DNA from: Bacteroidaceae bacterium
GTDB lineage: Bacteria; Bacteroidota; Bacteroidia; Bacteroidales; Bacteroidaceae
Assembly (NCBI GenBank): GCA_017645305.1
Contig: JAGCPD010000002.1
Coordinates: forward strand, 71,104 to 135,103
Direction of reading: 5' to 3'
DNA: 64,000 bases
In this document: one piece after another, positions 1-64,000 of the stretch
How positions within the stretch are numbered: the stretch's first letter is position 1
Layout: each line of letters opens with the position of its first letter
Made by a program: the position numbers and the translations under genes
Notes under the pieces: generated by a model
Told to the model about the DNA's origin: nothing
Database searches by the model: none
The model's input: only the letters and a program-made list of their open reading frames with translations

Positions 1-823
1 CCATCTCGTAATAAATCTTGTCCTTCTCGAGATACTCCACCAAATCCTGTGTCTTGTCGGCACGTACCCAACCTATCATCAGACGGAGAACATCACCTGC
101 CACACGTTCATCACTCAGATGAACCTTACTGAGGGAAATGTCATTCTGCACTTCTACAAGCCCTTTTTCCAGTTCGTCACGCAAATTAGCATTGATGAAC
201 AGCAACTCGGCACGTACGGCATCCAGTTTCTTCTTTTCTTCCTTGCTTTCTCCGATATAGCCGCTTAAAGTTCCCTTGGGAAGGAAAATCTGCTCGGCCT
301 GGATATCCGGCACGTCCTCACTGAAGGTAATGAAGTAGATACTTTTGTTAATCTCGTTTATAGGCGTAGCGAAATAGGTGTCAATCCACTCACGCTTAAA
401 GAACTTGCTGCTACAACGGTAGAAATGAATCTGCTGAGAACTGGCTTCAGAAAGCGTTTTCACGTTTGCAGGGTCGAAATCGCCCCAATGTTCCAGCATC
501 TGAATATCCTTCTGCAAAGCATCGATGGAATGAAGCAGGTTCAGTTCCTCGGCCTGCAAATCCTCGACATGCTGCAAAAGTTCTGCGGGGGAAGCACTTT
601 CCTTCAATGCATCAGGAAGTGCCATACCCTTATATGTCTTCGCATATATTTCCAAAGCCTGGAGTGCAGCCTTGTAACGCTGCTCCAATGCCATACCATC
701 CTGTAGTTCCTGACTGCTGGCTCCTTTCTGAAGCTGCTGGATGTGTACCACGCCCAAAGTGCGCAAAGAAGCAATAAAAGAATCATATTCTTTTTCTGTC
801 ACCAAGAAGGTGAGCTTTTTCAT
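1..823 (-). CDS. ntpI: V-type ATP synthase subunit I, N-terminal part (3' end runs off the window)
   Basis: My own translation from the ATG at 823-821 on the minus strand gives MKKLTFLVTEKEYDSFIASLRTLGVVHIQQLQKG..., open to position 1. This resembles N-termini of Bacteroidota V-ATPase I subunits. It starts 8 nt after the ntpD stop. It is absent from the ORF track because there is no stop in the window. Confidence 0.8.
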   Translation of the reverse strand, partial: MKKLTFLVTEKEYDSFIASLRTLGVVHIQQLQKGASSQELQDGMALEQRYKAALQALEIYAKTYKGMALPDALKESASPAELLQHVEDLQAEELNLLHSIDALQKDIQMLEHWGDFDPANVKTLSEASSQQIHFYRCSSKFFKREWIDTYFATPINEINKSIYFITFSEDVPDIQAEQIFLPKGTLSGYIGESKEEKKKLDAVRAELLFINANLRDELEKGLVEVQNDISLSKVHLSDERVAGDVLRLMIGWVRADKTQDLVEYLEKDKIYYEM

Positions 824-831
824 TTTCTCAA

Positions 832-1458
832 TCATACAGCAACCTCCTTCTTTTCTTCATCCTCAGTACGTCTTTTTTCCTGCAACGACTTCAGAATCTT
901 CTGTGAAGACTTAGACAGGTTCTCCTCGTCCTCCATGAAACGCTTAATCTTACGGACAGCCTCCTGGAAACCGGGAATCTGAACCTTCTCGAACAGATTA
1001 ACCTTCTGGGTTGTTTTCTTACGTGCATGTTCCAAAAGGCGAAGCTTTGCAAAAACAAACTCGCGCTCTACGGCCGTCTTTGCCAATCCCTGCAAAAGGT
1101 TAATACCATCGAAATACCATTTGGGAGCACTAAACAAGCCGAAGGGTCGTACCTCCAATTCTATGTTGTCAAGAACAGGAATACGCACACCGGCAAACTT
1201 CTTTACACTCAGCTGTACATCCTTCAGGCTGACCAACGTGGTATCAAACTCGCCCCACAAAGCATACATACGCTCGTAACCGGCAATCTGACTTTGCAGC
1301 TTGCGTTCAAGCTCGTCGGCCTCCTCCTTGCACTTCTTCACCTCAAGACGTAACGCCGTTTCCTTGCTTTTTATGATTGGCAAAGTGCGCTGACGCATCT
1401 TCAGGTTTTTCTCGATTTGCTGAAGAGAAGTCTTGTTATACTGAAACTTTATTGCCAT
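832..1458 (-). CDS. ntpD: V-type ATP synthase subunit D
   Basis: 208-aa ORF, MAIKFQYNKTSLQQIEKNLKMRQRTLPIIKSKETALRLEV..., a coiled-coil central-stalk D-subunit pattern. It lies immediately upstream of subunit I. Confidence 0.9.
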   Translation of the reverse strand: MAIKFQYNKTSLQQIEKNLKMRQRTLPIIKSKETALRLEVKKCKEEADELERKLQSQIAGYERMYALWGEFDTTLVSLKDVQLSVKKFAGVRIPVLDNIELEVRPFGLFSAPKWYFDGINLLQGLAKTAVEREFVFAKLRLLEHARKKTTQKVNLFEKVQIPGFQEAVRKIKRFMEDEENLSKSSQKILKSLQEKRRTEDEEKKEVAV

Positions 1459-1498
1459 TTATTATGATGAGTTACACTCTATTTGTCAAATATGGGCA

Positions 1499-1530
1499 CA
1501 AAATTAGCAAAACTTCGCCTAATTTCCAAA
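1499..1530 (-). promoter_or_regulatory. Putative Bacteroidota sigma-A type promoter for ntpD-ntpI
   Basis: The minus strand reads TTTG (1530-1527), a 20-nt spacer, then TAATTTTG (1506-1499). The -7 box is 40 nt upstream of the ntpD ATG. It matches the TTTG-N19-21-TAnnTTTG consensus. Confidence 0.45.
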
Positions 1531-1601
1531 AAAAAGAACCAATCATACAGCAAAAAAGAGATTTCAAGAAAACAGATACACTGTTTTATATAAAAAGTCA
1601 G

Positions 1602-1609
1602 TACATTTG
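1602..1609 (+). promoter_or_regulatory. -7 box TACATTTG placed 4 nt before the flippase ATG (possible leaderless transcript)
   Basis: TACATTTG at 1602-1609, spacer tggc, ATG at 1614. The same TAnnTTTG-N4-ATG geometry occurs at 48037-48051 and on the minus strand at 47973-47959. Confidence 0.4.
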
Positions 1610-1613
1610 TGGC

Positions 1614-3110
1614 ATGATGAATGAGAATTCGCTAAAAGAGCGTACAGCCAAAGGGCTTATCTGGGGAGGTCTGTCGAACGGACTGATGCAGTTGATTGCT
1701 GCAGTCTTTGGTATGGTTCTGCTTATATACCTTACACCGGAAGACAAAGGAAAGGTGGCGGTATTGTACATTTTCTCCGCCATTGCCAGTGCCATGCAGG
1801 AAAGCGGATTTATTGCCGCCCTCTGTAACAGGAAGGAACCGACACACGAGGAATACAATGCCGTATTCTGGTTCAACATAATGGTCAGCGTCACTCTTTA
1901 TATTATATTATGGTTTTGCGCCCCGCTCATCGCCGACTTCTATGGTGACAAAGATTTGATTCCGCTTTCCCGGGTACTTTTCCTTGGATTCCTACTATCC
2001 GGTATCGGTACCGTGCAGAGGGCTTATCTTTTCGGGCATCTTATGGTCAAGCAGACAAGCATCTGTTCCTTGACGGCAATGCTCGTCTCTGGCATTGTAG
2101 GCGTAATAATGGCAGCAAACGGTTTCGCTTATTGGGCTATTGTATCGCAGGCCGTCTGCTTCGTCCTCATTACCCAAATCATGGCGTGGCATTTCTCCCC
2201 ATGGCGACCGACACTGTCCTTCAACCTTGCTCCTGCCTGGAAGATGTTCGGCTTCAGCAGCAAACTGATGCTGACGAATATCGTGAATATCTGCAACCTG
2301 CATGCTTTCTCTGTCCTGCTTGGCAGATTCTTCGGTGAACATACCGCCGGTGTATATTCTACAGCCAGAGATTGGGACGACAAGGCCTCGAACACCATCA
2401 ATGGTATGGTGACTGGCGTGGCCCAACCCACTTTGGCACAGGTGAAAGAGGACATCGGACGCTACCGCCAGGTATTCCGTAAGATGATGCGCTTTGTCTG
2501 CTTTGTAACCTTCCCTGCCATGTTCGGACTGGCTATTATAGCACAGGATTTCATTTTACTGGTGGGTAAAGAGAAATGGGCAGAATCCGGAACCATGCTG
2601 TCGATACTCTGCATACACGGTGCCGTAGTGCCTATTACTACGCTATACAGCAACCTGACCATCAGTCGGGGTAAAAGCAACATCAACATGATTTGTACCG
2701 TTGCCCAATGTCTGGCAGTTTGGACAGGACTTTTGCTGCTTTATCCCAAGGGTATGATGCCTATGGTCATCTACTTCATAGGACTGAATGTTGCATGGTT
2801 AGGTATTTGGCAGTGGTGGGCAAAAAAGCTGGTTGGGCTGCGCTGGAAGGAAACTCTGAAAGACATCCTGCCCTTCCTTGCCTTTACACTTCTCATACAT
2901 TCCTTCACATGGTGGGTGACAAACGACTTGTCATCTCTGTGGGTGAGGATGCTGAGCCGAATTGTCATGGCTGCCACCCTATATGCCGGCATTATGTGGC
3001 TAAGCGGTGCCAAAATTATGCGTGAAACGATAGAATATTTAGCCCCCTCTAACTCCCCCTTTAGGGGAGGAAAGAAATCCCACAAGAATAAACTAGATTC
3101 ACAAGAATGA
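1614..3110 (+). CDS. Wzx-like oligosaccharide/polysaccharide flippase (MOP superfamily)
   Basis: The ORF-track frame is 1377-3110. I place the start at the in-frame ATGATG at 1614 (MMNENSLKERTAKGLIWGGLSNG...) because the upstream part overlaps ntpD. The protein is polytopic, with typical Wzx N-terminal wording. Confidence 0.8.
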   Translation: MMNENSLKERTAKGLIWGGLSNGLMQLIAAVFGMVLLIYLTPEDKGKVAVLYIFSAIASAMQESGFIAALCNRKEPTHEEYNAVFWFNIMVSVTLYIILWFCAPLIADFYGDKDLIPLSRVLFLGFLLSGIGTVQRAYLFGHLMVKQTSICSLTAMLVSGIVGVIMAANGFAYWAIVSQAVCFVLITQIMAWHFSPWRPTLSFNLAPAWKMFGFSSKLMLTNIVNICNLHAFSVLLGRFFGEHTAGVYSTARDWDDKASNTINGMVTGVAQPTLAQVKEDIGRYRQVFRKMMRFVCFVTFPAMFGLAIIAQDFILLVGKEKWAESGTMLSILCIHGAVVPITTLYSNLTISRGKSNINMICTVAQCLAVWTGLLLLYPKGMMPMVIYFIGLNVAWLGIWQWWAKKLVGLRWKETLKDILPFLAFTLLIHSFTWWVTNDLSSLWVRMLSRIVMAATLYAGIMWLSGAKIMRETIEYLAPSNSPFRGGKKSHKNKLDSQE

Positions 3111-5284
3111 ATATAGCAACAGCATCAGAAAAAGAACCCCTCACCCAAAGGGGGAGGACGGGAGGGGGTCTCCGCAACCATGCTTTTGACCTGCTCTGCG
3201 GACTGTGCATCCTGAGGATGGTAACGCTGCACGTTGTCTGCCAGACAACACTGAGGCAGGCTGACTGGTGGAAGGTCATTATGGAGTGGAGCTTCTACCT
3301 GATGAGTTTCTTTTTCTTCAAGGCTGGATATTTCAATAAAGGAGTACAGGGCAATTCGCGTACCTATTGCTGGGACAAGTTCCGCCGCTTGATGATTCCA
3401 TATTTCTCATGGGCTGCCATCAGTGCCTGTGTATGCCTGTTCTTCATGCTGGCTTTCCCCGGAAGATTCCCCGGCACAGAACACTCTTTCCATCACTTCA
3501 GGCTATGGGTAGGAGGCTTTACCTGGGGGAACAGCCCCCTGTGGTTCCTGCCCTGTTTCTTTACCTCTTATATCATTGTCCATTTCATAGAAAAGGTACG
3601 GCATCTGCATCTGGTAATCCTATTCTTCCCGTTGCTAAGCTACTGGCTATATAAACTGGGCAATCCCCTCTACCTGATGATGAACAACGTGTTCTGCGGT
3701 GCCTTCTTCTTTTATTTAGGTAAGGTATGGCACAAGACACTGGACTGGACCGGAGATAAGAAAGGGCTGATACTGAGCATCGTACTGATCGCAGCATTTG
3801 TATGCGTGAACATATACCTGCACGGTGAATATGAAATGAAGACGAACACCTTTACGGGTCCTTTCTGGCAAGTCATGCTCAATACAATACTGGCACTGCT
3901 TGGACTGTCCGGGCTTCCCCTGACCATGCACATCAGGCGCATACCGGGCATCTGCCATATCGGAGAGCACAGCATGGTATATTTTGTGGCGCACTACCCC
4001 CTGATTATGTGCTACGTATATATTGCTACGCTTGCGGGGCATAACATCAAGAAGAGCGTACCCGACATGTTTTTAATGACCATCCTGGTTTTTATTATCT
4101 GCACGTTGTTGGTTCCCCTGGTTGAAAGGGTGTTCTGGCTGAGCGGGAAAAGCCTCCCCCAGCCACTCCGAAAGAAGGACGAACAAACGGGGCGACCTGT
4201 AGTTTATTTCTATCATACTCAAGATACGGTACGGATTGTAAGGGAATGGAAAGAAGGAATCTTTCCTGCCCACTTCCTATATGGAGCCCTGCAACTGGAG
4301 CAGTACGGCTTTGATATCATCTGGCACGACCAGATTCATCTGTACAAACGTGTCCGTGACACCCTGAAGGCTACATGGAAGATTCTTACCTGCCGTAAAC
4401 CTTACGACATTCTGTATGCCACACATACGCGGGGCATTGAACCCATTATACTGCTTCATGCCATAGGTCTATACAGAAAACCCATCGTAGTATGGCATCA
4501 CCAGCCCATCGTAAAGGCAAAGAACCGTTTACGCGAGGCTTTGGCACGCCTTTTCTACCGTGGAATGGACCACATGATATTCTTCTCAGAGAAACTAATA
4601 CAGGACAGCCTGAAATCGGCAAAGGCCGACCCGACCCGCATGAGCATGGTTCACTGGGGGGCCGATCTGGCCTTTTACGACAGCCTCTCCCGTTCCCTCC
4701 AAAAGAGAAGTGGCAATCCATCAGGTGAAACTTCGTCCATCCTCACCTCCAATGGAGGAGCCGGTGGAAGCTTCATCTCCACAGGAAAGGAACTGAGAGA
4801 CTACAAGACACTGACAGAAGCTTTTAACAACACAGGGCTTCCCCTTATACTTTTCACCCAGAAACAACAGGAAGGACTGTTCACCAACCTGAAAAGAAGA
4901 GAGAACATAGACTTGCGTTTTGGAGAACGGCTGATGCCCTATGAGATTGCCCTGTTGGTGGCACAGAGCCAGTGCGTATGCATCTGCTGTAAACAGAGCA
5001 ACTATACGGTAGGACTCACCACCGTTGTAGAAGCAATGGCACTGGGGCTGCCCATCCTATGCACCAGAAACCCGCAGATGCCCATGGATCTGGAGGCAGA
5101 GGGATGCGGCATTTACCTGGAACCTTACGACAGGGAAGGCTGGGAGCGTGCCATCCGGTACATTGCCGAGCACCCCGAAGAGGCTAAGGAAATGGGAAGA
5201 AAGGGCCACCTGCTGGCAGAGAAATACTATAATGTGGAACAATGCGCGAAGGAAGTAGCGAAGATAATTAAAAATGAAGGCTAA
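3107..5284 (+). CDS. Fusion protein: acyltransferase family 3 membrane domain plus C-terminal GT4-type (GT-B) glycosyltransferase domain
   Basis: 725-aa ORF. Residues ~24-350 are paralogous to the ORFs at 45924-46943 and 46933-47961 (RNHAFDLLCGLCILRM..FFFFKAGYFNKG..WLSG). The C-terminal half carries GLTTVVEAMALGLPIL, typical of GT4. The start overlaps the flippase stop (ATGA at 3107-3110). Confidence 0.75.
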   Translation: MNIATASEKEPLTQRGRTGGGLRNHAFDLLCGLCILRMVTLHVVCQTTLRQADWWKVIMEWSFYLMSFFFFKAGYFNKGVQGNSRTYCWDKFRRLMIPYFSWAAISACVCLFFMLAFPGRFPGTEHSFHHFRLWVGGFTWGNSPLWFLPCFFTSYIIVHFIEKVRHLHLVILFFPLLSYWLYKLGNPLYLMMNNVFCGAFFFYLGKVWHKTLDWTGDKKGLILSIVLIAAFVCVNIYLHGEYEMKTNTFTGPFWQVMLNTILALLGLSGLPLTMHIRRIPGICHIGEHSMVYFVAHYPLIMCYVYIATLAGHNIKKSVPDMFLMTILVFIICTLLVPLVERVFWLSGKSLPQPLRKKDEQTGRPVVYFYHTQDTVRIVREWKEGIFPAHFLYGALQLEQYGFDIIWHDQIHLYKRVRDTLKATWKILTCRKPYDILYATHTRGIEPIILLHAIGLYRKPIVVWHHQPIVKAKNRLREALARLFYRGMDHMIFFSEKLIQDSLKSAKADPTRMSMVHWGADLAFYDSLSRSLQKRSGNPSGETSSILTSNGGAGGSFISTGKELRDYKTLTEAFNNTGLPLILFTQKQQEGLFTNLKRRENIDLRFGERLMPYEIALLVAQSQCVCICCKQSNYTVGLTTVVEAMALGLPILCTRNPQMPMDLEAEGCGIYLEPYDREGWERAIRYIAEHPEEAKEMGRKGHLLAEKYYNVEQCAKEVAKIIKNEG

Positions 5285-5293
5285 CCCTTTTTC

Positions 5294-5373
5294 AATTAAC
5301 AATTAACAATTAATAATTATTTCACTAACCGCTAACCACTAACCGCTAACCGCTAACCGCTAACCGCTAACCA
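5294..5373. repeat. Heptamer array: (AATTAAC)x3-4 followed by (CTAACCG)x7
   Basis: Read directly: aattaac aattaac aattaat aattatt tca ctaaccg ctaacca ctaaccg x4 ctaacca. It ends 9 nt before the ATG at 5383. Confidence 0.95.
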
Positions 5374-5382
5374 AGAAAAAAT

Positions 5383-6492
5383 ATGAATTATGAACTAAAC
5401 AAGCGTATAGAATGGCTGGATGCCATGCGAGGATTCACCATGCTGTTGGTAGTGGCTTATCATGTGGCACAATTCGGTTTTGCCGAGAATGAGAAGACAA
5501 GCGCCGCCCTACCCTTTATGGTACTCTTCAGGATGCCACTGTTTTTCTTTGTCAGCGGATTCCTGGCCTACAAGGCCAATTTTCTCTGGAACATTAAAAA
5601 TACTATTCCATTGGTCCTTAAGAAATTGCATGTTCAGATAGTTCCCGCCGTTATATTTCTGTGTATCTTTATTGTCTTCAAATCAAAATACGGTTTCTGG
5701 GAAGGTATGTTGAATGCGCTGAAGAGTCCGACCAAAGACGGGTATTGGTTCACTTGGGTACTTTTGCAAATGTTCCTGATATACTATGTGATATGTATAG
5801 TGGGACAACGGCTTTTCCCCCAGCCCCTCTCTTGTAGGGAGGAAGAAAATAAACCTGCCATTACGGGGAGATTCAGATGCGTCTTTTGGCTTACGGTTTG
5901 GATTCTGTCTATCGTGGCATACGAGACACTGTACCTGCCCAAGCTGTTCTCTTACCATAAGGATATGTTCTTTTCCTATTCCAGCCTGGTGCAGACCATA
6001 CGGTTCATGCAGTTCTTCCTCTTAGGCAATATCGTACACAGATACTGGAAGCAGGTACAGCGGATTTTTGACAGTATCTGGTTCTTCCCCCTTGTGGCGA
6101 CCCTGGCTGTGGTATGCTGTGCCGACATCTTCAGATGGCACACCCTGAAATTTGCATGGACCAACCTGCCCCGCACAACAGCCATGTATGCTCTGCTGCT
6201 GATGGTGGTGATGTTCTTCCGTTTTAACAAGAAATGGTTTACCACAGAACATGCTTTAGGAAGAGCCCTGCAATATACGGGCAAGCGCACCCTGGACGTC
6301 TATCTGCTGCATTTCCTGCTCATCCCCTCCGTACCTTTCGTGGGCACATGGCTGAATACGCACCATCCCAACTTCCTGATAGACCTCTTCGCATCTGTGG
6401 GCATAGCCATTCCCATAGTGGCTGCCTGCCTGCTTATCAGCCACATTCTACACACCAGTCCGGCACTGGGGAAGTTTCTCTTTGGCAAATGA
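5383..6492 (+). CDS. Acyltransferase family 3 membrane protein
   Basis: 369-aa polytopic ORF. The N-terminus RIEWLDAMRGFTMLLVVAYH is typical of acyltransferase-3 (OafA/OatA-like) proteins. Confidence 0.8.
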   Translation: MNYELNKRIEWLDAMRGFTMLLVVAYHVAQFGFAENEKTSAALPFMVLFRMPLFFFVSGFLAYKANFLWNIKNTIPLVLKKLHVQIVPAVIFLCIFIVFKSKYGFWEGMLNALKSPTKDGYWFTWVLLQMFLIYYVICIVGQRLFPQPLSCREEENKPAITGRFRCVFWLTVWILSIVAYETLYLPKLFSYHKDMFFSYSSLVQTIRFMQFFLLGNIVHRYWKQVQRIFDSIWFFPLVATLAVVCCADIFRWHTLKFAWTNLPRTTAMYALLLMVVMFFRFNKKWFTTEHALGRALQYTGKRTLDVYLLHFLLIPSVPFVGTWLNTHHPNFLIDLFASVGIAIPIVAACLLISHILHTSPALGKFLFGK

Positions 6493-6526
6493 CACCTTTT
6501 ATCCAAAGAGCCGATACCTTTATAAG

Positions 6527-6592
6527 TAAATTCAGTGTATTTGATGTGTAAATTCAGTGAATTTGGTCGATAAATTCAGTGAATTTAGAAAA
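6527..6592. repeat. 3 x 22-bp tandem repeat, each unit holding the 15-bp palindrome AAATTCAgTGAATTT
   Basis: Units are at 6527, 6549 and 6571: taaattcagtgtatttgatgtg / taaattcagtgaatttggtcga / taaattcagtgaatttagaaaa. Confidence 0.9.
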
Positions 6593-6608
6593 AGAGCTCC
6601 ACCAAAAC

Positions 6609-6641
6609 AAAAAGGATATGCCTTTATGACATATCCTTTTT
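6609..6641. terminator. Bidirectional intrinsic terminator hairpin between the acyltransferase gene and ntpB
   Basis: 12-bp stem AAAAAGGATATG / CATATCCTTTTT with a 9-nt loop. A/T runs are on both sides. It lies 25 nt downstream of the ntpB stop. Confidence 0.6.
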
Positions 6642-6665
6642 ATATATAAAAGTAGTATAAAGATT

Positions 6666-7988
6666 CTACTTCCAATAGATATCCGTGAACTCCTTCTTGA
6701 TATTCACCTCCTCTAACTTGAAATACTTGCGGAAGAGCTCCCATGTCACGTCAAGCATCTCCTCGGTATTCAAGTTCACGTCAATAGCCAGCAACTTGCT
6801 GGAATAGTCCTTTGCGAAAGCCAGACAGCGGTTATCGTAATCGGTAAGGTCGAAACCGTTCTCCAACTTGGTCTTTGCGTTGGCAGCATCAGCATACAGA
6901 CGGATAGCGGCATTCATTACCTGAGAGTGGTCCTTACGTGTCTTCTTACCAGCAACCAACTGTTTCAGACGGGACAGAGAACGGAAAGGATCAACAATTA
7001 CCTTGCCCACATCACTGTCGCGACGCAGATAGAGCTGACCCTCGGTAATATAACCCGTATTATCAGGAACGGCATGTGTAATGTCGCCACCACTCAGCGT
7101 TGTTACGGCAATAATGGTGATGGAGCCACCGCCTACGCTCTCGGGGAACTGAACGGCCTTCTCGTAAATCTTTGCCAAGTCGGAATAGAGCGAGCCGGGC
7201 ATGGAGTCCTTGGAAGGAATCTGGTCCATACGGTTGCTTACGATACTCAGTGAGTCGGCATAAGAGGTCATATCCGTGAGCAGTACCAGTACTGTCTCAT
7301 GCTTCTCAACGGCAAAGTACTCTGCAGCGGTCAATGCCATATCGGGAATCAGCAGACGCTCTACGGCAGGGTCCTCTGTGGTATTGATGAACGAGATGAT
7401 ACGGTCCAGAGCACCAGCATTGGAGAAGGTGTTGCGGAAGAAGTAATAGTCATCGTTGGTCATACCCATACCACCCAGAATAATCTTGTCGGCCTTGGCA
7501 CGCATGGCCACCAGTGCCATTACCTCGTTGAAAGGCTGGTCAGGGTCGGCAAAGAAAGGAATCTTCTGACCGCTGACAAGGGTATTGTTCATATCGATAC
7601 CTGCAATACCCGTTGCAATCAGTTCGCTGGGCTGCTTACGACGCACGGGATTCACACTGGGACCTCCAATAGGCACTTCCTTGCCCTCTATTTCGGGACC
7701 GCCATCAATAGGATGCCCGTAAGCATTGAAGATTCTTCCGGCCAATTGGTCGCTGACCTTCAGTGAAGGAGACTTGCCAAGGAATGTCACCTCGGCATTG
7801 GTGGGAATACCACCCGTTCCCTCGAACACCTGCAGGGTAACATTGTCGCCTATTATCTTTACCACCTGGGCCAGTTTGCCGTTGATGGTAGCCAATTCAT
7901 CATAACCAACGCCCTTTGCCTTCAGCGAGCAGGTTGCCTTGGTAATCTGACTTATCTGTGTATATACTTTTTGAAATGCTGTACTCAT
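6666..7988 (-). CDS. ntpB: V-type ATP synthase subunit B
   Basis: 440 aa, a typical non-catalytic B subunit (..GQKIPFFADPDQPFNEV.., ..SITIIAVTTLSGGDITHAVPDNTGYITEGQLYL..). Confidence 0.95.
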   Translation of the reverse strand: MSTAFQKVYTQISQITKATCSLKAKGVGYDELATINGKLAQVVKIIGDNVTLQVFEGTGGIPTNAEVTFLGKSPSLKVSDQLAGRIFNAYGHPIDGGPEIEGKEVPIGGPSVNPVRRKQPSELIATGIAGIDMNNTLVSGQKIPFFADPDQPFNEVMALVAMRAKADKIILGGMGMTNDDYYFFRNTFSNAGALDRIISFINTTEDPAVERLLIPDMALTAAEYFAVEKHETVLVLLTDMTSYADSLSIVSNRMDQIPSKDSMPGSLYSDLAKIYEKAVQFPESVGGGSITIIAVTTLSGGDITHAVPDNTGYITEGQLYLRRDSDVGKVIVDPFRSLSRLKQLVAGKKTRKDHSQVMNAAIRLYADAANAKTKLENGFDLTDYDNRCLAFAKDYSSKLLAIDVNLNTEEMLDVTWELFRKYFKLEEVNIKKEFTDIYWK

Positions 7989-7993
7989 CTTTC

Positions 7994-9739
7994 TTATGAA
8001 TTAAGTAAGTTCTCAACTTGCGAAATATAGTCGTAATATTGTTCGCTCTTGAATTGTGAGTAGTTCATCTGCTTACAAAGATTTATCATCTTCTTGAAGT
8101 AGTCGGTAACATCAAGGAACGTATCGAACTTGAAGTCTTCCTTCTCGCAGATTTTGGTAACCAGATTCAAAATCTCCTCCTGACGCTCCAGAGGCGTTAC
8201 GGCATCTACCTCATCGAACGCATCCTGCTGCAGGATAACATAGTCGATGACCTCGGACTTCCAGAACGTTACGTGATAGTCAACGGGTACACCGTCGTCA
8301 CCAAGGATGTTAATCTGCTCGGCAATCTCCTTACCGCGCTGCATACGGGTTTTCAGATTCTGCACCTTGGGAATCCACTCCTCGTTGATATGCTCCTTGA
8401 TATACTCGGCGAACTCGGGGTACTCCAAATACTTGGAATAGGAATCGATGGGGTTCACAGCGGGATAGCGCTTCTTATCGGCGCGGTCCTGCTCCAAGGC
8501 ATAGAAGCAGCGGGCGACCTTCTTGGTATTCTCCGTCACAGGTTCCTTTAGGTTACCACCGGCAGGTGAGACGGTACCCAAGAAGGTAACAGAACCGACT
8601 TCACCATTATTGAGATAAACATATCCGGCACGGCCGTAGAAGTTGCTGATAAGGGCACCTAAGTCCATGGGGAAGGCATCGGGACCAGGCAACTCCTCCA
8701 TACGGTTCGACATCTCACGCAAAGCCTGCGCCCAACGGGAAGTAGAGTCGGCCATCAGAAGCACGCGCAAACCCATGGAGCGGTAATACTCGGCCATCGT
8801 CATAGCAGTATAAACAGAAGCCTCACGGGCAGCAACGGGCATATTGGAGGTGTTGGCAATAATGATTGTACGCTCCATCAGCTTACGACCTGTATGGGGA
8901 TCGACCAACTCGGGGAATTCCGTAAAGATTTCCACTACCTCGTTGGCACGCTCACCGCAGGCTGCAATGATAACGATGTCTGCTTCGGCCTGCTTGGAGA
9001 TAGCGTGCTGCAGCACCGTCTTACCCGTACCGAAGGGACCGGGAATGAAACCCGTACCACCCTCGACAATGGGGTTAAAAGTATCGATGGTGCGGACGCC
9101 CGTCTCTAAAAGTTTGAATGGACGGGGCTTCTCCTTGTAGTTTGTCATGGCAAACTTAACCGGCCAGTGCTGCACCATATCAACGTTGATGTCATTACCC
9201 TGCTCGTCGGTAAGGGTAGCAATGGTATCATGAATCTTGTACTTGCCTGCAGGAGCAATGTACTTTACGGTAGCAACGCCCTTCATTTGGAAGGGAGCCA
9301 TAATCTTCAGCGGCTGATGGTTTTCCTCAACGCCGCCCAGCCAGTCGCTTTCTTCAACCTTGTCACCCACCTTTACGATAGGTTCAAAGTCCCATTCGCG
9401 GTCGGCATCCAAAGGCTCGGTATATTGACCACGCTTCAGGAATACGCCTTCCATCTTGTCGAGGTCATTCTGCAAACCGTCAAAGTTCTTACTTAACATA
9501 CCTGGACCCAGCTGTATCTCCAGCATGTGACCGGTGAACTCAGCCTCGGCACCTACCTTCAAGCCACGAGTTGACTCGAACACCTGAACGTACACATCCT
9601 GACCAACCACCTTGATGACCTCGGCCATCAGGCGGTCACCACCAGTTGTAATGTAGCAGATCTCACCCTGGAGTACAGGTCCGTCAACACGGAGCGTAAC
9701 CATATTGGCAACAACGCCACTAACAGTTCCTTTTGTCAT
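7994..9739 (-). CDS. ntpA: V-type ATP synthase catalytic subunit A
   Basis: 581 aa with Walker A GPFGTGKTV and the conserved ..SRWAQALREMS.. segment. It lies 5 nt upstream of ntpB. Confidence 0.95.
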   Translation of the reverse strand: MTKGTVSGVVANMVTLRVDGPVLQGEICYITTGGDRLMAEVIKVVGQDVYVQVFESTRGLKVGAEAEFTGHMLEIQLGPGMLSKNFDGLQNDLDKMEGVFLKRGQYTEPLDADREWDFEPIVKVGDKVEESDWLGGVEENHQPLKIMAPFQMKGVATVKYIAPAGKYKIHDTIATLTDEQGNDINVDMVQHWPVKFAMTNYKEKPRPFKLLETGVRTIDTFNPIVEGGTGFIPGPFGTGKTVLQHAISKQAEADIVIIAACGERANEVVEIFTEFPELVDPHTGRKLMERTIIIANTSNMPVAAREASVYTAMTMAEYYRSMGLRVLLMADSTSRWAQALREMSNRMEELPGPDAFPMDLGALISNFYGRAGYVYLNNGEVGSVTFLGTVSPAGGNLKEPVTENTKKVARCFYALEQDRADKKRYPAVNPIDSYSKYLEYPEFAEYIKEHINEEWIPKVQNLKTRMQRGKEIAEQINILGDDGVPVDYHVTFWKSEVIDYVILQQDAFDEVDAVTPLERQEEILNLVTKICEKEDFKFDTFLDVTDYFKKMINLCKQMNYSQFKSEQYYDYISQVENLLNS

Positions 9740-9757
9740 GTTATATTCGTTTTATTA

Positions 9758-10606
9758 TTATTTCTGAATGAATTCTTCCGGCACTTTGGCCTCACCACGC
9801 AAATTCTCGATAATCTGCTTGAAAGTCTCCTTACCCTGTTCGGGGTCGAGTTTCGCCCAGCGATACTGCATTTCCAACTTGCAGATGTAAGCATAGACTG
9901 CCTCCAGGCTGAAGGGATTGAAGAAAGTCTTCTCATCCAGCCACAGCCACTTGAAGGCATCAATCATCTTCTCTTTCTTTACCGGGTCTTCCTCATCGAC
10001 AATCTTTATCAGACTTTTCACGTAATCAAACTCGTTGGTAAGATTAAAGTCCTTTGTCTTATTCTCGCGAATCATCTCCTGCACCTCGCCATCGCCTTTA
10101 ATGAACTCTGCAACACTCCAACCCTGTTTGCGTGCCAGCATGGCAGTCAGAATGTTGGTGATGTCCAGGTTCAGCCTGTTCCACTCGCGTATGAATTTAT
10201 TGGGACAAGTCTGAATGGCATAGTTATAGAACTGGTACAGAATCTCATCCTCCGGGAAGTAGCCTTTGGTATCCTTGTTATAGCTGTACTCACGGGCAAA
10301 GATGCTCATGAACGCGGGATAGCGGTGTACGTTGAAGTTCAGTTCCGTGGCACTTGTGATGAGGTCGCGCAACTGCTCCAGCGAGAAATTTCCCCATGCG
10401 TCAATCTCTGCATCGGGGTTCTTGAGCAGACGTACCAGATTTATGCAGTCCTGACGCAGATAGAGGTAGTTGCCCACCAGTTTGGCATCGCTTGCAGAAA
10501 GTTGTTCCTCGCACTGCTCACGCAGTTCCTTGAAGGAAATGCCCGGCTGCGTATCTGCCAACTCGATGTCCGGCAGGCCTGCCATCATGCAATAGTAATT
10601 ACCCAT
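9758..10606 (-). CDS. DUF2764-type protein (V-ATPase subunit C-like position in Bacteroidota operons)
   Basis: 282-aa ORF between subunits E and A. The call rests on position and recollection of the family, not on a motif. Confidence 0.6.
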   Translation of the reverse strand: MGNYYCMMAGLPDIELADTQPGISFKELREQCEEQLSASDAKLVGNYLYLRQDCINLVRLLKNPDAEIDAWGNFSLEQLRDLITSATELNFNVHRYPAFMSIFAREYSYNKDTKGYFPEDEILYQFYNYAIQTCPNKFIREWNRLNLDITNILTAMLARKQGWSVAEFIKGDGEVQEMIRENKTKDFNLTNEFDYVKSLIKIVDEEDPVKKEKMIDAFKWLWLDEKTFFNPFSLEAVYAYICKLEMQYRWAKLDPEQGKETFKQIIENLRGEAKVPEEFIQK

Positions 10607-10651
10607 TTCTTCAATTCATAGTTTTTAATTCATCATTCATAATTTTTTCTT

Positions 10652-10744
10652 GGTTAGCGGAATTTAACGATAACGAAAACGAAAACCAAGACTATTTTCT
10701 TTGTTAATTGTTAATTATGAATTGTGAATTGTAAATTGTGAATT
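10652..10744. repeat. Mosaic short-repeat array (GGTTAGC, AACGAT/AACGAA hexamers, TTGTTAA/TTGTGAA heptamers)
   Basis: Read directly in the ntpE to DUF2764 intergenic gap: ggttagcggaatttaacgataacgaaaacgaaaacc...ttgttaattgttaattatgaattgtgaattgtaaattgtgaatt. Confidence 0.9.
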
Positions 10745-11330
10745 AGAAAAGCATTTCTACAAGTTGAGGACGCAGGAAGTTCTTAAAATAAGCCTCGAAC
10801 TCATCCTTGCCGAAATTCACCTTATAGCTACCGTCTGCGGGAGAAACAGAAAGCATGGTATCCTTCCCGTTTACTTTGTTGATGGTAACCCCTTTATCGA
10901 GGAGTTCCTTAGCATGGGCGGCGAAATATGCCTTCAGACTTTCAGCCTCGTTTGAAGACAGCACCACAGCCTCATTGCCGGCCCACTTACTCGCCAGCAT
11001 CACGGCAAACTGTCCCAGGAAGTTCTTGTCAGCAGCCAAACCAGCTGCAGCATCCTTGGCCACTCTGTCAGTAAGTACATTGGCAATCTCGCTCTTCAGC
11101 GCATTCAATGCCTGACTTGTATAAAGCTTCAGCTCGCTTTTTGTGTTTGTATCCAATTCGGATGCCTTCTTCTGAGCCTGAGCCTCAATAGCCTTAGCCT
11201 GCTCCCTTGCTTCTGCAATAATCTGCTCGGCCGTATGCTTTGCCTCCTCGACAATACGATCTGCTTCGGCCTGACCTTTTTCTACGCCTTCGCGATAGAT
11301 TTTCTCAGTAAGTTCTTGTATTTTTTCCAT
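10743..11330 (-). CDS. ntpE: V-type ATP synthase subunit E-like (peripheral stalk)
   Basis: 195 aa. The N-terminal half is an A/E/K-rich coiled coil (..AEADRIVEEAKHTAEQIIAEAREQAKAIEAQAQKKA..). It is the first gene of the V-ATPase cluster. Confidence 0.75.
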   Translation of the reverse strand: MEKIQELTEKIYREGVEKGQAEADRIVEEAKHTAEQIIAEAREQAKAIEAQAQKKASELDTNTKSELKLYTSQALNALKSEIANVLTDRVAKDAAAGLAADKNFLGQFAVMLASKWAGNEAVVLSSNEAESLKAYFAAHAKELLDKGVTINKVNGKDTMLSVSPADGSYKVNFGKDEFEAYFKNFLRPQLVEMLF

Positions 11331-11484
11331 TCTGTCTTATATGTTGTTTTTTTTCTTTTCAAGATTCATATAAGCCCCTATATTTATATATAAGTGACCT
11401 ATTTCGCCGCGAAGATATAAAAAAATACAATAGAAAAGTAAAAAAGCCGTCACTTTTTTCTTTATCATGCACAGAGGCACACCA

Positions 11485-13413
11485 TTAGGCACGAATAGAG
11501 AGCTTGCGCGACAGCGTTTCCCCACTACGGAATGATGCACGGACAACATACAAGCCCGGTGACAACAAGGGCAAACGTATTGACTTGTAATGTCCCCTAA
11601 GAGACATAAGGGATCGACCGTTCAAATCAAGAATCTGCACACTACAAAACTCCTCGGATGCCTGCAGTTGATAGTCACCTTCGCTCCCCACCAGCTGTAA
11701 TACATCCGGCTCCTGTCCGGGTATCTGACGTAATGACGTTTCCTGTTCATTGGCATGGAAATGCAAGGGCATCCACGTAAACGGACCATCTGGTTTAGCA
11801 TCGGCAATACGCTCCTCAACATGAGTAGTGCCGTCTCCGTTAGTGACCTGAATATTAAAAGTCATGGCCTTGCCAAGCGGTGCCTTTTCCCTGCCAAGTT
11901 CCGACCAAGGAACAGCCATCTCGAATGTATAATACCTGGAATTTGCATTAAAAGCCAAGTGAGAGGCCGAAGGCTCCTGCCGTTCCCACGAGGTACCTGT
12001 ACCTTTGAACAAAGCAAGGGTGGCATTGGGTGAGACATCATAGCGGTACGATGTATTCTGAGGTGTTGTATAGGGAGCAGACTCCGTTTCTATGCCAATG
12101 CTGACGACATCGGCATGTTCACCGTCAGCAACCAACAAATTATCGTAAACACGGCAGATAACATAAAGCGAATCATCATCGTAGGCTAAATCGGCATATG
12201 TATAGGTCTCTGTCTCACTGCCCAGCAGAATCTGTTCGGCTTTTGAAGAAAAATATCCTTCATAAACGGAACGTACACCATTAACAGCAGGATGTCCGTA
12301 GGGCACCTCAAACTGATGCCGGGGATAGCCCTTTACCATCTGTACACCGCCTCCATAACCGGAAACAGCCACTACCACGCCAGTATCTATCACTGCCAAA
12401 GAGTTCCAAAGCGCACTCTGATCCTGCGGGACGGGGAAGGGGCTGCTCATAGCCTTGAAGTTACGTGCCGACTTATTGCCCACATAGACATACATATCCG
12501 GCTTTCCGGAATGATTGTAAGGTGACTGATGAGACAGAACCGTCTCACCATTAGGCAATACACGCAGATAAGGTGCACCACCAGTAGCCACGGGACAATA
12601 ATTATAGTCGATTGCCTTGGTTCGGAGTGAACTCGAAGCAGGAACGAAACTCTTCCAGTTGCGCGTAAGAGAATTACGCACAATGGTAGGTACAAAATCA
12701 TTATAGCCCCAACCATTATCCTCTATAGCCACCGCTATGGTTGTACTGTCCTGCAGCAAAACAGGCACAGGCATTCCATCGCGAAAACCGGCACGATAAG
12801 AGACACAAGCAGGTGTGGACCAGGTAAGACCTTTATCGAACGAACGGCAAACAGAAATCTGCTGGTCCGCATTGGTGTCATACGGACTCTCATCAGCAAA
12901 ATACAGCTGCAGTTCACCAGAAGGAAGCTCCAGCAAACATGGTTCCCAACAACCCACCTCGGGTGTAGAACCGGCATCGTAAACGACAATTTCCTGCCCC
13001 CAAGTCCGGCCGTTATCCGTACTGCGCTTCAAGCGGATACTGAAACGCCTGTCATCGGTATAAGGAGTAGAAGGACGGGGATTATAGGCAACAATAATGG
13101 TACCGTCATGCAACTGAATCATATCCGGCACACAATTGGGGACATTGTTTGTATTGGTAACAATGGTAGTAGGTTCCCTCCATGTCTGCCCCTTGTTAGA
13201 ACTGAAGGATATACGTATACCACCCCATTCACAACAGGCAATCAGCCGGCCATCCTGCAATTCCATAACACGGGCATATCCACCACCGCCAAACACCTTG
13301 ACCGGGGTACGGGAGTCCCAAAATATACGGGAACCCGTATAAGGCTGTGTCTTAGCGGCAAAGGTGTACAGCACATTCAACAGAAAAACGGAAAGCAGAA
13401 GGAACGGCCTCAT
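11485..13413 (-). CDS. Secreted BNR-repeat (sialidase-fold) protein with a T9SS C-terminal sorting domain
   Basis: Signal peptide MRPFLLLSVFLLNVLYTFA. BNR motifs are SNKGQTW, STDNGRTW and SFDKGLTW. The C-terminal ~80 aa (..VQILDLNGRSLMSL..LSPGLYVVRASF..) look like a T9SS CTD. Confidence 0.7.
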   Translation of the reverse strand: MRPFLLLSVFLLNVLYTFAAKTQPYTGSRIFWDSRTPVKVFGGGGYARVMELQDGRLIACCEWGGIRISFSSNKGQTWREPTTIVTNTNNVPNCVPDMIQLHDGTIIVAYNPRPSTPYTDDRRFSIRLKRSTDNGRTWGQEIVVYDAGSTPEVGCWEPCLLELPSGELQLYFADESPYDTNADQQISVCRSFDKGLTWSTPACVSYRAGFRDGMPVPVLLQDSTTIAVAIEDNGWGYNDFVPTIVRNSLTRNWKSFVPASSSLRTKAIDYNYCPVATGGAPYLRVLPNGETVLSHQSPYNHSGKPDMYVYVGNKSARNFKAMSSPFPVPQDQSALWNSLAVIDTGVVVAVSGYGGGVQMVKGYPRHQFEVPYGHPAVNGVRSVYEGYFSSKAEQILLGSETETYTYADLAYDDDSLYVICRVYDNLLVADGEHADVVSIGIETESAPYTTPQNTSYRYDVSPNATLALFKGTGTSWERQEPSASHLAFNANSRYYTFEMAVPWSELGREKAPLGKAMTFNIQVTNGDGTTHVEERIADAKPDGPFTWMPLHFHANEQETSLRQIPGQEPDVLQLVGSEGDYQLQASEEFCSVQILDLNGRSLMSLRGHYKSIRLPLLSPGLYVVRASFRSGETLSRKLSIRA

Positions 13414-15503
13414 CTTTTTATTTTTGCATTGTATTTGTCAAGACCCTTCTGCAGGAAATCAAGATAAGCATTTATATCCTCGTTGTAAGAATAGGATTTG
13501 TTAAGAGGGTATCCTTCGTTATCGAGCAGCACATAGAACGGCTGAGCATTGGCACCGAACTTGCTGCGCTGCAGGTAGCTCCAGCGATCTCCTACGGTGC
13601 GAAGCTTATGCTCCCCGTCATTCTCCCTTACAACTATTGTTTCCGGAAGCGGTGTCTTCTCATCTACATACAAAGTAATAAGCACATACTTGTCATTCAT
13701 AACTTCTGCTACGCGAGGGTCTGTCCAGACGGCCGCCTCCATTTTACGGCAGTTCACACACCCATAACCGGTAAAATCTATCATTACAGGCATATTGTGA
13801 GCTTTGGCATAGGCCATGCCCTGGTCATAATCTGTAAAGCGAGCCTTCACCTCGTTCTCATACAGGTTGAAGTCCTGTGTCTGCATGGGAGGAGCAAAAG
13901 CACTGACGGCCTTGCAGGGAGCACCCCATAAACCAGGAACCATGTAAAGTGCAAGGGCAAAGGAAAGCAAACCGCCAAAGAAACGGAAGATGCCGGTACG
14001 ATGGTTCACAACAACCTCACCCATTTCGTCATATTCATCTTCGTCGTGAGGGAAACGAATCCAACCTATCAGATAAGCACCCAGCAGGGCAAACAGGACA
14101 ATCCAGAGACAAAGGAAAACCTCGCGGTCGAGCAAATGCCAGCCATAAGCCAGGTCAGCCACACTGAGAAACTTCAAGGCAAAAGCCAACTCCAAGAATC
14201 CCAGGCTAACCTTCACACAATTCATCCAGTTTCCACTCTTTGGAGCACTCTTGAGCCATGCGGGAAACATGGCAAAAAGGGTGAACGGAAGTGCCAGGGC
14301 AATGGCAAATCCCAACATACCAATGCTGGGAGCCAGCAAATTGCCAGAGATTCCCAACTCCACCAACAGAAAACCAATGATGGGACCTGTACAAGAGAAG
14401 CTAACCAAACTTAGGGTAAACGCCATCAGGAATATGCTCAAAAGGCCTGTCGTGGTCTCGGATTTCTTATCGACGGCATTCGTAAACCTGCTGGGCAGGG
14501 TAATCTCGAACCCACCCAGAAAACTGGCGCCAAACACCAGCAACATCAGGAAGAAGAAGATGTTGAAAATGGCATTGGTACTAAGTGCATTCAAGGCACT
14601 GGCACCAAAGCACAAGGTTACCAGCAAACCCAAAGTAACATATATTACAACAATACAGATTCCATAAGTAAAGGCCTCACGGATGCCCCTGCCACGATCT
14701 TTGTTACGTTTCAGGAAGAAACTGACCGTCATAGGGATAATGGGCCATACACAGGGAGTCAGCAAGGCAAGCAGTCCTCCTAACATGCCCAGCAGGAAAA
14801 TACCAATAAGACTGTTGTTTTGGGCATCCACACCATCCTCCAAAGCCTTAAGTTCCCCTATTACCGGCATCCAGAGAGAACTGTCAACAGCCCCCTCCAA
14901 ACCTCCCCCAAGGGGGGAACTTACTAAGCTGGGGCTTTCTTCACTCCCCGAAATGGAATCTAAAGGGGCTTGGGGTTCAGAAGGGGGTATCTCGTTCTTG
15001 GAAAGTTTTTCCTGTTCCATACTCTCCCCCCCAGAGGGGAGTTGGTGGGGGGCTTTCCCCTCGAACTTAAACTCCACATTTGTCGGCGGCATACAATTCT
15101 GATCGTTGCAAGCACCAAATGTAAGGTATCCTGCCACCTCGTATGCAGGTTCCGTTATGGAAAATTTCTGGGAGAACTTGGCCGTCCCTTCCATGTAACT
15201 TACTTCCATCTCAAACAAATCATCGACAGCCCGATGAAGGACACCTGTAGCAAGGAGCTTTCCGTCAGGCTTCAGACCGACCATTTTTTCAAGCGTCAAT
15301 TCGGCACGTGTGGGACCGCCATCGGGAATATCCGTACCATATACATGCCAACCGGCTTCTGCCTTTCCGACAAACTCTAATTCCAACGTATTATCCGATA
15401 TTCTCTTCTGCTGAACAGTAAACTTTACGGGTGACTGTAACTGAGCCACGGAAGACAGGACACAGAACAGAACAGCTACCAAACCTGCAACGCATTTTTT
15501 CAT
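13410..15503 (-). CDS. dsbD: DsbD-like thiol:disulfide interchange protein
   Basis: The ORF-track frame is 13410-15551. I start at MKKCVAGLVAVLF (ATG at 15503). The TM core carries TPCVWP and the C-terminal thioredoxin-like domain carries GYGCVNCRKME. The stop overlaps the start of the downstream gene by 4 nt. Confidence 0.85.
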   Translation of the reverse strand: MKKCVAGLVAVLFCVLSSVAQLQSPVKFTVQQKRISDNTLELEFVGKAEAGWHVYGTDIPDGGPTRAELTLEKMVGLKPDGKLLATGVLHRAVDDLFEMEVSYMEGTAKFSQKFSITEPAYEVAGYLTFGACNDQNCMPPTNVEFKFEGKAPHQLPSGGESMEQEKLSKNEIPPSEPQAPLDSISGSEESPSLVSSPLGGGLEGAVDSSLWMPVIGELKALEDGVDAQNNSLIGIFLLGMLGGLLALLTPCVWPIIPMTVSFFLKRNKDRGRGIREAFTYGICIVVIYVTLGLLVTLCFGASALNALSTNAIFNIFFFLMLLVFGASFLGGFEITLPSRFTNAVDKKSETTTGLLSIFLMAFTLSLVSFSCTGPIIGFLLVELGISGNLLAPSIGMLGFAIALALPFTLFAMFPAWLKSAPKSGNWMNCVKVSLGFLELAFALKFLSVADLAYGWHLLDREVFLCLWIVLFALLGAYLIGWIRFPHDEDEYDEMGEVVVNHRTGIFRFFGGLLSFALALYMVPGLWGAPCKAVSAFAPPMQTQDFNLYENEVKARFTDYDQGMAYAKAHNMPVMIDFTGYGCVNCRKMEAAVWTDPRVAEVMNDKYVLITLYVDEKTPLPETIVVRENDGEHKLRTVGDRWSYLQRSKFGANAQPFYVLLDNEGYPLNKSYSYNEDINAYLDFLQKGLDKYNAKIKR

Positions 15504-15857
15504 ACTCAAAAATTTTGCATGCAAAGATACGGATAAGCGAGAGAAGAACAAAATAAATCCGTTAATTTTTCATCCGAGCGAGAGTATTTTAGAGACAACT
15601 GTCTCAAAGGTATAATTTTTTCTTTGAGCAGAGAAACACTTCCCTTTTTTAAAATACATTTTATAATTATATAAGGTGAGGCAAAGAATGTGGAGAAAAC
15701 TTAAGCGAAGTCATCGAAATTGCACAAAATATAAGAAAATGTGCATTTTTAGGCAAGTTTTCATTTGATTTTGTTGCACATGTGAGTAAAATGTATTTAC
15801 TTTGCATCCCGAAAAGCGTAAAATAACATTATTTAATTATATTAAAATTCTAAAATT

Positions 15858-16091
15858 ATGTCTGAAATTGAAGCTAAAGTAAAAGAGATTATTGTGGACA
15901 AGTTGGGTGTTGACGAGGCTGATGTTACTCCCGAAGCATCATTCACCAATGACCTGGGTGCAGATTCTCTGGACACCGTGGAACTGATTATGGAGTTCGA
16001 GAAGGCTTTTGAAATCACCATTCCCGATGACAAGGCAGAGAAGATTGCTACCGTAGCTGATGCCATCGCATTTATTGAGGCTAACAAGTAA
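15858..16091 (+). CDS. acpP: Acyl carrier protein
   Basis: 77 aa with the phosphopantetheine site motif [11 protein letters not shown]. Confidence 0.95.
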
Positions 16092-16109
16092 TTCTCATAA
16101 AAACATTAC

Positions 16110-17375
16110 ATGGAATTAAAAAGAGTTGTAGTGACAGGAATCGGTGCTGTCAGTCCATTAGGGAACACTGCCGAGGAAACGTGGCAGAACATGGTGGCTG
16201 GTGTAAGCGGTGCAGCTCCTATCACACATTTCGATATTTCTAAATTTAAAACACAGTTTGCCTGCGAGGTAAAGAACTTCGATTCTTCCCTGTTCATCGA
16301 CCGCAAAGAGGCTCGAAAGATGGACTCCTATTGTCTGTTCGGTCTGTCTGCCGCCACCATGGCAGTAAATGACAGCGGACTTGACATGGAGAGCGTAAAC
16401 AAGAACCGTATCGGTGTTGTTTTGGGTGTAGGAATCGGGGGAATGAAGACCTTTGAAGAAGAAGCAGGGAACTATGCCAAGACTGGTGACACACTGGGGC
16501 CCAAGTTCAATCCGTTCTTCGTTCCTAAGATGATTTCCGACATCTGTGCCGGCTTCATCAGCATAAAGTACGGATTCCACGGTCCCAATTACATCACCTC
16601 CAGTGCATGTGCCTCATCGACCAATGCACTTGCCGATGCATTCAATCTGATTCGTTTGGGAAAGGCGGATGTTATGGTAAGCGGCGGTGCAGAAGCAGCC
16701 ATTATCCCCAGTGGTGTAGGCGGTTTCAATGCCATGCATGCCCTGAGTACCCGTAACGATGATCCGGAACATGCCAGCCGGCCCTTCAGCGCCAGCCGTG
16801 ACGGATTCGTTATGGGAGAAGGTGCTGCATGTCTGATTCTGGAAGAATTGGAACATGCAAAGGCACGTGGGGCAAAAATATATGCTGAGATGGCTGGTGC
16901 CGGCATGAGTGCCGATGCCTATCATATCACAGCATCCCACCCCGAAGGTCTGGGTGCAAAACTAGTAATGGAGAATGCATTGGAAGATGCTGGGCTGAAA
17001 CCTGAGGACATAGACTACATCAATGTTCATGGTACATCAACTCATGTAGGCGACATTTCTGAAGCAAAAGCCATTCAAGCTGTTTTCGGAGAATATGCCT
17101 ACAAGCTGAACATCAGCAGCACCAAGTCTATGACAGGTCACTTGTTAGGTGCCGCAGGTGCCATAGAAGCATTGGCCAGCGTTTTGGCTGTAAAGAACGA
17201 TATCGTACCTCCCACCATTAATCATGAAGAAGGCGACGAGGATCCCGAAATCGATTACAAACTGAACTTTACGTTCAACAAAGCCGAACACCGCATTGTA
17301 CGTGCAGCCCTAAGCAATACTTTTGGATTCGGTGGCCATAATGCCTGTGCTATCTTTAAGAAATACGCTGAATAA
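16110..17375 (+). CDS. fabF: Beta-ketoacyl-ACP synthase II
   Basis: 421 aa with active-site context SSACASS, plus HGTST and the C-terminal GFGGHNA. Confidence 0.95.
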   Translation: MELKRVVVTGIGAVSPLGNTAEETWQNMVAGVSGAAPITHFDISKFKTQFACEVKNFDSSLFIDRKEARKMDSYCLFGLSAATMAVNDSGLDMESVNKNRIGVVLGVGIGGMKTFEEEAGNYAKTGDTLGPKFNPFFVPKMISDICAGFISIKYGFHGPNYITSSACASSTNALADAFNLIRLGKADVMVSGGAEAAIIPSGVGGFNAMHALSTRNDDPEHASRPFSASRDGFVMGEGAACLILEELEHAKARGAKIYAEMAGAGMSADAYHITASHPEGLGAKLVMENALEDAGLKPEDIDYINVHGTSTHVGDISEAKAIQAVFGEYAYKLNISSTKSMTGHLLGAAGAIEALASVLAVKNDIVPPTINHEEGDEDPEIDYKLNFTFNKAEHRIVRAALSNTFGFGGHNACAIFKKYAE

Positions 17376-18159
17376 AACAGTGTATAGAGCAAACCTTATA
17401 GATGCGATAAAGTTACCTTTCCGCAAGGAAAAAGGGCTTTATCGCTCTTTTTATTACATTTTGGGATTCTATCCCCACAACATTAAATATTACCAGGAAG
17501 CACTCATGCATAGCTCCATGTTGGCAAAAAGCAATGTCGGAAAGCCTATGAACAATGAAAGGCTGGAATTTCTTGGCGATGCCATCCTGAATGCCGTTGT
17601 TGGGGAAATTGTATTTCACCATTTCCAACGTAAACGCGAGGGATTCCTTACAACAGCAAGAAGCAAAATTGTAAAGAGAGAAACACTGGGACAGGTTGCC
17701 GTAGAGATTGGACTGGACAAACTTATTCATGCCAACAACTTTACCCATGCCCATAACAGCTATATGGCAGGCAATGCATTCGAAGCCTTGGTAGGTGCCA
17801 TATACCTGGATCGCGGCTACAATTATTGTGTGCAGTTTATCCAAGACAAAATATTAGGCAAGATTATCAACATTGACAAAATCGCCTATAAAGAGTGCAA
17901 CTTCAAAAGCAAGCTTCTGGAATGGTGCCAGAAGAACAAGGTGGAGATGAGCTTTGAACAAGAAGAAAGCCGAGGGGAAGACGGCTCGCCTATGTTCCAC
18001 AGCAAAGTGCTGATACAAGGCATGGAACTGGGAAAGGGCAGAGGCTATTCCAAAAAGGAAAGCCAGCAGAATGCCTGTAAAAATGCGTTGCACAGACTAA
18101 AGAAAGGAAACAAAGTGTACGAAACACTCATACAAAACAATGCCATCAAACAGGAATGA
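17323..18159 (+). CDS. rnc: Ribonuclease III (start uncertain)
   Basis: RNase III signature ERLEFLGDAIL plus a C-terminal dsRBD. The ORF-track ATG at 17323 overlaps fabF by 53 nt. An in-frame GTG at 17380, just after the fabF stop, is an alternative start. Confidence 0.85.
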   Translation: MDSVAIMPVLSLRNTLNKTVYRANLIDAIKLPFRKEKGLYRSFYYILGFYPHNIKYYQEALMHSSMLAKSNVGKPMNNERLEFLGDAILNAVVGEIVFHHFQRKREGFLTTARSKIVKRETLGQVAVEIGLDKLIHANNFTHAHNSYMAGNAFEALVGAIYLDRGYNYCVQFIQDKILGKIINIDKIAYKECNFKSKLLEWCQKNKVEMSFEQEESRGEDGSPMFHSKVLIQGMELGKGRGYSKKESQQNACKNALHRLKKGNKVYETLIQNNAIKQE

Positions 18160-19664
18160 ATCTGACCAATATCATACGCCCTATTTTTTCCTCACGATTA
18201 CGGAAATTAGACCGTTATGCCACACAAGCACAACAGCTACAGCTTAACGTGCTGAAACAAATGCTTACCAAAGCTTCCGACACGGAATGGGGACGCCAAC
18301 ATAACTACAGCAGCACATTAGGCTACGAGAAATTTGCACAGCAGACTCCCATAAACACCTACGAAGACCTGAAGGGGTACATAGAGGAGATGCGTCAAGG
18401 AAAAGCCGACCTTCTCTGGCCAGGGAGAATAAAATGGTATGCCAAATCAAGCGGCACAACAAACGACAAGAGCAAATTCATACCCGTAAGCAAAGATGCC
18501 CTTCATGATACCCATTACGCAGGAGGAACAGATTGCGTAACATGGTACCTGAGGAACAATTCCAAAAGCAGGCTCTTTGACGGGAAAGCACTGATTCTGG
18601 GTGGCAGCCATGCCCCCAATTACAACCAGAAAAACAGCCTGGTTGGAGACCTTAGTGCCATTCTCATAGAAAACATCAACCCGCTGGTAAATTTGATTCG
18701 AACGCCAAAGAAAGAAACGGCTCTTCTCAGCGATTTCGAGATAAAACGTGATCTCATTGCCAAAGAAGCCCTACGCCAGAATGTCACAAATCTGAGCGGT
18801 GTTCCGTCATGGATGATGTCGGTATTAAACAGAGTGTTAGAGATTTCCGGAGCCAGCAACCTTTGTGAAGTATGGCCTAATTTGGAAGTGTTCTTTCACG
18901 GAGGTGTCGCCTTTACCCCCTACAGGGAACAATATCAGCACCTTATCCCATCAGAAGGAATGCATTACATGGAGACATACAATGCGTCGGAAGGCTTTTT
19001 CGGATTACAGGACAATCCCACGGACCCAGCCATGAGCCTTATGATTGACTATGGCGTTTTCTACGAGTTCATCCCTATGGACGAGTTCGAAAACGAGCAT
19101 CCCAACGTAGTGCCATTATGGGATATTGAAGTAGGAAAGAACTACGCAATGGTTATCAGTACATCCAGCGGACTCTGGAGGTACCTGATTGGAGATACCA
19201 TAAGATTCACACAGAAGAACCCATACAAATTCATCATCACAGGCCGGACAAAATTCTTCATCAATGCATTTGGGGAAGAACTGATTGTTGACAATGCTGA
19301 GAAGGGGCTCTCGGAAGCATGTGCCCGAACAGGGGCTCAAGTGCTGGAATATACAGCAGCACCCATATTCATGGACGAACATGGGAAATGCCGGCATCAG
19401 TGGCTGATAGAATTTACCAAGGAGCCCCAAAACATAAATTCTTTCGCACGTATTTTAGACGAAGCACTACAGAAAATCAACTCCGACTACGAAGCCAAAC
19501 GGTACAAGGACATTACCCTGCAGCCTTTGGAAATCATCAAGGCCCGTAGCGGTGTTTTCAATGACTGGCTAAAACAGAAAGGAAAACTGGGCGGACAGCA
19601 CAAGGTTCCACGGCTAAGCAACAAACGCGAATACATAGAACAAATATTAGCATTAAACGAATGA
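18156..19664 (+). CDS. GH3 auxin-responsive-promoter family (acyl-adenylate forming) protein
   Basis: 502 aa with N-terminal wording typical of bacterial GH3-family proteins (..YAKSSGTTNDKSKFIPVS..). ATGA overlap with rnc. Confidence 0.75.
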   Translation: MNLTNIIRPIFSSRLRKLDRYATQAQQLQLNVLKQMLTKASDTEWGRQHNYSSTLGYEKFAQQTPINTYEDLKGYIEEMRQGKADLLWPGRIKWYAKSSGTTNDKSKFIPVSKDALHDTHYAGGTDCVTWYLRNNSKSRLFDGKALILGGSHAPNYNQKNSLVGDLSAILIENINPLVNLIRTPKKETALLSDFEIKRDLIAKEALRQNVTNLSGVPSWMMSVLNRVLEISGASNLCEVWPNLEVFFHGGVAFTPYREQYQHLIPSEGMHYMETYNASEGFFGLQDNPTDPAMSLMIDYGVFYEFIPMDEFENEHPNVVPLWDIEVGKNYAMVISTSSGLWRYLIGDTIRFTQKNPYKFIITGRTKFFINAFGEELIVDNAEKGLSEACARTGAQVLEYTAAPIFMDEHGKCRHQWLIEFTKEPQNINSFARILDEALQKINSDYEAKRYKDITLQPLEIIKARSGVFNDWLKQKGKLGGQHKVPRLSNKREYIEQILALNE

Positions 19665-21628
19665 AAGAGTGGAGACCGCTTTTGTATAGCATCCTGTCAA
19701 TTCTGGTGGTTGCATGCGCCAGTCTTGGAAGTCCCGACGGCGGAGAGTATGACGAGATTCCCCCTAAGGTGATTTCTGCGTCTCCCATGGAACGGGCCAC
19801 TGGTGTACAAACGAGAAAGGCACGTATCAATTTCGACGAGTATATCAAACTGGAAAATGCCAGCGAGAAAGTGATTGTTTCTCCACCACAGATTGAGCCT
19901 GCCAATATCAGAGCCGACGGCAAACATATCAAGATAGAGCTAAAAGATACCCTGAAGGAGAACACGACTTACACCATAGACTTCAGCGATGCCATTGAAG
20001 ACAACAATGAAGGAAATCCCATGGGTAACTACACCTACTCATTCAGCACGGGTGACGACATAGATACAATGGAAGTAGCCGGAACCGTATTAAATGCAGA
20101 GGATCTGGAACCCGTTAAAGGCATCTTGGTAGGACTGTATCCTGTCGATTCCAATCTTACGGACAGCATTTTAAAAACCATTCCTTTCAATCGGGTTTCC
20201 CGTACCAACGGATCGGGACGCTTTTCCATCAAAGGTGTAAAAAGGGGAAAATACAGAGTCTATGCACTGGACGACAAGGACGGGAATTTCATCTTCAGCC
20301 AGAAAAGCGAGAAGATTGCTTTTGACTCACTGGTATTTGAAACATCATGCAAACGGGATGTCAGGATGGATACCATCTGGCGTGATACCGTGCAGTATGA
20401 TTCCATTCGTGTAGTGCCTTATACACACTTCCTGCCGGATGACCTTGTCCTGCTCTCCTTCCTGGAAGACGGGCAAGACCAGCACCTCTTAAAGAAAGAA
20501 CGCACAGAACCAGAATTCTTCCGTTTATTCTTTACGGCACCTGCAGACACCCTGCCAACCATACGAGGCTTGAACTTCGATGAGAAATGTCTGCTTTGCG
20601 AGGCATCTGAACACAACGACACCCTTACCTATTGGATAACAGATACCACATACTACAGGCAGCAAGATACCCTTACCTTCGAAATATCATTCCTGGAGAC
20701 TGATACTACTGGCGTATTAAGCCCACACACAGAAACACTGGAACTTTTCCCCAAGAACACTTGGGAAAAGAAATGGAAAGAACAGAGCAAGAAGATTGAA
20801 GAGTGGAACAAGGAACGTGAAAAAAAGATAAGGAAAGCCAAGAAACCGCTGGCGTACGAGGAAAACCCATATCTCAAAACCTACCTTGATATATCGTGTA
20901 AGCCAACCGGCTCACTCGATCCTATTGAAAACCCACGTTTTACTGCCAAAGAGCCACTGGCAAGTGTAGATTCCACAAAAATACACTTTTACATTAAAGA
21001 GGATTCTGACTGGGTTCCACACCCCTACCTGTTCCTTCCCGACAAAAAAGACAAGAAAGTATATACCCTATATGCCGAGTGGGATTCCAAAAACACATAC
21101 AGGTTTGTCGCAGATTCTGCAGCATTTACCAGTGTCATGGGTAATTCTACCAAACCCCGTAAATATGAGTTTCGTGTAAAGGAGGACGAAGAGTTCGGAA
21201 GTATTTTCATACACGTAATAGCCAAAGACAGCAATATCATTGTTCAGCTACTGAACCATTCTGACAAGCCCGTAGCCACACAAAAGGCTGATAAAGACGG
21301 GCGGGCTGATTTTTTCTATATGAAGCCTGGCGATTACTACGTACGCTGTTTCATAGATTCCAACAACAACGGTGTCTGGGATACTGGTAATTACAGTGAG
21401 GGACGCAGACCTGAAGAAGTGTTCTATTTCCCGAAAAAGCTATCCCTAAAAGCAAATTGGGATTTGGAGCAGGAATGGGCTATCCGAAGTATTGCAAGAA
21501 ACCAGCAAAAACCGCAGGAAATTACGAAGCAGAAAGCAGATAAGCAAAAGAACATCAAGCAACGTAACCTGCAGCGCAAGATGGAGAAAAACAAAAATGA
21601 CAACTCTGCTTCGCAAAAGCACAACTAA
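19661..21628 (+). CDS. Ig-like domain lipoprotein with a K/Q-rich tail
   Basis: Lipoprotein signal ..LVVACASL. The N-terminal SbsA/Big_5-like wording is a weak call. ATGA overlap with the upstream gene. Confidence 0.55.
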   Translation: MKEWRPLLYSILSILVVACASLGSPDGGEYDEIPPKVISASPMERATGVQTRKARINFDEYIKLENASEKVIVSPPQIEPANIRADGKHIKIELKDTLKENTTYTIDFSDAIEDNNEGNPMGNYTYSFSTGDDIDTMEVAGTVLNAEDLEPVKGILVGLYPVDSNLTDSILKTIPFNRVSRTNGSGRFSIKGVKRGKYRVYALDDKDGNFIFSQKSEKIAFDSLVFETSCKRDVRMDTIWRDTVQYDSIRVVPYTHFLPDDLVLLSFLEDGQDQHLLKKERTEPEFFRLFFTAPADTLPTIRGLNFDEKCLLCEASEHNDTLTYWITDTTYYRQQDTLTFEISFLETDTTGVLSPHTETLELFPKNTWEKKWKEQSKKIEEWNKEREKKIRKAKKPLAYEENPYLKTYLDISCKPTGSLDPIENPRFTAKEPLASVDSTKIHFYIKEDSDWVPHPYLFLPDKKDKKVYTLYAEWDSKNTYRFVADSAAFTSVMGNSTKPRKYEFRVKEDEEFGSIFIHVIAKDSNIIVQLLNHSDKPVATQKADKDGRADFFYMKPGDYYVRCFIDSNNNGVWDTGNYSEGRRPEEVFYFPKKLSLKANWDLEQEWAIRSIARNQQKPQEITKQKADKQKNIKQRNLQRKMEKNKNDNSASQKHN

Positions 21629-21695
21629 AGCAAATTAAGTGCGTTAAGAAAGTAAAAAAAAAATCATCAGATTTCCCCATTTCAGAGGAAAGCCG

Positions 21696-21703
21696 TAACT
21701 TTG
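21696..21703 (+). promoter_or_regulatory. Candidate -7 box TAACTTTG upstream of pckA
   Basis: Matches TAnnTTTG, 86 nt upstream of the ATG. No clean TTTG -33 element was seen. Confidence 0.3.
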
Positions 21704-21789
21704 CACAGAAAAACAGGGCTATCCCCTGCTACAGGTAAAAAGCGATAAAAAGATAACAACAATTTATACATTAATAATCACTAATAAAA

Positions 21790-23403
21790 ATGGCAAAATT
21801 AGACTTGACACAGTATGGCATCACAGGCAGTACCGTGATTGCTCACAATCCATCGTATGAGTACCTCTTCACAGAGGAGACCAAGGCTGGCCTGACCGGT
21901 TTCGACAAGGGTCAGAACACCGAGTTGGACGCTGTTAACGTTATGACCGGTATCTACACCGGACGCTCACCCAAGGACAAGTACATCGTAAAGGATGCAC
22001 AGAGCCAGGATAAGGTTTGGTGGACAACAGAAGAATACAAGAATGACAACCACCCCATGAGCGAGGAGGTTTGGGCAAAGGTAAAAGAAATTGCTATCAA
22101 GGAGCTCTGCAACAAGGAGCTGTACGTTGTTGATGCTTTCTGCGGTGCCAACGAGGCTACACGTCTGGCTGTACGCTTCATCGTTGAGGTTGCCTGGCAG
22201 GCTCACTTCGTTAAGAACATGTTCATCCAGCCAACAGCTGAGGAATTGGAGAAGTTCGAGCCCAACTTCGTTATCTACAATGCCAGCAAGGCAAAGGTTG
22301 AGAACTACAAGGAACTGGGTCTGAACTCAGAGACTTGCGTAGCCTTCAACACCACAAGCCGTGAGCAGTGCATTATCAACACTTGGTACGGCGGTGAGAT
22401 GAAGAAGGGTATGTTCTCTATGCAAAACTACTATCTGCCTCTGCAGGGTATTGCTTCCATGCACTGTTCTGCCAACACCGATATGGAGGGTAAGAACACC
22501 GCAATCTTCTTCGGTCTGTCCGGTACTGGTAAGACCACTCTTTCTACAGACCCCAAGCGTCTGCTGATTGGTGACGACGAGCACGGATGGGACGATGAAG
22601 GCGTATTCAACCTGGAAGGTGGCTGCTACGCAAAGGTTATCAACCTGAGCAAGGAGAACGAGCCCGATATCTACGGTGCCATCAAGCGTAACGCTCTTCT
22701 TGAGAACGTAACTGTTGCTGCTGACGGCAAGATTGACTTCGCTGACAAGAGTGTGACCGAGAATACCCGCGTAAGCTATCCTATCGACCACATCGAGAAG
22801 ATTGCCCAGAAGGTAAACGGCAAGAGCGCTGGTCCTGACGCCAAAAACGTTATCTTCCTGAGTGCTGATGCCTTCGGCGTACTGCCTCCCGTATCTATCC
22901 TTACACCCGAGCAGACCAAGTACTACTTCCTCTCTGGTTTCACAGCTAAGTTGGCTGGTACAGAGCGTGGTATTACTGAGCCCACTCCCACCTTCTCTGC
23001 TTGCTTCGGCCAGGCATTCCTCGAGCTGCATCCCACAAAGTATGCCGAGGAGCTCGTCAAGAAGATGGAGAAGAGCGGTGCCAAGGCTTATCTGGTTAAC
23101 ACTGGTTGGAACGGAACAGGCAAGCGTATCTCAATTCCCGATACACGTGGTATCATCGACGCTATCCTCGACGGTAGCATCCTGAAGGCTCCCACAAAGA
23201 AGATTCCATTCTTCGACTTCGAGGTTCCCACAGCTCTGCCCAACGTAAATCCCGCTATCCTCGATCCTCGCGACACCTATGCTGAGGCCAGCATCTGGGA
23301 GGAGAAGGCTAAGGATTTGGCAGGCCGCTTCATCAAGAACTTCAAGAAGTACGAAGGCAACGAGGCTGGTAAGGCTCTCGTCGCTGCAGGTCCGAAGCTG
23401 TAA
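21790..23403 (+). CDS. pckA: Phosphoenolpyruvate carboxykinase (ATP)
   Basis: 537 aa with the kinase-1a motif [11 protein letters not shown] and overall PckA wording. Confidence 0.95.
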
Positions 23404-23424
23404 AGTTCACAACAAAAACAATAG

Positions 23425-23459
23425 AAAAGGGTGCATCTCGACGAAAGATGCACCCTTTT
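23425..23459. terminator. Intrinsic terminator after pckA
   Basis: 14-bp stem AAAAGGGTGCATCT / AGATGCACCCTTTT with a 7-nt loop, followed by a T-rich tract. Confidence 0.7.
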
Positions 23460-23598
23460 CATTATTCTTTTGTACGCACATGCGTACGCGCAAAACCTTT
23501 GCCTTATTGGAAGAACGAGAAGTTGCCGGTGAAGAACCAGTTGAACGGACTCATGTTCGAGATACCCGCTGGCAAGGGTAGGAAACGGTTTTCCTTAA

Positions 23599-25734
23599 TC
23601 ACCAAAGGTCTTCCGGTTCCTCGGGATTGTCATAGACCTCCTTGGGACAGAGTTCTATGTAATCCATGTAAAGTTCCTTCTTGGCATTATCCAGCACACT
23701 CTTGAAGCGGACGTAATAAGTAAGATTGGGATCCATGGTGCCACGCCAGATGATACGTCGGGAACAGATAATGTTACCTCGTTCCCACTTGTAGGAATTA
23801 CTGGCTACCGACTGGGAAGCCTTCATAAAACCGTTGTTACGCATTTTTTTGTCTATCTCGGCATTATAATCCTGATCCTCAGTATCCGCTATGGTTGCCG
23901 ACTGTCCCCAAAGGTCTTGCACGCTCTTGGTCAGATCAACGGGGATTCCTGCTACCGGAAGGTTGCCAGGATCACTGCCCACATACATTTGTACCACTCC
24001 GCGTGCCGCTGTAGCCAGCACCTTATACCGCAGTTCGTATGTACTACGCTTGGGAACGGGCGGAAGGGTAAACATTACATCGTAACGTCCCAGCCACTTG
24101 TCTTCATCGCCATCATAATTCTCCCATGACACGTTGTAACCGTTGAAATGAATGAAATCCGTATCATCACTCATGATACTCATATTATTGAAATAACGGT
24201 AATACTTGTCGGCAGGAATATAGACGTGATTAAATTTGTCCTGAGCAGAATCGGCACGTCGGATGCCGTTTGTCATAGACTCAGGGAAAAGCGAGAAACA
24301 GTCAAAGCGTAACCGCTCCCTGCCCAGATTATTACGCGTCGCATTATTGTATGCCAAGGGAGCGTCTATAGGATAGATGACAGCATTCACCATGTCGCTA
24401 ACAACAGCGTCCTCGCTTTCCTTCTGCACCAGACAACCACGTTTGTCCTGGTCGCAAGAATTCTCGTGTCCGTCGCCTGTACGTTCCCTGTTAATGTTGG
24501 GGAAGCGGTTCAGGAAGACACCCTGGCTCTCCAAACTTTCGAAGATTTTTATCAACCTGCGCTTCCCCATTGTTGCATACCACTCCATAACAGGAATAGA
24601 AAGTTTCTTAGTTGAGCGCGAATAGCCTGTCTCGTTCCAATGATAGACCAGTTTGTTAGCTTCGATACGCATGGGTAGGACATGATAGGTGGTCCATTGG
24701 TTCAGAACATTATTGGGATTATGGTAATCGGCATCGGTAGTATATACATCGTCGGAAAGATACATACCATTATCCAGAACCCACTTCTGCATCAGTTCTG
24801 GCACATTGGGTGCATGTGGGTCAATACCCTGAGAACGCCAATAAGAATCCGGCTCGGCAAAGATGGTGAATCCATACTTACGATGCTCCGGAGCCAAAGC
24901 ATTAGAAGCGCTGTTACCGGAGGCATCTGAAAAGCCATGACTCATGTAAGCAGGCAAGTCAGGAATCTTGCCTGTCTGGTATAGCGTCTCATACACCTCA
25001 TCACGCAAGGCAGAAAGCGTATCAAACATGCCACAGGCCTCCAGGCATTTTGCCATTACCAGATACCCCTCCTGTTCATTTTCCATAAGAAGTCTGAAGT
25101 AACGGGCCGCCGTAACATCATCTGGAGCTATTACCTTGTGCATCTGATGGATAACGCCGTTTATGACCGGGATATCCAGGTTACGGATATCCATCGGACA
25201 GTCGCCGTTTAAATAGATGGTATCGTTCTTGGCATTTTTCTTGGTAACATTAATCTTATGGTCCAACATATTGGGCAAAGACAACTCGCCATTGTCGATG
25301 TCTGGGAATTTTGCCGTATAGAAAACCTGCTCCGAGAGGTCACCGCCATCTATCACACTGTTATGCACAATCACCTTGCGCAAAGAGTCCAACCTAATGC
25401 TGTCGGTAACGGCCTCCCATGATGGGTAAGGGATTATCTCCTCTGCCGCCAGTTTTTGCAGATAGCGTTCTATTGCTGCATTTGTAGGTGCAAATACGGT
25501 ATAATTGCCACGAGCCGTCAGCAACTGATACATCGTGGTCTGGCTCCTTCTGCTTACCTGAACCTGCTTCAGTAGCTCAACATACTGACTGTAATCGGCG
25601 TGCGACTCCAGATAACTGGCAATGGTATGTTCTTTAAACACATACTTCGAGGAAGTGTCTATGCTCTCTGAACAGGCGATAAGACACAGCAGAACGGCAA
25701 CAATCAATAGAGTGAATAATGGCTTTTTCATCAT
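23599..25734 (-). CDS. Fasciclin (FAS1) domain lipoprotein, function unknown
   Basis: Lipobox ..LLCLIACS. The FAS1-like motif TVFAPTNAAI is near the N-terminus. 711 aa. Confidence 0.6.
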   Translation of the reverse strand: MMKKPLFTLLIVAVLLCLIACSESIDTSSKYVFKEHTIASYLESHADYSQYVELLKQVQVSRRSQTTMYQLLTARGNYTVFAPTNAAIERYLQKLAAEEIIPYPSWEAVTDSIRLDSLRKVIVHNSVIDGGDLSEQVFYTAKFPDIDNGELSLPNMLDHKINVTKKNAKNDTIYLNGDCPMDIRNLDIPVINGVIHQMHKVIAPDDVTAARYFRLLMENEQEGYLVMAKCLEACGMFDTLSALRDEVYETLYQTGKIPDLPAYMSHGFSDASGNSASNALAPEHRKYGFTIFAEPDSYWRSQGIDPHAPNVPELMQKWVLDNGMYLSDDVYTTDADYHNPNNVLNQWTTYHVLPMRIEANKLVYHWNETGYSRSTKKLSIPVMEWYATMGKRRLIKIFESLESQGVFLNRFPNINRERTGDGHENSCDQDKRGCLVQKESEDAVVSDMVNAVIYPIDAPLAYNNATRNNLGRERLRFDCFSLFPESMTNGIRRADSAQDKFNHVYIPADKYYRYFNNMSIMSDDTDFIHFNGYNVSWENYDGDEDKWLGRYDVMFTLPPVPKRSTYELRYKVLATAARGVVQMYVGSDPGNLPVAGIPVDLTKSVQDLWGQSATIADTEDQDYNAEIDKKMRNNGFMKASQSVASNSYKWERGNIICSRRIIWRGTMDPNLTYYVRFKSVLDNAKKELYMDYIELCPKEVYDNPEEPEDLW

Positions 25735-25751
25735 ATAATGTTTGTATTTTG

Positions 25752-25887
25752 GGTTAGCGGTTAGCGGTTAGCGGAATTTAACGATAACGATAACGAAAAC
25801 TTTTTTCTTGGTTAGCGGTTAGCGGTTAGCGAACTTCTAAAGTCTAAAGTCTAATGCCTAAAGTCTAATGCCTAAAGTCTAATGCCT
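25752..25887. repeat. Mosaic array: (GGTTAGC)x3, AACGAT hexamers, (GGTTAGC)x3, (CTAAAGTCTAATGC)x3
   Basis: Read directly in the intergenic gap between 25734 and 25913. Confidence 0.95.
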
Positions 25888-25912
25888 GTAAAATTCTTTC
25901 ACTTTTCATTTT

Positions 25913-27403
25913 TCACTTCGGTCTTCCCGCCTCTTTCAACGACTGATCCAGGAACATCCGCGGAGTTATCTTTACCGGTTCCTTCATAAACTCGGGGCGG
26001 CTCCAACTGAACAATGACAGGCGGAAAAACTCCGGGTCTTGCTGCGGAACCAAGAAGGCTTTGTGTACCTTTCCCTTCCTGTCGAAGTATGCCAGATAGT
26101 CACGGGTGTAGTTGCCATCGTCGCGGCGGCTCTCAAAGAGAATCCATCTGTCGTTGCTCGAGAAAGAGGGATAGCTCTCTGCCCTGTCGCTGTTAATAGC
26201 CCTGGTATCCACCAACTGTCCCGTCTGCTGGTCCAGAATCTCAATCTGAGCCGTAGGATGCCAGATGTGGAAGAGACCGTGCGGACCTTCTGCAAAGAGC
26301 ACATAGCGATTGTCGCTGCTCACGCGCTGTTCCACAGCACTGCGGCTTTTGCTTACGGCATCATAGATGAGTTCCGGCTCTCCCAGCGTGCGGGTTTCCA
26401 TATCAAACGGAGCCCGGTACAGATTGTATTGCAACTCCTTGTAATGGTTCAGCGTCTCGTTCATGCCGTTGTTCATATCCTCAAACTCGTGACGGGCAGA
26501 ACAGAAGTACAGCCATTTGCCGTCGGGGCTCCACGAAGGAAAGAGTTCCAGTTCTATGCTGTCAGCCAAGACGGTCTGTATGGTATTCTTCTCTACATCG
26601 TAAAACACAATGTCGCTGGCCGACTCCATTACCTCAACCTTTGTAATGTCGCGTGTATGGAACGACTGTACAGTACGGTCGGTACTGAAAGCAATCAGCT
26701 TAAGGGTAGGATGCCACGAGGGATAGACGGCAGCAGAAATCATCTCGGGCGTTTTCAGGAGGACGTTCCTCAGCTTGCCGTCGGAAACTATCACGGTGGC
26801 ATCATGGCAGATGCGGATATGGAACATCATGTTATCCGTACGGTAGTTCTGATAGCTGTGGCAATTGATGCAAACGCCCTCACGTTCAGTACTAAGCTGA
26901 CGGGTATTAAAGATATCACTCTCCTTGAAGTTTTCCAGGCAACGCTGTCTGATGGCCAGATGTTCAAATCCGACGTATGTGGGAGCCAGAGCACGGTATG
27001 AGATATAGGGGTCGATGCTGTCGGCACTTACCTCAATGCCGAAAGACTTATACCTGCTCCACTTGTCCTGCTGTTTGCAATAGACATCCACCTGCATCTT
27101 CTTGCCCTTGGCAGAAGCCAAAAGCTCACGCCACTCATTTTCAGGGATTATCACTTTGTTTCCCTTGCCATAGTTATAGGCTACGTCACCTGCCTGAATG
27201 CGAGCTACCACCTTGTCAGCCTCCTCCACCATAAAGTTCAGGGGAGCTATGTTTATGGGTACGGTAACATCGGTATAGTCTGGATAAATATCGGGCAGAG
27301 TGCCCTCCTGCCTGTAATCCTGCGGCAACGAAGGATGCGTGCTGCACGCTGTCAGCAGCACCAGAACCAAAAAGAAAGAAAAAATATATTGTTTCATGTT
27401 CAA
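25913..27403 (-). CDS. Periplasmic/lipoprotein PD40 (TolB-like) beta-propeller protein with one CXXCH motif
   Basis: Lipobox LLTACS. PD40-like repeats are PSWSPDGKWLYF and PSFSSNDRWILFES. It has a single CINCH heme-binding-type motif. Confidence 0.55.
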   Translation of the reverse strand: MNMKQYIFSFFLVLVLLTACSTHPSLPQDYRQEGTLPDIYPDYTDVTVPINIAPLNFMVEEADKVVARIQAGDVAYNYGKGNKVIIPENEWRELLASAKGKKMQVDVYCKQQDKWSRYKSFGIEVSADSIDPYISYRALAPTYVGFEHLAIRQRCLENFKESDIFNTRQLSTEREGVCINCHSYQNYRTDNMMFHIRICHDATVIVSDGKLRNVLLKTPEMISAAVYPSWHPTLKLIAFSTDRTVQSFHTRDITKVEVMESASDIVFYDVEKNTIQTVLADSIELELFPSWSPDGKWLYFCSARHEFEDMNNGMNETLNHYKELQYNLYRAPFDMETRTLGEPELIYDAVSKSRSAVEQRVSSDNRYVLFAEGPHGLFHIWHPTAQIEILDQQTGQLVDTRAINSDRAESYPSFSSNDRWILFESRRDDGNYTRDYLAYFDRKGKVHKAFLVPQQDPEFFRLSLFSWSRPEFMKEPVKITPRMFLDQSLKEAGRPK

Positions 27404-27412
27404 TGCTCAATG

Positions 27413-29329
27413 TTAGTACGACTTTATCTCCTTCAGCACACAATAGTCCCACCAATAGGTATCGCCAAAGAGGGGCTGGAGCATGGCTCCTATCTGGTCG
27501 GCACTCATCCCGCTTTGGGCATATCCTTTAATCTGATTAATAAAAGCGTTGTATCGCTGTAGTATCTGTGGGTCTATGTGGTAAGCAGAAAGGTCCTCGG
27601 GGCCTGTCTTCAGTTCGTAATGGAAGAGCAGCATAGCCTCCTGAACATAACGTGGGAAAGGCTTGCCGGGGAACAAATTGTCATACTGCCATACCTGCGC
27701 CCAGAAGCAACGCGGGTCTTTGTCTTGCAAGCAATACGCCAAGGCAAGCTCCAGGATTTCGGGATTATCTGTAGCCGTATGCGCCAGCTTATGTATCAGC
27801 GTTGGCTCAACAAAATAATCGTCCGTTCCCACCATCGAAGAGCCTCCGTTGTACAGTCTCTTTACCAGTCCGAACCGGGGGCTTGACGCTATCCGTGTGG
27901 TATCGTCAAGGTAAGGCTGCAGCTCCCTTGCCCACTTTTTATGGAATGTAGAATGCTCCAGCAGAAGCTGGTATTTCCTGACCGCATCATACTCGCCGTT
28001 AACCAGCGCACAGCGGGCCAGCACACGCAGTGTATAATACGAGAAGCCGAAGTGCATACTGCGTTCTATAGCCCTGCGGATGCCGAAACACGTTTCTCCG
28101 AAGTTGTAGTAGATAAAGTCGCCTGTTGTATCGCACAGACGCACCACAACGGAATCGCTCATCATCGAGGGTTTGGCAGGACGATTGTTGTATTGGTAGC
28201 GGTTCAACAGCTCGCCCTTATTCATCAGGGCAATATCGCGGTACATCACCATCAGCCTCGAAGGGTTCTCTTTGGCCGCACGAGCCTCGTTCAGTACATC
28301 GTCCCATTGGCCCTCATCCACAGCACGCAGCATCCTGAACTCAGCATGATAGTTGCTGTCGTCACAATTCCGGGCACTGATTACGTTATAGGCACCCACG
28401 GCAACAGCCACCATCAGCAGTTGGCTTATCACCAACACTCTGGTTCCCACTTTCGCATCCTTCCTCCTGGTCAATAGCGGGAAGAGCATAGGCGAAAGGC
28501 AGGCTATCACGAACGGCAGTTCCAGTCCATAGTCGCGGACAGGACCTATCTCGAAACACTTCAACCCAAAGGTCCAGGGCTGTTCGGGACGCATCAGCGT
28601 CGAACCGCTGGTTTCCAAAAGAGGAACCACAGCACACACCAAAGCTGCCAACAGAATGTCCTGCCATCCCTTACGCCAGTTGTTACAGCACATACGTATG
28701 CCCACAAGGGCAGAGGCCACCAATGCATAGATGCCCAAGGGGTAATAGAAAAGTACTGCTACGGCAATAATCTGAACCTGCGGTCCATACCTCAGCCTGC
28801 TTGTATAATCGACAGACAGCAGCAGGGCTGACAACAGACCCAGACTATAGTAGAAACTGAAATCAATATCTCTCAGGAAATAAATCCAGTAGCCCAGCTG
28901 TACCACCGTGCAAAGCAAGGCCAGCAGGGGGACGAACAGCAGGAAGGTCCACTCTAACCGTACATGGAACGACCGCCATGCCACACAGAAGCACAGCATC
29001 CATAGCAGGATAAGCATTGCGGCTCCGCAGGCAGGATAATAGAAGTACTGCGTAAGGTACGAGCCGACCCACGAGAGGAATCCGCCCGGCATACGCATAC
29101 AGTCATGGAAATACACCATACTGTCGTTCCAGTAGCCCCGGTCCTGCATAAAGAACAGGGTATCGGCATTCTTCCCTACCAAAAACACCCATGCCAGCAC
29201 CACAAACGCCACACTATACAGAATAGGCAACAACCACAGGGGAAGTTTTATGTTCCTTCCCTTCTTATCTGCCACCTCAGCCTTTGGAGGCGGCACCATT
29301 CCACGCTTTTGTTTCGTTTTCTTGCTCAT
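27413..29329 (-). CDS. Polytopic membrane protein with a large C-terminal soluble domain (DUF6057-like, from memory)
   Basis: The ORF-track frame runs to 29362. I start at MSKKTKQKRG (ATG at 29329). About 10 hydrophobic segments are followed by ~300 aa of helical soluble sequence. It ends 9 nt upstream of the next gene's start. Confidence 0.5.
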   Translation of the reverse strand: MSKKTKQKRGMVPPPKAEVADKKGRNIKLPLWLLPILYSVAFVVLAWVFLVGKNADTLFFMQDRGYWNDSMVYFHDCMRMPGGFLSWVGSYLTQYFYYPACGAAMLILLWMLCFCVAWRSFHVRLEWTFLLFVPLLALLCTVVQLGYWIYFLRDIDFSFYYSLGLLSALLLSVDYTSRLRYGPQVQIIAVAVLFYYPLGIYALVASALVGIRMCCNNWRKGWQDILLAALVCAVVPLLETSGSTLMRPEQPWTFGLKCFEIGPVRDYGLELPFVIACLSPMLFPLLTRRKDAKVGTRVLVISQLLMVAVAVGAYNVISARNCDDSNYHAEFRMLRAVDEGQWDDVLNEARAAKENPSRLMVMYRDIALMNKGELLNRYQYNNRPAKPSMMSDSVVVRLCDTTGDFIYYNFGETCFGIRRAIERSMHFGFSYYTLRVLARCALVNGEYDAVRKYQLLLEHSTFHKKWARELQPYLDDTTRIASSPRFGLVKRLYNGGSSMVGTDDYFVEPTLIHKLAHTATDNPEILELALAYCLQDKDPRCFWAQVWQYDNLFPGKPFPRYVQEAMLLFHYELKTGPEDLSAYHIDPQILQRYNAFINQIKGYAQSGMSADQIGAMLQPLFGDTYWWDYCVLKEIKSY

Positions 29330-29365
29330 AATCGCTGCGAAGTTACAAATAAGCGGGAACAAAAC

Positions 29366-29583
29366 AAAATAAAATCCATGATTTATTTTGTATTCCGCTC
29401 ACCTACCCGTAATTTTGAGGTTGCCTCGAAATTACTTCCGCTCATGAATAAAAATAAAAGCCGTTTTATTTTGTATTCCGCTCACTTACCCGTAATTTTG
29501 AGGTTGCCTCGAAATTACTTCCGCTCATGAATAAAAATAAAAGCCGTTTTATTTTGTATTCCGCTCACTTACCCGTAATTTTG
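29366..29583 (+). repeat. 83-bp tandem repeat, ~2.5 copies, each carrying a full promoter consensus
   Basis: tttattttg anchors at 29382, 29465 and 29548 give a period of 83. The copies are near identical, with one C/T difference. Confidence 0.9.
29553..29583 (+). promoter_or_regulatory. Proximal promoter of the fucosidase gene (third repeat copy)
   Basis: TTTG (29553-56), a 19-nt spacer, then TAATTTTG (29576-83), 23 nt before the ATG at 29607. Identical boxes occur at 29410-17 and 29493-500. Confidence 0.55.
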
Positions 29584-29606
29584 CAAAAAATTAAATCAGC
29601 GTCAAT

Positions 29607-31229
29607 ATGATGAAGAATAACAGTATCCTTTTACTTTCGTTACTTTGGACATGGATGCCCGCTACTGCACAGAAGTACAAAATACCCGTATCGGAACAAC
29701 ACGAGCAGATGCAGACAGGCAAGTACGAACCTACGTGGGAATCATTAGAGACTCACCAGACACCGGAATGGTTCCGCGATGCCAAGTTCGGCATCTGGGC
29801 TCACTGGGGACCACAGTGTGTGGAAGGTTCGGGTGACTGGATGGCCCGCTCCCTTTATATGGAGGGCAGCCCGGAGTATAAATGGCACGTTGAACATTAC
29901 GGACATCCATCGGAGGTGGGTTTCAAGGACATCCTGCCACAGTTCAAAGCCGAACGCTGGGAACCCGAGAAACTGGTGGAACGATATAAACGGTGCGGTG
30001 CACAGTATTTCTTTGTTCTGGGTAACCATCATGACAATTACGACCTGTGGGACTCCAAGTATCAGCCGTGGAACTCTAAGAACATCGGTCCGCACAAAGA
30101 CATTCTGGACGAATGGGCTAAGGCTGCAAAGAAAGCCGGACTGCCGCTGGGCATCTCGTTCCATGCCGACCATGCCTGGACGTGGTACGAGCCTTCGCAG
30201 CGCTACGACCTGCAGGGCGAAAAGGCCGGCATCTGGTACGACGGGAACCTGACAAAGGAGGACGGCAAAGGCAAATGGTGGGAAGGGCTGGACCCGCAGA
30301 TGCTTTATCAGCAGAATCACCCCATGAGCCAGGGCTCGTGGGACAACGGTCGCATCCATGCACAGTGGGGATGGGAGAATGGAGCCTGTCAGCCTTCACA
30401 GCAATTCGTCACAAACTTCTACGACCGTACCCTTGATGCCATCAATCGCTATCAGCCCGACCTTATCTACTTTGACGTAACAGTACTGCCCTTCTACCCG
30501 CTAAGCGACTGCGGACTGCGCATAGCTGCACATCTTTATAACAAGAATCCTCGCGGCGTGGTGTTCGGCAAGATTCTCAGCGACGACCAACGTAAGGCGC
30601 TGACATGGGATGTGGAGCGCGGGGCACCAAACGAGATTATCCCCATTCCCTGGCAAACCTGCAACTGCATAGGCGGCTGGCACTACAACACCAGCATCTA
30701 CGAGCACGGCTATTACAAGTCGGCTGCCACCGTAGTAAAACAACTGGTGGATATTGTATCTAAGAACGGAAACCTGCTCCTGAGCATTCCCCTGCGCGCT
30801 GACGGCACTTACGACGAGAAGGAATCAAAGATACTGGATGACCTGGAAGCGTGGATGACGCAGAATGGCGAAAGCATTTTCGGCACCCGTCCGTGGATGA
30901 AGTTCGGCGAAGGACCTGTGGCTGAGAAGGACATCAAAATCAATGCCCAGGGCTTTAACGAAGGGCAGTTCTCTGCCATGGACTCCAGGGACATTCGTTT
31001 TAACCAGACAAAGCAGTATCTGTACGCCACCGCAATGGGATGGCCGTCAGACAACAGGCTGGTCATAAAATCCTTGGCCAAGGACAACAATTACTTCAAG
31101 AAGCGCATCAGCAGCGTACGGCTTCTGGGCTACGGCAAACTGAAGGTTCGCCAGACAGAAGAAGGACTTGAAGTAGAGCTGCCAAAGCCAGTAAATCAGA
31201 TTGCCCCCGTGCTGAGAATCGATAAATAA
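29607..31229 (+). CDS. Alpha-L-fucosidase (GH29)
   Basis: Signal peptide, then GH29-like wording ..EWFRDAKFGIWAHWGPQ.. and ..FVLGNHHDNYDLWDSKY... Confidence 0.85.
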   Translation: MMKNNSILLLSLLWTWMPATAQKYKIPVSEQHEQMQTGKYEPTWESLETHQTPEWFRDAKFGIWAHWGPQCVEGSGDWMARSLYMEGSPEYKWHVEHYGHPSEVGFKDILPQFKAERWEPEKLVERYKRCGAQYFFVLGNHHDNYDLWDSKYQPWNSKNIGPHKDILDEWAKAAKKAGLPLGISFHADHAWTWYEPSQRYDLQGEKAGIWYDGNLTKEDGKGKWWEGLDPQMLYQQNHPMSQGSWDNGRIHAQWGWENGACQPSQQFVTNFYDRTLDAINRYQPDLIYFDVTVLPFYPLSDCGLRIAAHLYNKNPRGVVFGKILSDDQRKALTWDVERGAPNEIIPIPWQTCNCIGGWHYNTSIYEHGYYKSAATVVKQLVDIVSKNGNLLLSIPLRADGTYDEKESKILDDLEAWMTQNGESIFGTRPWMKFGEGPVAEKDIKINAQGFNEGQFSAMDSRDIRFNQTKQYLYATAMGWPSDNRLVIKSLAKDNNYFKKRISSVRLLGYGKLKVRQTEEGLEVELPKPVNQIAPVLRIDK

Positions 31230-31235
31230 TCCGTT

Positions 31236-31448
31236 AACGATTAGCGGTTAGCGAAGTTTAACCAAAACGATAACCAAAACGAAAACCGTTTTAGACTTTA
31301 GGCGTTAGACTTTAGACTTTAGTAACGAGAACGAAAATTATTTTGGGTTAGTGGTTAGCGGTTAGCGAAATAATTGTTCATTGTTAATTGTTCATTGTTA
31401 ATTGTTCATTATTAATTGTTCATTATTAATTGTTCATTATTAATTGTT
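31236..31448. repeat. Largest mosaic array: GGTTAGC, AACCAAAACGAT, AGACTTT units and (TTGTTCATTGTTAA/TTGTTCATTATTAA)x5
   Basis: Read directly. It fills the whole 226-nt gap between 31229 and 31456. Confidence 0.95.
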
Positions 31449-31455
31449 TTAAAAA

Positions 31456-32310
31456 ATGATCAAAGAATATCTGGTACTGAGCCGATGCAACGGAACCACC
31501 CGAACAGGCTCGCCGTATGCAGTACTTAAAGTTGCCAACCTGATAGAGACAATAAACATCTCAGTGTGGGACCTGCAGCCCACGGCAGAGCCCAAAGTCG
31601 GGCAACTGGTAAGTTTCTATGCCATAAAAGACAATGCAGGAAAGAAATCCTGCTCCGTAACCGACATGAAGCCCGGGCTGATGCCGCTGTTGGACCACCC
31701 CCTGTATAATCTGCTCCCCCGCCCTATTCGCAGGGATGTGTGGGACAATACCATAAACGCACTTGTTGCCTTCTGCTCAGACCAAAGCCTCATCCCCATT
31801 ATCCGCGATTTTGCCGACAAGCTATACGCTCCTTATAGCAAATATCCGGCAGCTACCAGCGTACATCACGCTTTCCCCGGCGGTCTCACAAACCACACCT
31901 ACCAGATGCTGCACATGCTGGAAGGCCTGTACCCTTGCCTGCCCTATGAGATAAAGATAGAACGCTGCATACTGGCCATCCTGTTCCATGACTACGGAAA
32001 AGTCTATGAGTACAATACGGAAGGTGAATCGCAGGCCGACATGTACCTGCTGGGACACATCTTTATCAGCGCACATAAGTTGCAGAACGTACTGGAGCAG
32101 CAGGGTATTGACAACGAGGAAATCAAGCGCATCATACACATTGTACTGGCTCATCACGGGACACGGGAGTTCGGCAGCCCCGTTCTACCCTGTACTCAGG
32201 AAGCCGTCATTGTAAATATGCTTGACAATCTGAGTGCCAAGACAGATGCCATAGAGGGTACGGGAGATATGGAAGCGTGCTCCCCCTTAGGAACCCGTAT
32301 AGTTAAGTAA
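31456..32310 (+). CDS. OB-fold plus HD-domain phosphohydrolase (YhaM-like 3'-5' exonuclease architecture)
   Basis: The N-terminal ~80 aa look OB-like. HD-domain residues are ..HHAFPGGL..HT.. and ..LFHDYGK.. ..LAHHG... Confidence 0.65.
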   Translation: MIKEYLVLSRCNGTTRTGSPYAVLKVANLIETINISVWDLQPTAEPKVGQLVSFYAIKDNAGKKSCSVTDMKPGLMPLLDHPLYNLLPRPIRRDVWDNTINALVAFCSDQSLIPIIRDFADKLYAPYSKYPAATSVHHAFPGGLTNHTYQMLHMLEGLYPCLPYEIKIERCILAILFHDYGKVYEYNTEGESQADMYLLGHIFISAHKLQNVLEQQGIDNEEIKRIIHIVLAHHGTREFGSPVLPCTQEAVIVNMLDNLSAKTDAIEGTGDMEACSPLGTRIVK

Positions 32311-32335
32311 CCAAGGTTTAATCACTAAATTACCT

Positions 32336-34426
32336 ATGAAACGATTTTCCTTACTGTTTGCGGCCATTACCTGCGCCGCTATGACATGGGCAGATGTAAC
32401 GCTGCCCGGATGGATGACCGCCAACATGGTCCTACAGCAGAGAACCAAAGTTCACCTACAGGCTACAGCCAAGAAAGGTGCCACCGTGAAGATTACCACT
32501 TCATGGGACAAGAATACCACGAAGGTGGTGGCAGACAAGGAGACGGGAGCCTTTGAGTTCGACCTTCAAGTGCCCTCTGCAGGAGGACCCTACACGCTGA
32601 CTTTCGACGATGGTAAGAAGCTCGTCCTTGAGAATGTGATGGCTGGTGAGGTATGGTTCTGTAGCGGTCAGTCCAACATGGAGATGCCCGTCAAGGGATG
32701 GGGAATGGTGAACAACTACGAACAGGAAGTGGCCAATGCCAAACACCCTATGGTCCGTCTGTTCCAAGTGGAGCGTGTGGTGGCTCACACCCCTCAGACC
32801 AAGGTGCCTCTGGGCTATACTAAAGGCTGGGTAGAATGTTCGCCCGAGACGGTGGGTGAGTTTTCCGCTGCCGCTTATTTCTTTGCTCGCGAGGTGTCAC
32901 AGAAGTTAGGCATCGCCATAGGTGTTGTCAACAGTTCATGGGGTGGCACTCCTGCTGAGAGTTGGGTCAGTCTGGATAAGTTGCAGGGCGTGATAGGATT
33001 TCAGGAGCACGCCAAGAGAGCTTTTGCTACTGGCTTTGATGAAAAGAAGTTAAACCAGCTCTATCAGGACGAACGTGCCGAATGGATGCAGGAAGTCTAT
33101 AATAGCGACCAAGGGCTTGAGAAAGGGAATATCGACAAAGCACTATGGGCTGCCATAGACTATAACGATAGCGGTTGGGAACAAATAACTGAGCCCGCTC
33201 TTTGGAAAAAGGACAATGTTCTGAAGGACTTCGACGGCATTGTATGGATGCGTCATACAGTGGAGATTCCTGCATCGATAGCCGGTAAGGACCTGAAGTT
33301 GAATCTTGGTGCCATCGACGACGAAGACATTACCTATTGGAACGGACAGCGCGTAGGGATGACATCTGGTTGGAATGCGGGTCGTAGCTATACCGTGCCA
33401 GGCAACCTGGTAAAGGCCGGCAAGAATGTAATTACCATTCGTATCAACGATACAGGCGGAGACGGTGGCTTCTACATTGAGGGGAAGGATTTCAATGCAA
33501 AGGCAGATGCCACAAGCATTTCTCTTGCCGGCAACTGGAGTTGGAAGGCGAGTATGGATGCTGCCAGCATAAAAAAGCCCGCGAATATGACAGAACCCAT
33601 AGCACCCAATAGCTCATGGTATCCTGCCGGTCTGTACAACAGCATGGTGGCTCCGTTCCTGACGATGCCTGTCCGTGGTTTCCTGTGGTATCAGGGTTGT
33701 TCCAACGTGGGACGTGCCGTGCAATACGAGAGCCTCTTCCAGGCATTGATACTGGACTGGCAGGCTCGCTTCAACAAGAACTCCGAGGTGGCTCCCTACC
33801 CCAAGCCAGAGCCTCAGGACAACCGTCGCAGATGGATGCAGCCCACAGAATCCAAAGCACTACCCTTCTATTTTGTTCAGTTGGCCAACTATCTTCAGCG
33901 CAAAGACCTGCAGCCTCAGTCTGGCTGGGCTGCACTACGCGATGTCCAGCGCAAGGCACAGAAGCTGGATGGCGTAGGTATGATGGTGAATATTGACATC
34001 GGTATGGCAAACGACATCCATCCCAAGAACAAGCAAGAGGTGGGAAGGCGTCTGGCACTATTGGCTTTGAATCGTACATACGGACGCGAGGAGCCTTGCA
34101 GCGCCCCTGAGTACATGCAGATGCAAGTCAGCGACGGTAAGGCACGTCTCTCCTTCCTGCCCGGCTTTGGCAACGATATGTTAGCGGAGAACACAGACAT
34201 CAAGGGCTTCTCTGTTGCCGGTCCCGATCACCAGTGGCATGTGGCAAAAGCCCATACCGAAGGTAACGGCCAGTTCGTATGGCGTGTAGTAGTGGAGTGC
34301 CCCGAAGTGCCGCATCCTGTGGCTGTTCGCTATGCATGGGCAGACAATCCCGAGTGTAACCTCAAGACCGTTTCCGGACTGCCTGTGGGACCTTTCCGCA
34401 CCGACGACTGGGATGACATAAAGTAA
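32336..34426 (+). CDS. Sialate O-acetylesterase family (SGNH/SASA) protein
   Basis: Signal peptide, with the catalytic block WFCSGQSNME. Confidence 0.8.
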   Translation: MKRFSLLFAAITCAAMTWADVTLPGWMTANMVLQQRTKVHLQATAKKGATVKITTSWDKNTTKVVADKETGAFEFDLQVPSAGGPYTLTFDDGKKLVLENVMAGEVWFCSGQSNMEMPVKGWGMVNNYEQEVANAKHPMVRLFQVERVVAHTPQTKVPLGYTKGWVECSPETVGEFSAAAYFFAREVSQKLGIAIGVVNSSWGGTPAESWVSLDKLQGVIGFQEHAKRAFATGFDEKKLNQLYQDERAEWMQEVYNSDQGLEKGNIDKALWAAIDYNDSGWEQITEPALWKKDNVLKDFDGIVWMRHTVEIPASIAGKDLKLNLGAIDDEDITYWNGQRVGMTSGWNAGRSYTVPGNLVKAGKNVITIRINDTGGDGGFYIEGKDFNAKADATSISLAGNWSWKASMDAASIKKPANMTEPIAPNSSWYPAGLYNSMVAPFLTMPVRGFLWYQGCSNVGRAVQYESLFQALILDWQARFNKNSEVAPYPKPEPQDNRRRWMQPTESKALPFYFVQLANYLQRKDLQPQSGWAALRDVQRKAQKLDGVGMMVNIDIGMANDIHPKNKQEVGRRLALLALNRTYGREEPCSAPEYMQMQVSDGKARLSFLPGFGNDMLAENTDIKGFSVAGPDHQWHVAKAHTEGNGQFVWRVVVECPEVPHPVAVRYAWADNPECNLKTVSGLPVGPFRTDDWDDIK

Positions 34427-34443
34427 TTGAGGATTATAAAAAA

Positions 34444-34472
34444 GAGGCAGACTTGAAATCCAAGTCTGCCTC
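34444..34472. terminator. Strong hairpin, T-tract on the minus strand
   Basis: 12-bp stem GAGGCAGACTTG / CAAGTCTGCCTC with a 5-nt loop. It is preceded on the plus strand by A7, which is T7 after the hairpin on the minus strand. A second 8-bp hairpin lies at 34473-34503. Confidence 0.65.
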
Positions 34473-34543
34473 GTAGAGGCCGGCTCCCGAAAGCAGCCTC
34501 TACAGGGTTTTCAAGGCATCCGTGCAGAGCCCCGAGTCGCTAT

Positions 34544-34647
34544 ATTTTCCCAATTTTCTACTCAATTCCGAGCTAAAAATTCACAAGGGGAGAAACTTTT
34601 TTTTGGCAAAAAAAGAGGAAATCTGTCGAGAAACGCCTGTCAAATCA
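34544..34647 (+). repeat. Direct repeat copy A (~100 bp) flanking the ATPase gene
   Basis: attttcccaattttctactcaattCcgagctaaaaattcacaagGggagaaac(t)n ggcaaaaa..gaggaaatCtgtcgagaa...caaatca aligns with 36105-36204, with a handful of mismatches and indels. Confidence 0.9.
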
Positions 34648-34700
34648 CGGGGTGCGTAAAGGTCAAAGGGCTTGCGGTAATGGTTTATTGGCACTCTGTT

Positions 34701-35957
34701 CTATTCCAGAAGCCATTTCCACGCAGGAATAACTTCGATGGCACTATTCTCAAGCCTGATGGTTTCTTCCTCATCAAAGGTTACAATAACCATACGTTTC
34801 AACGGATGAAGGGCGTGCAGTTTCCTTAATCCCTCAATCTCACGTCTTCTGGTTTCCTCATCATTGATGGAGTATGAGACCTGCACGGCATACCCTTCTT
34901 CTGCAACGAAGAAATCCACCTCCACGTTCTTATGATAGAAATATAGTCCCTCTCCATATTTCGAATAAAGGTGTACGGCACACAAATTCTCTAAAAGCGC
35001 CGTCTCGCCATCTGTCAAGAAAATACTCAGCAGACCGTTATCCATGAAATAATGCTTCTTGACTGTTTCTTTCTCAACGAATTTCGAGGCATAGTTTTCC
35101 AGAGGAAATAGGATACAAGCCTCTTTGGCATAACGTACATAATCAATGACTGATGCCACCGAAGTACTTACGCCTGTTCCCTTCACCAAATTACAAACTC
35201 TATTATAGGATGTAGGCTGCATCACATTGTCCGCCAGACGTTTTATGGTCAGACGGAGAGCCATTTCGTTTTTCACCTTGTTACGCTGAATCACATCACC
35301 AAGCAGGATTTTCTCGTAGAGATCATTGAGCCAGTGACGCTTGTTCCGGTAAAGCAATAACTCTGGGAATCCACCCCACTTCAGATATTCAGCAAAAGCC
35401 TGCTGAACTTTAGAACGCGATTTCCCAAACTGCCATTCCTTTGTCAATCGGACACCTTGAGCCTCAAGATATTCTATAAACGAATAGGGATATACCTTTA
35501 CGTCCATATATCTGCCCCCAAGCGTAGTCTGTATATCCCTGCTCAGCATTTTGGCATTGCTACCAGTGATAAATACCTGATATTTCTGATTAGCGAGCCG
35601 ACGGGCAAAATGTTCCCATCCCTCCACATTCTGTATTTCATCAAAAAAGAGAATAGGCTTATAACTGTAAACGGAACTATGGGCTTGCAAAATCAAATCG
35701 AATTCACCGGCCGTCATTCCCAACAGACGCTCATCATCGAAATCAATATATACTATTTCTTCCGGTTGGTGTCCATTGGCCAATAGTTGTTTGGCTCGTT
35801 TGTAGAGCATATAGCTTTTCCCTGCCTGCCTAACGCCAACAAGCACATATCGTCCATTCCCCTCAAATTCGAAACGACGATCATAGAGTTCCACTTCTCT
35901 AATAATCTCCTGGCCTTCCCTGATGAGCGTTCTGAAAGTTTCCTTAGTAATAGCCAT
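34701..35957 (-). CDS. AAA+ ATPase of the AAA_14/DUF4143 family
   Basis: 418 aa with Walker A GVRQAGKS and Walker B-like LFFDEIQ. The C-terminal half fits DUF4143-type proteins. Confidence 0.8.
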   Translation of the reverse strand: MAITKETFRTLIREGQEIIREVELYDRRFEFEGNGRYVLVGVRQAGKSYMLYKRAKQLLANGHQPEEIVYIDFDDERLLGMTAGEFDLILQAHSSVYSYKPILFFDEIQNVEGWEHFARRLANQKYQVFITGSNAKMLSRDIQTTLGGRYMDVKVYPYSFIEYLEAQGVRLTKEWQFGKSRSKVQQAFAEYLKWGGFPELLLYRNKRHWLNDLYEKILLGDVIQRNKVKNEMALRLTIKRLADNVMQPTSYNRVCNLVKGTGVSTSVASVIDYVRYAKEACILFPLENYASKFVEKETVKKHYFMDNGLLSIFLTDGETALLENLCAVHLYSKYGEGLYFYHKNVEVDFFVAEEGYAVQVSYSINDEETRRREIEGLRKLHALHPLKRMVIVTFDEEETIRLENSAIEVIPAWKWLLE

Positions 35958-35977
35958 ATTCTTCTTTTATTTTGCTG

Positions 35978-36008
35978 CAAATATACGATTTTATTCAACG
36001 CTACCAAA
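35978..36008 (-). promoter_or_regulatory. Promoter of the ATPase gene
   Basis: The minus strand reads TTTG (36008-05), a 19-nt spacer, then TATATTTG (35985-78), 20 nt upstream of the ATG. Confidence 0.5.
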
Positions 36009-36104
36009 CAAAATTCAAAGATTTTATTCAGTATCACTAAACAAATACATCAAAAACAAGGATTTTCTTGTAACATTTACGGCTCCACAATGGGCGGTAC
36101 GAAA

Positions 36105-36204
36105 ATTTTCCCAATTTTCTACTCAATTACGAGCTAAAAATTCACAAGAGGAGAAACTTTTTTTGGCAAAAAGAGGAAATGTGTCGAGAACTCCCGCCAA
36201 ATCA
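36105..36204 (+). repeat. Direct repeat copy B
   Basis: See copy A. It has the same orientation and lies 1561 bp away. Confidence 0.9.
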
Positions 36205-36257
36205 TTATTTCTATAATCAGTCTTTTCAATCTTGACCCCATAGAAAACTCGACACTC

Positions 36258-38993
36258 TCAGGGATTGGGAATCATCACCTTGCGTGTACCTTCTTTTGTC
36301 CTTAGTATGCTTATTCCGCGCAGGGGTTCTGCACGCAGTATGCCATTGATGGAATAGATTCCCGTAGTTCTGCATAAGGCTTCCTCGCTAACAGAAGGCC
36401 TCCTAAGGCTTGTAGTACCATCACCTACGGTAAAAGCCGGGCCATTGGTGAACACAGAACCATTGTAGGCGGCATCCACCGTCTGAACACCCCAATGGTA
36501 AGTACCTGACGTACCAGGATGAAAAGTCCAGTGGCGGATGCTGCCCACACGTCCCATGCGGTTTACCTTGCGAATTCCGTCATGGTCACCGCCCACAAAG
36601 GCAGGCGTGCTGTTCAGCAGATTTCCCACGCTGTCTGTGATAAAGACCTCGTAGGTGCAGTTCGGAAGAACCGTCTCAGGCACATCCCACTGTAGCAACA
36701 CGGCGTCATCCTGCACAATAGCTGTAGGATTGAGCGGAGCATCAGGGCGGGAAGGCGTAGGATAAAGGTTATAACACAACACGCGGGCACTACCCCGCTG
36801 GGCTTCGGTAAGATAATTGGCATCATTACAAAAGCCGTTCACAAAGAAATCCTTGCGCCCGTCGCTATCCCAATCGGGAAAAATGATGCTAGGAGATATG
36901 GCACCTGGGATGGTGCAGTACTTAGAAAGTCGACCTGCCCGCGCTCCTGTTGTATTCAAGTAAAGGTGCCCCTCACTGTCCTTACTGCCTTTTTTCATGC
37001 CACCTATCAGCAAGTCATACGTACCGTCGCCATCCCAGTCTATCACTCCCGCTGCGTTGTTTACGCTTGTCTGTACGTTATAAAGGGTACTTGTCACATC
37101 GCCGGTAATGGCAGAAAACGTGGGGGACGGGGTTTTCTTGTTGGCATACATTCGCTGACGCAGGGCTGTTTCACCGGAAGACGAGTCGCCGTCACCAGTC
37201 AGGAAGATGTCCGCCCAACCGTCATTGGTAAAGTCAGCTACCAGCAATACACCGTTTGCCTTGCGCTTGATGGATCCTCCGTTTTCTCCCAGTCCCAGAC
37301 GGACAAAATGCCCGTGATGCAGCGTGTCGTTAAGATAGACATCCGTGAAGCGCGACCTGTCCTCCATGCCATCCACCTGTGCCGAAACAACAAAATCCTG
37401 ATATCCGTCGTTGTTCAGGTCAACGGCCTGTATCACAGCATGGCTGAAGAGATAGTCGGTCTCATAGGGTTCCACCACGAAGCGGATGCTCCCTTCGTCT
37501 ATACCCTGTTGGTGCAGCACTACGTTATAAGTGGTATTTTCCTGATGTCCCGCACATACTATGTCCAGTAGTCCGTCATTGTCAATATCAATGATGTCCG
37601 CACTGCAAGGCCCTTTAATGTCAAAAGGGTACTCGCTGCCGTCGGAATCCGTAAAAACCAGTGCCGCTTCAGTAAAGGTTCCGTCGCCCTTTCCAAGAAA
37701 AACACCTTGTCTGGAGTAGGTGTCAGCATAGGCTTCGGCACCAGGGTCGGTACCCGTCTGCTCGAATGCCACAATATCCATATTGCCGTCGTTGTTCAGG
37801 TCGCAAGGGATGAGCGAGGGCATGTCCGACACCTGAAAGGGGGAAGACTTTGATAGCGTCCAGCGATGGGTGGTGGGAAGGCAAAGCGAGACGTAGGTGA
37901 GGCGTTTCTGCGTCAGCTCTTCCGTAGCCTCGGCGTGCGTGATTTCGTCGGAAATCCCACCTGCCACAATATCCTGATACCCGTCATTGTTCAGGTCAAC
38001 GGTTGTGGCCGCGCCTTGCCGGAACCCTAACGTCTTATCTATGAGTTCGGGGTTGTAGGGATTGGCCTCCAACGTAGGGCGTATGATGGGCTCGTTAGAC
38101 ATGGTAAGTTTCGTCCCCGAAAACCTCATGGTGCCTATGTACATCAGCCGGTGGTGGACGGATTCCGTGCTGTTGTGGGCGTGGAATACAATGCGCATGA
38201 TGCCCTCCTTGTCAGTGAAGATAGAATGATGTCCCGTTCCTACCAATTCATCGCGTCGGCACAGGATGGGATTATCCGCGAACTTCGTCCAAGTGCCGCT
38301 GGCAATGTTTCGTGTGGTGGCATAGCCCACAGCATAGTTTTGACTTTCGTAGCCGTTGCCCGAGTAAGTAAGATAATAGGTATTCCTGTATTTTATTACG
38401 TTGGGGCCCTCATTCACACGCCCTTCCTTCTGTTCCCACGCCTGACTTCCGGCAATGCATTTCCTCAGCGTCCCTTCCACTGGCGTTATATAGTCGTCAG
38501 CCAAACGACATTGCCAGATGCAGATATTGTCGTTGAACCGTACAAAAAACATCCAAGCCGTTCCGTCGTCATCGAAGAAGATATGCGAGTCGATGCAGTT
38601 CTCATCGCCCAACAGGCTTTGCATCTGATAACCGCCCACCTGCTTGAATGGCCCTTTGGGACTGTCTCCTGTAGCGACAAAGAGGCGCTGGTTGGCCGAG
38701 TAGTACATGTAATACTTGTCGCCGAGGTGATATACCTCTGGTGCCCAGAAGAAAATGTTCTCCGTGGTGTTGTTTTTGTGGAGTGCCAATCCTTCGTATT
38801 TCCACGAGCGTAGGTCATCTGACGAATAGCAGCGTATGCCATTATCGTCACGCGTCCCGTAGGCATAGTACTTACCCCCATCCAGCAGGATGTAGGGGTC
38901 TGCCAATTCTATCTGGCTTTTCCCTCCCTCTGCCCATAGCGGAAGAACAGGGAGAAGAAGGATGATGAGTTTAATAAAATTTCCGTTTATCAT
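36258..38993 (-). CDS. GH43 glycoside hydrolase fused to FG-GAP/VCBS repeats and a T9SS C-terminal domain
   Basis: N-terminal GH43 wording (ELADPYILLDGGKYYAYGT, FWAPEVYH). There are repeated DLNNDGYQD / DIDNDGLLD calcium-binding FG-GAP type motifs. The C-terminal ~80 aa are CTD-like. Confidence 0.75.
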   Translation of the reverse strand: MINGNFIKLIILLLPVLPLWAEGGKSQIELADPYILLDGGKYYAYGTRDDNGIRCYSSDDLRSWKYEGLALHKNNTTENIFFWAPEVYHLGDKYYMYYSANQRLFVATGDSPKGPFKQVGGYQMQSLLGDENCIDSHIFFDDDGTAWMFFVRFNDNICIWQCRLADDYITPVEGTLRKCIAGSQAWEQKEGRVNEGPNVIKYRNTYYLTYSGNGYESQNYAVGYATTRNIASGTWTKFADNPILCRRDELVGTGHHSIFTDKEGIMRIVFHAHNSTESVHHRLMYIGTMRFSGTKLTMSNEPIIRPTLEANPYNPELIDKTLGFRQGAATTVDLNNDGYQDIVAGGISDEITHAEATEELTQKRLTYVSLCLPTTHRWTLSKSSPFQVSDMPSLIPCDLNNDGNMDIVAFEQTGTDPGAEAYADTYSRQGVFLGKGDGTFTEAALVFTDSDGSEYPFDIKGPCSADIIDIDNDGLLDIVCAGHQENTTYNVVLHQQGIDEGSIRFVVEPYETDYLFSHAVIQAVDLNNDGYQDFVVSAQVDGMEDRSRFTDVYLNDTLHHGHFVRLGLGENGGSIKRKANGVLLVADFTNDGWADIFLTGDGDSSSGETALRQRMYANKKTPSPTFSAITGDVTSTLYNVQTSVNNAAGVIDWDGDGTYDLLIGGMKKGSKDSEGHLYLNTTGARAGRLSKYCTIPGAISPSIIFPDWDSDGRKDFFVNGFCNDANYLTEAQRGSARVLCYNLYPTPSRPDAPLNPTAIVQDDAVLLQWDVPETVLPNCTYEVFITDSVGNLLNSTPAFVGGDHDGIRKVNRMGRVGSIRHWTFHPGTSGTYHWGVQTVDAAYNGSVFTNGPAFTVGDGTTSLRRPSVSEEALCRTTGIYSINGILRAEPLRGISILRTKEGTRKVMIPNP

Positions 38994-39290
38994 TGTTATT
39001 GAATTTACTATTCATGGGGCAAAGATATGGCATTACCCCCTACCTTACCATGAAAATTTGACATTTCTCCTGCACAAATTGACATTGACACGTCACCTCT
39101 CCCCAAAACACACCATTCAGATGCCTTATTAAAATCTACAGGGGTGTTCTATGGGATAATAAAAAGTTAATAGCATCCTGAGAGAAGGAAATTGAAATTT
39201 TGGGGCGTTTGCAGAAATGCGGGCATCTGTTTATGTCATTTTGTGCAGTAAAAATGTCAAGTATTCATGGATGGGGGTAGTAAAAAACCG

Positions 39291-39298
39291 TAAATTTG
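39291..39298 (+). promoter_or_regulatory. Candidate -7 box TAAATTTG
   Basis: Matches TAnnTTTG, 36 nt upstream of the ATG at 39335. There is no clear -33 element. Confidence 0.3.
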
Positions 39299-39334
39299 CA
39301 CTTAAAATCATACATTATTATCTTATTATTATTT

Positions 39335-42300
39335 ATGAAGAAAACATTTCTCTTTGCCATATTGCTCTGCGTAAGTATGACAGATTCTGCCCAACTTCTC
39401 GAAAAGTGGAACGAGGGTTCCTTTTTAAGCCGTCCCTGCACATGGTGGCACTGGCTGGATTGCAACGTTACTCGTGAAGGTATTACCGCCGACCTGGAGG
39501 CCATGAGTCGGGCTGGATACCATGAGGCTCAAATCTTTAACGTAGGATACGGCTACCCGGAAGGTACGGCCAAATATCTCTCGCACGAATGGCTCGAACT
39601 CTTCAAGTGGGCAGCCATCGAGGCAAAGCGTGTAGGCATGGAACTCTGCTTCCACAATGGGCCGGGCTGGTCCAGCAGTGGCGGATACTGGGTGAAGCCG
39701 GAACAAAGTATGCAACGCATCGTATGGACAGAAACACACCTGACCACTTCAGGCAAGAAGCAGACTATCCGTCTGGAGCAGCCTAAGGCGGAGCAAAACT
39801 GGTACAAGGATATCATCGTCCTAGCATTCCCTACTCCTTCCACTGACCTCAGAATCAGCGATTACGTACTCAAAAGCCTTGGCTCGAACAGCTATCCTAA
39901 TATTCTGATGCCCAAACCAGAGGTTGTGGAAGACGGTGCTGTAATAAAGATATCCGATATCAGGAACCTTACCAGCCAGATGGATACAGAAGGGAACCTT
40001 ACCTGGGAGGCTCCTACCGGGGAGTGGGTCATTCTGCGCATGGGACATACAACAACAGGCAAGAACAGTCATCCCACGACTGCTGCTACGGGCGGAGGAC
40101 TGGAGGTTGACAAGATGAGCCGAAAGGCTCTTGACCAGTATTGGAAGGATGGAGTCCAGCCCATTCTGGATTATCTGGGTCCGCTGGTAGGCACAGCCCT
40201 CACGAATTGCCTTGTAGATAGCTATGAGGTGGGGTGCGGCAACTGGACGGATGGTTTTGACCGGGAATTCCAACGTTTACGCGGCTATGACCCCATGTCC
40301 TACTTCCCTGCTATAGCCGGCTTTTACGTGGAAGGAAGCGAACAGAGCGAGCGTTTCCTATGGGACTTGCGCAAGACGGTGAACGACCTGATGGCAGCAA
40401 ACTATTACGACCGCTTCAGCGAACTCTGTCACCAGAATGGTCTGAAGTACTCCGTTGAACCTTATACCGGTCCCTTCAACGATATGGAAATAGGTGCCAG
40501 CTCTGACATCGTTATGGGTGAGTTCTGGATGGGAAATACAGTCATGCCCTCCTCTACCAAGATGGCGGCCTCCATTGCCCATATCAACGGAAACACGGTG
40601 GTGGGTGCTGAATCGTTCACAGCAGGCAGCAACGAGGCCGGTTGGGATGGTAGCCCTGCAAAAATGAAAACACTGGGCGACATGGCTTGGGCTGACGGCG
40701 TCAACCACTATATCTTCCACACCTTTGTCCATCAGCCAAATGACAAAGGGCCTGGTTATACTCTGGGAGAGTTCGGCTCGCATTTCAACCGGCTCAACAC
40801 ACTATGGGATGCTGCCATTCCATATATGAAATATGTCACACGTTCACAATATCTGCTACAGCAAGGACGCTTCGTTGGCGATGTGTTAGTATATGTGGGT
40901 GAGGTATCGCCCAATGATGGTAGCAGCCGTAAAGACATCAAAGACTTGGGCTACGACTACGATGAGATTTGGACCGACCAGATGGCTCAGCTACAGGTGC
41001 GCAACGGTCGCCTTGTCACTCGCAGTGGCGGTGAGTACCGTCTGCTCACGCTTTTCAACACCTCTTGGATGACACCCAAGACATTACACATCCTTCGACG
41101 GCTGGCACTTCAGGGAGCCACCATCATTGGAGTCCGTCCCACAAAATCTCCCAGTTTAGAGGGTTATCCTGTATGTGACAACGAGGTAGAACAGCTGGCC
41201 AAGGAATTGTGGGACCAGGGGCTGATTCAGGACATTACCGTTAACGATGCATTGCAGAAACTGCAGGTTAAGCCTGACTTCCACCCCAGCAGCACAGGAA
41301 GCGACCTTCACTTCATACACCGTTCCTGCCCCGAAGGGGAAATCTATTTCGTGGCTAACCCGGAAAAACAGTATCGAAACGAGACCTGTGAGTTCCGTGT
41401 TCAGAATATGGTTCCCGAGCGCTGGGATGCCCAAACGGGACAGATTACAGCCATCCCCTATCGTCAAGGTGAGTACGGTACGCTGATAGACCTGCACTTT
41501 GAGCCGGAGCAGAGCGCATTCATCATCTTCCGTCCGTCTTCTGCAGCGAATGATGCTTGTGTGACGGAGATTCACACCTCATACAATGATACCAAAGAAG
41601 TTCCCGTGCCCAATCTGAGAATCACCCGAGCCGAGTACGGAGCCTTCCTTTCACGCGGAATCAATGATGTCACGGACATCGTGTCAGGAAAAATACATGA
41701 AAACAGGCTCAACATCCAAAGCGACAATGGAACCCTCGGGGGAGATCCATGCTTCGGACAAGTTAAGACGCTGGTCATCCACTATACAATTGACGGCAAG
41801 GAGCGTACTGCCTATTCACCAGAAAACTCACGTATTCAGATACCGGAGGCTCATGAAAAGGGAGAGCTGAAAATTGCACGTGCCTTTTATGGGGCCATCG
41901 CCTCAAACTTTGACAGTCAGCGGCCACAGAAGCCCATCAATGTGGCTGATAAAATGCAAAAATCCATTGAGGAGGGCAAATATATCATTACGGCTAACGA
42001 TGAACTGGCTGGCACATCAGTCTGCGGGCAGAACAAAATGCTCCGCCTTACCTACGAGACAGATGGAATGACCATTGAACGTGACATCGAGGAAGGCGCA
42101 AAAATTGACTTCACATATCACGGCAATGATGCCACCCTGATACTAAAGGACAACAACTTTGTATGGACGACTTCCAAATCAGGAACAGAAACTGTTCGCA
42201 CCACCTCAGGTAAAGTTTATAGCGCACAAGTGAAGTCTGTTCCCCAGCCGATTACCTTGACAGGGTCTTGGGATGTTTCTTTCCAACCCGGCCGGATGGC

Positions 42301-42757
42301 TCCAGAGAAAGCCGTCTTTGACAGCCTTTACTCCTACAGCCAGTCGGACATCCACGGCATCCGCTACTATGCCGGCACCGCTGTATATTCCAAGCGCTTC
42401 ATCCTTCCCAAGAAGTACCTTCAACAAGGCACAGAATTGATACTCAATCTGGGCAGCGTGGGTGTCATTGCAGAAGTCTGTCTAAATGGGCACTCATTGG
42501 GTACAGCATGGAAAGCCCCCTACCGCCTCCCTATTGGCGATGCAGCGCAGGCAGGAGAGAATCTGTTGGAGGTAACTGTCACCAATCCGTGGGTCAACCG
42601 TCTTATCGGTGACGAACAACCAGAAGCAGAGAAACTCGGGACAGCAACATGGAAGCACTGGAACGCTGACAGTCCACTCCAGCCAGCCGGTTTGATGGGA
42701 CCTGTCACCATCCAACCCTATGTAAAAAAGGACATGACACTTGAACGTAAACGCTGA
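39335..42757 (+). CDS. Large secreted glycoside hydrolase (GH106-like / rhamnosidase-like family, tentative)
   Basis: The ORF-track frame starts at 39296. I start at MKKTFLFAILLCVSM (ATG at 39335). The N-terminal block ..WWHWLDCNVTREGITADLEAMSRAG.. recalls this family. The family assignment is from memory only. Confidence 0.55.
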   Translation: MKKTFLFAILLCVSMTDSAQLLEKWNEGSFLSRPCTWWHWLDCNVTREGITADLEAMSRAGYHEAQIFNVGYGYPEGTAKYLSHEWLELFKWAAIEAKRVGMELCFHNGPGWSSSGGYWVKPEQSMQRIVWTETHLTTSGKKQTIRLEQPKAEQNWYKDIIVLAFPTPSTDLRISDYVLKSLGSNSYPNILMPKPEVVEDGAVIKISDIRNLTSQMDTEGNLTWEAPTGEWVILRMGHTTTGKNSHPTTAATGGGLEVDKMSRKALDQYWKDGVQPILDYLGPLVGTALTNCLVDSYEVGCGNWTDGFDREFQRLRGYDPMSYFPAIAGFYVEGSEQSERFLWDLRKTVNDLMAANYYDRFSELCHQNGLKYSVEPYTGPFNDMEIGASSDIVMGEFWMGNTVMPSSTKMAASIAHINGNTVVGAESFTAGSNEAGWDGSPAKMKTLGDMAWADGVNHYIFHTFVHQPNDKGPGYTLGEFGSHFNRLNTLWDAAIPYMKYVTRSQYLLQQGRFVGDVLVYVGEVSPNDGSSRKDIKDLGYDYDEIWTDQMAQLQVRNGRLVTRSGGEYRLLTLFNTSWMTPKTLHILRRLALQGATIIGVRPTKSPSLEGYPVCDNEVEQLAKELWDQGLIQDITVNDALQKLQVKPDFHPSSTGSDLHFIHRSCPEGEIYFVANPEKQYRNETCEFRVQNMVPERWDAQTGQITAIPYRQGEYGTLIDLHFEPEQSAFIIFRPSSAANDACVTEIHTSYNDTKEVPVPNLRITRAEYGAFLSRGINDVTDIVSGKIHENRLNIQSDNGTLGGDPCFGQVKTLVIHYTIDGKERTAYSPENSRIQIPEAHEKGELKIARAFYGAIASNFDSQRPQKPINVADKMQKSIEEGKYIITANDELAGTSVCGQNKMLRLTYETDGMTIERDIEEGAKIDFTYHGNDATLILKDNNFVWTTSKSGTETVRTTSGKVYSAQVKSVPQPITLTGSWDVSFQPGRMAPEKAVFDSLYSYSQSDIHGIRYYAGTAVYSKRFILPKKYLQQGTELILNLGSVGVIAEVCLNGHSLGTAWKAPYRLPIGDAAQAGENLLEVTVTNPWVNRLIGDEQPEAEKLGTATWKHWNADSPLQPAGLMGPVTIQPYVKKDMTLERKR

Positions 42758-43035
42758 TAATTTAAAGCCACGTTCCTGATTCCTTCTTTTGTTCGGAATA
42801 TGTAAAATATCTATTGGTGTCCGAAATCCAATACCAATAGACAGCTATGCATTGTTCGCTTTTCGCTGTCTGAAACTTGGAATATAACGCACTCTACTTA
42901 GGCATTGCAAAATAGGCTGTTGGCACATTGATGGCAACAGCCCAAAGCAGAGAAGAAGAGAGAAAATGTTTTCTTTGATGATTGGTCAGAGAAAACCTAA
43001 AGCCTATGGTTCGTTCCCTTTTTCGTTATCTATAA

Positions 43036-43185
43036 TTATAGAATCTTCTTATACAACTCTATAATGTCTTGTTTGGTTACAAGACGGGGATTGCCAGGAG
43101 TGCAGACATCATTGATGGCTTGTTCTGCCAGTGCTTCGATGTCTGTTTCCTTAATGCCCAAGTTATACACCAAAGAAGAAATCCT
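43036..43185 (-). pseudogene. fucO: 3'-terminal remnant (~50 codons) of an iron-containing alcohol dehydrogenase, lactaldehyde reductase-like
   Basis: My own minus-strand translation gives ..ISSLVYNLGIKETDIEALAEQAINDVCTPGNPRLVTKQDIIELYKKIL*. It closely parallels the C-terminus of E. coli FucO (..DDVCTGGNPREATLEDIVELYHTAW). No upstream coding continuation exists. Confidence 0.65.
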
Positions 43186-43193
43186 CTGGGAGG

Positions 43194-43496
43194 TTGGGAG
43201 GAAGGCTTTTCCTGAATTTGGGAAAAGTGGAGGAGATTGCCGTGGTCAGCGTAAACGGACACGTCACGGATACCCTATGGGCAGAACCCTACGAGACCGA
43301 CATTACCCAATACGTCCGGAAAGGGCAGAACAGCCTGACTGTCCAAGTCACCAGCACCTGGTACAACCGACTGGTTTATGATGCCCGCCAGCCCAAGGAG
43401 CAGCGCAAGACATGGGTCATCAACGGTCCGTCGGACAAAGCAGAACTGTGCCCGTCTGGTCTCCTCGGTCCTGTCAGACTGACAGAGCGGAAGTGA
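43194..43496 (+). pseudogene. C-terminal remnant of a paralogue of the large GH at 39335-42757
   Basis: GRLFLNLGKVEEIAVVSVNGH..TVQVTSTWYNRL..SGLLGPVRL aligns with TELILNLGSVGVIAEVCLNGH..EVTVTNPWVNRL..AGLMGPVTI at the end of the 1153-aa ORF. Only ~100 aa are present. Confidence 0.7.
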
Positions 43497-43505
43497 GCAG
43501 GCTGA

Positions 43506-44399
43506 TTATGAAAGGATGCTGCGAACCTGCGGGAGTGTCAGCCTTCGGTCTAAATCCATGAAATAATGCGGATGACTGATACGCTTCTCCTCGGGGGGTA
43601 ACTGCATATAGTCACCGTAAAGGGTGCGAAGGTAGGCATCGTAGTCGCGGGGAATGATAAGCGTGGTATCCTCGAAGGGCACTTCTGTCACATCACGGAA
43701 CCACTCCGAACGGAAGATTCTGCCCTCCCACTGCGTTACACAGACACACTTGGGTCCCGGCCCGTTATGCTTGTACCCCTCTTGGAACTGAAGGAATGCC
43801 TGCAAATACTTCTGCGGACAGCGGCTGCGCCATTTGCTCAGAACCTGAACGCCCAGACGGTGTACATCGGCAGAGAAGAGGGACTTTGCCATATCGGTGA
43901 ATGAATAATGGCTGACGGCATTCAGGTACTTGTCGAAGTAATAATGACTGCGGTACTGACGTGCCGTAATCACTTCGTCAGGTTCGTCGAACTCATCGAG
44001 CGGAAAAATATCTATGCTGACACCGAACAGGAAAGGCAGATGCTTGAACTCCCAGATGGTACTGCGGCAATCGGCTATCTTGGCAAAAGGCATGTAGTAT
44101 CCGGAATGGATAATGGATGATGGACAATTGACAATTGATGATGGATAATTGACAATTGGCTGTTGGCAGCTGAGGAGTTCATATCCGGTGCCCTGAAACT
44201 CGTGGGCTAATTGCAACAACTGCTCATAGTCCTTGCGGGGCATATAGAGGTCGATATCATCATCCCAAGGAATAAAACCTTTATGGCGGATAGCACCTAA
44301 GACAGTTCCGCCACAACCTATATAACGGAGGTTGTGCCGTTGGAAGAGTTCCTTTGCAAACCGGAACACCTCCAACAGACGATTCTTTAAGACATCCAT
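43506..44399 (-). CDS. licD: LicD-family phosphotransferase
   Basis: N-terminal LicD block ..YIGCGGTVLGAIRHKGFIPWDDDIDLYMPRKDY... Confidence 0.85.
   Translation of the reverse strand: MDVLKNRLLEVFRFAKELFQRHNLRYIGCGGTVLGAIRHKGFIPWDDDIDLYMPRKDYEQLLQLAHEFQGTGYELLSCQQPIVNYPSSIVNCPSSIIHSGYYMPFAKIADCRSTIWEFKHLPFLFGVSIDIFPLDEFDEPDEVITARQYRSHYYFDKYLNAVSHYSFTDMAKSLFSADVHRLGVQVLSKWRSRCPQKYLQAFLQFQEGYKHNGPGPKCVCVTQWEGRIFRSEWFRDVTEVPFEDTTLIIPRDYDAYLRTLYGDYMQLPPEEKRISHPHYFMDLDRRLTLPQVRSILS
44108..44158. repeat. Heptamer array (GACAATT/GATGATG/GATAATT) lying in-frame inside licD
   Basis: ggataatggatgatggacaattgacaattgatgatggataattgacaattgg encodes QQPIVNYPSSIVNCPSSIIHSG on the minus strand. Confidence 0.9.
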
Positions 44400-45439
44400 C
44401 AGTCAAACAGGTTAAGGAAACGCTCCAGGCACCACAACAGCCACTTCTGGTTGCCGCTATACCGGCTAATATCAATGTCAGTTCTGAATTCCTTTCGCTT
44501 AGGCCCTTCCCAGTTGGCAAAATAGGCATCAACGGGACGGGGCATAGGCTGTTTCAGTGGCACTGCCGTCTCGGGGTATTTCATTCTGAAAAGGTCGCGT
44601 ATCAGATACTTGGTATCACCGTTACGGATTCTTCCCAGATCAAGCGGCTTGGCCATCTTCAGCAATTCATAGGGGTCGATGAAGTCCATTTCTGCCGTCT
44701 CAAAGGCATTCTCGTAAGAAGCATAGCTCTCGTCAGTCACCACTTCGTCATAGAAACGCAGATAGTCTATGCTGCTCTTGCCCAGACGATAGCGTTCAAA
44801 AAGGTAATTCATATCGTACGGCTCCTTCAGCACCTCGGCAGGGTCAACATAAACAGAACGCTTTACATACTGGTCGTAACTCCAGTTGCGGGAGAGCAGC
44901 CCGTCCATTCCTCCGAAGACATAGTCGGCGGCATCGCCTATCACCAGCATAGTGATACCGTCCGCCTTTGCCTGCATGGCCGCAGCATACAGCTGGGGTT
45001 CTATGGAGTGTACGGGAGCGCCCTTTTGCCGCATCACCTTGTCAACATTCTGCTCTACCGTGTTCCAGTCTATATCTACATAATGCAGATTCAGATGGTA
45101 ATATTTTGCGAAATATGCAGCACGCTCCAACTCATCGCTTTGGAACTTCCCTCCCAGGAACCGGAATGTATAGGCATCGGAACCCTCCGGCATATAGGAT
45201 GCCAGGATGGAACTGTCCATACCTCCTGACAGCAACATGCCCAGCTTCTCGTGTGCTACCTTACGGAAGACATTGCGGAGGGCGACATCCATATCATGGG
45301 CATCGGAGACAAAGACCTTACGCTCCAGAGGTTGCTGTTTATACACCTGATGGTGCAGGCCGTCGAAAAACTGCCTGTCATCATCCTCTACATATCTCAA
45401 CGAGAGATACGAACTCATGCAATAACTCTTGTCAACCAT
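44399..45439 (-). CDS. Asparagine synthase C-terminal domain-like PP-loop ATPase (no glutaminase domain)
   Basis: PP-loop LSGGMDSS. 346 aa. Its stop overlaps the licD start by 1 nt. Confidence 0.7.
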   Translation of the reverse strand: MVDKSYCMSSYLSLRYVEDDDRQFFDGLHHQVYKQQPLERKVFVSDAHDMDVALRNVFRKVAHEKLGMLLSGGMDSSILASYMPEGSDAYTFRFLGGKFQSDELERAAYFAKYYHLNLHYVDIDWNTVEQNVDKVMRQKGAPVHSIEPQLYAAAMQAKADGITMLVIGDAADYVFGGMDGLLSRNWSYDQYVKRSVYVDPAEVLKEPYDMNYLFERYRLGKSSIDYLRFYDEVVTDESYASYENAFETAEMDFIDPYELLKMAKPLDLGRIRNGDTKYLIRDLFRMKYPETAVPLKQPMPRPVDAYFANWEGPKRKEFRTDIDISRYSGNQKWLLWCLERFLNLFD

Positions 45440-45443
45440 GCTC

Positions 45444-45908
45444 TTACTGATTTAAATGATTCTCTTCTGTTCCTGCCACCTCTTTTCCGTCGGCCCATCC
45501 GCGTGCAGCTTTCAGGGCTTCTGTAATCTTGGTCGAAGAAATTCCCTTGGTATAAGGGAAATACACGATCTTTATTCCCTCCTTGCGGAATTCCTCCTCG
45601 TACTTTTTCCACTTCTCCGTCCCGTACCAGTCGTCGCCGACGAAGAGAACACTGGCCCCCAGCTTCTTACAAGCAGCCAGCTTGTCCATATCGTACTGAG
45701 GGACAACGGCATCAACATACTTGATGCTCCTTACTATCTCGGCCCTGTCAGAGAAGGGAATCATGGCACGCTTTCCCTTGTAGAGCACCAATTCATCGAC
45801 CGTTACGCCAACTACCAACTTATCACAGAGCGCCTTTGCGTTCTTCAACAATGTGAGATGTCCGATGTGGAACAAATCAAAAACTCCTGCAGTATAACCT
45901 ATTACCAT
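45444..45908 (-). CDS. tagD: Glycerol-3-phosphate cytidylyltransferase-like (TagD family)
   Basis: GYTAGVFDLFHIGH (HxGH) plus the downstream ..RSIKYVD.. block. 154 aa. Confidence 0.8.
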   Translation of the reverse strand: MVIGYTAGVFDLFHIGHLTLLKNAKALCDKLVVGVTVDELVLYKGKRAMIPFSDRAEIVRSIKYVDAVVPQYDMDKLAACKKLGASVLFVGDDWYGTEKWKKYEEEFRKEGIKIVYFPYTKGISSTKITEALKAARGWADGKEVAGTEENHLNQ

Positions 45909-45923
45909 AATATTTATTTTAAT

Positions 45924-46943
45924 TCATAATTTCTTTTTGTTTAGCGCTCTCCACCTCCCACTCAACCACGGGATTCGCTCTATCAGAGGTACCATCCAGG
46001 TACACAGGCAAAAGACCGCAGGAATAAGGATGAAGACCTCTTCAGGTCTGTTCCAGATACTACGACCAAAACTCAAATGCATGAACTTATAGAAATAAAG
46101 CATAGGGTAATGCGAGATAAAATACACCATACTATGCTCACCTATATAGCAAATGACGGGAATCCTTGGCAGATTCATACAGGACAAAGCGCCCGCCAGT
46201 CCACATATAATCAGCACCATATTCAATACCGTTACGGGGAAATTGCCCTTAAAGTCATTGACTGACATGGTATATTCTCCATGCCAGACTACGTTTAAAA
46301 TCACAAAGGCAACAATCATTGACACGGAAACACAAAGCACGGAAGAGCGGGAACAGTGCTTCATGACATACTTCCATAACATTCCCAAATAGAAGAAAAA
46401 GACACCCATGAACACGTTATTGACACTCATCCACAACGGATTTCCCTTTAGGAAAAGGAGATATCCCACAAGCGGGAAGAGGACAACCGCCCAATGCAAC
46501 CCTTTTATCTTCTCCACAAAATGAACCACCAGATAAGTGACGAAAAAGGAGAACAGGAACCAGGTTGGCCTATTGCCGTAGAAACTGCTTGTCTGCCAGA
46601 TATGATTCCAGGCCAAGGGCTCTATAGGATTATGGTATTTCTCTAACATGACGGGCAAGAAAGAGAAGTATATCACCATTCCTATTATGCCCGATGACAT
46701 ATAAGGTATAAAAAGGCGCTTGGTACGGTCTATGATATACTCACCTGTCGGCCTGTCACTCACGCCCTTGTTGAAAAAACCCGCTTTGAAGAAGAAGAAA
46801 GACATGAAGTAGAAACTCCACTCCATAACAAGCGTCCACCACCGAACCTCTCCCATTCCACAGAAGTCCATAACGTGAAGACTTATCATACGGATGATGC
46901 AAAGTCCGCACAGGAAGTCGAAGGTATGATTCCTATTCTTCAT
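45924..46943 (-). CDS. Acyltransferase family 3 membrane protein
   Basis: The ORF-track start at 46952 is a GTG. I use the ATG at 46943 (MKNRNHTFDFLCGLCIIRM). It is paralogous to 46933-47961 and to the N-terminal half of 3107-5284. Confidence 0.8.
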   Translation of the reverse strand: MKNRNHTFDFLCGLCIIRMISLHVMDFCGMGEVRWWTLVMEWSFYFMSFFFFKAGFFNKGVSDRPTGEYIIDRTKRLFIPYMSSGIIGMVIYFSFLPVMLEKYHNPIEPLAWNHIWQTSSFYGNRPTWFLFSFFVTYLVVHFVEKIKGLHWAVVLFPLVGYLLFLKGNPLWMSVNNVFMGVFFFYLGMLWKYVMKHCSRSSVLCVSVSMIVAFVILNVVWHGEYTMSVNDFKGNFPVTVLNMVLIICGLAGALSCMNLPRIPVICYIGEHSMVYFISHYPMLYFYKFMHLSFGRSIWNRPEEVFILIPAVFCLCTWMVPLIERIPWLSGRWRALNKKKL

Positions 46944-47961
46944 TTGCAACACATTTTTGTTTTTTAGGCCATCTGCCGCTTAACCAAGGAACACGCTCTA
47001 CGTAAGGAACCAGCCAGGTGCAGATGCTGATTATCAGGATGAAGACCAGTATGAAGTCATCCCAATGCTTGTTCATCCCCCTGCCTGCAACAGCATGTAC
47101 CATACTGTAATACAGCAGGATGGGATAATGCAGCACAAAGTAAACCATAGAATGCTCTCCCACATAAGCCACAAAAGGCAAACGGAAAGAAGGCAATGCC
47201 AAAAGTATGCCGGAAATGCCACACAACGCACAAGTGATATTCACTACTGCCCCCCAAGGACGATGCACCCAGTGGTTCAGACTCATATCATATTCACCGT
47301 GCCAGTAATGGTTTCCGAGCAGAAAGACAATCAGCAAGACCGAGGAAACGAACAGGAAAACCTGCTTCGTCCCCCGCAACTGTAACCAATGCCAGCATTT
47401 GCCCAAATAGAAAAAATAAACGCCCATAAAGACATTACCCAGGCTCATAGGTAGCTTAACATTTTTGTCTATCAGTACCCAGCTGACAAACGGAAACAGC
47501 AAGGCAAGATATGCCAGATAAGGAACTTTCTGCATGAAATGCACCACTATATACATGCAAAAGAAGGAAAACAGAAACCATACAGGCGGATTGCCGTAGA
47601 AATGGCTCTGCATCCAGACATGGCTCCATGCCAGCTTGTCCCAATACCGATGCAACTGGTCGGGAAAAAGCAGCAGCAGGCCGAAATACAGAGCACTGCC
47701 TATTGCACCCCATGCCAGATAAGGAATAAACAAACGCTTAAACTTATCCTTCAGAAAGAATTTGGTGGGAGCCGAAATGCTTTTGTTGAAATAACCTGCC
47801 TTGAAAAAGAAGAAGCAAATGAAAAAAAATGTCCACGCCATCAGCTTGTCGAACCAAAACGTGCATCCCCGGAATCCGCACATACTGACACAATGCAGGA
47901 TAATCATCCTAAGAATACAGAGTCCGCACAGCAGGTCAAAAGCATGATTTCTCTCTTTCAT
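46933..47961 (-). CDS. Acyltransferase family 3 membrane protein
   Basis: The ORF-track start at 47976 is a GTG. I use the ATG at 47961 (MKERNHAFDLLCGLCILRM). Confidence 0.8.
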   Translation of the reverse strand: MKERNHAFDLLCGLCILRMIILHCVSMCGFRGCTFWFDKLMAWTFFFICFFFFKAGYFNKSISAPTKFFLKDKFKRLFIPYLAWGAIGSALYFGLLLLFPDQLHRYWDKLAWSHVWMQSHFYGNPPVWFLFSFFCMYIVVHFMQKVPYLAYLALLFPFVSWVLIDKNVKLPMSLGNVFMGVYFFYLGKCWHWLQLRGTKQVFLFVSSVLLIVFLLGNHYWHGEYDMSLNHWVHRPWGAVVNITCALCGISGILLALPSFRLPFVAYVGEHSMVYFVLHYPILLYYSMVHAVAGRGMNKHWDDFILVFILIISICTWLVPYVERVPWLSGRWPKKQKCVANEE

Positions 47962-47965
47962 AATG

Positions 47966-47973
47966 CAAAAGTA
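47966..47973 (-). promoter_or_regulatory. -7 box TACTTTTG, 4 nt before the ATG at 47961 (possible leaderless transcript)
   Basis: The plus strand reads CAAAAGTA at 47966-47973. Confidence 0.4.
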
Positions 47974-47998
47974 CACAAAAATCGTATAATTGGTACAA

Positions 47999-48029
47999 TT
48001 ATGAATTACGAATTATGAATTATGAATTA
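47999..48029. repeat. Heptamer array (TTATGAA/TTACGAA)x4 between divergent promoters
   Basis: ttatgaa ttacgaa ttatgaa ttatgaa tta. Confidence 0.9.
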
Positions 48030-48036
48030 AATTATT

Positions 48037-48044
48037 TACCTTTG
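48037..48044 (+). promoter_or_regulatory. -7 box TACCTTTG, 4 nt before the ATG at 48049 (possible leaderless transcript)
   Basis: tacctttg cagc ATG. Confidence 0.4.
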
Positions 48045-48048
48045 CAGC

Positions 48049-49065
48049 ATGAAACAAGCACTTGTGGACGTTTCCGTCCTGATTTTATTCTTCAACCGCC
48101 CCGAACCGTTGAAGCAGGTTTTTGCACAAGTGCAGAAAGCACGACCTGCCCGGCTATTCCTGTATCAGGACGGCCCCCGCTCTGAAAAAGACATGGAGGG
48201 TATCCTTGCATGCAGGGAAGTTGTCGGCCAGATAGACTGGGACTGCGAGGTTCATCAGTTGTACCAAGAGCGCAACTATGGATGCGACCCCTCTGAGTTT
48301 ATCTCACAGAAATGGGCTTTCAGCCAAACAGAGAAGTGCGTGGTGCTGGAAGATGATGACGTACCTGCCGTTTCGTTCTTCGCCTTCTGCAAAGAGATGC
48401 TCGACCGTTATGAGAACGATGAGCGCATTACCATGATTTCCGGATTTAACGTAGAAGAACAGACCAACGATGTAAAAGAGGATTATTTCTTCTCTACAAA
48501 CTTCAGCATCTGGGGGTGGGCTTCATGGAGAAGGGTCGTTGACCAATGGAACGAGCACTATACATGGATGGACGATGAACAAGCGGTAGCCCAAATTAAG
48601 ACTGTTATCAAGGAACGGGGATACCGCAACGACTTCCTGCCTATGTGTGAACAACACAGGGCACAAGGCAAAGCGTTCTACGAGACCATCTTCTGGGCAC
48701 ATCTGCTGATGAGCAACGGGCTCTGCATTGTCCCCCGCCGCAATATGATAAACAATCTGGGTGCCACAGCCGGCAGCACTCATTTTGGCGGGTCGCTTGA
48801 GACGATGCCACATGGATATCGCCGTATCTTTACCATGAAGAGGTTTGAACAGGAAACACCCGTCCAACATCCTGCGTACATAATGGAGCACATTGCATAC
48901 CGCAAAAGAGCCTACAAAATTATGGGATGGATGAATCCGTGGATAAAGATCGGCCGCTCTTTTGAAGAACTGTTCCTGAACCTGCGCTACGGCAATTTCC
49001 GTTTCATCTTCCAATCTCTGAACAAACGCATCCTTAAATGGATGGGAAAGACAGCATACAAATGA
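48049..49065 (+). CDS. Putative GT-A fold glycosyltransferase (GNT-I-like)
   Basis: N-terminal VSVLILFFNRPEPLKQVF and the acidic DxD-like VVLEDDDV. The family call is tentative. Confidence 0.55.
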   Translation: MKQALVDVSVLILFFNRPEPLKQVFAQVQKARPARLFLYQDGPRSEKDMEGILACREVVGQIDWDCEVHQLYQERNYGCDPSEFISQKWAFSQTEKCVVLEDDDVPAVSFFAFCKEMLDRYENDERITMISGFNVEEQTNDVKEDYFFSTNFSIWGWASWRRVVDQWNEHYTWMDDEQAVAQIKTVIKERGYRNDFLPMCEQHRAQGKAFYETIFWAHLLMSNGLCIVPRRNMINNLGATAGSTHFGGSLETMPHGYRRIFTMKRFEQETPVQHPAYIMEHIAYRKRAYKIMGWMNPWIKIGRSFEELFLNLRYGNFRFIFQSLNKRILKWMGKTAYK

Positions 49066-50198
49066 AAGTCCTCTTGGTTAGTACCAGTGACCGGATAGGC
49101 GGAGGTGCCATTGCTGCCTACCGGCTTATGGAAGCCCTGAACAACAACGGCGTTAAGGCTAAGATGCTGGTACGCGACAAGATTTCATCCTCTGTTACTG
49201 TGACCCAGATAGGAACAAAAATCCCTAAGATTCTGGAACGACTGCAAATTATGTCACACCTTAAAGGCAAACAGTGGCAGGCAGATACGGCCGACTTCGG
49301 CATCGACATAACAAAGACTGAAGAATATAAAGAGGCTGACATCATTCACCTGCATTGGATTAACCAGGGAATGGTTTCACTTTCCTGTCTGACGCGAATG
49401 ATTAAAGACGGTAAGAAGATTGTCTGGACGCTGCATGACGAATGGCCTTACTTGGGAATCTGTCACTACAGAGGCGAATGCCAGGAAACCGAATGCAGGA
49501 AATGTCCCCTCCTGCCGGGCAGCATAGCACACAGGCACTACCTCAGAAAGCAGGAACTATATAAAAAAGGAAATATCACCTTTGTTGGATGCAGCCAATG
49601 GATAACAGAAAGAGCACGGCAGGCTATGCCGGATGCCCAGGTGGTTCATATTAACAACTGCATTCCCCACAACATATTCCGTTACACAGACCAACAGGAA
49701 GCCCGCAAGAAACTGAACCTCCCCAAGAATAAGAAAATCGTTCTCTTCTGCTCGCAGAACCTGAACGACGAACGCAAAGGCTACACCTACCTGCTGCAAG
49801 CCCTGGAAAACCTTTCAACTTTCAACCATCAACTTTCAACTATATGTGTGGGCAAAGGTGCCACGTACATCAATAGCCAGGAAGAGATGGCTGCCATGTA
49901 TGCCGCAGCGGATGTTTTCGTAACCCCCAGCCTACAAGATAATCTGCCCAACACCATAGCGGAAGCAATGTCGTGCGGAACACCCTGCGTAGGTTTCCAG
50001 GTAGGAGGCATACCAGAGATGATAGATCATCTGCAGAATGGTTATGTTGCCAAATACAAAGATGTTGCCGATTTGGCAGAGGGCATACAATATGTACTTT
50101 CCCATGATTTGCGCAAAGCGGCTCTCCACAAGGCTGCATCGGCTTATGGCGAAACTCATGTGGCCCAAAAATATATTAACGTATATGAATCCAGATAA
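49062..50198 (+). CDS. Glycosyltransferase family 4 (GT-B)
   Basis: I start at MKVLLVSTSDRIGGG (ATGA overlap with the upstream stop). C-terminal ..GFQVGGIPEMIDHLQNGYV.. is the E-x7-E type block. Confidence 0.85.
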   Translation: MKVLLVSTSDRIGGGAIAAYRLMEALNNNGVKAKMLVRDKISSSVTVTQIGTKIPKILERLQIMSHLKGKQWQADTADFGIDITKTEEYKEADIIHLHWINQGMVSLSCLTRMIKDGKKIVWTLHDEWPYLGICHYRGECQETECRKCPLLPGSIAHRHYLRKQELYKKGNITFVGCSQWITERARQAMPDAQVVHINNCIPHNIFRYTDQQEARKKLNLPKNKKIVLFCSQNLNDERKGYTYLLQALENLSTFNHQLSTICVGKGATYINSQEEMAAMYAAADVFVTPSLQDNLPNTIAEAMSCGTPCVGFQVGGIPEMIDHLQNGYVAKYKDVADLAEGIQYVLSHDLRKAALHKAASAYGETHVAQKYINVYESR

Positions 50199-50991
50199 AG
50201 TTGCAAATACAACACTCCCGCTTATAACCATAGCTACTGTCACCTATAATGCCGAGGCTACCCTGCAACGCACATTAGACAGTGTGATGTCGCAGGACTA
50301 TGCCCGTATCGAGCATCTTATCATTGACGGGCTGTCCACCGATAAAACACTCAGCCTTGTCCAGCGGTATGTGGAGCAGAACAACAACAGACACCAGATA
50401 CGCTTGTCGAGCGAACCCGACGAGGGACTTTATGATGCGATGAACAAGGCGCTGGTGCAGGCTACCGGCGAATATATTGTTTTCCTGAATGCAGGAGACA
50501 AACTGCACAGTCAGGACACCATTTCAAAAGTAGTGGAATGTGCGGGATGGAGGAAAGGCAACAATGGCAATCCTGCCATTTTGTACGGTGAGACGGATTT
50601 GGTGGATAACGAGGGAAAGTTTATCCGTCACAGGCGCTTAAAAGCTCCCAAAGTCCTGACGTGGAAAAAATTCCTCAGCGGAATGCGCGTTTGTCATCAG
50701 TCGTTCTACGTCCGTACAGATTTGGCAAGAAGTGAAAGCTACAATCTCAGCTACCGTTATTCTGCCGACTATGACTGGTGCATTCGCATCATGAAGAAAG
50801 CAGCCAAACGAAGAATACCCATTAAGAATACCGGTCAGATTCTTACTGATTACCTGAGCGAGGGAATGACCACCAAGAATCACCGAAAATCCCTCATGGA
50901 ACGCCTTCGCCTTATGGCCAGGCATTACGGATGGGGGCCCGCCATTACGGCACACTGCTGGTTTGTTATAAGAGCCGTCATCAAGAGATAA
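50185..50991 (+). CDS. Glycosyltransferase family 2
   Basis: I start at MNPDKVANTTLPLITIATVTYNAEATL. The ORF-track start at 50038 lies inside the previous gene. ..IIDGLSTD.. and ..FLNAGD.. are present. Confidence 0.85.
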   Translation: MNPDKVANTTLPLITIATVTYNAEATLQRTLDSVMSQDYARIEHLIIDGLSTDKTLSLVQRYVEQNNNRHQIRLSSEPDEGLYDAMNKALVQATGEYIVFLNAGDKLHSQDTISKVVECAGWRKGNNGNPAILYGETDLVDNEGKFIRHRRLKAPKVLTWKKFLSGMRVCHQSFYVRTDLARSESYNLSYRYSADYDWCIRIMKKAAKRRIPIKNTGQILTDYLSEGMTTKNHRKSLMERLRLMARHYGWGPAITAHCWFVIRAVIKR

Positions 50992-51051
50992 AGCCTCGCC
51001 CCTAACCCTCCACCGTGAGGAAGGGGAACTGAAGTAAATGAGATTAAACAG

Positions 51052-51096
51052 CTAAAGTCTAAGGTCTAAAGTCTAAAGTCTAAAGTCTAAAGTCTA
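51052..51096. repeat. Heptamer array (CTAAAGT)x6
   Basis: ctaaagt ctaaggt ctaaagt x4, ending 6 nt before the proC ATG. Confidence 0.95.
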
Positions 51097-51102
51097 TAAA
51101 TA

Positions 51103-51879
51103 ATGAAAGTAGCAATAATAGGAGCAGGAAACATGGGAGGAGCCACAGCCAGAGGCTTGGCACAAAGCAAACATGTTGATGCAAAAGATATTTTTATCAG
51201 TAATCCCAGCAAAGGTAAGCTGGATGCCATCAAGGCCGAATTTCCCGAGATAAACGTCACACAAGACAACAAAGAATGTGTCAAAGAGGCAGATATGGTC
51301 ATCCTGGCTGTCAAGCCTTGGAAGATTGAGGACGTAGCCTGGGAAATAGCTACACACCTGAAAAACGGTAACGTTATTCTGGGCAGTATGGCAGCAGGCA
51401 CAAGCACAGAAAAAATAGAAAACCTGTTTGGTCAGCACCCCATCTACATTATCATCCCCAACACCGCCATTGCAGTTCGTCAGAGCATGACCTTTATTGC
51501 CCGTAAGAATACCACCCCACAGATGGACAGCGACATCCTGACCATCTTCAAGGAGTTGGGAGAAGCCATGATTATAGAGGAACGGCAGATGGGGGCAGGG
51601 ATGGCCCTTGCCAGTTGTGGCATTGCATACGCCATGAGGTACATCCGCGCTGCTATGGAAGGAGGCGTAGAACTGGGTATGTATGCAAAGGATGCGCAAC
51701 ATATAGTTGAACAGACTCTCTTGGGGGCTGTAGAGTTGTTACGGGCAAACAACAGTCACCCTGAGGAAGAGATAGACCGCGTAACAACCCCCGGAGGCAT
51801 TACCATCCGCGGACTGAATGCGATGGAAGAGAACGGTTTCACTAACAGCGTTATTAAAGGTCTGAAGGCAAGCAAATGA
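51103..51879 (+). CDS. proC: Pyrroline-5-carboxylate reductase
   Basis: MKVAIIGAGNMGGA Rossmann start and the C-terminal ..VTTPGGITI.. block. Confidence 0.9.
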   Translation: MKVAIIGAGNMGGATARGLAQSKHVDAKDIFISNPSKGKLDAIKAEFPEINVTQDNKECVKEADMVILAVKPWKIEDVAWEIATHLKNGNVILGSMAAGTSTEKIENLFGQHPIYIIIPNTAIAVRQSMTFIARKNTTPQMDSDILTIFKELGEAMIIEERQMGAGMALASCGIAYAMRYIRAAMEGGVELGMYAKDAQHIVEQTLLGAVELLRANNSHPEEEIDRVTTPGGITIRGLNAMEENGFTNSVIKGLKASK

Positions 51880-52787
51880 AACTGACGGACAGAGTATTGC
51901 AAACAATGAAATCAACCGACACGGAAAGCCGGTTCGAACTCTACGTTACCCGCACACCAGGCTTCCTGTGGGCACTGCTGTTCCAGAAGCTGGGCATTCA
52001 TCCCATAGCGGTTACGCTCATGAGTATCATTATCGGGGCTGCCAGCGGATACTTTTTCTATCTTCCCGACCTAAGGATGAACATCATTGGAGTTTTCCTC
52101 CTGATTTGGGCCAACTGGTACGACTGCGCCGACGGACAGTTAGCCCGTATGACAGGGAAAAAAACGCTTATCGGCCGTATTCTTGATGGGTTTGCCGGTG
52201 ATGTCTGGTTTTTCTGTATCTATCTTGGCATCTGTCTGAGGCTGACACCGGAATGGGGTATATGGGTATGGCTCCTGGCAGCATGGTCGGGACTCCGTTG
52301 TCACGGACGGCAATGCGCCATAGGCGACTACTACAGAAACATTCACCTATGGTTCTTCCTGGGGGAGAATGGAAGCGAGTTTGTTACCAGCCAACAAGAA
52401 AAGGAGGAATACCAGAGCCTGAAATGGCAGAGCCGGGAATGGTTTCATAAGTTATACCTATTCTTTTATATAAGATATACAAAGAGTCAGGAAGACCAGA
52501 CACCCAGCTTCCAGAAACTCTTCCATGCCATTCAGGACAGGCTGGGCGGAACAGTTTCTGCCGACATGAGGCAGCGCTTCCGTCAAGACAGCCTTCCGCT
52601 GATGCCTATCACGAACATTCTCACTTTCGACACAAGAGCCGGCGTTCTGTTCCTCTCTGTCTTAATTGGAATGCCATGGATATATTTTGTGTTCGAAGCA
52701 ACTGCATTGGAAATCCTCCGTTACTGGATGATACACAGACACGAAACCTTCTGTCAGAAATACCTTAAAGAGATAATGAACAATTAA
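51876..52787 (+). CDS. CDP-alcohol phosphatidyltransferase family membrane protein
   Basis: Full signature DCADGQLARMTGKKTLIGRILDGFAGD (D-x2-DG-x2-AR-x8-G-x3-D-x3-D). ATGA overlap with proC. Confidence 0.8.
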   Translation: MKLTDRVLQTMKSTDTESRFELYVTRTPGFLWALLFQKLGIHPIAVTLMSIIIGAASGYFFYLPDLRMNIIGVFLLIWANWYDCADGQLARMTGKKTLIGRILDGFAGDVWFFCIYLGICLRLTPEWGIWVWLLAAWSGLRCHGRQCAIGDYYRNIHLWFFLGENGSEFVTSQQEKEEYQSLKWQSREWFHKLYLFFYIRYTKSQEDQTPSFQKLFHAIQDRLGGTVSADMRQRFRQDSLPLMPITNILTFDTRAGVLFLSVLIGMPWIYFVFEATALEILRYWMIHRHETFCQKYLKEIMNN

Positions 52788-52925
52788 CAATTAATAATTA
52801 ACAATTAATAATTTCACTAACCGCTAACCCTTTTTCAATTAACAATTAACGATTAACAATTAACCTCCCCAAAAGGGTTTTGGTTTTCGTTATCGTTTTC
52901 GTTAAATTCCGCTAACCGCTAACCA
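52779..52925. repeat. Mosaic array (AATTAAC heptamers, CTAACCG, GTTTTCGTTATC hexamers); starts inside the last codons of the upstream CDS
   Basis: It shares the 27-bp string ctaaccctttttcaattaacaattaac with 5281-5307. Confidence 0.95.
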
Positions 52926-52928
52926 ATA

Positions 52929-53642
52929 ATGAAGAACGACAAACATATAGCTCTGTTACTTGCCGGCGGCAAATCATCAAGAATGAATACCAATCGCCCC
53001 AAGCAGTACCTTGAGGTAAACGGAGAAAGCGTCCTCAAGCATACAATGAGAGCCTTTCAGACTCATCCGCTCATACAAGACATCTATGTGGTATGTGCCC
53101 GAGGCTGGGAGGAGACAGTGTGCGACGAGGCTCAGAGCGGTGAAATCACCAAGTTCCGCCACACAATAATCGGAGGGGAAACATCCTTCCAATCCCTAAA
53201 GAACGGTATCATGTATCTGCTGCAAGAAGGAAAAGACCTGGAGTCCATTGTTCTTGTTCACGATGCTGTACGGCCGCTCATCAGTCAGGATGTCATCAGC
53301 CGTAACATTGCCGTTTGTCTGACACACGGGAATGCCATAACTGCCGTACGCAGTCAGGAAGCCTTCCTTGTCAGCGATGACGGAAGCTGTAGCAACAGCT
53401 ATATACCCCGCGAGAATCTGCTGCGTGCACAGACCCCTCACACCTTCCCGTTAAAAACGCTGAAAGAGATGATGGAGAAAACCAACAAGTGCGGAATCTC
53501 CAAGTCCCAGTCGCTCTTCACCCTGGCCAACGAGCTGGGCTTCCTGCCCCTTCACATAGCACAGGGCGACATCATGAACTTCAAGCTTACCTACCCCAAC
53601 GACATCCTTATCTACCAGGCTCTGAAGACGCTGGAAGAATAA
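52929..53642 (+). CDS. IspD/TarI-family cytidylyltransferase
   Basis: N-terminal LLLAGGKSSRM..PKQYL. 237 aa. I cannot tell from sequence alone whether it is MEP-pathway IspD or a ribitol-phosphate type enzyme. Confidence 0.75.
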   Translation: MKNDKHIALLLAGGKSSRMNTNRPKQYLEVNGESVLKHTMRAFQTHPLIQDIYVVCARGWEETVCDEAQSGEITKFRHTIIGGETSFQSLKNGIMYLLQEGKDLESIVLVHDAVRPLISQDVISRNIAVCLTHGNAITAVRSQEAFLVSDDGSCSNSYIPRENLLRAQTPHTFPLKTLKEMMEKTNKCGISKSQSLFTLANELGFLPLHIAQGDIMNFKLTYPNDILIYQALKTLEE

Positions 53643-53703
53643 ACCCTGACGCAAATAAGGTATCATCTAATTCGCTACGCACCCACTTTTCCTTGATATA
53701 CCA

Positions 53704-53746
53704 AGGATATAGCTAGGATATACCTACGATATAGCTACGATATAGC
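53704..53746. repeat. 11-bp tandem repeat x4 (AGGATATAGCT-like)
   Basis: aggatatagct aggatatacct acgatatagct acgatatagc. Confidence 0.9.
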
Positions 53747-53790
53747 AAAACCGTTTTAGACTTTAGGCGTTAGACTTTAGTAACCAAAAC
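53747..53790. repeat. Copy of the AAAACCGTTTTAGACTTTAGGCGTTAGACTTTAG module
   Basis: A 34-bp string is identical to 31284-31317. Confidence 0.9.
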
Positions 53791-53813
53791 GCAGAAGGGA
53801 CTGGGAAAAGAAG

Positions 53814-53849
53814 AAAAAAAAGAACCCCGCAGCATATACTGCAGGGTTC
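53814..53849 (-). terminator. Intrinsic terminator of rpoC
   Basis: The minus strand has an 11-bp stem (one mismatch) GAACCCTGCAG / CTGCGGGGTTC with a 6-nt loop, followed by T8, 32 nt after the rpoC stop. Confidence 0.75.
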
Positions 53850-53880
53850 TCTTTTCTATGAATTAACCGTTTACAGATTA

Positions 53881-56800
53881 TTATAAATCTTCTACGTAGT
53901 CAAGCAGGGTCTTGCGACTTGCCAGAACGCGGTCGTAATCCTCGCGGTTACCCACTACAATCTTATCGAACTCACGCAAACCGGTACCGGCAGGGATAAG
54001 GTGACCGCAGATAACGTTCTCCTTCATACCCTCCAGATAGTCGCTCTTACCATTGATAGCTGCCTCGTTCAGTACCTTTGTGGTTTCCTGGAATGATGCA
54101 GCAGACATGAAGCTGCTGGTCTGCAATGCGGCACGGGTGATACCCTGCAGAATCTGAGTTGATGTGGCAGGAACGGCATCGCGAACCTGAACAACACGCA
54201 AGTCACGGCGCTTGAGCTGTGAATTCTCGTCACGCAAACGACGGGCGGTAACAATCATACCCTTCTGCATGGTCTCGGAATCACCGGCATCAACAACAAC
54301 CTTCTTACCCCAGATACGATCGTTCTCGGCTGCAAACTCCAGCTTGTCAACAACCTGAAGTTCCAGGAAGCGGGTATCTCCGGGCTCTTCAATCTGAACC
54401 TTACGCATCATCTGGCGTACGATAACCTCGAAGTGCTTGTCGTTAATCTTCACACCCTGCAGACGATATACGTCCTGAACCTCATTGACAATGTATTCCT
54501 GAACGGCTGTGGGACCCTTGATGGCAAGGATGTCAGCAGGAGTAATAGCACCGTCAGAGAGAGGTGTACCGGCACGTACATAGTCGTTCTCCTGTACCAG
54601 AATCTGCTTGCTGAGGGGAACAAGGTACTTGCGTACATCACCTACCTTTGAGGTAATTACAATCTCGCGGTTTCCACGTTTCAGCTTACCCATTGTTACC
54701 TCACCGTCTATTTCGGCAACGATAGCTGGATTGCTGGGGTTACGTGCTTCAAACAACTCGGTAACACGAGGCAGACCACCGGTGATATCACCGCCACCAC
54801 CTACAACACGAGGTATCTTTACCAGCACATCACCGGCCTTAACATCCTGGCCGTCCTTGATGGCAATATGGCCGCCAATGGGGAAGTTATAGGTGCGAAG
54901 CAGTTCTCCGTTCTCATCCACAACGTGAGCAGCAGGAACCTTGGCTCTGTCACGGGATTCTATGATAATGCTCTCGCTCAAGCCTGTTGCCTCGTCACTT
55001 TCTACACGATAAGTAACACCTTCTACAACATCCTCGAACTGAACCTTACCGGGAGTCTCCGTTACAATTACGGCATTGAAGGGATCCCACTTGGCAACTA
55101 TATCGCCCTTGGCTACCTTCTCACCTTCCTTCTTGTAGAGTGTACTACCATAAGGAACGCTCTGGGTAAGCAGGACAATACCTGTTGTGGGTTCTACGAA
55201 ACGTACTTCTGCCAGACGACCTACAACAACCTGTGCGGGCTCGCCATTCTCGTCTTTTATATCTACGGTACGCAACTCCTCGAACTCAAGACGGGCATCG
55301 TACTTAGCCTTAATCATGGCGTTAGCAGCTGCATTACCAGCCACACCACCGGCATGGAACGTACGAAGTGTAAGCTGTGTACCGGGCTCACCGATTGACT
55401 GAGCTGCGATTACACCGACAGCCTCGCCCTTCTGAACCATGTGGCTCGTGGCCAAGTTACGACCGTAACACTTCATACAAACACCCTTCTTGCTCTCGCA
55501 GGTAAGAACGGAACGAATCTCGACGGATTCTATCGGGCTCTCCTCTATCTCCTGGGCCTTTGTCTCGTTAATCTCCTCGCCAGCGGCACAAATCAATTTG
55601 CCTGTAACGGGATGAATAACATCATGAACAGATACACGGCCTAAGATACGGTCGTAAAGACTGCTGATAACCTCGTCGCCATTCTTCAGGGCAGAGCAGG
55701 TAAGACCACGCAATGTACCGCAGTCTTCCTCGGTTATGATAACGTCGTGGCTTACATCAACCAAACGACGGGTCAGGTAACCTGCGTCGGCTGTCTTCAA
55801 TGCGGTATCAGCCAAACCCTTACGGGCACCGTGGGTAGAGATAAAGTACTCAAGCACGGACATACCCTCCTTAAAGTTAGAGATAATGGGGTTCTCGATG
55901 GTATCGGGCTCGGCACCTGCCTTCTGGGGCTTTGCCATCAGACCACGCATACCAGAGAGCTGACTAATCTGTCCGGCACTACCACGAGCTCCGGAATCAA
56001 GCATCATATACACGGCGTTAAAGCCCTGGTCGGCTTCCTTCATGGTCTTCATGAGTATTGCGGACAGGTCGTTGTTAACGTGTGTCCAGATATCGATTAC
56101 CTGATTATGACGCTCCTTGTCAGTAATGAATCCCATTCCGTACTCACCCTGAATACGGTCAATCTCTTCGTTACCCTTACGGATGAGTTCGTCTTTCTCC
56201 TTAGGAATGATGATATCACCCAGGTTGAACGACAGACCACCTTCGTATGCCAAACGGTAACCAAGGTTCTTGATACCGTCCAGGAAGTCACATGCACGGG
56301 CAACACCTACTGTCTTTATAACATCGGTGATGATGCCGCGCAGGGTCTTCTTAGAAATAACATCGTTGAAGAAACCTACCTCGGCAGGAATAATCTCGTT
56401 GGCAATAACACGACCAACGGATGTCTCTACCATACGCTTGACCAGAGTTCCGTCTTCCTGCAAATCGTCAACCACCACAAAGACGGGAGCATGAACATCA
56501 ACACGCTTCTCGTTGTAAGCAATGATTGCCTCTTCGGGACCATAGAACTTCAGACCAGATCCCTTTGCACCCGGACGCAGTTTGGTAATGTAGTACAGAC
56601 CCAGCACCATATCCTGAGAAGGAACGGTAATAGGTGCACCGTTGGCAGGATTCAAAATGTTATGGGACTGAAGCATCAGTATCTGAGCCTCCAGGATAGC
56701 CTCGTTGCTCAAAGGCAAATGCACGGCCATCTGGTCACCGTCAAAGTCGGCATTGAACGCAGTACAAGCCAATGGGTGCAGCTGAATAGCCTTACCCTCG

Positions 56801-58170
56801 ATCATCTTGGGCTGGAATGCCTGAATACCCAGACGGTGCAGCGTAGGAGCACGGTTCAGCAATACGGGATGACCCTTCATTACGTACTCCAGAATATCCC
56901 ATATAATAGGATCCTTGCGATCAACAATCTTCTTGGCGCTCTTAACGGTCTTGACAATACCGCGCTCAATAAGTTTGCGAATGACGAATGGTTTGTAAAG
57001 CTCGGCTGCCATCAGCTTGGGCAGACCGCACTCACCCATCTTCAGCTCAGGACCTACAACGATTACGGAACGGGCTGAATAGTCAACGCGCTTACCCAAC
57101 AGATTCTGACGGAAACGTCCTTGCTTACCCTTCAGAGAATCACTCAGAGACTTAAGAGGACGGTTGCTGTCTGTCTTGACAGCACTGCTCTTACGGCTAT
57201 TGTCGAAGAGGCTGTCAACGGCCTCCTGGAGCATACGCTTCTCGTTACGAAGGATGACCTCGGGTGCCTTAATCTCAATGAGTCGCTTCAGACGGTTATT
57301 ACGTATGATTACACGACGATAAAGGTCGTTCAGGTCGCTGGTTGCAAAACGGCCGCCATCCAGCGGTACGAGGGGACGGAGTTCTGGTGGAATGACGGGA
57401 AGAATCTTCATAATCATCCACTCGGGCTTATTCCTACCCTTGCTGGAACGGAAGCTCTCGACAACCTGCAGACGCTTCAGAGCCTCGTTCTTACGCTGCT
57501 GGGCAGAATCCTGACTGGCAGAATCGCGCAACTCGTAAGACAGTTTATCCAAGTCTAATTGCGTGAGCAGATCGTAGATTGCCTCTGCACCCATCTTGGC
57601 AATGAACTTATTGGGATCGGTATCCTCAAGATATGAATTATTCTGAGGCAGACGATCCAAGATATCCATGTACTCGTCCTCAGAGAGAAGGTCGAACTTC
57701 TGTAAAGGCATCTCCTTGTCGTTCTCCATTACACCTGGCTGGATAACAACATAGCGCTCGTAGTATATGATTGCATCGAGCTTCTTGGTAGGAATGCCCA
57801 GCAGATAACCTATCTTATTAGGAAGTGACCTGAAATACCAGATGTGGGCAACAGGAACAACCAGCTGAATGTGACCACTACGCTCACGACGAACTTTCTT
57901 CTCTGTTACCTCAACACCGCATCGGTCGCAGACAATACCCTTGTAGCGGATACGCTTATACTTACCACAATGGCACTCATAATCCTTGGTAGGACCAAAG
58001 ATACGCTCACAGAACAAGCCATCACGCTCAGGCTTATAGGTACGGTAGTTAATGGTCTCAGGTTTCAAGACCTCGCCATACGAATTCTCCAGAATCTCCT
58101 CAGGAGATGCCAAACCGATGGTTATCTTGGTAAAATTGTTTTTTACCTTTGTTTCTTTCTTAAAAGCCAT
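53881..58170 (-). CDS. rpoC: DNA-directed RNA polymerase subunit beta'
   Basis: 1429 aa with the NADFDGDQM catalytic motif. Confidence 0.98.
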
Positions 58171-58203
58171 ATTTTATATCCTTTCTAAAAAGAGTATTCT
58201 ACG

Positions 58204-61200
58204 TTAATCCAATGTAACACTTAATCCCAGACCGCGTAACTCGTGCAAGAGAACGTTCAATGACTCAGGAATACCGGGAGTAGGCATGTGCTCGCCCTTG
58301 ACAATGGCCTCGTAAGCCTTGCTGCGGCCAACCACGTCGTCACTCTTGATGGTAAGGATTTCCTGAAGAACATGAGAAGCACCAAAGGCCTCGATAGCCC
58401 AAACCTCCATCTCTCCGAAACGCTGACCACCAAACTGTGCCTTGCCGCCAAGAGGCTGCTGGGTAATAAGTGAGTACGGGCCAATGCTACGAGCATGCAT
58501 CTTATCCTCGACCATGTGACCCAGTTTCAGCATGTAGGCAACACCTACGGTAGCCAACTGGTCAAAAGGCTCACCGGTAGCACCGTCGTACAACTGTGTT
58601 GAACAGTAGCGGGGAAGACCTGCCTTATCGGTCCATTCGCAAAGGTCATCCAAAGATGCACCATCAAAGATGGGAGTGGCAAACTTAACGCCAAGCTTCT
58701 GACCAGCAGCACCGAGCACAGTTTCAAAGATCTGACCGATGTTCATACGTGAGGGCACACCCAGAGGGTTCAGTACGATATCCACAGGAGTACCATCCTC
58801 AAGGAACGGCATATCCTCCTGACGAACCACCTTACTTACAATACCCTTGTTTCCGTGACGACCTGCCATCTTATCACCTACACCAATCTTACGCTTCTTG
58901 GCAATATATACCTTAGCCATCTGAATGATACCGCTGGGCAGCTCATCACCAATGGTAATAGCATACTTCTTGCGCTTCATTTCAGCATCCAGAAGCTTGT
59001 ACTTCTTCAGGTAGTTGATAATAAGCTTAGCCACCAGTCCGTTGATACGCTCGTCATTGGTCCAATTGCTTAACTGAACAGCCGTAAAATCAAAGTTGTT
59101 CAGCATATTGGCAGTAATGCTTCCACCCTTGGCAATCAGATCGGCACCCATATAATCCTTGATGCCCTGACTCTTCTTGCCCTTGGTGAGTTCCAGCAAC
59201 TTGTCAACCAGAATAGCCTTCAAGTCTTCAACCTTGCTATTGAATTCTTCGTCAATGGCAGCCAGGCGTGGCTTGTCGGCGTTCTTGGTGGCACGGGTCT
59301 TGATGGCACGTGAGAAAAGTTTCTTGTCGATTACGACACCATTCAGAGAAGGACTTGCCTTCAAAGAAGCATCCTTGACATCACCGGCCTTATCACCGAA
59401 GATGGCACGAAGCAACTTCTCTTCAGGGCTGGGATCGCTCTCGCCCTTAGGTGTAATCTTACCTATCATGATGTCACCAGGAGCAACACGGGCACCAATG
59501 CGGATGATACCGTTTTCATCCAAATCCTTGGTAGCGTCCTCGCTTACATTGGGAATATCAGCGGTAAGTTCCTCCATTCCGCGCTTGGTCTCACGAACCT
59601 CCAAAGAGAACTCTTCTACATGAACACTTGTCAGGATATCCTCGCGAACTACGCGCTCGTTCAAGACAATGGCATCCTCGTAGTTGTAACCCTTCCAAGG
59701 CATATATGCAACAAGCAGGTTCTTACCCAGAGCTAACTCTCCATTTTCTGTTGAGTAGCCTTCCGTCAAAATCTGCCCCTCGACCACTCTGTCACCCTTA
59801 TTGCAAATGGGACGCAAGTCGATGGTCATATTCTGGTTGGTTCTACGGAACTTGGGAATACGATATTCTTTGAGAGCGGGCTCGAAACTTACGAATTCCT
59901 CATCTTCCGTACGGTCATAAAGAATACGGATAGTGGTTGCATCTACATATTCCACTACGCCATTTCCCTCTGCCGTAATCATTGTACGTGAATCCTCACA
60001 CAACTGACGCTCAATACCAGTTCCTACAATAGGAGCCTCTGTACGCATCAGAGGTACAGCCTGGCGCATCATGTTAGAACCCATCAATGCACGGTGAGCA
60101 TCGTCGTGCTCCAGGAAGGGAATCAAGGATGCAGCAATTGAAGCAATCTGCTGAGGAGCAACGTCCATCAAATTAACCTCGCTGGGAGGAACAACTGGAT
60201 AGTCGTCATCCTGACGGCACTTAACCTTTGTACGGATAAAGGTACCGTCATCATTCAGAGGAGCATTTCCCTGACCGATAATCTGACCTTCCTCCTCCTC
60301 TGCTGTCATATACTGTACACCCTCGGGTGAAAGATCCACAACAGCATTATTAACTCTACGGTATGGGGTCTCGATAAAGCCCAGGTCGTTAATCTTTGCA
60401 AAGACGCAAAGAGATGAGATCAGACCGATGTTAGGACCTTCGGGAGACTCAATAGGACAGAGACGACCGTAATGAGTATAGTGTACGTCTCGAACCTCGA
60501 AACCGGCACGCTCACGAGACAGACCGCCAGGACCTAATGCAGACAAACGACGCTTGTGAGTTACCTCGGCCAAGGGGTTGGTCTGGTCCATAAACTGGCT
60601 CAAAGCATTTGTTCCAAAGAACGTGTTGATAACACTGCTAATAGTCTTGGCGTTGATAAGGTCGGTTGGCGTAAAGACCTCGTTATCGCGAACATTCATA
60701 CGCTCACGGATGGTACGGCTCATACGGGCCAGACCTATAGCAAACTGGTTGGCCAGCTGCTCTCCTACAGTACGTACACGACGGTTGCTCAAGTGGTCAA
60801 TATCATCGACATTGGCCTTTGAGTTAACCAACTCAATGAGATACTTGATAATCTCTATAATATCTTCCTTGGTCAGCGTACGAACGCTCATATCTGTATC
60901 CAGATTCAGTTTCTTGTTGATGCGGTAACGTCCCACCTCGCCAAGATCGTATCGCTTCTCGCTGAAGAACAGGTTAAAGATAACCTCACGTGCACTGGCA
61001 TCATCTGCAGGGTCTGCGTTACGCAGCTGTCTGTAGATATACCAAATAGCCTCGCGCTCACTGTTTGAGGTATCTTTCTGCAGGGTATTAAAGATAATGG
61101 AATAATCGGAACTTTGTCCTTCCTCCTTGTGAATCAAGATGGTAGGAACATTACTGTCCAGAATTATCTCTATAGCATCATCCGTCAACTCACTTTCACG

Positions 61201-62013
61201 GTCTAAGATAACCTCGTTACGTTCAATTGATACAACCTCACCGGTATCCTCATCTACGAAGTCCTCTGTCCAGCTCTTCAATACACGGGCAGCCAGCTTC
61301 TGGCCTTTTCTTTCCTCAAGACTCTGGCGAGTTACCTTAACCTCCTCTGCGAGGTTGAAGATTTCTAGAATGTCCTTGTCATTCTCGAAACCGATGGCTC
61401 TGAGCAGCGTTGTTACGGGCAGCTTCTTCTTGCGGTCGATATATGCATACATAACATTATTTATGTCAGTAGCAAATTCAATCCAGCTACCCTTGAAAGG
61501 AATGATACGGGCAGAATACAACTGCGTACCATTGGCATGAACACTACTGCCGAAGAATACACCAGGTGAGCGGTGTAACTGAGAAACTACAACGCGTTCT
61601 GCACCGTTGATGATAAATGTACCGTTCTCCGTCATGTAGGGGATAGGACCAAGGAATACATCCTGGATTACCATATCGAAATCCTCGTGATCGGGGTCTG
61701 TACAATACAACTTCAGTTTTGCCTTCAAAGGTACACTATAGGTAAGCCCCCTCTCCAGACACTCCTCGATTGAATAGCGGGGAGGGTCAATATAGTAGTC
61801 AAGGAACTCCAATACAAAGTTGTTACGAGTATCCTGAATAGGGAAATTCTCAGCAAAAACCTTGTAAAGGCCATCGTTCTTGCGAAGCTCAGGCGGAGTA
61901 TCTAACTGGAGAAAGTCTTTGAACGACTTCAACTGCACTTCCAAAAAGTCGGGATAAGGCATAGGACTTTTTACGGAAGCGAAATTTACTCTCTGATTAA
62001 TAATATTAGCCAT
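58204..62013 (-). CDS. rpoB: DNA-directed RNA polymerase subunit beta
   Basis: 1269 aa with conserved beta-subunit blocks (..GRHGNKG.., ..[14 protein letters not shown]..). Confidence 0.98.
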
Positions 62014-62117
62014 CTAAAACAGATTTGGTTGACTCATGAAAGATTATAGACACAAAAAGGCAAAGAACCCTCTACCAGAGGATCCTTTACCGTATTACCT
62101 GTTAAACAGGGTTCAGC

Positions 62118-62489
62118 TTACTTCAACTCGATTTCTGCACCGGCTTCCTCGAGGGTCTTCTTCAGAGCCTCTGCATCAGCCTTAGGCATACCTTCCTTCA
62201 AAGTGCTGGGAGCACCGTCAACGAGCTCCTTAGCTTCCTTCAAACCGAGACCGCAAGCTTCCTTAACAGCCTTTACAACCTGGAGCTTAGCAGCACCTGC
62301 ACTCTTGAGAACAACATCGAAGTCAGTCTTCTCCTCGGCAGCAGCAGCACCTTCACCACCAGCAGCTACAACAACAGCAGCAGCAGCGGGCTCAATACCA
62401 TAAGTTTCCTTAAGTTCGTTCTTAAGATCGATTACTTCCTGTACTGTGAGCGCAACGAGCTCAGCAGCAATAGCCTTAATATCAGCCAT
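62118..62489 (-). CDS. rplL: 50S ribosomal protein L7/L12
   Basis: 123 aa with an Ala-rich hinge and a C-terminal ..[23 protein letters not shown].. block. Confidence 0.97.
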
Positions 62490-62527
62490 TTTGTTTAATT
62501 TATTTAATTGTTATTATTCTAAGTTAA

Positions 62528-63028
62528 TTACTCTGCAGGCTGCTCTTGTGCCTCGCGGTTCTCCAATGCACTTAATACATTCATAATAGGAGATTCCAAA
62601 GCGGCAATAACATCTGCAATAAGTTCGTTCTTGCTCTTCAGTGCAACGAGTGTATTCAACTGGTCTGCACCAACATAAACAGTCTGCTCTGCATAAGCGG
62701 CCTTCAAAGCAGGCTTTTCGGCCTTCTTGCTGGCAAACTCTTTAAGCATCTTAGCAGGCACGTTTGCAGTCTCGGTGAAAATCAATGCAGTAGAACCCTT
62801 CAGTACGCTATACATCTCGCTGAAGTCTGTCTCGTTTGCTTCCAAGGCTTTCTTCAGCAAAGTGTTCTTTACAGCAACCATTTTAACCTTGCTCTGGAAA
62901 CACTTACGACGCATTGCACTTGTAGTCTCTGCATTCATTCCCTCAATATCTACCAAGTAGAAATGAGGATACTGCTGCAATAAAGCGCCAATCTGCTCTA
63001 CAATAACACTTTTATCTTCCTTTCTCAT
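62528..63028 (-). CDS. rplJ: 50S ribosomal protein L10
   Basis: 166 aa, positioned between rplA and rplL. Confidence 0.9.
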   Translation of the reverse strand: MRKEDKSVIVEQIGALLQQYPHFYLVDIEGMNAETTSAMRRKCFQSKVKMVAVKNTLLKKALEANETDFSEMYSVLKGSTALIFTETANVPAKMLKEFASKKAEKPALKAAYAEQTVYVGADQLNTLVALKSKNELIADVIAALESPIMNVLSALENREAQEQPAE

Positions 63029-63042
63029 GACTTTCTCTAATT

Positions 63043-63741
63043 TTAGATTTCCTCAGTAGCCTTAGGATCTACCTTGATACCACGGCTCATAGTACTTGAA
63101 AGATAAATACTCTTAACATATGTACCCTTAGCAGCTGCAGGCTTTAACTTGATGATGGTTGCCATAAACTCTTTTGCGTTTTGGGCAATTTTCTCAGCGG
63201 AGAAAGAGACCTTACCGATAGAAGCGTGAACGATACCCGTCTTATCTACCTTGAAGTCAATCTTACCCTGCTTAACCTCACGAACAGCCTTAGCTACATC
63301 CATGGTTACAGTTCCACTCTTGGGGTTAGGCATCAAACCACGGGGACCAAGCACACGACCAAGTGCACCAATCTTACCCATGATTGCAGGCATTGTGATA
63401 ATAACATCAACGTCTGTCCAACCACCCTTAATTTTCTCGATATACTCATCGAGACCTACATAGTCAGCACCTGCTTCCTTAGCAGCAGCTTCAGCATCTG
63501 GTGTGCAAAGGCACAATACGCGTGTCACCTTTCCTGTTCCGTTGGGAAGAGAAACAACACCACGTACCATCTGATTTGCCTTTCTGGGGTCAACGCCCAG
63601 ACGCACATCAATATCTACAGAAGCATCAAACTTGGTTGTAGTGATTTCCTTAACCAAGGCAGAAGCTTCTTTCAGAGTGTATGCTTTCCCTGCTTCAATC
63701 TTATCAGCTACCAACTTCTGGTTTTTTGTCAGTTTACTCAT
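63043..63741 (-). CDS. rplA: 50S ribosomal protein L1
   Basis: 232 aa with ..[12 protein letters not shown].. and ..[11 protein letters not shown]... Confidence 0.95.
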
Positions 63742-63756
63742 TTTAATTGAAGTCTT

Positions 63757-64000
63757 TTAATTATTACCAGGGAATTCACCCTTAACTGTGATACCCATAC
63801 TTCTTGCTGTACCTGCTACCAAAGTCATTGCAGCTTCTACAGTAAAACAGTTCAAATCAGGCATCTTATCCTGAGCGATTGTACGAACCTGATCCCAAGT
63901 AATCTCGGCAACCTTCTTACGGTTGGGTTCTGCAGAACCGCCCTTAATCTTGGCAACTTCCATTAACTGTACTGCAACAGGGGGAGTCTTAACGATGAAA
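63757..64000 (-). CDS. rplK: 50S ribosomal protein L11, C-terminal part (5' end beyond the window)
   Basis: The frame is open to the window edge, with the tail ..[23 protein letters not shown]. The internal M in the ORF track is not the true start. Confidence 0.9.

What the first reader, a model, noticed from the sequence alone, without database searches (positions are those of the whole stretch)
1459..6665. V-type ATPase operon is physically split between ntpB and ntpD by a 5.2-kb opposite-strand glycan cassette
On the minus strand the order is ntpE, DUF2764, ntpA, ntpB (ending at 6666), then ntpD (starting at 1458) and ntpI. The A-B and D-I junctions are 5-8 nt, but B and D are 5207 bp apart. 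That gap holds three plus-strand genes: a Wzx-like flippase, an AT3::GT4 fusion and an AT3. Signals at the edges would make the two halves independent transcription units. A 12-bp-stem bidirectional hairpin (6609-6641) sits 25 nt after the ntpB stop. A consensus TTTG-N20-TAATTTTG promoter lies on the minus strand (1530-1499), 40 nt before ntpD. A rotary ATPase needs balanced subunit supply. Interrupting its operon with convergently transcribed surface-glycan genes is therefore unexpected, and it looks like an insertion with compensating signals. No integrase or transposase is present to explain it.
Basis: partly seen in the sequence, partly recalled or inferred. Interest (0 to 1): 0.7.

Follow-up and report, generated by a model that had tools for sequence, protein, structure and literature searches.

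The report
Old, stable split of V-ATPase operon
In a group of uncultured rumen Prevotella-like bacteria, the seven-gene sodium-pump (V-type ATPase) operon was cut in two long ago by a neighbouring native protein-glycosylation gene set, and each half now appears to have its own start and stop signals. This is a tidy example of operon break-up, not a foreign insertion or a new kind of system.

Summary
On the minus strand, ntpE-DUF2764-ntpA-ntpB ends at 6666 and ntpD-ntpI starts at 1458. The 5,207 bp between them carry three plus-strand genes: a Wzx flippase, an AT3::GT4 fusion and an AT3.

- **The split is derived.** 128 related loci have ntpB and ntpD adjacent.
- **The edge signals track the split.** A Bacteroidota -7 box (TAnnTTTG) lies 20-80 nt upstream of ntpD in 11 of 11 split loci and 0 of 128 adjacent loci. 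Every cassette-bearing relative has its own non-homologous hairpin plus U-run after ntpB.
- **It is not a recent or foreign insertion.** Composition and codon usage are native. The same arrangement is fixed in at least four or five species-level lineages with saturated synonymous divergence. All genes are under strong purifying selection.
- **The cassette is a native neighbour.** The flippase is the family's counterpart of the Bacteroides O-glycosylation (LFG) Wzx. In related species it sits beside the operon.
- **A sister clade has gone further.** There the two halves are unlinked, about 78 kb apart and inverted on one contig.

Split F-type ATPase loci are already well documented. I rate this a new variant of a known kind, of moderate interest. 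No transcript data were available.

The parts
1..835 (-). ntpI (V-ATPase subunit I/a), N-terminal part; the gene runs off the left end of the window
   Evidence: tblastn to NtpI of relatives. The ATG at 835 overlaps the ntpD stop as ATGA. The same -4 overlap occurs in 154 of 154 related loci.
832..1458 (-). ntpD (central-stalk subunit D), first gene of the downstream half
   Evidence: Pfam ATP-synt_D, E = 1.7e-36. dN/dS is 0.015-0.036 against clade members.
1459..1613 (.). 155-bp divergent intergenic region between ntpD and wzx, carrying both predicted promoters
   Evidence: It is 154-156 nt long and highly conserved in all 8 cassette-clade sequences.
1499..1530 (-). Predicted ntpD promoter, TTTG-N20-TAATTTTG; the -7 box occupies 1506-1499, 40 nt before the ATG
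   Evidence: Only match to the pattern in 64 kb. The -7 box is conserved in the clade. A box lies at -80 to -20 of ntpD in 11 of 11 split loci and 0 of 128 adjacent loci.
1602..1609 (+). Predicted wzx -7 box TACATTTG, 4 nt before the ATG (leaderless or near-leaderless mRNA inferred)
   Evidence: The equivalent box is conserved in the clade.
1614..3110 (+). Wzx-type MOP flippase, closest to the Bacteroidota O-glycosylation (LFG) flippase
   Evidence: Pfam Polysacc_synt_3, E = 2e-70. NCBIfam NF058658 Oglyco_Wzx scores 608.6 bits over the full length (cut-off 720; next family 186 bits).
3107..5284 (+). AT3::GT4 fusion (acyltransferase-3 membrane domain plus GT-B glycosyltransferase)
   Evidence: Pfam Acyl_transf_3 at residues 24-335 and Glycos_transf_1/Glyco_transf_4 at 411-717. 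Fused in all cassette-clade members. Two separate genes in L085 and L168.
5325..5373 (.). (CTAACCG)x7 tandem heptamer in the 98-nt spacer upstream of AT3
   Evidence: Specific to the window; relatives carry other short repeats at this position.
5383..6492 (+). AT3 acyltransferase
   Evidence: Pfam Acyl_transf_3, E = 1.7e-23.
6527..6587 (.). Three copies of the 17-bp palindrome TAAATTCA-N-TGAATTTA at 22-bp spacing, in the convergent spacer
   Evidence: 5 matches against 0.3 expected. Absent from relatives. Role unknown.
6609..6641 (.). Bidirectional intrinsic-terminator-like hairpin shared by the ntpB and AT3 transcripts
   Evidence: z = -5.6 and -3.4, U-runs on both strands. Non-homologous equivalents follow ntpB in L001, L002, L005, L082 and L083.
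6666..7988 (-). ntpB, last gene of the upstream half
   Evidence: Pfam ATP-synt_ab and ATP-synt_VA_C. 97-99% identical within the clade.
7994..9739 (-). ntpA (catalytic subunit)
   Evidence: Pfam.
9758..10606 (-). DUF2764 protein, the Bacteroidota-specific second gene of the operon
   Evidence: Pfam DUF2764, E = 2e-66, plus a weak vATP-synt_AC39 match at 1.7e-5. Position as in B. fragilis (PMC10790697).
10743..11330 (-). ntpE (peripheral-stalk subunit E), first gene of the operon
   Evidence: NCBIfam V-type subunit E, E = 1e-22, below its cut-off. Conserved position in relatives.
11410..11417 (-). Candidate ntpE -7 box TATCTTCG, 87 nt upstream of the ATG
   Evidence: A TA(C/T)CTT(C/T)G box sits at the corresponding place in relatives.

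Best explanation
**What it is.** The window comes from an uncultured rumen Prevotellaceae bacterium (filed under Bacteroidaceae in the record titles). Its closest relative in the genome scan is a sheep-rumen MAG. In its lineage the seven-gene Bacteroidota V-type ATPase operon (ntpE-DUF2764-A-B-D-I-K) was broken once, long ago, between ntpB and ntpD.

**What fills the gap.** The intervening 5.2 kb is not foreign DNA. It is a native three-gene unit headed by the family's counterpart of the O-glycosylation (LFG-type) Wzx flippase. A glycosyltransferase and two acyltransferase domains follow. In related species this flippase lies beside the operon, either divergent from ntpE or downstream of ntpK. 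A local rearrangement between neighbours is therefore the likeliest origin. The exact steps are not resolved.

**How it works (inferred from sequence signals).** The locus runs as three transcription units.
1. P(ntpE) drives ntpE-DUF2764-ntpA-ntpB, which stops at the hairpin 6609-6641.
2. P(wzx) drives wzx, AT3::GT4 and AT3, which stop at the same hairpin from the other side.
3. P(ntpD), in the conserved 155-bp divergent region, drives ntpD-ntpI-ntpK.

The break separates the A/B catalytic head genes (with E and DUF2764) from the rotor shaft and membrane sector (D, I, K). Supply of each half can then be set by its own promoter.

**Wider pattern.** The arrangement has been stable and functional across several species. 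In a sister clade the same break widened until the halves became unlinked.
For: **The split is derived and clade-specific.**
- In the NtpB scan of 80 species genomes, 3 share the cassette (L001, L002, L005).
- 11 have no ntpD downstream of ntpB; 9 of these have at least 5.9 kb of downstream sequence.
- 66 have B and D adjacent.
- The NtpD metagenome scan adds L081-L084 with the cassette, plus stand-alone ntpD-I-K loci.

**The signals track the split.**
- The -7 box is found upstream of ntpD in 11 of 11 split loci and 0 of 128 adjacent loci. More split loci with the box appear.
- TAnnTTTG marks heads of transcription units in this window.
- A terminator hairpin follows ntpB in the window and in five relatives, each with unrelated sequence.

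**The cassette is native and old.**
- GC, GC3, codon-usage distance and tetranucleotide distance of the cassette fall within the window's range.
- dS is 0.7-3.0 and dN/dS is 0.015-0.11 for all nine genes between clade members.

**The flippase is a long-standing neighbour.**
- All ntp-linked Wzx genes match Oglyco_Wzx over their full length at 584-660 bits.
- They lie upstream of ntpE in 11 or more loci, or downstream of ntpK in L093 and L059.

**Single origin is likely.**
- Wzx genes next to ntpD (cassette clade plus L085, L097, L168) are monophyletic, bootstrap 98.
- The genome that holds L015 and L170 is closest to the cassette clade in six of seven subunits; for NtpE the L044 group and L093 are as close or closer.

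**The halves can work unlinked.**
- L015 (E-B) and L170 (D-I-K) lie on the same 181,013-bp contig, about 78 kb apart and on opposite strands.

**E-B stayed in place.**
- The DsbD-like gene upstream of ntpE is shared with contiguous-operon relatives.
Against: - No transcript data exist. Promoters and terminators are motif and folding predictions.
- The ntpE-ntpB neighbour-joining tree places four contiguous-operon species (L042, L043, L048, L059) and L028 inside the clade that holds both split groups. The bootstraps are 74 for that clade and 40 for the inner node. If that placement is true, it would require independent breaks or a reversal.
- The rearrangement steps are unresolved. No conserved scar or repeat marks the cassette borders.
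- The Oglyco_Wzx score is below NCBI's cut-off (608 against 720). metG, which flanks canonical LFG loci, is not adjacent.
- All comparison sequences are MAG or metagenome contigs.
- The B-D junction is not uniquely loose. Other junctions also vary in length.
Confidence: 0.75

Rival explanations
1. Recent insertion of a foreign, horizontally acquired surface-glycan island into the operon, followed by compensating signals.
For: The contiguous operon is the majority and ancestral state. Cassette proteins diverge more than ATPase subunits within the clade, 68-93% against 94-100% identity. In the Wzx tree the cassette flippase is sister to the L034 group and not to L059, the only member of the closest contiguous-operon group with a flippase in the tree. 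That leaves room for an old within-family transfer.
Against: Composition and codon usage are native. No integrase, transposase or conserved flanking repeats are present. The cassette is fixed in every sampled member of a clade with saturated dS. The flippase is the family's own ntp-linked orthologue. Its divergence is on a par with the variable N-terminal part of NtpI.
Confidence: 0.08
2. The operon is still one transcription unit. RNA polymerase reads from ntpB through the cassette in antisense to ntpD, and the hairpin and the box are incidental.
For: There are no transcript data. Intrinsic terminators can be leaky. Many contiguous relatives carry stable hairpins in the B-D gap yet stay operonic.
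Against: Such a transcript would need 5.2 kb of antisense transcription against a convergent three-gene unit. The hairpin plus U-run is strong, and each relative has an unrelated hairpin of its own in this position. The ntpD -7 box is exclusive to split loci. In the sister clade D-I-K is expressed from loci with no ntpB within 7-10 kb, behind the same kind of box.
Confidence: 0.07
3. The split is adaptive coupling. The shared 155-bp divergent region co-regulates the rotor and membrane half (D-I-K) with the O-glycosylation flippase unit, giving separate control of the catalytic head and the membrane sector.
For: The divergent region is highly conserved in length and sequence across the clade. 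The Wzx-ntpD adjacency persists in part of the sister clade after E-B moved away (L085, L097, L168). The extended motif TAnnTTYGYGnC occurs only three times in 64 kb, at the ntpD, wzx and ntpE promoters.
Against: Other sister-clade members have lost the adjacency: GH127, pantothenate kinase or a GT4 gene lies upstream of ntpD. L085 and L168 have an extra gene between wzx and ntpD. Three motif matches are within the chance count. No regulator or operator was identified.
Confidence: 0.1
4. Assembly artefact, that is, a chimeric contig.
For: The comparison data are metagenome assemblies.
Against: The same gene order is found in at least seven independent assemblies from different studies and hosts: L001, L002, L005 and L081-L084. 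The junction sequences are conserved.
Confidence: 0.01

Closest known systems
Bacteroides fragilis V-type ATPase operon (ptos_002482-88; PMC10790697)
   Same: Same reduced subunit set, with DUF2764 as the second gene. The paper describes it as a putative Na+-translocating pump needed for fitness in deoxycholate.
   Different: There it is drawn and treated as one contiguous operon. Here it is interrupted between ntpB and ntpD by 5.2 kb of opposite-strand genes.
Split F-type ATP synthase loci (alpha-, delta- and epsilon-proteobacteria, cyanobacteria, Chlorobi, Bacteroidetes; PMC4154653, PMC5709465)
   Same: Genes of a rotary ATPase lie in two or more separate, clade-conserved transcription units. 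Distances range from a few ORFs to megabases. The cited authors conclude that the system tolerates a split between any subunits.
   Different: Those are F-type enzymes with other breakpoints (for example gamma|beta, b|delta, c|b). Here the enzyme is V-type and the break is B|D. A graded natural series is visible within one family: contiguous, 5 kb apart, then about 78 kb apart. I found no description of a V-type split in the searched library. That is absence of evidence only.
LFG locus for general protein O-glycosylation in Bacteroides (metG-wzx-variable GTs-two conserved GTs; PMC12871550)
   Same: The flippase matches the Oglyco_Wzx model over its full length and far better than any other family. 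It is followed by a glycosyltransferase. O-glycans of the phylum are commonly O-acetylated, which fits the AT3 domains.
   Different: The score is below the curated cut-off. There is no metG next to it. It has one GT domain rather than a series. It has two AT3 acyltransferase domains. It is embedded in the ntp locus.
Enterococcus hirae ntp operon and Thermus thermophilus atp operon (own knowledge, not checked here)
   Same: Bacterial V/A-type ATPases with A, B, D, E, I and K homologues.
   Different: As I recall, these are single operons with more accessory subunits (C, F, G) and no intervening genes.

Membership tests
Bacteroidota seven-gene V-type ATPase (ntpE-DUF2764-A-B-D-I-K) | All seven subunit genes present and under purifying selection | tested here: met
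   E, DUF2764, A, B, D and I are in the window. K follows I in clade relatives. dN/dS is 0.015-0.094.
Bacteroidota seven-gene V-type ATPase (ntpE-DUF2764-A-B-D-I-K) | Genes contiguous in one operon | tested here: not met
   5,207 bp with three opposite-strand genes lie between ntpB and ntpD.
Split rotary-ATPase locus (separate, clade-conserved transcription units) | Same break conserved across related species | tested here: met
   Window plus L001, L002, L005 and L081-L084. In the sister clade the halves are unlinked.
Split rotary-ATPase locus (separate, clade-conserved transcription units) | Each part has its own promoter, and the upstream part has a terminator | tested here: inconclusive
   Motif and folding evidence is strong. 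There is no transcript mapping.
Genomic island or mobile-element insertion | Integrase, transposase or recombinase gene | tested here: not met
   Only flippase, AT3::GT4 and AT3 lie in 1459-6665.
Genomic island or mobile-element insertion | Atypical base composition or codon usage | tested here: not met
   GC is 0.47-0.50 against a window mean of 0.48. Codon distance is 0.80-0.95 against 0.96 +/- 0.20. 27% of comparable 4.9-kb windows have an equal or greater tetranucleotide distance.
Genomic island or mobile-element insertion | Flanking direct repeats or a target-site duplication | tested here: inconclusive
   A 20-nt, 80% identical AT-rich repeat lies at both borders (1584-1603 and 6638-6657). 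The ntpB-side border is not conserved in relatives.
Genomic island or mobile-element insertion | Patchy presence among close relatives | tested here: not met
   Present in every sampled member of the clade.
LFG-type O-glycosylation locus (Bacteroidota) | Wzx flippase of the O-glycosylation type | tested here: inconclusive
   NF058658 scores 608.6 bits over the full length against a cut-off of 720. The next best family scores 186 bits.
LFG-type O-glycosylation locus (Bacteroidota) | metG adjacent, and a series of glycosyltransferases ending in two conserved ones (PMC12871550) | tested here: not met
   No metG in the window. Only one GT domain is in the unit.
Bacteroidota primary-sigma promoter (TTTG / TAnnTTTG) | -33 TTTG and -7 TAnnTTTG at about 19-21 nt spacing (consensus from own knowledge) | tested here: met
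   TTTG-N20-TAATTTTG at 1530-1499. The box is conserved in the clade.
Bacteroidota primary-sigma promoter (TTTG / TAnnTTTG) | Transcription start a few nt downstream of the -7 box | not testable with these tools
   Needs 5'-end mapping.
Intrinsic bidirectional terminator | Stable stem-loop followed by a U-run on both strands | tested here: met

The most novel reading that the evidence does not exclude
The break is not neutral. It lets these rumen bacteria control the catalytic head (E, DUF2764, A, B) separately from the rotor and membrane sector (D, I, K). The latter is co-regulated with the O-glycosylation flippase through the conserved 155-bp divergent promoter region. This would be a bacterial, transcription-level analogue of regulated V1/Vo balance.
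Probability: 0.1. Interest if true: 0.6.

Novelty: new variant of a known kind. Interest (0 to 1): 0.35.

Why it matters
Within one bacterial family the data show three stages of operon break-up for an essential-type multi-subunit machine:
- contiguous;
- interrupted by 5 kb;
- halves about 78 kb apart.

The promoter motif upstream of the downstream half is present only where the break exists. This makes a clean comparative system for asking how a new promoter and terminator arise when an operon is cut. It also allows a test of how much linkage a rotary ATPase needs for balanced subunit supply.

The locus also flags a compact Wzx-GT-acyltransferase unit as a candidate for the poorly mapped O-glycosylation machinery of Prevotellaceae.

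It does not reveal a new kind of system.

Tried and rejected
1. **Different histories for the two halves.** A tree of NtpD plus the first 280 residues of NtpI grouped the stand-alone D-I-K loci with L044, L052 and L078 at bootstrap 100. This conflicts with the ntpE-ntpB tree. Full-length per-subunit identities show the L015/L170 genome closest to the cassette clade in six of seven subunits; NtpE alone is ambiguous. The conflict is confined to the variable N-terminal domain of NtpI. I dropped the idea of modular exchange.
2. **Origin of the ntpD promoter.** I asked whether it is a copy of the ntpE promoter, carried in with the cassette or made by tandem duplication and loss. The boxes are similar: TAnnTT(T/C)G(T/C)GnC occurs only at ntpD, wzx and ntpE. 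But three matches are within the chance count, and the 5' leaders do not align. Undecided.
3. **Border scars.** A 20-nt AT-rich repeat flanks the cassette in the window. The ntpB-side spacer is hypervariable (117-2,187 nt) and unrelated among relatives.
4. **Rfam.** Searches of window 1-12000 and of the L005 spacer found nothing credible.
5. **Sigma-70 scan.** It gave TTGACA-17-CATAAT directly before ntpD. Bacteroidota use a different promoter type, so I did not rely on it.
6. **B|D as the operon's loosest junction.** Only weakly supported: 26% of gaps are 100 nt or longer, against 11-24% at the other four junctions that vary in length. D-I is always a 4-nt overlap.
7. **PDB sequence searches.** Searches with DUF2764 and with the fusion protein were uninformative.
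8. **MITE test.** The ~390-nt element in the L001 and L005 spacers is found only at that site.

Full report
**1. Observation**

ORF listing and Pfam scans confirm the described layout.
- Minus strand: ntpE (10743-11330), a DUF2764 gene (9758-10606), ntpA (7994-9739) and ntpB (6666-7988). After 5,207 bp come ntpD (832-1458) and ntpI, which runs off the window.
- Plus strand, in the gap: a Wzx/MOP flippase (1614-3110), a single 725-aa ORF joining an Acyl_transf_3 domain to a GT4-type glycosyltransferase (3107-5284), and a second Acyl_transf_3 protein (5383-6492).
- The A-B spacer is 5 nt.
- The D-I junction is a 4-nt ATGA overlap if ntpI starts at 835. All 154 related loci show the same overlap.

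The hairpin at 6609-6641 folds far better than shuffled sequence on both strands and is followed by U-runs on both. TTTG-N20-TAATTTTG at 1530-1499 is unique in the window. TAnnTT(T/C)G boxes in this window sit upstream of genes that head transcription units. None sits upstream of the internal genes of the ntp operon or of the cassette.

**2. Comparative synteny**

*Genome scan.* NtpB was scanned against one genome per species and returned 80 loci at 92-99% identity. All are rumen or gut Prevotellaceae MAGs. tblastn with the window's proteins gave three states.
- Cassette: the same three genes lie between ntpB and ntpD only in L001, L002 and L005, the closest relatives.
- Adjacent: B and D are neighbours in 66 loci.
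- B-only: 11 loci have no ntpD downstream of ntpB. Nine of them have 5.9-10 kb of downstream sequence.

*Metagenome scan.* NtpD was scanned against metagenome contigs.
- It added four more cassette-type contigs (L081-L084).
- It added many adjacent loci.
- It found stand-alone ntpD-I-K loci with no ntpB upstream (L085, L087, L097).

Further stand-alone loci came from exact-protein look-ups (L165-L172). In all, 128 loci have B and D adjacent, with a median gap of about 23 nt and a maximum of about 510 nt.

*Neighbours in the B-only clade.* ntpB is followed by a conserved set of unrelated genes, including a sigma factor and a GH66 enzyme. In L015 it is followed by purM, prfA, pyrF, lpxC-fabZ and lpxA.

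*The link between the halves.* NtpI protein P0143 is encoded on NODE_34_length_181013 (ENA plus NCBI, run SRR10912534). That matches the 181,013-bp contig CAMZAE010000002.1 that carries L015. On that contig ntpE-B lies near 23-28 kb on one strand. ntpD-I-K lies near 106-109 kb on the other strand.

**3. Signals track the split**

*Promoter.* A -7 box lies 20-80 nt upstream of ntpD in 11 of 11 split loci and in 0 of 128 adjacent loci. The seven additional stand-alone loci also carry one. Among adjacent loci with a B-D gap of at least 40 nt, only 2 of 51 contain any TAnnTTTG, and those boxes lie 180 nt upstream.

*Divergent region.* The 154-156-nt wzx-ntpD intergenic region is conserved almost base for base in the eight cassette-clade sequences. 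Both boxes are included.

*Terminator.* The convergent ntpB-AT3 spacer is hypervariable, at 117 to 2,187 nt. L083 has an extra 662-aa ORF there. Yet every member has a stem-loop plus U-run shortly after the ntpB stop, and the stems are unrelated in sequence. The hairpins are unrelated in sequence yet sit at the same position in every member. That pattern argues they are maintained for function.

**4. The cassette is neither recent nor foreign**

GC content, GC3, codon-usage distance and tetranucleotide distance of 1614-6492 all fall inside the spread of the window's other genes.

Between the window and L001, L002 or L005, synonymous divergence is 0.7-3.0, at or near saturation. dN/dS is 0.015-0.05 for ATPase subunits other than the N-terminal part of NtpI, and 0.05-0.11 for the cassette genes and that part of NtpI. 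The arrangement has therefore persisted through long divergence with every gene functional.

Cassette proteins are 68-93% identical within the clade. That is similar to the variable N-terminal part of NtpI, at 73-83%.

**5. What the cassette is**

The flippase matches NCBIfam NF058658 'O-glycosylation flippase' over its full length at 608.6 bits. The next family scores 186 bits. The curated cut-off is 720.

Six flippases linked to the ntp operon in other species score 584-660 bits on the same model. Together they form one orthologous group, most simply the Prevotellaceae counterpart of the Bacteroides LFG Wzx.

The LFG locus is described as metG-wzx-variable glycosyltransferases-two conserved glycosyltransferases. 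The O-glycans are often O-acetylated (PMC12871550). The unit here lacks metG and has only one GT domain, so I call it LFG-like and not a member.

The position of this flippase relative to the operon varies across the family.
- Divergent from ntpE in at least 11 loci: L007, L009, L034-L036, L039-L041, L051, L161 and L162.
- Downstream of ntpK in L093 and L059. Of these two, only the L093 flippase was scored against the model.
- Between B and D in the window's clade.
- Upstream of a stand-alone ntpD in L085, L097 and L168. There the AT3 and GT4 parts are two genes in the same order, so the fusion is a derived trait of the window's clade.

**6. History (inference)**

Flippases adjacent to ntpD form one clade, bootstrap 98. 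The genome with unlinked halves (L015 plus L170) is closest to the cassette clade in six of seven subunits; for NtpE the L044 group and L093 are as close or closer.

The DsbD-like gene upstream of ntpE is shared by four groups:
- the window's clade;
- L028;
- the four contiguous species L042, L043, L048 and L059;
- the outgroups L038 and L045.

This shared neighbour shows that ntpE-B kept its upstream neighbour.

The simplest reading has three steps.
1. One ancestral event placed the flippase unit between ntpB and ntpD.
2. The window's clade keeps that state.
3. In the sister clade, later rearrangements moved ntpE-B away. In some members the flippase unit upstream of ntpD was replaced.

Caveats:
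- The trees are neighbour-joining on few genes.
- The ntpE-ntpB tree nests the four contiguous species and L028 within the group at weak support, bootstrap 40.
- The actual rearrangement is unresolved. It could be a transposition of a neighbour, nested inversions, or duplication followed by loss.

**7. How it most likely works**

Three units are inferred from the signals above.
1. P(ntpE) drives E-DUF2764-A-B to the terminator. The candidate box TATCTTCG lies at 11417-11410.
2. P(wzx) drives wzx, AT3::GT4 and AT3 to the same terminator. Its box ends 4 nt before the ATG, which suggests a leaderless mRNA.
3. P(ntpD) drives D-I-K.

The break falls between the genes of the A3B3 head with its stator parts and the genes of the shaft, the a-type subunit and the ring. 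This boundary between structural modules resembles those reported for split F-type loci (PMC5709465). That balanced supply can be reached without linkage is shown by the sister clade and by the many split F-type loci (PMC4154653).

**8. Comparison and verdict**

The enzyme is the seven-gene Bacteroidota V-ATPase described in B. fragilis as a putative Na+ pump needed in deoxycholate (PMC10790697). The organisation is a V-type counterpart of the well-known split F-type loci. I found no description of it in the searched literature.

It is a new variant of a known kind. It is interesting as a graded natural series of operon break-up with apparent promoter and terminator gain. It would not surprise a specialist.

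The window itself is ordinary chromosome, carrying fabF, rnc, pckA, rpoBC and rplJ/A.

Noticed in passing
window 6527-6587: Three copies of a 17-bp palindrome (TAAATTCA-N-TGAATTTA) at exact 22-bp spacing. They lie in the convergent spacer between AT3 and the terminator. There are 5 matches against 0.3 expected. The array looks like an operator for a dimeric regulator, but it lies at the 3' ends of both genes and is absent from relatives.
   Followed up: partly
window 5325-5373: Seven tandem copies of the heptamer CTAACCG in the 98-nt spacer just upstream of the AT3 gene. Relatives carry different short tandem repeats at the same place (TTCTTCACTC x3, CATAATTCA x3). This may be a slipped-strand (phase-variable) control of the acyltransferase.
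   Followed up: partly
window 3107-5284; L085 5818-7862; L168 2596-4633: The AT3 acyltransferase and the GT4 glycosyltransferase are fused into one ORF in every member of the window's clade. In the sister lineage they are two overlapping or adjacent genes in the same order. How widespread an AT3::GT4 architecture is was not surveyed.
   Followed up: partly
window 9758-10606: The DUF2764 protein gives a weak Pfam match to the V-ATPase AC39 (subunit d/C) family: E = 1.7e-5, 24.8 bits, below the cut-off. This hints that it is the missing rotor-socket subunit of the reduced Bacteroidota enzyme. A PDB sequence search found nothing.
   Followed up: partly
NtpI N-terminal ~280 residues: window 1-835 against L085 10603-11450 and L170: The cytoplasmic N-terminal domain of NtpI is only 42-45% identical between the cassette clade and the unlinked clade, while the full-length proteins are 68-69% identical. 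In trees this domain groups with L044, L052 and L078. This points to accelerated change or domain-level recombination after the halves separated.
   Followed up: partly
L004 9790-10299 (between ntpB and ntpD): One otherwise contiguous operon has a ~100-aa ORF in a 510-nt B-D gap. By eye it resembles the 'four-helix-bundle / 23S rRNA intervening-sequence' protein family (not scanned). Many other adjacent loci have GC-rich CCCTCCC/GGGAGGG hairpin elements in the B-D gap, folding at up to -42 kcal/mol.
   Followed up: no
L083 1980-4166: A 2.2-kb insert, read as a single 662-aa ORF by my simple caller, lies between the ntpB terminator and AT3 in one clade member. By eye its start resembles a Na/Pi-cotransporter-like protein and its end a winged-helix response-regulator output domain (not scanned). 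This shows the convergent spacer accepts further genes.
   Followed up: no
L001 11436-11819 and L005 11523-11902: A shared ~390-nt structured, repeat-rich element lies in the ntpB-AT3 spacer of two relatives. It is absent from the window, has no Rfam match, and was not found elsewhere in the fetched loci.
   Followed up: partly
window 43506-53642: A second, separate glycan or teichoic-acid-like gene cluster. It holds LicD, an asparagine-synthase-like protein, a cytidylyltransferase, two AT3 acyltransferases, GT1, GT2, a CDP-alcohol phosphatidyltransferase and an IspD-like cytidylyltransferase. proC sits in the middle.
   Followed up: no
L028 11321-18707: A further species whose ntpB is followed by 7.4 kb without ntpD. 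It groups with contiguous-operon species in the ntpE-ntpB tree (bootstrap 78). This may be an independent break at the same junction.
   Followed up: no
L087 (1083-1324, 3238-3337, 4986-5079, 5736-5841) and L011 (15810-15917, 17760-17942): A ~100-nt intergenic repeat occurs several times in a stand-alone D-I-K contig and in a B-only locus. It is probably a lineage-specific REP/MITE-like element.
   Followed up: no

What the first reader, a model, noticed from the sequence alone, without database searches (positions are those of the whole stretch)
31236..31448. Mosaic family of heptamer microsatellite arrays fills many intergenic regions
At least nine loci carry tandem 7-mers drawn from a small vocabulary: 5294-5373, 10652-10744, 25752-25887, 31236-31448, 44108-44158, 47999-48029, 51052-51096, 52779-52925 and 53747-53790. 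The units are CTAACCG/GGTTAGC, AATTAAC/TTGTTAA, CTAAAGT/AGACTTT and TTATGAA, plus AACGAT/AACGAA hexamers. The units are shuffled into different orders and orientations. Longer strings are shared between distant loci. The 27-bp string ctaaccctttttcaattaacaattaac occurs at 5281 and 52823. The 34-bp string aaaaccgttttagactttaggcgttagactttag occurs at 31284 and 53747. Arrays usually end within 0-40 nt of a start codon, and two overlap stop codons (5282 and 52785). They are too degenerate to be simple slippage tracts. They are too short and spacer-less to be CRISPR. They are not palindromic like REP elements. I do not recognise them as a described element class.
Basis: seen in the sequence. Interest (0 to 1): 0.65.

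Follow-up and report, generated by a model that had tools for sequence, protein, structure and literature searches.

The report
Heptamer-repeat hairpin elements filling gene junctions
The 7-base repeat arrays are real, and most are the arms and fragments of small hairpin-forming repeat elements that have multiplied into gene junctions of an uncultured rumen Bacteroidales bacterium; in related bacteria similarly built elements, using other 7-base units, carry a small gene otherwise known from ribosomal-RNA intervening sequences.

Summary
Period-7 arrays drawn from a small vocabulary fill about 9 of 19 longer intergenic regions, far above chance, and both long shared strings exist.

The interpretation needs revision.
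- The arrays are not independent microsatellites. GGTTAGC arrays and GTTAATT arrays (the reverse complement of AATTAAC) are the two arms of one hairpin family. It has a conserved loop and conserved junction strings. I found 6 copies in about 73 kb of this genome and none in the loci I hold from relatives.
- Pairing depends on G·U wobble, so only one strand folds. In 5 of 6 copies the non-folding strand is the mRNA sense strand.
- Orthologous junctions in relatives are either empty (overlapping stop/start, 12 nt or less) or carry 86-191 bp inserts. Most inserts have inverted arms of period-7 or period-8 arrays, and each genome has its own unit vocabulary.
- In relatives, similarly built elements with other units carry a 120-aa PF05635/TIGR02436 gene. 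This is the four-helix-bundle "23S rRNA intervening-sequence" protein. It sits between two ~32-nt arms of ~4.6 heptamers each.
- Arm copy number varies between samples (4 versus 8 copies).

No such gene lies in the window, and the spreading mechanism is unknown. Intergenic heptamer arrays are a known bacterial phenomenon. The hairpin organisation and the link to the intervening-sequence gene seem undescribed.

The parts
5280..5382 (-). Hairpin copy W1 between a glycosyltransferase/acyltransferase gene and an acyltransferase gene. It reads (AATTAAC)x4 - TTTCA - (CTAACCG)x7 on the + (mRNA sense) strand. The minus strand reads (GGTTAGC)n - GTGAAATAA - (TTATTAA/TTGTTAA)n and is the one that folds.
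   Evidence: TRF. Folding: plus strand -2.6, minus strand -27.3 kcal/mol (z=-4.4). Alignment A1.
10607..10742 (-). Insert between V-ATPase subunit E (10743-11330) and the DUF2764/subunit C gene (9758-10606). It has inverted arms (AATTCAC/AATTCAT/AATTAAC)n and (ATGAATT)n. The centre holds an AACGAW hexamer run and one CTAACC unit.
   Evidence: TRF. RNA fold -25.2 kcal/mol, z=-2.9. The orthologous junction is empty or differently filled in 58 related loci.
25735..25912 (-). Mosaic between a Fasciclin-domain gene and a PD40-repeat gene: (GGTTAGC)x3 - GGAATTT(AACGAW)n - (GGTTAGC)x3 - (CTAAAGT/CTAATGC)n - (TTTCACT)n. All units are direct and no strand folds well.
   Evidence: Fold z=+1.9 and +2.5. 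The orthologous junction is only 12 bp in relatives L202 and L203.
31230..31455 (+). The focal locus, between an alpha-L-fucosidase gene and an HD-domain gene. Layout: A-arm 31239-31252; nested hexamer run 31259-31287; (TTTAGAC)n module 31290-31322; hexamers 31323-31337; A-arm 31346-31367; loop GAAATAA; B-arm (TTGTTCATTGTTAA)n 31377-31448. It is the only copy whose folding strand is the mRNA sense strand.
   Evidence: 31340-31458 folds at -21.4 (z=-3.2) against -2.8 for the other strand. Relatives carry an 89-95 bp (GGTTATN)x4 ... (CTAACCN)x4 hairpin at the same junction.
44105..44158 (-). Heptamer array (AATGGAT/AATTGAC, period 21) lying in frame inside a LicD-family gene. It encodes ...PIVNYPSSIVNCPSSIIHS....
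   Evidence: TRF. The Pfam LicD match spans 243 residues for 226 profile positions. Translation.
47997..48029 (+). Single (AATTATG)x4.7 array in a divergent intergenic region, 24 nt before the start of gene 48049-49065. TACCTTTG, a match to the Bacteroidetes -7 consensus (TAnnTTTG, from my own knowledge), lies between the array and the start codon.
51052..51096 (+). (CTAAAGT)x6.4 array ending 6 nt before the start codon of the pyrroline-5-carboxylate reductase gene (9 nt if the partial unit CTA is not counted).
52775..52925 (-). Two tandem hairpin copies (W8a, W8b) plus a hexamer run, between a CDP-alcohol phosphatidyltransferase gene and an IspD-like gene. It shares the strings CTAACCCTTTTTCAATTAAC and ATTTCACTAACCGCTAACC with W1. 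The minus strand folds.
   Evidence: Folding: plus strand -17.2, minus strand -36.5 kcal/mol.
53747..53790 (+). Second copy of the (TTTAGAC/GGCGTTA) module with AAAACCG / TAACCAAAACG flanks, in the convergent region after rpoC. It differs from the 31282 copy by one heptamer.

Best explanation
The arrays are the periodic arms, and nested fragments, of a lineage-specific family of small ORF-less hairpin elements.

Shown:
- The elements have multiplied within this genome and sit almost only at gene junctions. Most lie between a stop codon and the next start codon of same-strand neighbours.
- One family consists of a (GGTTAGC)n arm, a conserved loop GTGAAAT(A)A and a (GTTAATT)n arm.
- A second family has (AATTCAT)n and (ATGAATT)n arms.
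- CTAAAGT modules and AACGAW hexamer runs lie nested inside these arrays or next to them.
- In related Prevotella-like genomes, elements built the same way carry a 120-aa PF05635/TIGR02436 'four helix bundle' ORF. This is the protein family encoded in 23S rRNA intervening sequences. The ORF sits between two ~32-nt arms of ~4.6 heptamers.

Inferred:
- After a copy is laid down, replication slippage changes unit number, unit mutations are homogenised along an array, and new copies land inside old arrays. Together these give the shuffled mosaic and the shared junction strings.
- The window's elements are the miniature, gene-less derivatives of such cassettes.
- They are mainly selfish or neutral passengers, transcribed within operon mRNAs.
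- They are tolerated because the usual orientation leaves the mRNA strand unstructured, with a C/A-rich tract and a short A-rich linker before the start codon. That suits Bacteroidetes, which do not use Shine-Dalgarno pairing.
- Where the mRNA strand does fold, RNase III processing like that of rRNA intervening sequences is likely.

The copying mechanism (transposition in trans, an RNA or single-strand intermediate, or gene conversion between arrays) is not established.
For: - Conserved architecture: loop and junction strings are conserved among W1, W4, W8a and W8b (alignment A1; exact strings). Two further copies lie at the rhaB|rhaA and rhaA|rhaT junctions just outside the window in the same genome.
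- Lineage specificity: a signature search finds the complete hairpins only in this genome (W8b is a partial copy that the pattern misses) and none in the loci I hold from other genomes.
- One-strand folding: -27.3 vs -2.6, -36.5 vs -17.2, -27.3 vs -3.1, -18.0 vs -4.7, and -21.4 vs -2.8 for the inverted copy.
- Insertion polymorphism at the V-ATPase E|C junction: the spacer is bimodal, either overlapping stop/start or 12 nt or less, or 86-191 nt.
- Insertion polymorphism elsewhere: the Fasciclin|PD40 junction is 12 bp in relatives and 178 bp here, while the PD40|DUF6057 junction is 135 bp with arrays in the relative and about 12 bp here.
- One vocabulary per genome, used at several junctions of that genome.
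- PF05635 ORF between heptamer arms at several different junctions in related genomes: V-ATPase junctions, FtsX|adaptor, DUF4391|methylase, plus a divergent copy in L036 flanked by same-orientation (GACTCTA)n arrays.
- Arm copy number is 4 or 8 with an identical ORF. The module at 31282 and its copy at 53747 differ by one unit.
- Assembler word depth over the arrays is 16-140 times that of the flanks in metagenomes holding this genome.
- Precedent: the Coxiella IVS has an S23p ORF, a 28-bp terminal stem cut by RNase III, and strain-variable tandem GACAGAT heptamers (PMC4990558).
Against: - No PF05635 ORF occurs in the window, in 20 kb of flanking sequence, or next to GGTTAGC arrays in about 120 loci from other phyla. 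That check used a local HMM built only from Prevotella-type sequences.
- No ORF-bearing copy with GGTTAGC/GTTAATT arms was found, so the link of this window's main family to the cassette rests on analogy and on the AATTCAT locus.
- No clear target-site duplication and no transposase were found.
- Several arrays (25735-25912, 51052-51096, 47997-48029) have no inverted partner and no fold.
- The PF05635 gene could be just another small gene whose two junctions were colonised like any other junction.
- The orientation bias of 5 of 6 is not statistically significant.
- Some relatives carry non-periodic GC-rich hairpins at the same V-ATPase junction. That fits host selection for any intercistronic hairpin.
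Confidence: 0.55

Rival explanations
1. They are ordinary long simple-sequence repeats. Each array grew in place by polymerase slippage, which favours 7-nt units in many bacteria. The shared vocabulary reflects mutational bias only, with no copying between loci.
For: Heptamer arrays are widespread. (GGTTAGC)x3 occurs in more than 120 loci from many phyla, with other heptamers beside it. A permuted control heptamer is about as frequent in viral contigs: 14 loci against 16. Slippage clearly acts: 4 vs 8 copies and a one-unit difference between copies. For the literature, see Mrazek 2007 as quoted in PMC4679880 and PMC4692102.
Against: Non-repeat junction and loop strings of 17-34 bp are identical at distant loci. 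The same arm-loop-arm order recurs 6 times in this genome and nowhere in the related loci. Empty orthologous sites have overlapping stop and start codons, which leaves no seed sequence to expand.
Confidence: 0.1
2. They are host-selected intercistronic control elements. In this reading the hairpins act as mRNA stabilisers or RNase III processing sites that set the relative output of operon genes (as REP/BIME elements do in E. coli), or the unstructured C/A-rich tracts act as Shine-Dalgarno-independent translation leaders.
For: - They lie almost only between same-strand genes and end 4-25 nt before start codons.
- In 5 of 6 copies the mRNA strand is essentially unstructured.
- The V-ATPase E|C junction carries some hairpin, periodic or not, in about half of the lineages.
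- MacGregor proposed translational regulation for TAACTGA repeats next to start codons (PMC4679880).
Against: About half of the relatives do without any spacer at the same junction. Different lineages fill different junctions of the same gene cluster. Sequence and orientation are not conserved. V-ATPase hairpins show no sense-strand bias: the sense strand folds better in 7 of 21. One copy sits inside a coding region.
Confidence: 0.2
3. They are phase-variation or 'rheostat' repeats. Frequent copy-number changes would tune or switch the downstream genes, many of which are surface-polysaccharide genes.
For: Several arrays flank glycosyltransferase, acyltransferase and LicD genes. Copy number differs between samples at a related element.
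Against: Arrays also sit in housekeeping operons: V-ATPase, rhamnose catabolism, proC, ispD-like, and after rpoC. They lie between stop and start codons rather than between promoter hexamers. Seven-base steps outside coding sequence cause no frameshift. Assemblies of this strain from several samples are essentially identical (100% to 99.95%) and show no difference in any array.
Confidence: 0.05
4. They are arrays of binding sites for an oligomeric nucleic-acid-binding protein. One candidate is the pentameric four-helix-bundle protein itself, with one heptamer per subunit. Others are a cold-shock or S1-type protein.
For: Arms flanking PF05635 ORFs are strikingly uniform at 4.4-4.9 units, about 32 nt. 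The Xanthomonas homologue is a homopentamer (cited in PMC4990558). B. subtilis CspB binds heptamer repeats one protein per unit (cited in PMC4679880).
Against: There is no binding data. Window arrays range from 3 to 11 units. The vocabulary differs between genomes while the protein is 70-80% conserved. No such gene lies in the window.
Confidence: 0.1

Closest known systems
Intergenic heptanucleotide simple-sequence repeats. Examples are the LSSRs of Mrazek 2007; the cyanobacterial tandem heptanucleotides of Calothrix (called STRR, from my own knowledge); TAACTGA repeats of Beggiatoaceae, cyanobacteria and some Bacteroidetes (PMC4679880); and GGGAATC/GGGGAYT repeats of Xanthomonas and Nostoc (PMC4692102).
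   Same: Tandem 7-nt units, overwhelmingly intergenic and often right next to a start codon. Several different heptamers can sit side by side. Paired inverted arrays occur sometimes. Length varies between relatives.
   Different: Here the arrays are organised into a repeated arm-loop-arm unit with conserved non-repeat loop and junction strings. Pairing is by G.U wobble on one strand only. Modules are nested inside each other. The units are A/T-rich and not G-quadruplex-forming. In relatives the arms enclose a PF05635 gene.
23S rRNA intervening sequences that encode S23p, the PF05635 four-helix-bundle protein (Coxiella, Leptospira; PMC4990558).
   Same: Size is about 430-460 nt. The same small ORF lies between terminal inverted repeats that form a ~28-32 bp stem. 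Tandem heptamers next to the ORF vary in number between strains. ORF-less short forms exist.
   Different: These elements lie between protein-coding genes in operons, not in 23S rRNA helices. The whole stem is built of heptamer repeats. RNase III excision is untested here. The window itself holds only ORF-less forms.
REP/BIME elements of enterobacteria.
   Same: High-copy, extragenic, imperfectly palindromic units. They are combined in mosaics in both orientations and lie mostly between co-transcribed genes or after operons.
   Different: The arms here are tandem heptamers rather than a single ~35-bp palindromic unit. No RAYT-type transposase was seen. Families are specific to single species-level lineages.
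BrickBuilt, a MITE of Porphyromonas gingivalis that contains a minisatellite (PMC4596501).
   Same: The host is a Bacteroidales bacterium. It is an intergenic, multi-copy, spacer-less tandem repeat embedded in a small non-autonomous element with inverted ends.
   Different: BrickBuilt has 23-nt units, leader and tail subunits and promoter activity. It keeps 49-591 nt away from genes. Here the units are 7 nt, the arrays themselves are the inverted arms, and they abut stop and start codons.

Membership tests
Heptanucleotide LSSR / STRR-type simple-sequence repeats | Head-to-tail tandem copies (3 or more) of a 5-11 nt unit, with 7 nt the commonest | tested here: met
   TRF. Period-7 arrays number 39, against 11 or fewer for other periods.
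Heptanucleotide LSSR / STRR-type simple-sequence repeats | Mostly intergenic location | tested here: met
   All but two arrays (44105-44158 and 49812-49841) lie between ORFs. In related loci all period-7 arrays of at least 3 copies are intergenic.
Heptanucleotide LSSR / STRR-type simple-sequence repeats | Copy number varies between strains | tested here: inconclusive
   A related element shows 4 vs 8 copies. The window's own arrays could only be compared with essentially identical assemblies (100% to 99.95%).
MITE (miniature inverted-repeat transposable element) | Terminal inverted repeats, small size and no transposase gene | tested here: met
   Arm-loop-arm elements of 60-200 bp.
MITE (miniature inverted-repeat transposable element) | Target-site duplication | tested here: inconclusive
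   Filled and empty V-ATPase junctions were compared. An ATG at both borders in some copies could equally be part of the arm.
MITE (miniature inverted-repeat transposable element) | A cognate autonomous element with a transposase sharing the same ends | tested here: not met
   The longer forms carry only the PF05635 ORF, which is not a known transposase. No transposase lies next to any array examined.
23S rRNA intervening sequence (IVS) with S23p | Insertion in 23S rRNA helix 25 or 45 | tested here: not met
   All copies lie between protein-coding genes. There is no rRNA in the window.
23S rRNA intervening sequence (IVS) with S23p | PF05635 ORF between terminal inverted repeats that form a ~28-bp stem | tested here: inconclusive
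   Met in related loci. No such ORF in the window.
23S rRNA intervening sequence (IVS) with S23p | Excision from the transcript by RNase III | not testable with these tools
   Only one distant metatranscriptome, held as contigs, was available.
REP/BIME | High-copy extragenic imperfect palindromes combined in mosaics | tested here: met
   6 copies in about 73 kb, in both orientations, some in tandem.
REP/BIME | Associated RAYT (IS200/IS605-like) transposase | not tested
   Only a subset of the window's ORFs was scanned against Pfam, and none was a transposase. The rest of the window and the whole genome were not checked.
CRISPR array | Repeats of 23-50 bp separated by unique spacers of similar length | tested here: not met
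   Units are 6-8 nt and contiguous, with no spacers.

The most novel reading that the evidence does not exclude
Tandem heptamer arms are the recognition or assembly sites of the pentameric four-helix-bundle protein (PF05635, a relative of the DGR accessory protein Avd), roughly one unit per subunit. This protein-plus-arms cassette would be a mobile element that inserts at gene junctions and, in other bacteria, into 23S rRNA. If so, one mechanism would account for three unexplained things: rRNA intervening sequences, the function of a very large orphan protein family, and at least part of the intergenic heptamer arrays seen across bacteria.
Probability: 0.12. Interest if true: 0.85.

Novelty: new variant of a known kind. 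Interest (0 to 1): 0.6.

Why it matters
Intergenic heptamer arrays have been noted in cyanobacteria, Xanthomonas, Beggiatoaceae and others for decades without an accepted origin or function.

This case offers three leads:
- In a dominant rumen lineage the arrays are organised as a multiplying hairpin element with one-strand, wobble-based pairing.
- The elements invade tight operon junctions without breaking the operons.
- Similarly built elements in relatives enclose the PF05635 gene known from rRNA intervening sequences.

Together these give a concrete, testable link between three poorly understood things: heptamer repeats, intervening sequences and a very large protein family of unknown function.

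There is also a practical consequence. The arrays break short-read assemblies. Logan contigs end inside them, and word depth over them is 16-140 times that of the flanks.

Tried and rejected
- Known RNA families: Rfam at gathering threshold on the whole window, and at E up to 1 on 31150-31500, gave no match. No tRNA or tmRNA was found.
- CRISPR: rejected, because there are no spacers.
- GGTTAGC as a specially favoured, cross-phylum motif: it occurs in more than 120 loci from many phyla, but a permuted control (GGTTACG)x3 is about as common in viral contigs, 14 vs 16 loci. I make no such claim.
- Selection for RNA structure on the mRNA strand at the V-ATPase hairpins: the sense strand folds better in only 7 of 21, so this is not supported.
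- A PF05635 gene in the window, its 20-kb flanks, the GGTTAGC loci of other phyla or the viral loci: none found with a local HMM. I prepared a Pfam scan of 147 small ORFs next to arrays but did not run it, because most were spurious ORFs of high-GC genomes.
- Transcript evidence: only one distant metatranscriptome held as contigs. It showed a relative without the insert, not processing.
- Strain variation at the window's own arrays: all retrievable assemblies of this strain are essentially identical, 100% to 99.95%. Logan contigs break in the arrays.
- The FopS small-RNA family of Bacteroides: looked up as a possible relative, no connection found.
- Sigma-70-type promoter and terminator scan: nothing above shuffles.

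Full report
**What the window is.** The 64-kb window carries rplA-rplJ-rplL-rpoB-rpoC, a V-type ATPase operon, glycoside hydrolases and polysaccharide-synthesis genes. It is found in bovine and other ruminant gut metagenomes. Its proteins are on record from an NCBI genome on a 158-kb contig. Close homologues are labelled 'Bacteroidaceae bacterium' or 'Prevotella sp.' metagenome-assembled genomes. The source is therefore an uncultured rumen Prevotella-like member of the Bacteroidales, with G+C of about 48%.

- GGTTAGCGGTTAGC with up to 1 mismatch occurs 15 times against 0.02 expected.
- Both long shared strings exist, at 5280/52823 (28 bp) and 31282/53747 (34 bp). Several more non-repeat junction strings are shared by three loci each.
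- Roughly 9 of the 19 intergenic regions longer than 40 bp carry arrays. Regions that look like true promoter regions, such as the one upstream of acpP, do not.
- Period 7 dominates over periods 5-11 in the window plus 58 related loci.
- One listed array (44105-44158) lies in frame inside a LicD gene as a 54-bp, period-21 stretch.

**The arrays are not independent, and they are not non-palindromic.** AATTAAC is GGTTAGC with three G-to-A transitions. Its reverse complement GTTAATT pairs with GGTTAGC at all seven positions if G.U pairs are allowed. Wherever the two array types are adjacent they are in inverted orientation. They are separated by the same loop, GTGAAAT(A)A, and successive hairpins are joined by the same string, TTGAAAAAGGGTTAGC (alignment A1). 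Because the pairing needs wobble pairs, only the strand reading GGTTAGC...GTTAATT folds:

| Region | Plus strand (kcal/mol) | Minus strand (kcal/mol) |
|---|---|---|
| 5282-5385 | -2.6 | -27.3 |
| 52785-52931 | -17.2 | -36.5 |
| 31340-31458 | -21.4 | -2.8 |

Two further copies lie just beyond the left edge of the window in the same genome, at the rhaB|rhaA and rhaA|rhaT junctions. Their mRNA sense strand folds at -3.1 and -4.7, and their antisense strand at -27.3 and -18.0. That makes six copies in about 73 kb. A signature search finds the complete hairpins only in this genome (the partial copy W8b escapes the pattern) and finds none in any of the loci I hold from other genomes. In five of the six copies the non-folding strand is the mRNA sense strand, with (CTAACCG)n abutting the start codon. 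This is suggestive but not significant.

**The focal locus, 31230-31455, is nested.** Its layout is a GGTTAGC arm, then an AACGAW/AACCAA hexamer run, then a (TTTAGAC/GGCGTTA) module, then hexamers again, then the rest of the GGTTAGC arm, the loop and the GTTAATT-type arm. The inner module with its flanks recurs at 53747-53790 and differs by exactly one heptamer. This shows copying followed by slippage. The 25735-25912 locus holds the same modules in another order, has no inverted partner and does not fold. Not every array is part of a hairpin.

**Comparison with relatives shows gain and loss.** I fetched 58 metagenome loci encoding relatives (62-93% identity) of the DUF2764/V-ATPase subunit C protein.
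- The junction with the upstream E-subunit gene is bimodal. Stop and start overlap (TAATG, TGATG) or are 12 nt or less apart, or there is an 86-191 bp insert.
- Most inserts consist of a left array, a short unique centre and a right array that is the reverse complement of the left.
- The vocabulary is constant within a genome across junctions and differs between genomes: AATTCAT/ATGAATT, GTAAACAA/TTGTCAAC, GGTTATAA/AACCTCAA, TTTGACAA/AATTGTAA.
- The window's own insert at 10607-10742 is of the AATTCAT type.
- At the fucosidase|HD junction, relatives at 90-92% identity carry an 89-95 bp hairpin, (GGTTATN)x4 ... (CTAACCN)x4, where the window has 226 bp.
- The Fasciclin|PD40 junction is 12 bp in those relatives and 178 bp here.
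- The PD40|DUF6057 junction is 135 bp of arrays in the relative L202 and about 12 bp here.
- A related transcript contig simply lacks the insert.
- These hairpins fold equally well on either strand; the sense strand is better in 7 of 21.

**A gene sits inside the longer forms.** At several V-ATPase junctions the same (AATTCAT)~4.6 and (ATGAATT)~4.6 arms, each about 32 nt, enclose a ~365-nt core with a 120-122 aa ORF. Its start codon directly follows the left arm and its stop codon touches the right arm. The ORF is PF05635 (23S rRNA-intervening sequence protein, E=2.6e-27) and TIGR02436 (four helix bundle protein, E=1.6e-30). The family is large: all 8000 candidates scored passed E of 1e-5 or better, and many sit on short contigs. 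Every other context I sampled has the same layout:
- between FtsX and an RND-adaptor gene, with (AATGCAT)n/(ATGCATT)n or (AATGCAC)n/(GTGCATT)n arms;
- between DUF4391 and a methylase;
- between DUF2764 and the A subunit in pig-gut genomes;
- a divergent copy in a Prevotellaceae genome, flanked on both sides by same-orientation arrays of the near-palindromic unit GACTCTA.

With an identical protein, one sample has 8 left-arm units where three others have 4.

The Coxiella intervening sequence is a 428-nt element with the same ORF family and a 28-bp terminal stem cut by RNase III. Tandem GACAGAT heptamers vary in number among its strains (PMC4990558). I found no paper that connects heptamer arrays with this gene beyond that remark.

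**What is not shown.** No PF05635 gene lies in the window, in 20 kb of flanks, or near GGTTAGC arrays of other phyla or viral contigs. No ORF-bearing copy with GGTTAGC/GTTAATT arms was found. No convincing target-site duplication and no transposase were found. The mode of copying is therefore unknown, and the tie between the window's main family and the gene-bearing cassette is an inference.

**Relation to known things.**
- Intergenic heptamer arrays are an established if unexplained phenomenon (PMC4679880, PMC4692102).
- (GGTTAGC)x3 itself occurs in more than 120 loci of many phyla. A permuted control is about as common in viral contigs, so the unit is probably not special.
- The nearest organisational analogues are REP/BIME mosaics and the BrickBuilt minisatellite-MITE of Porphyromonas (PMC4596501).
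- The nearest structural relative is the S23p-encoding rRNA intervening sequence.

**Verdict.** It is a lineage-specific, multiplying family of hairpin elements whose arms are heptamer arrays, remodelled by slippage and nesting. It probably represents the miniature form of intervening-sequence-like cassettes. It is a new variant of a known kind. The mechanism of spread and any host function remain open.

Noticed in passing
window 832-11330: The V-type ATPase operon is split. E, C(DUF2764), A and B (11330 down to 6666, minus strand) are separated from D (1458-832; I and K follow beyond the window edge). The separating block is an oppositely oriented three-gene set: flippase 1464-3110, acyltransferase/glycosyltransferase 3107-5284 and acyltransferase 5383-6492.
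   Followed up: partly
window 29366-29583: An 83-bp unit is repeated 2.6 times in the divergent region between the DUF6057 gene and the fucosidase gene. Each unit carries TTTTG ... TAATTTTG, which resembles the Bacteroidetes -33/-7 promoter motifs. A relative (L202 5010-5180) has about two copies, so this looks like a tandemly duplicated promoter.
   Followed up: partly
window 34544-34660 and 36105-36210: A direct repeat of about 100 bp (TTTTCCCAATTTTCTACTCAATT.CGAGCTAAAAATTCACAAG...) flanks an AAA_14/DUF4143 ATPase gene (34701-35957, minus strand). A second gene of this family lies elsewhere in the same genome (L246 2057-3421).
   Followed up: no
window 44105-44158: A heptamer array lies in frame (period 21) inside a LicD-family gene and adds about 18 residues (PIVNYPSSIVNCPSSIIHS) within the Pfam domain. 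Array growth can evidently enter coding sequence when three units keep the frame.
   Followed up: partly
window 6526-6586 and 53695-53748: Other short tandem repeats of unknown relation to the heptamers: a 22-bp unit (GTAAATTCAGTGAATTTGATCG) x2.8 next to a terminator-like hairpin, and an 11/22-bp unit (GATATAGCTAC) x4.7 directly before the heptamer module after rpoC.
   Followed up: no
window 49812-49841: (CTTTCAA)x4.3 lies inside the coding region of a family-1 glycosyltransferase gene (49038-50198), which overlaps the next ORF (50038-50991). I did not check whether this reflects a frameshift or mis-called starts.
   Followed up: no
L215 1371-1650, L219 1308-1587, L223 1153-1432 (IMG/VR viral contigs): Viral contigs of about 47-51% G+C carry the same kind of mosaic. 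Examples are (GGTTAGC)x3-4 followed by AATAA(TTTTCAA)n, or flanked by direct copies of GACGGAATAACGACATAACGGA. Such arrays therefore also occur in phages or prophages; the hosts of these contigs were not determined.
   Followed up: partly
L138-L142, L155, L158 (V-ATPase E|C junction): Some lineages carry a 91-96 nt non-periodic, GC-rich hairpin at the junction where others have heptamer-arm hairpins or nothing.
   Followed up: no
window 31251-31455 in runs X1, X5, X7, X8: Assembler word depth over the arrays reaches 5294, against about 38 in the flanks. Contigs end in the arrays, so these repeats fragment short-read assemblies of rumen Bacteroidales.
   Followed up: yes

What the first reader, a model, noticed from the sequence alone, without database searches (positions are those of the whole stretch)
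34544..36204. AAA+/DUF4143 ATPase gene is a self-contained cassette bracketed by ~100-bp direct repeats
Copies at 34544-34647 and 36105-36204 have the same orientation and differ only by a few substitutions and A/T-run lengths. Between them lies only the ATPase gene with its own consensus promoter (TTTG-N19-TATATTTG, 36008-35978). The strong terminator at 34444-34472 lies just outside copy A, with its T7 on the ATPase strand. The simplest reading is that the repeat was originally the 3' flank of the GH43 gene. A 1.46-kb single-gene unit then inserted into it with a ~100-bp duplication, or recombined in through this sequence. Recombination between the copies would cleanly excise the gene. This family pairs an AAA ATPase with a C-terminal domain that, as I recall, is proposed to have a nuclease-like fold. 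It is typically multi-copy and of unknown function. A mobile or defence-related role is plausible but unproven.
Basis: partly seen in the sequence, partly recalled or inferred. Interest (0 to 1): 0.65.

Follow-up and report, generated by a model that had tools for sequence, protein, structure and literature searches.

The report
Defence-candidate ATPase gene bracketed by direct repeats
A single candidate phage-defence gene in a rumen Bacteroidales chromosome sits between two copies of a 100-base sequence, arranged as if a small DNA circle had recombined into the chromosome, and related copies of the gene elsewhere show similar brackets.

Summary
Copies at 34544-34647 and 36105-36204 are direct repeats, 90% identical, and the only two in the 64-kb window. 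Between them lies only a 418-aa AAA_14/DUF4143 ATPase with its own conserved promoter. The ATPase matches PADLOC's unvalidated single-gene defence candidate PDC-S01 (E 3e-96).

The repeat is not part of the gene family's conserved unit. It belongs to a low-copy family with at least four copies in this genome. One outside copy joins the segment left of copy B, the repeat, and the segment right of copy A in one piece. The window is therefore circularly permuted. That fits single-crossover (Campbell-type) integration of a circle, not a 100-bp target duplication.

Brackets recur around this gene. Two of seven other contexts of close homologues carry unrelated 49-nt and 63-nt direct repeats, against 2 of 485 control genes. 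One of these repeats is the 3' end of cysS, and a relative has the matching empty site.

No empty site, excision joint or circle was found for the window locus itself. No recombinase lies within the 64 kb.

Novelty: new variant of a known kind. Interest is moderate.

The parts
32336..34426 (+). Left flanking gene: SASA-type carbohydrate esterase, 696 aa, convergent with the ATPase.
   Evidence: Pfam SASA E 6e-13. Orthologues in 25 GTDB species share only the gene itself, not its neighbours.
34434..34472 (-). Intrinsic-terminator-like hairpin with a 13-bp stem, followed by a T-run on the minus strand. Single copy in the genome. It would stop transcripts coming from the ATPase, or from GH43 in an empty state.
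   Evidence: The depth profile shows no extra copy.
34473..34543 (.). Segment 'X', 71 nt, with its own 8-bp-stem hairpin. A second copy lies elsewhere in the same genome, 858 nt from repeat copy C.
   Evidence: read laying pieces and loose ends.
34544..34647 (+). Direct repeat copy A ('core'), 104 nt.
34648..34700 (.). Segment 'R', between copy A and the ATPase stop codon. About 34648-34685 is shared with the intact outside copy D.
   Evidence: Contig D matches 34550-34669 at 80% or higher, and its loose end stays about 80% alike to roughly 34685.
34701..35957 (-). AAA_14 + DUF4143 ATPase, 418 aa. It matches PADLOC candidate defence system PDC-S01. The Walker A residues G46 and K47 are invariant. 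The Walker B residues D106 and E107 are conserved in at least 90% of 62 diverse relatives. D348 is invariant and Q359 nearly so, in the C-terminal nuclease-like domain.
35958..36046 (-). Conserved upstream region of the ATPase unit. It holds a Bacteroidetes-type promoter, TTTG-N19-TATATTTG (36008-35978), and two tandem 33-bp-spaced motifs, TTTGTTTRGT-N5-TGAATAAAA (35989-36012 and 36022-36045). Homology with other genomes ends at 36045/36046.
   Evidence: (D4).
36047..36104 (.). Segment 'L', between the ATPase unit and copy B. It is shared with outside copy D. Its last 9 nt, GGTACGAAA, are also shared with copy C.
   Evidence: Joint and loose ends of the 2576-nt contig.
36105..36204 (+). Direct repeat copy B ('core'), 100 nt.
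36205..36257 (.). Segment 'Y', the unique 3' flank of GH43.
   Evidence: No extra depth and no other copy.
36258..38993 (-). Right flanking gene: GH43 glycoside hydrolase with FG-GAP repeats, 911 aa.
   Evidence: Pfam. Orthologues at up to 79% aa are not next to an esterase or an ATPase.

Best explanation
The ATPase gene reached this site as part of a small circular DNA. The circle carried the promoter and gene, plus a roughly 200-bp element (L + core + R) of a low-copy repeat family. It integrated by one crossover inside the ~100-bp core, which the circle shared with a solo core already lying between the convergent esterase and GH43 genes. This is Campbell-type integration.

The product is X-coreA-R-[ATPase]-L-coreB-Y. 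The two cores are direct repeats. They need never have been identical.

The crossover enzyme is unresolved. It could be RecA acting on 50-100 bp of homology, or a site-specific recombinase encoded elsewhere. The same recombination in reverse would loop the gene out again, but in this lineage the insertion looks fixed.

The cargo is a PDC-S01-type ATPase-nuclease. It is probably a single-gene anti-phage or anti-MGE factor, and this function is inferred, not shown.

Shown: the repeat, the discrete gene unit, the circular permutation relative to copy D, the recurrence of brackets at other loci, and one empty site for a homologue. Inferred: the circle, the crossover and the defence role.
For: 1. 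Circular permutation. A 2576-nt contig (D) has the same depth as the host contig in four metagenomes: 103/91, 50/41, 13.8/15.6 and 198/209. It carries window 36046-36083, then 21 nt resembling 36084-36104, then 34550-34669, all contiguous. That is L+core+R in one piece. In the window, L and R face the gene and the cores face outward.

2. L starts exactly where homology of the ATPase unit with other genomes ends, at 36045/36046. This marks a real junction.

3. A solo core with other flanks exists (copy C). It shows what the proposed target would look like.

4. Brackets recur with unrelated sequences. L139 has a 63-nt repeat at 87% identity (score 47, z 26). L134 has a 49-nt repeat at 82% (score 31, z 14). 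A 30-nt palindromic motif brackets the gene in the NUDIX context (z 4-7). Only 2 of 485 control genes reach a score of 31 or more.

5. In L139 the repeat is the last 19 codons of cysS. Five of the six changed codons are synonymous. Relative L145 has pepC1 and cysS adjacent with a 33-nt spacer, which is the empty site.

6. The gene's composition is foreign: GC 43%, GC3 45%, against 51-53% and 56-65% in the neighbours.

7. No integrase, transposase or tRNA gene lies anywhere in the 64 kb. Any recombinase must therefore act in trans, or RecA does the job.
Against: - No empty site, no deletion joint and no circle junction was seen for this locus. The data are assembler contigs, which drop rare variants.
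- Contigs C and D could not be read in full. Their flanks are known only from 30-nt loose ends.
- Inside the core, D is not closer to B on the left or to A on the right, as a simple crossover model predicts. The signal rests on only 2 sites each way, so it is uninformative.
- Three of eight close contexts (L033, L136, L142) and 10 of 12 distant plasmid contexts show no bracket.
- The excess of synonymous changes in L139 is not significant once selection on the functional copy is allowed for (my estimate, p about 0.13).
- Defence regions may be richer in repeats than my control genes.
Confidence: 0.5

Rival explanations
1. In-situ target duplication. A linear 1.46-kb fragment (R + ATPase unit + L) was joined into a staggered break about 100 bp wide in the esterase-GH43 spacer. 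Fill-in then duplicated the core.
For: Direct repeats of locus-specific sequence flank the same gene at several loci, and the spacers next to the gene differ between loci. This is what captured fragments would look like. The cysS repeat in L139 is clearly target-derived.
Against: Copy D has L-core-R contiguous. In-situ duplication cannot produce this unless D derives from a circle or a tandem form. No transposase and no terminal inverted repeats are present. Duplications of 50-100 bp are far outside the 2-15 bp made by known transposases (general knowledge). Copies A and B differ by 10%, yet the locus is invariant across strains.
Confidence: 0.15
2. No cassette mobility. The 100-bp sequence is simply a low-copy dispersed intergenic module, with X as a second such module. 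The ATPase became flanked by two copies through ordinary rearrangement or gene conversion between dispersed repeats. The gene is a stable vertical resident.
For: There are at least 4 copies of the core and 2 of X in the genome, and two cores are not next to a similar ATPase. The element is absent near homologues in other genomes. The locus is identical in six metagenomes with no variant. Three of eight contexts have no repeats.
Against: It does not explain why both L and R face the gene. It does not explain why L begins exactly at the boundary of the conserved gene unit. It does not explain why unrelated brackets recur around the same gene at other loci far above background. It also leaves the foreign composition unexplained.
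Confidence: 0.2
3. Self-mobilising gene. The ATPase-nuclease itself promotes insertion or homing of its own gene, and long target duplications are a by-product.
For: It is a single gene with no other mobility gene nearby. It has a nuclease-like C-terminal domain (PMC3424549). The family is very large and multi-copy: 8743 clusters at 50% identity and 10,358 loci in 6,530 rumen genomes (PMC13356809). The gene unit has sharp boundaries.
Against: The unit has no conserved terminal sequences or inverted repeats. Most contexts have no bracket. No activity is known for any family member. The family is classed as a defence candidate because it is found embedded in RM/BREX systems (bioRxiv 10.1101/2024.01.29.577857).
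Confidence: 0.05

Closest known systems
PADLOC phage-defence candidate PDC-S01 (AAA_14 ATPase + DUF4143 / PD-(D/E)XK-like domain, COG1373)
   Same: The protein matches the PDC-S01 model over nearly its full length at E 3e-96. It has the same two Pfam domains. Homologues sit beside RM systems, GmrSD, Cas6, a zeta toxin and MNT/HepT, and one lies between hsdR and hsdM on a Treponema plasmid.
   Different: PDC-S01 is defined only by embedding and is not experimentally validated (PMC12988326). The window copy is not in a defence island: it sits between two carbohydrate-active enzyme genes. The papers I read describe no flanking-repeat architecture for PDC-S01.
Att-flanked integrated elements that lack their own recombinase (cis-mobilisable elements, CIMEs, left by ICEs/genomic islands; from general knowledge)
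   Same: A short segment is bounded by direct repeats, one of which can be the 3' end of a housekeeping gene (cysS in L139). There is no integrase in cis. Tandem arrays separated by the same repeat occur in the NUDIX context.
   Different: The cargo here is one gene of 1.3 kb. The repeats are long (49-104 nt), diverged (82-90%) and differ at every locus. No single att core is shared, and no partner element with an integrase was identified.
Campbell-type single-crossover integration of a non-replicating circle. IS26 translocatable units are an analogue in which a repeat plus an adjacent gene moves as a circle (general knowledge).
   Same: The product is repeat-cargo-repeat in direct orientation. 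The circle junction (L-core-R) is the permuted form. Reversal by recombination between the repeats is possible.
   Different: The portable homology here is a non-coding 100-230-bp element or a piece of the target gene. It is not an IS encoding its own recombinase.
Integron gene cassettes
   Same: Single-gene units are separated by a repeated element in one orientation. Defence genes are known cargo of chromosomal integrons (general knowledge).
   Different: There are no attC core sites and no single-strand hairpin signal (z about 0). No IntI lies within 64 kb. The gene carries its own promoter. The repeat differs between loci.

Membership tests
PDC-S01 / AAA_14-DUF4143 ATPase family | Match to the family profile across the protein | tested here: met
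   PADLOC PDLC04787 at E 3e-96 covering residues 38-418. Pfam AAA_14 at 119 bits and DUF4143 at 46 bits, both above their curated cut-offs.
PDC-S01 / AAA_14-DUF4143 ATPase family | Intact P-loop NTPase motifs (Walker A GxxxxGK[ST], Walker B hhhhDE) | tested here: met
   GVRQAGKS at residues 41-48 and FFDE at 104-107. G41, G46 and K47 are invariant and D106/E107 are at least 90% conserved in 62 diverse relatives.
PDC-S01 / AAA_14-DUF4143 ATPase family | C-terminal PD-(D/E)XK (restriction-endonuclease-like) fold with catalytic residues | tested here: inconclusive
   The AF2 model has mean pLDDT 54.7. Only residues 330-418 are confident, with an alpha-beta-beta-beta-alpha-beta-beta-beta pattern. 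The fold search was meaningless. A sequence profile finds no solved relative. D348 is invariant and Q359 nearly so, but no conserved Lys follows at +2. The classification rests on PMC3424549.
PDC-S01 / AAA_14-DUF4143 ATPase family | Protection against phage or foreign DNA | not testable with these tools
   No experimental validation is reported (PMC12988326). Only neighbourhood evidence exists here.
Integrated element made by att/Campbell recombination | Direct repeats at both ends of the inserted segment | tested here: met
Integrated element made by att/Campbell recombination | Junction of the circular or unintegrated form (the inner flanks joined through one repeat copy) exists | tested here: inconclusive
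   A paralogous L-core-R junction exists in the same genome, on contig D, about 84% identical to copy A. No junction identical to the window's own L and R was seen.
Integrated element made by att/Campbell recombination | Empty site in relatives (one repeat copy joining the flanking genes) | tested here: inconclusive
   For the window locus none could be found, because relatives lack synteny and the strains carrying the locus show no joint. For the homologous cassette at cysS, the empty site pepC1|33 nt|cysS exists in L145.
Integrated element made by att/Campbell recombination | Recombinase encoded in or beside the element | tested here: not met
   No integrase, recombinase or transposase domain occurs in any ORF of 200 aa or more in the 64 kb. 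No tRNA target is present.
Transposon / insertion sequence with target-site duplication | Terminal inverted repeats and a transposase; short target-site duplication | tested here: not met
   No inverted repeats lie at the unit's boundaries. There is no transposase. The duplication is 100 nt, and the arrangement is permuted relative to copy D.
Integron gene cassette | attC site (R''/R' core sites, stable imperfect hairpin) and IntI/attI nearby | tested here: not met
   By eye I found no GTTRRRY/RYYYAAC pair in the element. Folding z-scores run from -0.27 to +0.71 on both strands. There is no Rfam hit and no integrase.
Dispersed intergenic repeat (REP/MITE-like) | Many copies per genome, with palindromic or TIR structure | tested here: not met
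   Only about 4 copies at 80% or higher identity in the host-depth contigs of four metagenomes. There are none elsewhere in the window and none in 1.6 Mb of other genomes. No structure signal was found.

The most novel reading that the evidence does not exclude
PDC-S01 ATPase genes in rumen Bacteroidales may spread as recombinase-free single-gene cassettes. The gene with its own promoter would loop out as a circle, together with a piece of whatever flanked it. It would then re-enter chromosomes by a single crossover through 50-100 bp of shared sequence. Each event would leave a locus-specific direct-repeat bracket and sometimes build short cassette arrays. If so, the 'embedding' by which PADLOC discovered these candidates would have a concrete mechanism.
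Probability: 0.2. Interest if true: 0.7.

Novelty: new variant of a known kind. Interest (0 to 1): 0.45.

Why it matters
PDC-S01 is reported as the most frequent single 'defence locus' in rumen genomes (10,358 in 6,530 genomes, PMC13356809) and the fourth most common across prokaryotes (PMC12988326). Yet neither its function nor the way it gets scattered and embedded in genomes is known.

A repeat-bracketed, promoter-carrying, single-gene unit gives a testable route for that scatter. The supporting facts are its permuted junction elsewhere in the genome, recurrent brackets at other loci, and an empty site in a relative.

The unit is also a convenient, self-contained 1.5-kb construct for testing the gene's function. 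If the bracket turns out to be only a by-product of low-copy intergenic repeats, the finding is ordinary.

Tried and rejected
1. Empty site through orthologues. 25 GTDB loci with the esterase (64-93% aa) and 79 metagenome loci with GH43 relatives (79% aa or lower, plus one N-terminal fragment at about 94%) showed no synteny with each other or with an ATPase. The test is therefore impossible, not negative.

2. Exact-pattern scans for the repeat in JGI metagenome contigs and in IMG/VR gave 0 hits.

3. Deletion or circle joints. Contigs of six runs carrying the locus show none. Only assembler contigs were available, with no raw reads and no RNA runs.

4. I could not obtain contigs C and D in full. 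Only 30-nt loose ends are visible.

5. Known RNA or structured element. There is no Rfam match in the repeat and no folding signal. The only weak hits (Xoo2/sX12-like, E 0.0085 and above) lie on the terminator hairpin and segment X, below the gathering score.

6. Phage origin. There are no ATPase relatives in viral contigs, using either one protein or a 12-protein profile.

7. Structure check of the nuclease domain. The alignment allowed for AF2 was too shallow (pLDDT 54.7) and Foldseek hits were meaningless. Profiles against PDB sequences gave only weak hits to the ORC4 P-loop and a sigma-54-type HTH.

8. Crossover point. I tried to infer it from which of copies A and B resembles D in each half of the core. 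Only 2 informative sites point each way, so I dropped this.

9. Acinetobacter pdif-module idea. It was prompted by 166 plasmid hits, but these are only 28% identical and sit beside a DUF1788 gene. I did not pursue it.
Full report
**Observation**

The two ~100-nt copies are real. 34544-34647 and 36105-36204 lie in the same orientation. They differ by 6 substitutions and 3 short indels in T/A runs, which is 90% identity. A 24-nt seed with up to 3 mismatches occurs only at these two places in 64 kb, with 0 expected by chance. blastn with short words and nhmmer find no weaker copy in the window.

The only real ORF between the copies is 34701-35957 on the minus strand. It encodes 418 aa, with AAA_14 at E 1.4e-34 and DUF4143 at E 5.6e-12. 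TTTG-N19-TATATTTG lies at 36008-35978 on the gene's strand.

**Organism and setting**

Exact copies of the ATPase and esterase occur only on rumen or bovine-gut metagenome contigs with the same gene order. The nearest genomes are rumen Bacteroidaceae/Prevotellaceae MAGs. The window is core chromosome: rpoB/rpoC, ribosomal protein L1, V-type ATPase, PEPCK, fabF, rnc, polysaccharide-synthesis genes and carbohydrate-active enzymes. No integrase, transposase or tRNA gene lies anywhere in it. The ATPase has GC 43% and GC3 45%, against 51-53% and 56-65% for its neighbours. Its composition is therefore foreign.

**The gene**

The protein matches PADLOC's PDC-S01 model at E 3e-96. PDC systems are candidates found embedded inside BREX, DISARM and type I RM systems (bioRxiv 10.1101/2024.01.29.577857). 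PDC-S01 is described as an ATPase fused to a PD-(D/E)XK-superfamily domain and is not yet validated (PMC12988326). It is the most frequent single defence locus in 6,530 rumen genomes (PMC13356809). DUF4143 is listed among PD-(D/E)XK families in PMC3424549.

Walker A is invariant across 62 diverse relatives. Walker B is at least 90% conserved. D348 is also invariant, and Q359 is nearly so. The family is very large, with 8743 clusters at 50% identity.

I could not verify the nuclease fold. AF2 on the permitted shallow alignment gave pLDDT 54.7. The fold search was meaningless. Profiles find no solved relative.

**The gene is a discrete unit**

Close homologues (76-92% aa) occur in at least eight unrelated neighbourhoods:
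- GH43/esterase (this window);
- M6 peptidase/riboflavin synthase;
- NUDIX next to a hypervariable RM region;
- M3 peptidase/Cas6;
- zeta toxin/cysS;
- a capsule locus with MNT/HepT;
- EcoRI methylase/GmrSD;
- one short contig.

In every comparison, DNA similarity runs from window 36045/36046, about 88 bp upstream of the ATG, to the stop codon, and then ends abruptly. The conserved upstream part holds the promoter and two tandem motifs, TTTGTTTRGT-N5-TGAATAAAA, spaced 33 bp apart. These motifs occur nowhere else in the window.

The 100-nt repeat is not part of this unit. It is absent from all 150 loci of other genomes, 1.6 Mb in total.

**The repeat is a low-copy family, and the window is circularly permuted**

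I laid the contigs of four metagenomes that carry the locus on copy A at 80% or higher identity. This revealed two further copies whose depth tracks the host contig. Host/C/D depths are 91/82/103, 41/41/50, 15.6/12.9/13.8 and 209/202/198.

Copy C, on contigs of 1493-3349 nt, has GGTACGAAA plus the core up to CAAATCAT, and then different flanks. A copy of segment X (34473-34544) lies 858 nt away on the same contig.

Copy D, on a 2576-nt contig, holds window 36046-36083, then 21 nt resembling 36084-36104, then 34550-34669, all contiguous. So the segment left of copy B (L), the core, and the segment right of copy A (R) form one piece in D. No ATPase of 80% or higher identity lies beside it.

The window therefore reads X-coreA-R-[ATPase unit]-L-coreB-Y, a circular permutation of L-core-R. 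Insertion with a target duplication would give L-core-insert-core-R instead. One crossover between a circle (ATPase + L-core-R) and a solo core (X-core-Y, like copy C) gives exactly what is seen. It also explains both outer boundaries of the repeat as the limits of shared homology. In addition, L begins precisely where the conserved gene unit ends.

**Brackets recur around this gene**

I aligned 450 nt upstream against 450 nt downstream of the gene in each context.

| Context | Score | z | Repeat |
|---|---|---|---|
| window | 79.5 | 51 | ~100 nt, 90% |
| L139 | 47 | 26 | 63 nt, 87% |
| L134 | 31 | 14 | 49 nt, 82% |
| NUDIX context | 19-24.5 | 4-7 | 30-nt palindromic motif |
| L143 | 17 | 3.9 | marginal |
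| L033, L136, L142 | 11.5-13.5 | ≤2.4 | none |

The repeat sequences are unrelated between loci. Among 486 genes of 250 aa or more in the window and 104 other loci, only two besides the window ATPase reach a score of 31. Two of seven independent contexts is thus far above background. By a simple binomial estimate of mine, the probability is about 3e-4. The caveat is that defence regions may be repeat-rich.

Among 12 distant family members on plasmids, two more have brackets (L147 and L152) and ten do not.

In L139 the repeat is the last 19 codons and stop of cysS. The displaced copy differs mostly at synonymous sites. This is suggestive but not significant. A relative with cysS at 94% aa (L145) has peptidase C1 and cysS separated by only a 33-nt hairpin. 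That is the empty site for the L139 insertion.

In the NUDIX context the same 30-nt motif also separates ORF6N genes and small ORFs downstream, forming short arrays.

**What was not found**

No relative has the esterase next to GH43, so the empty-site test for this locus could not be run. The six runs that hold the locus show one identical arrangement and no joint. Fragments from other studies at 98-99% identity show the same junctions. These are assembler contigs, which hide rare variants. No raw-read or RNA runs were available. The repeat matches no RNA family and has no folding signal.

**Conclusion**

The best reading, with confidence about 0.5, is a Campbell-type single-crossover insertion of a circular ATPase cassette through a ~100-bp sequence shared with the target. 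The insertion is now fixed in this lineage. The enzyme is unresolved: RecA, or a recombinase acting in trans.

The rivals are:
- an in-situ 100-bp duplication (0.15);
- a passive association with low-copy intergenic repeats (0.2);
- self-mobilisation by the ATPase-nuclease (0.05).

The gene is a member of a known candidate-defence family. The repeat-bracketed, recombinase-free, single-gene architecture and its recurrence are a new variant of known integrated-element patterns. Interest is moderate.

Noticed in passing
window 35989-36012 and 36022-36045 (minus strand): Two tandem copies, 33 bp apart, of TTTGTTTRGT-N5-TGAATAAAA sit just upstream of and overlapping the -33 region of the ATPase promoter. 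They are conserved in every close homologue in all eight contexts and occur nowhere else in the window. They look like an operator or UP-like element specific to this gene family.
   Followed up: partly
L035-L054 (e.g. L036 4801-4828, 6420-6449, 7177-7207; L042 6420, 6928, 7276; L046 6420, 7178, 7935): In the NUDIX-adjacent context, a 30-nt palindromic motif, CAGATGTCATTGACCTGTCCCGTGACATCG (up to 85 nt of similarity), recurs in one orientation. It lies before the ATPase, after it, and after each ORF6N or small ORF. This forms short cassette arrays at the edge of a hypervariable region that carries different RM systems in different samples.
   Followed up: partly
window 34473-34543, and a contig of 3136-3349 nt in runs X2/X4: Segment X, downstream of the esterase terminator, has a second copy in the same genome. 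There it is separated from repeat copy C by 858 nt that look like a small gene on the ATPase strand. X and the core thus co-occur twice, in the same order but at different spacing.
   Followed up: partly
contigs of 1199-1393 nt in runs X1/X2 (they match window 35016-35101 and 35526-35658 at about 81%): The same genome carries at least one more AAA_14/DUF4143 paralogue at host depth. It lies on a contig barely longer than the gene unit.
   Followed up: no
L139 1998-2745 versus L145: The insertion between peptidase C1 and cysS in L139 also contains a zeta-toxin gene and a 60-aa ORF upstream of the ATPase cassette. The site downstream of cysS has therefore collected two small modules.
   Followed up: partly
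L156 (Treponema saccharophilum pTS1), L147 (Acinetobacter plasmids), L149/L152/L155/L157: Distant family members (27-33% aa) occur in several notable settings. One lies between hsdR and hsdM of a type I RM system. Others are on 166 Acinetobacter plasmids; in the one inspected (L147) the gene lies 2.3 kb upstream of a DUF1788 gene and has a ~75-nt flanking repeat. Several lie directly beside tyrosine or serine recombinase genes on other plasmids.
   Followed up: partly
L008-L032 versus window 29607-42757: The fucosidase-HD-esterase-GH43-GH106 cluster of the window is not conserved in any of 25 related species. Even the closest esterase (93% aa, L028) has entirely different neighbours on both sides.
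   Followed up: partly
L096 2296-6777 and L017 1424-2512: In the control set, two other genes are flanked by direct repeats. One is a 1493-aa FG-GAP/T9SS-tail protein (score 129). The other is an LptF/LptG permease (score 35). I did not examine them further.
   Followed up: no
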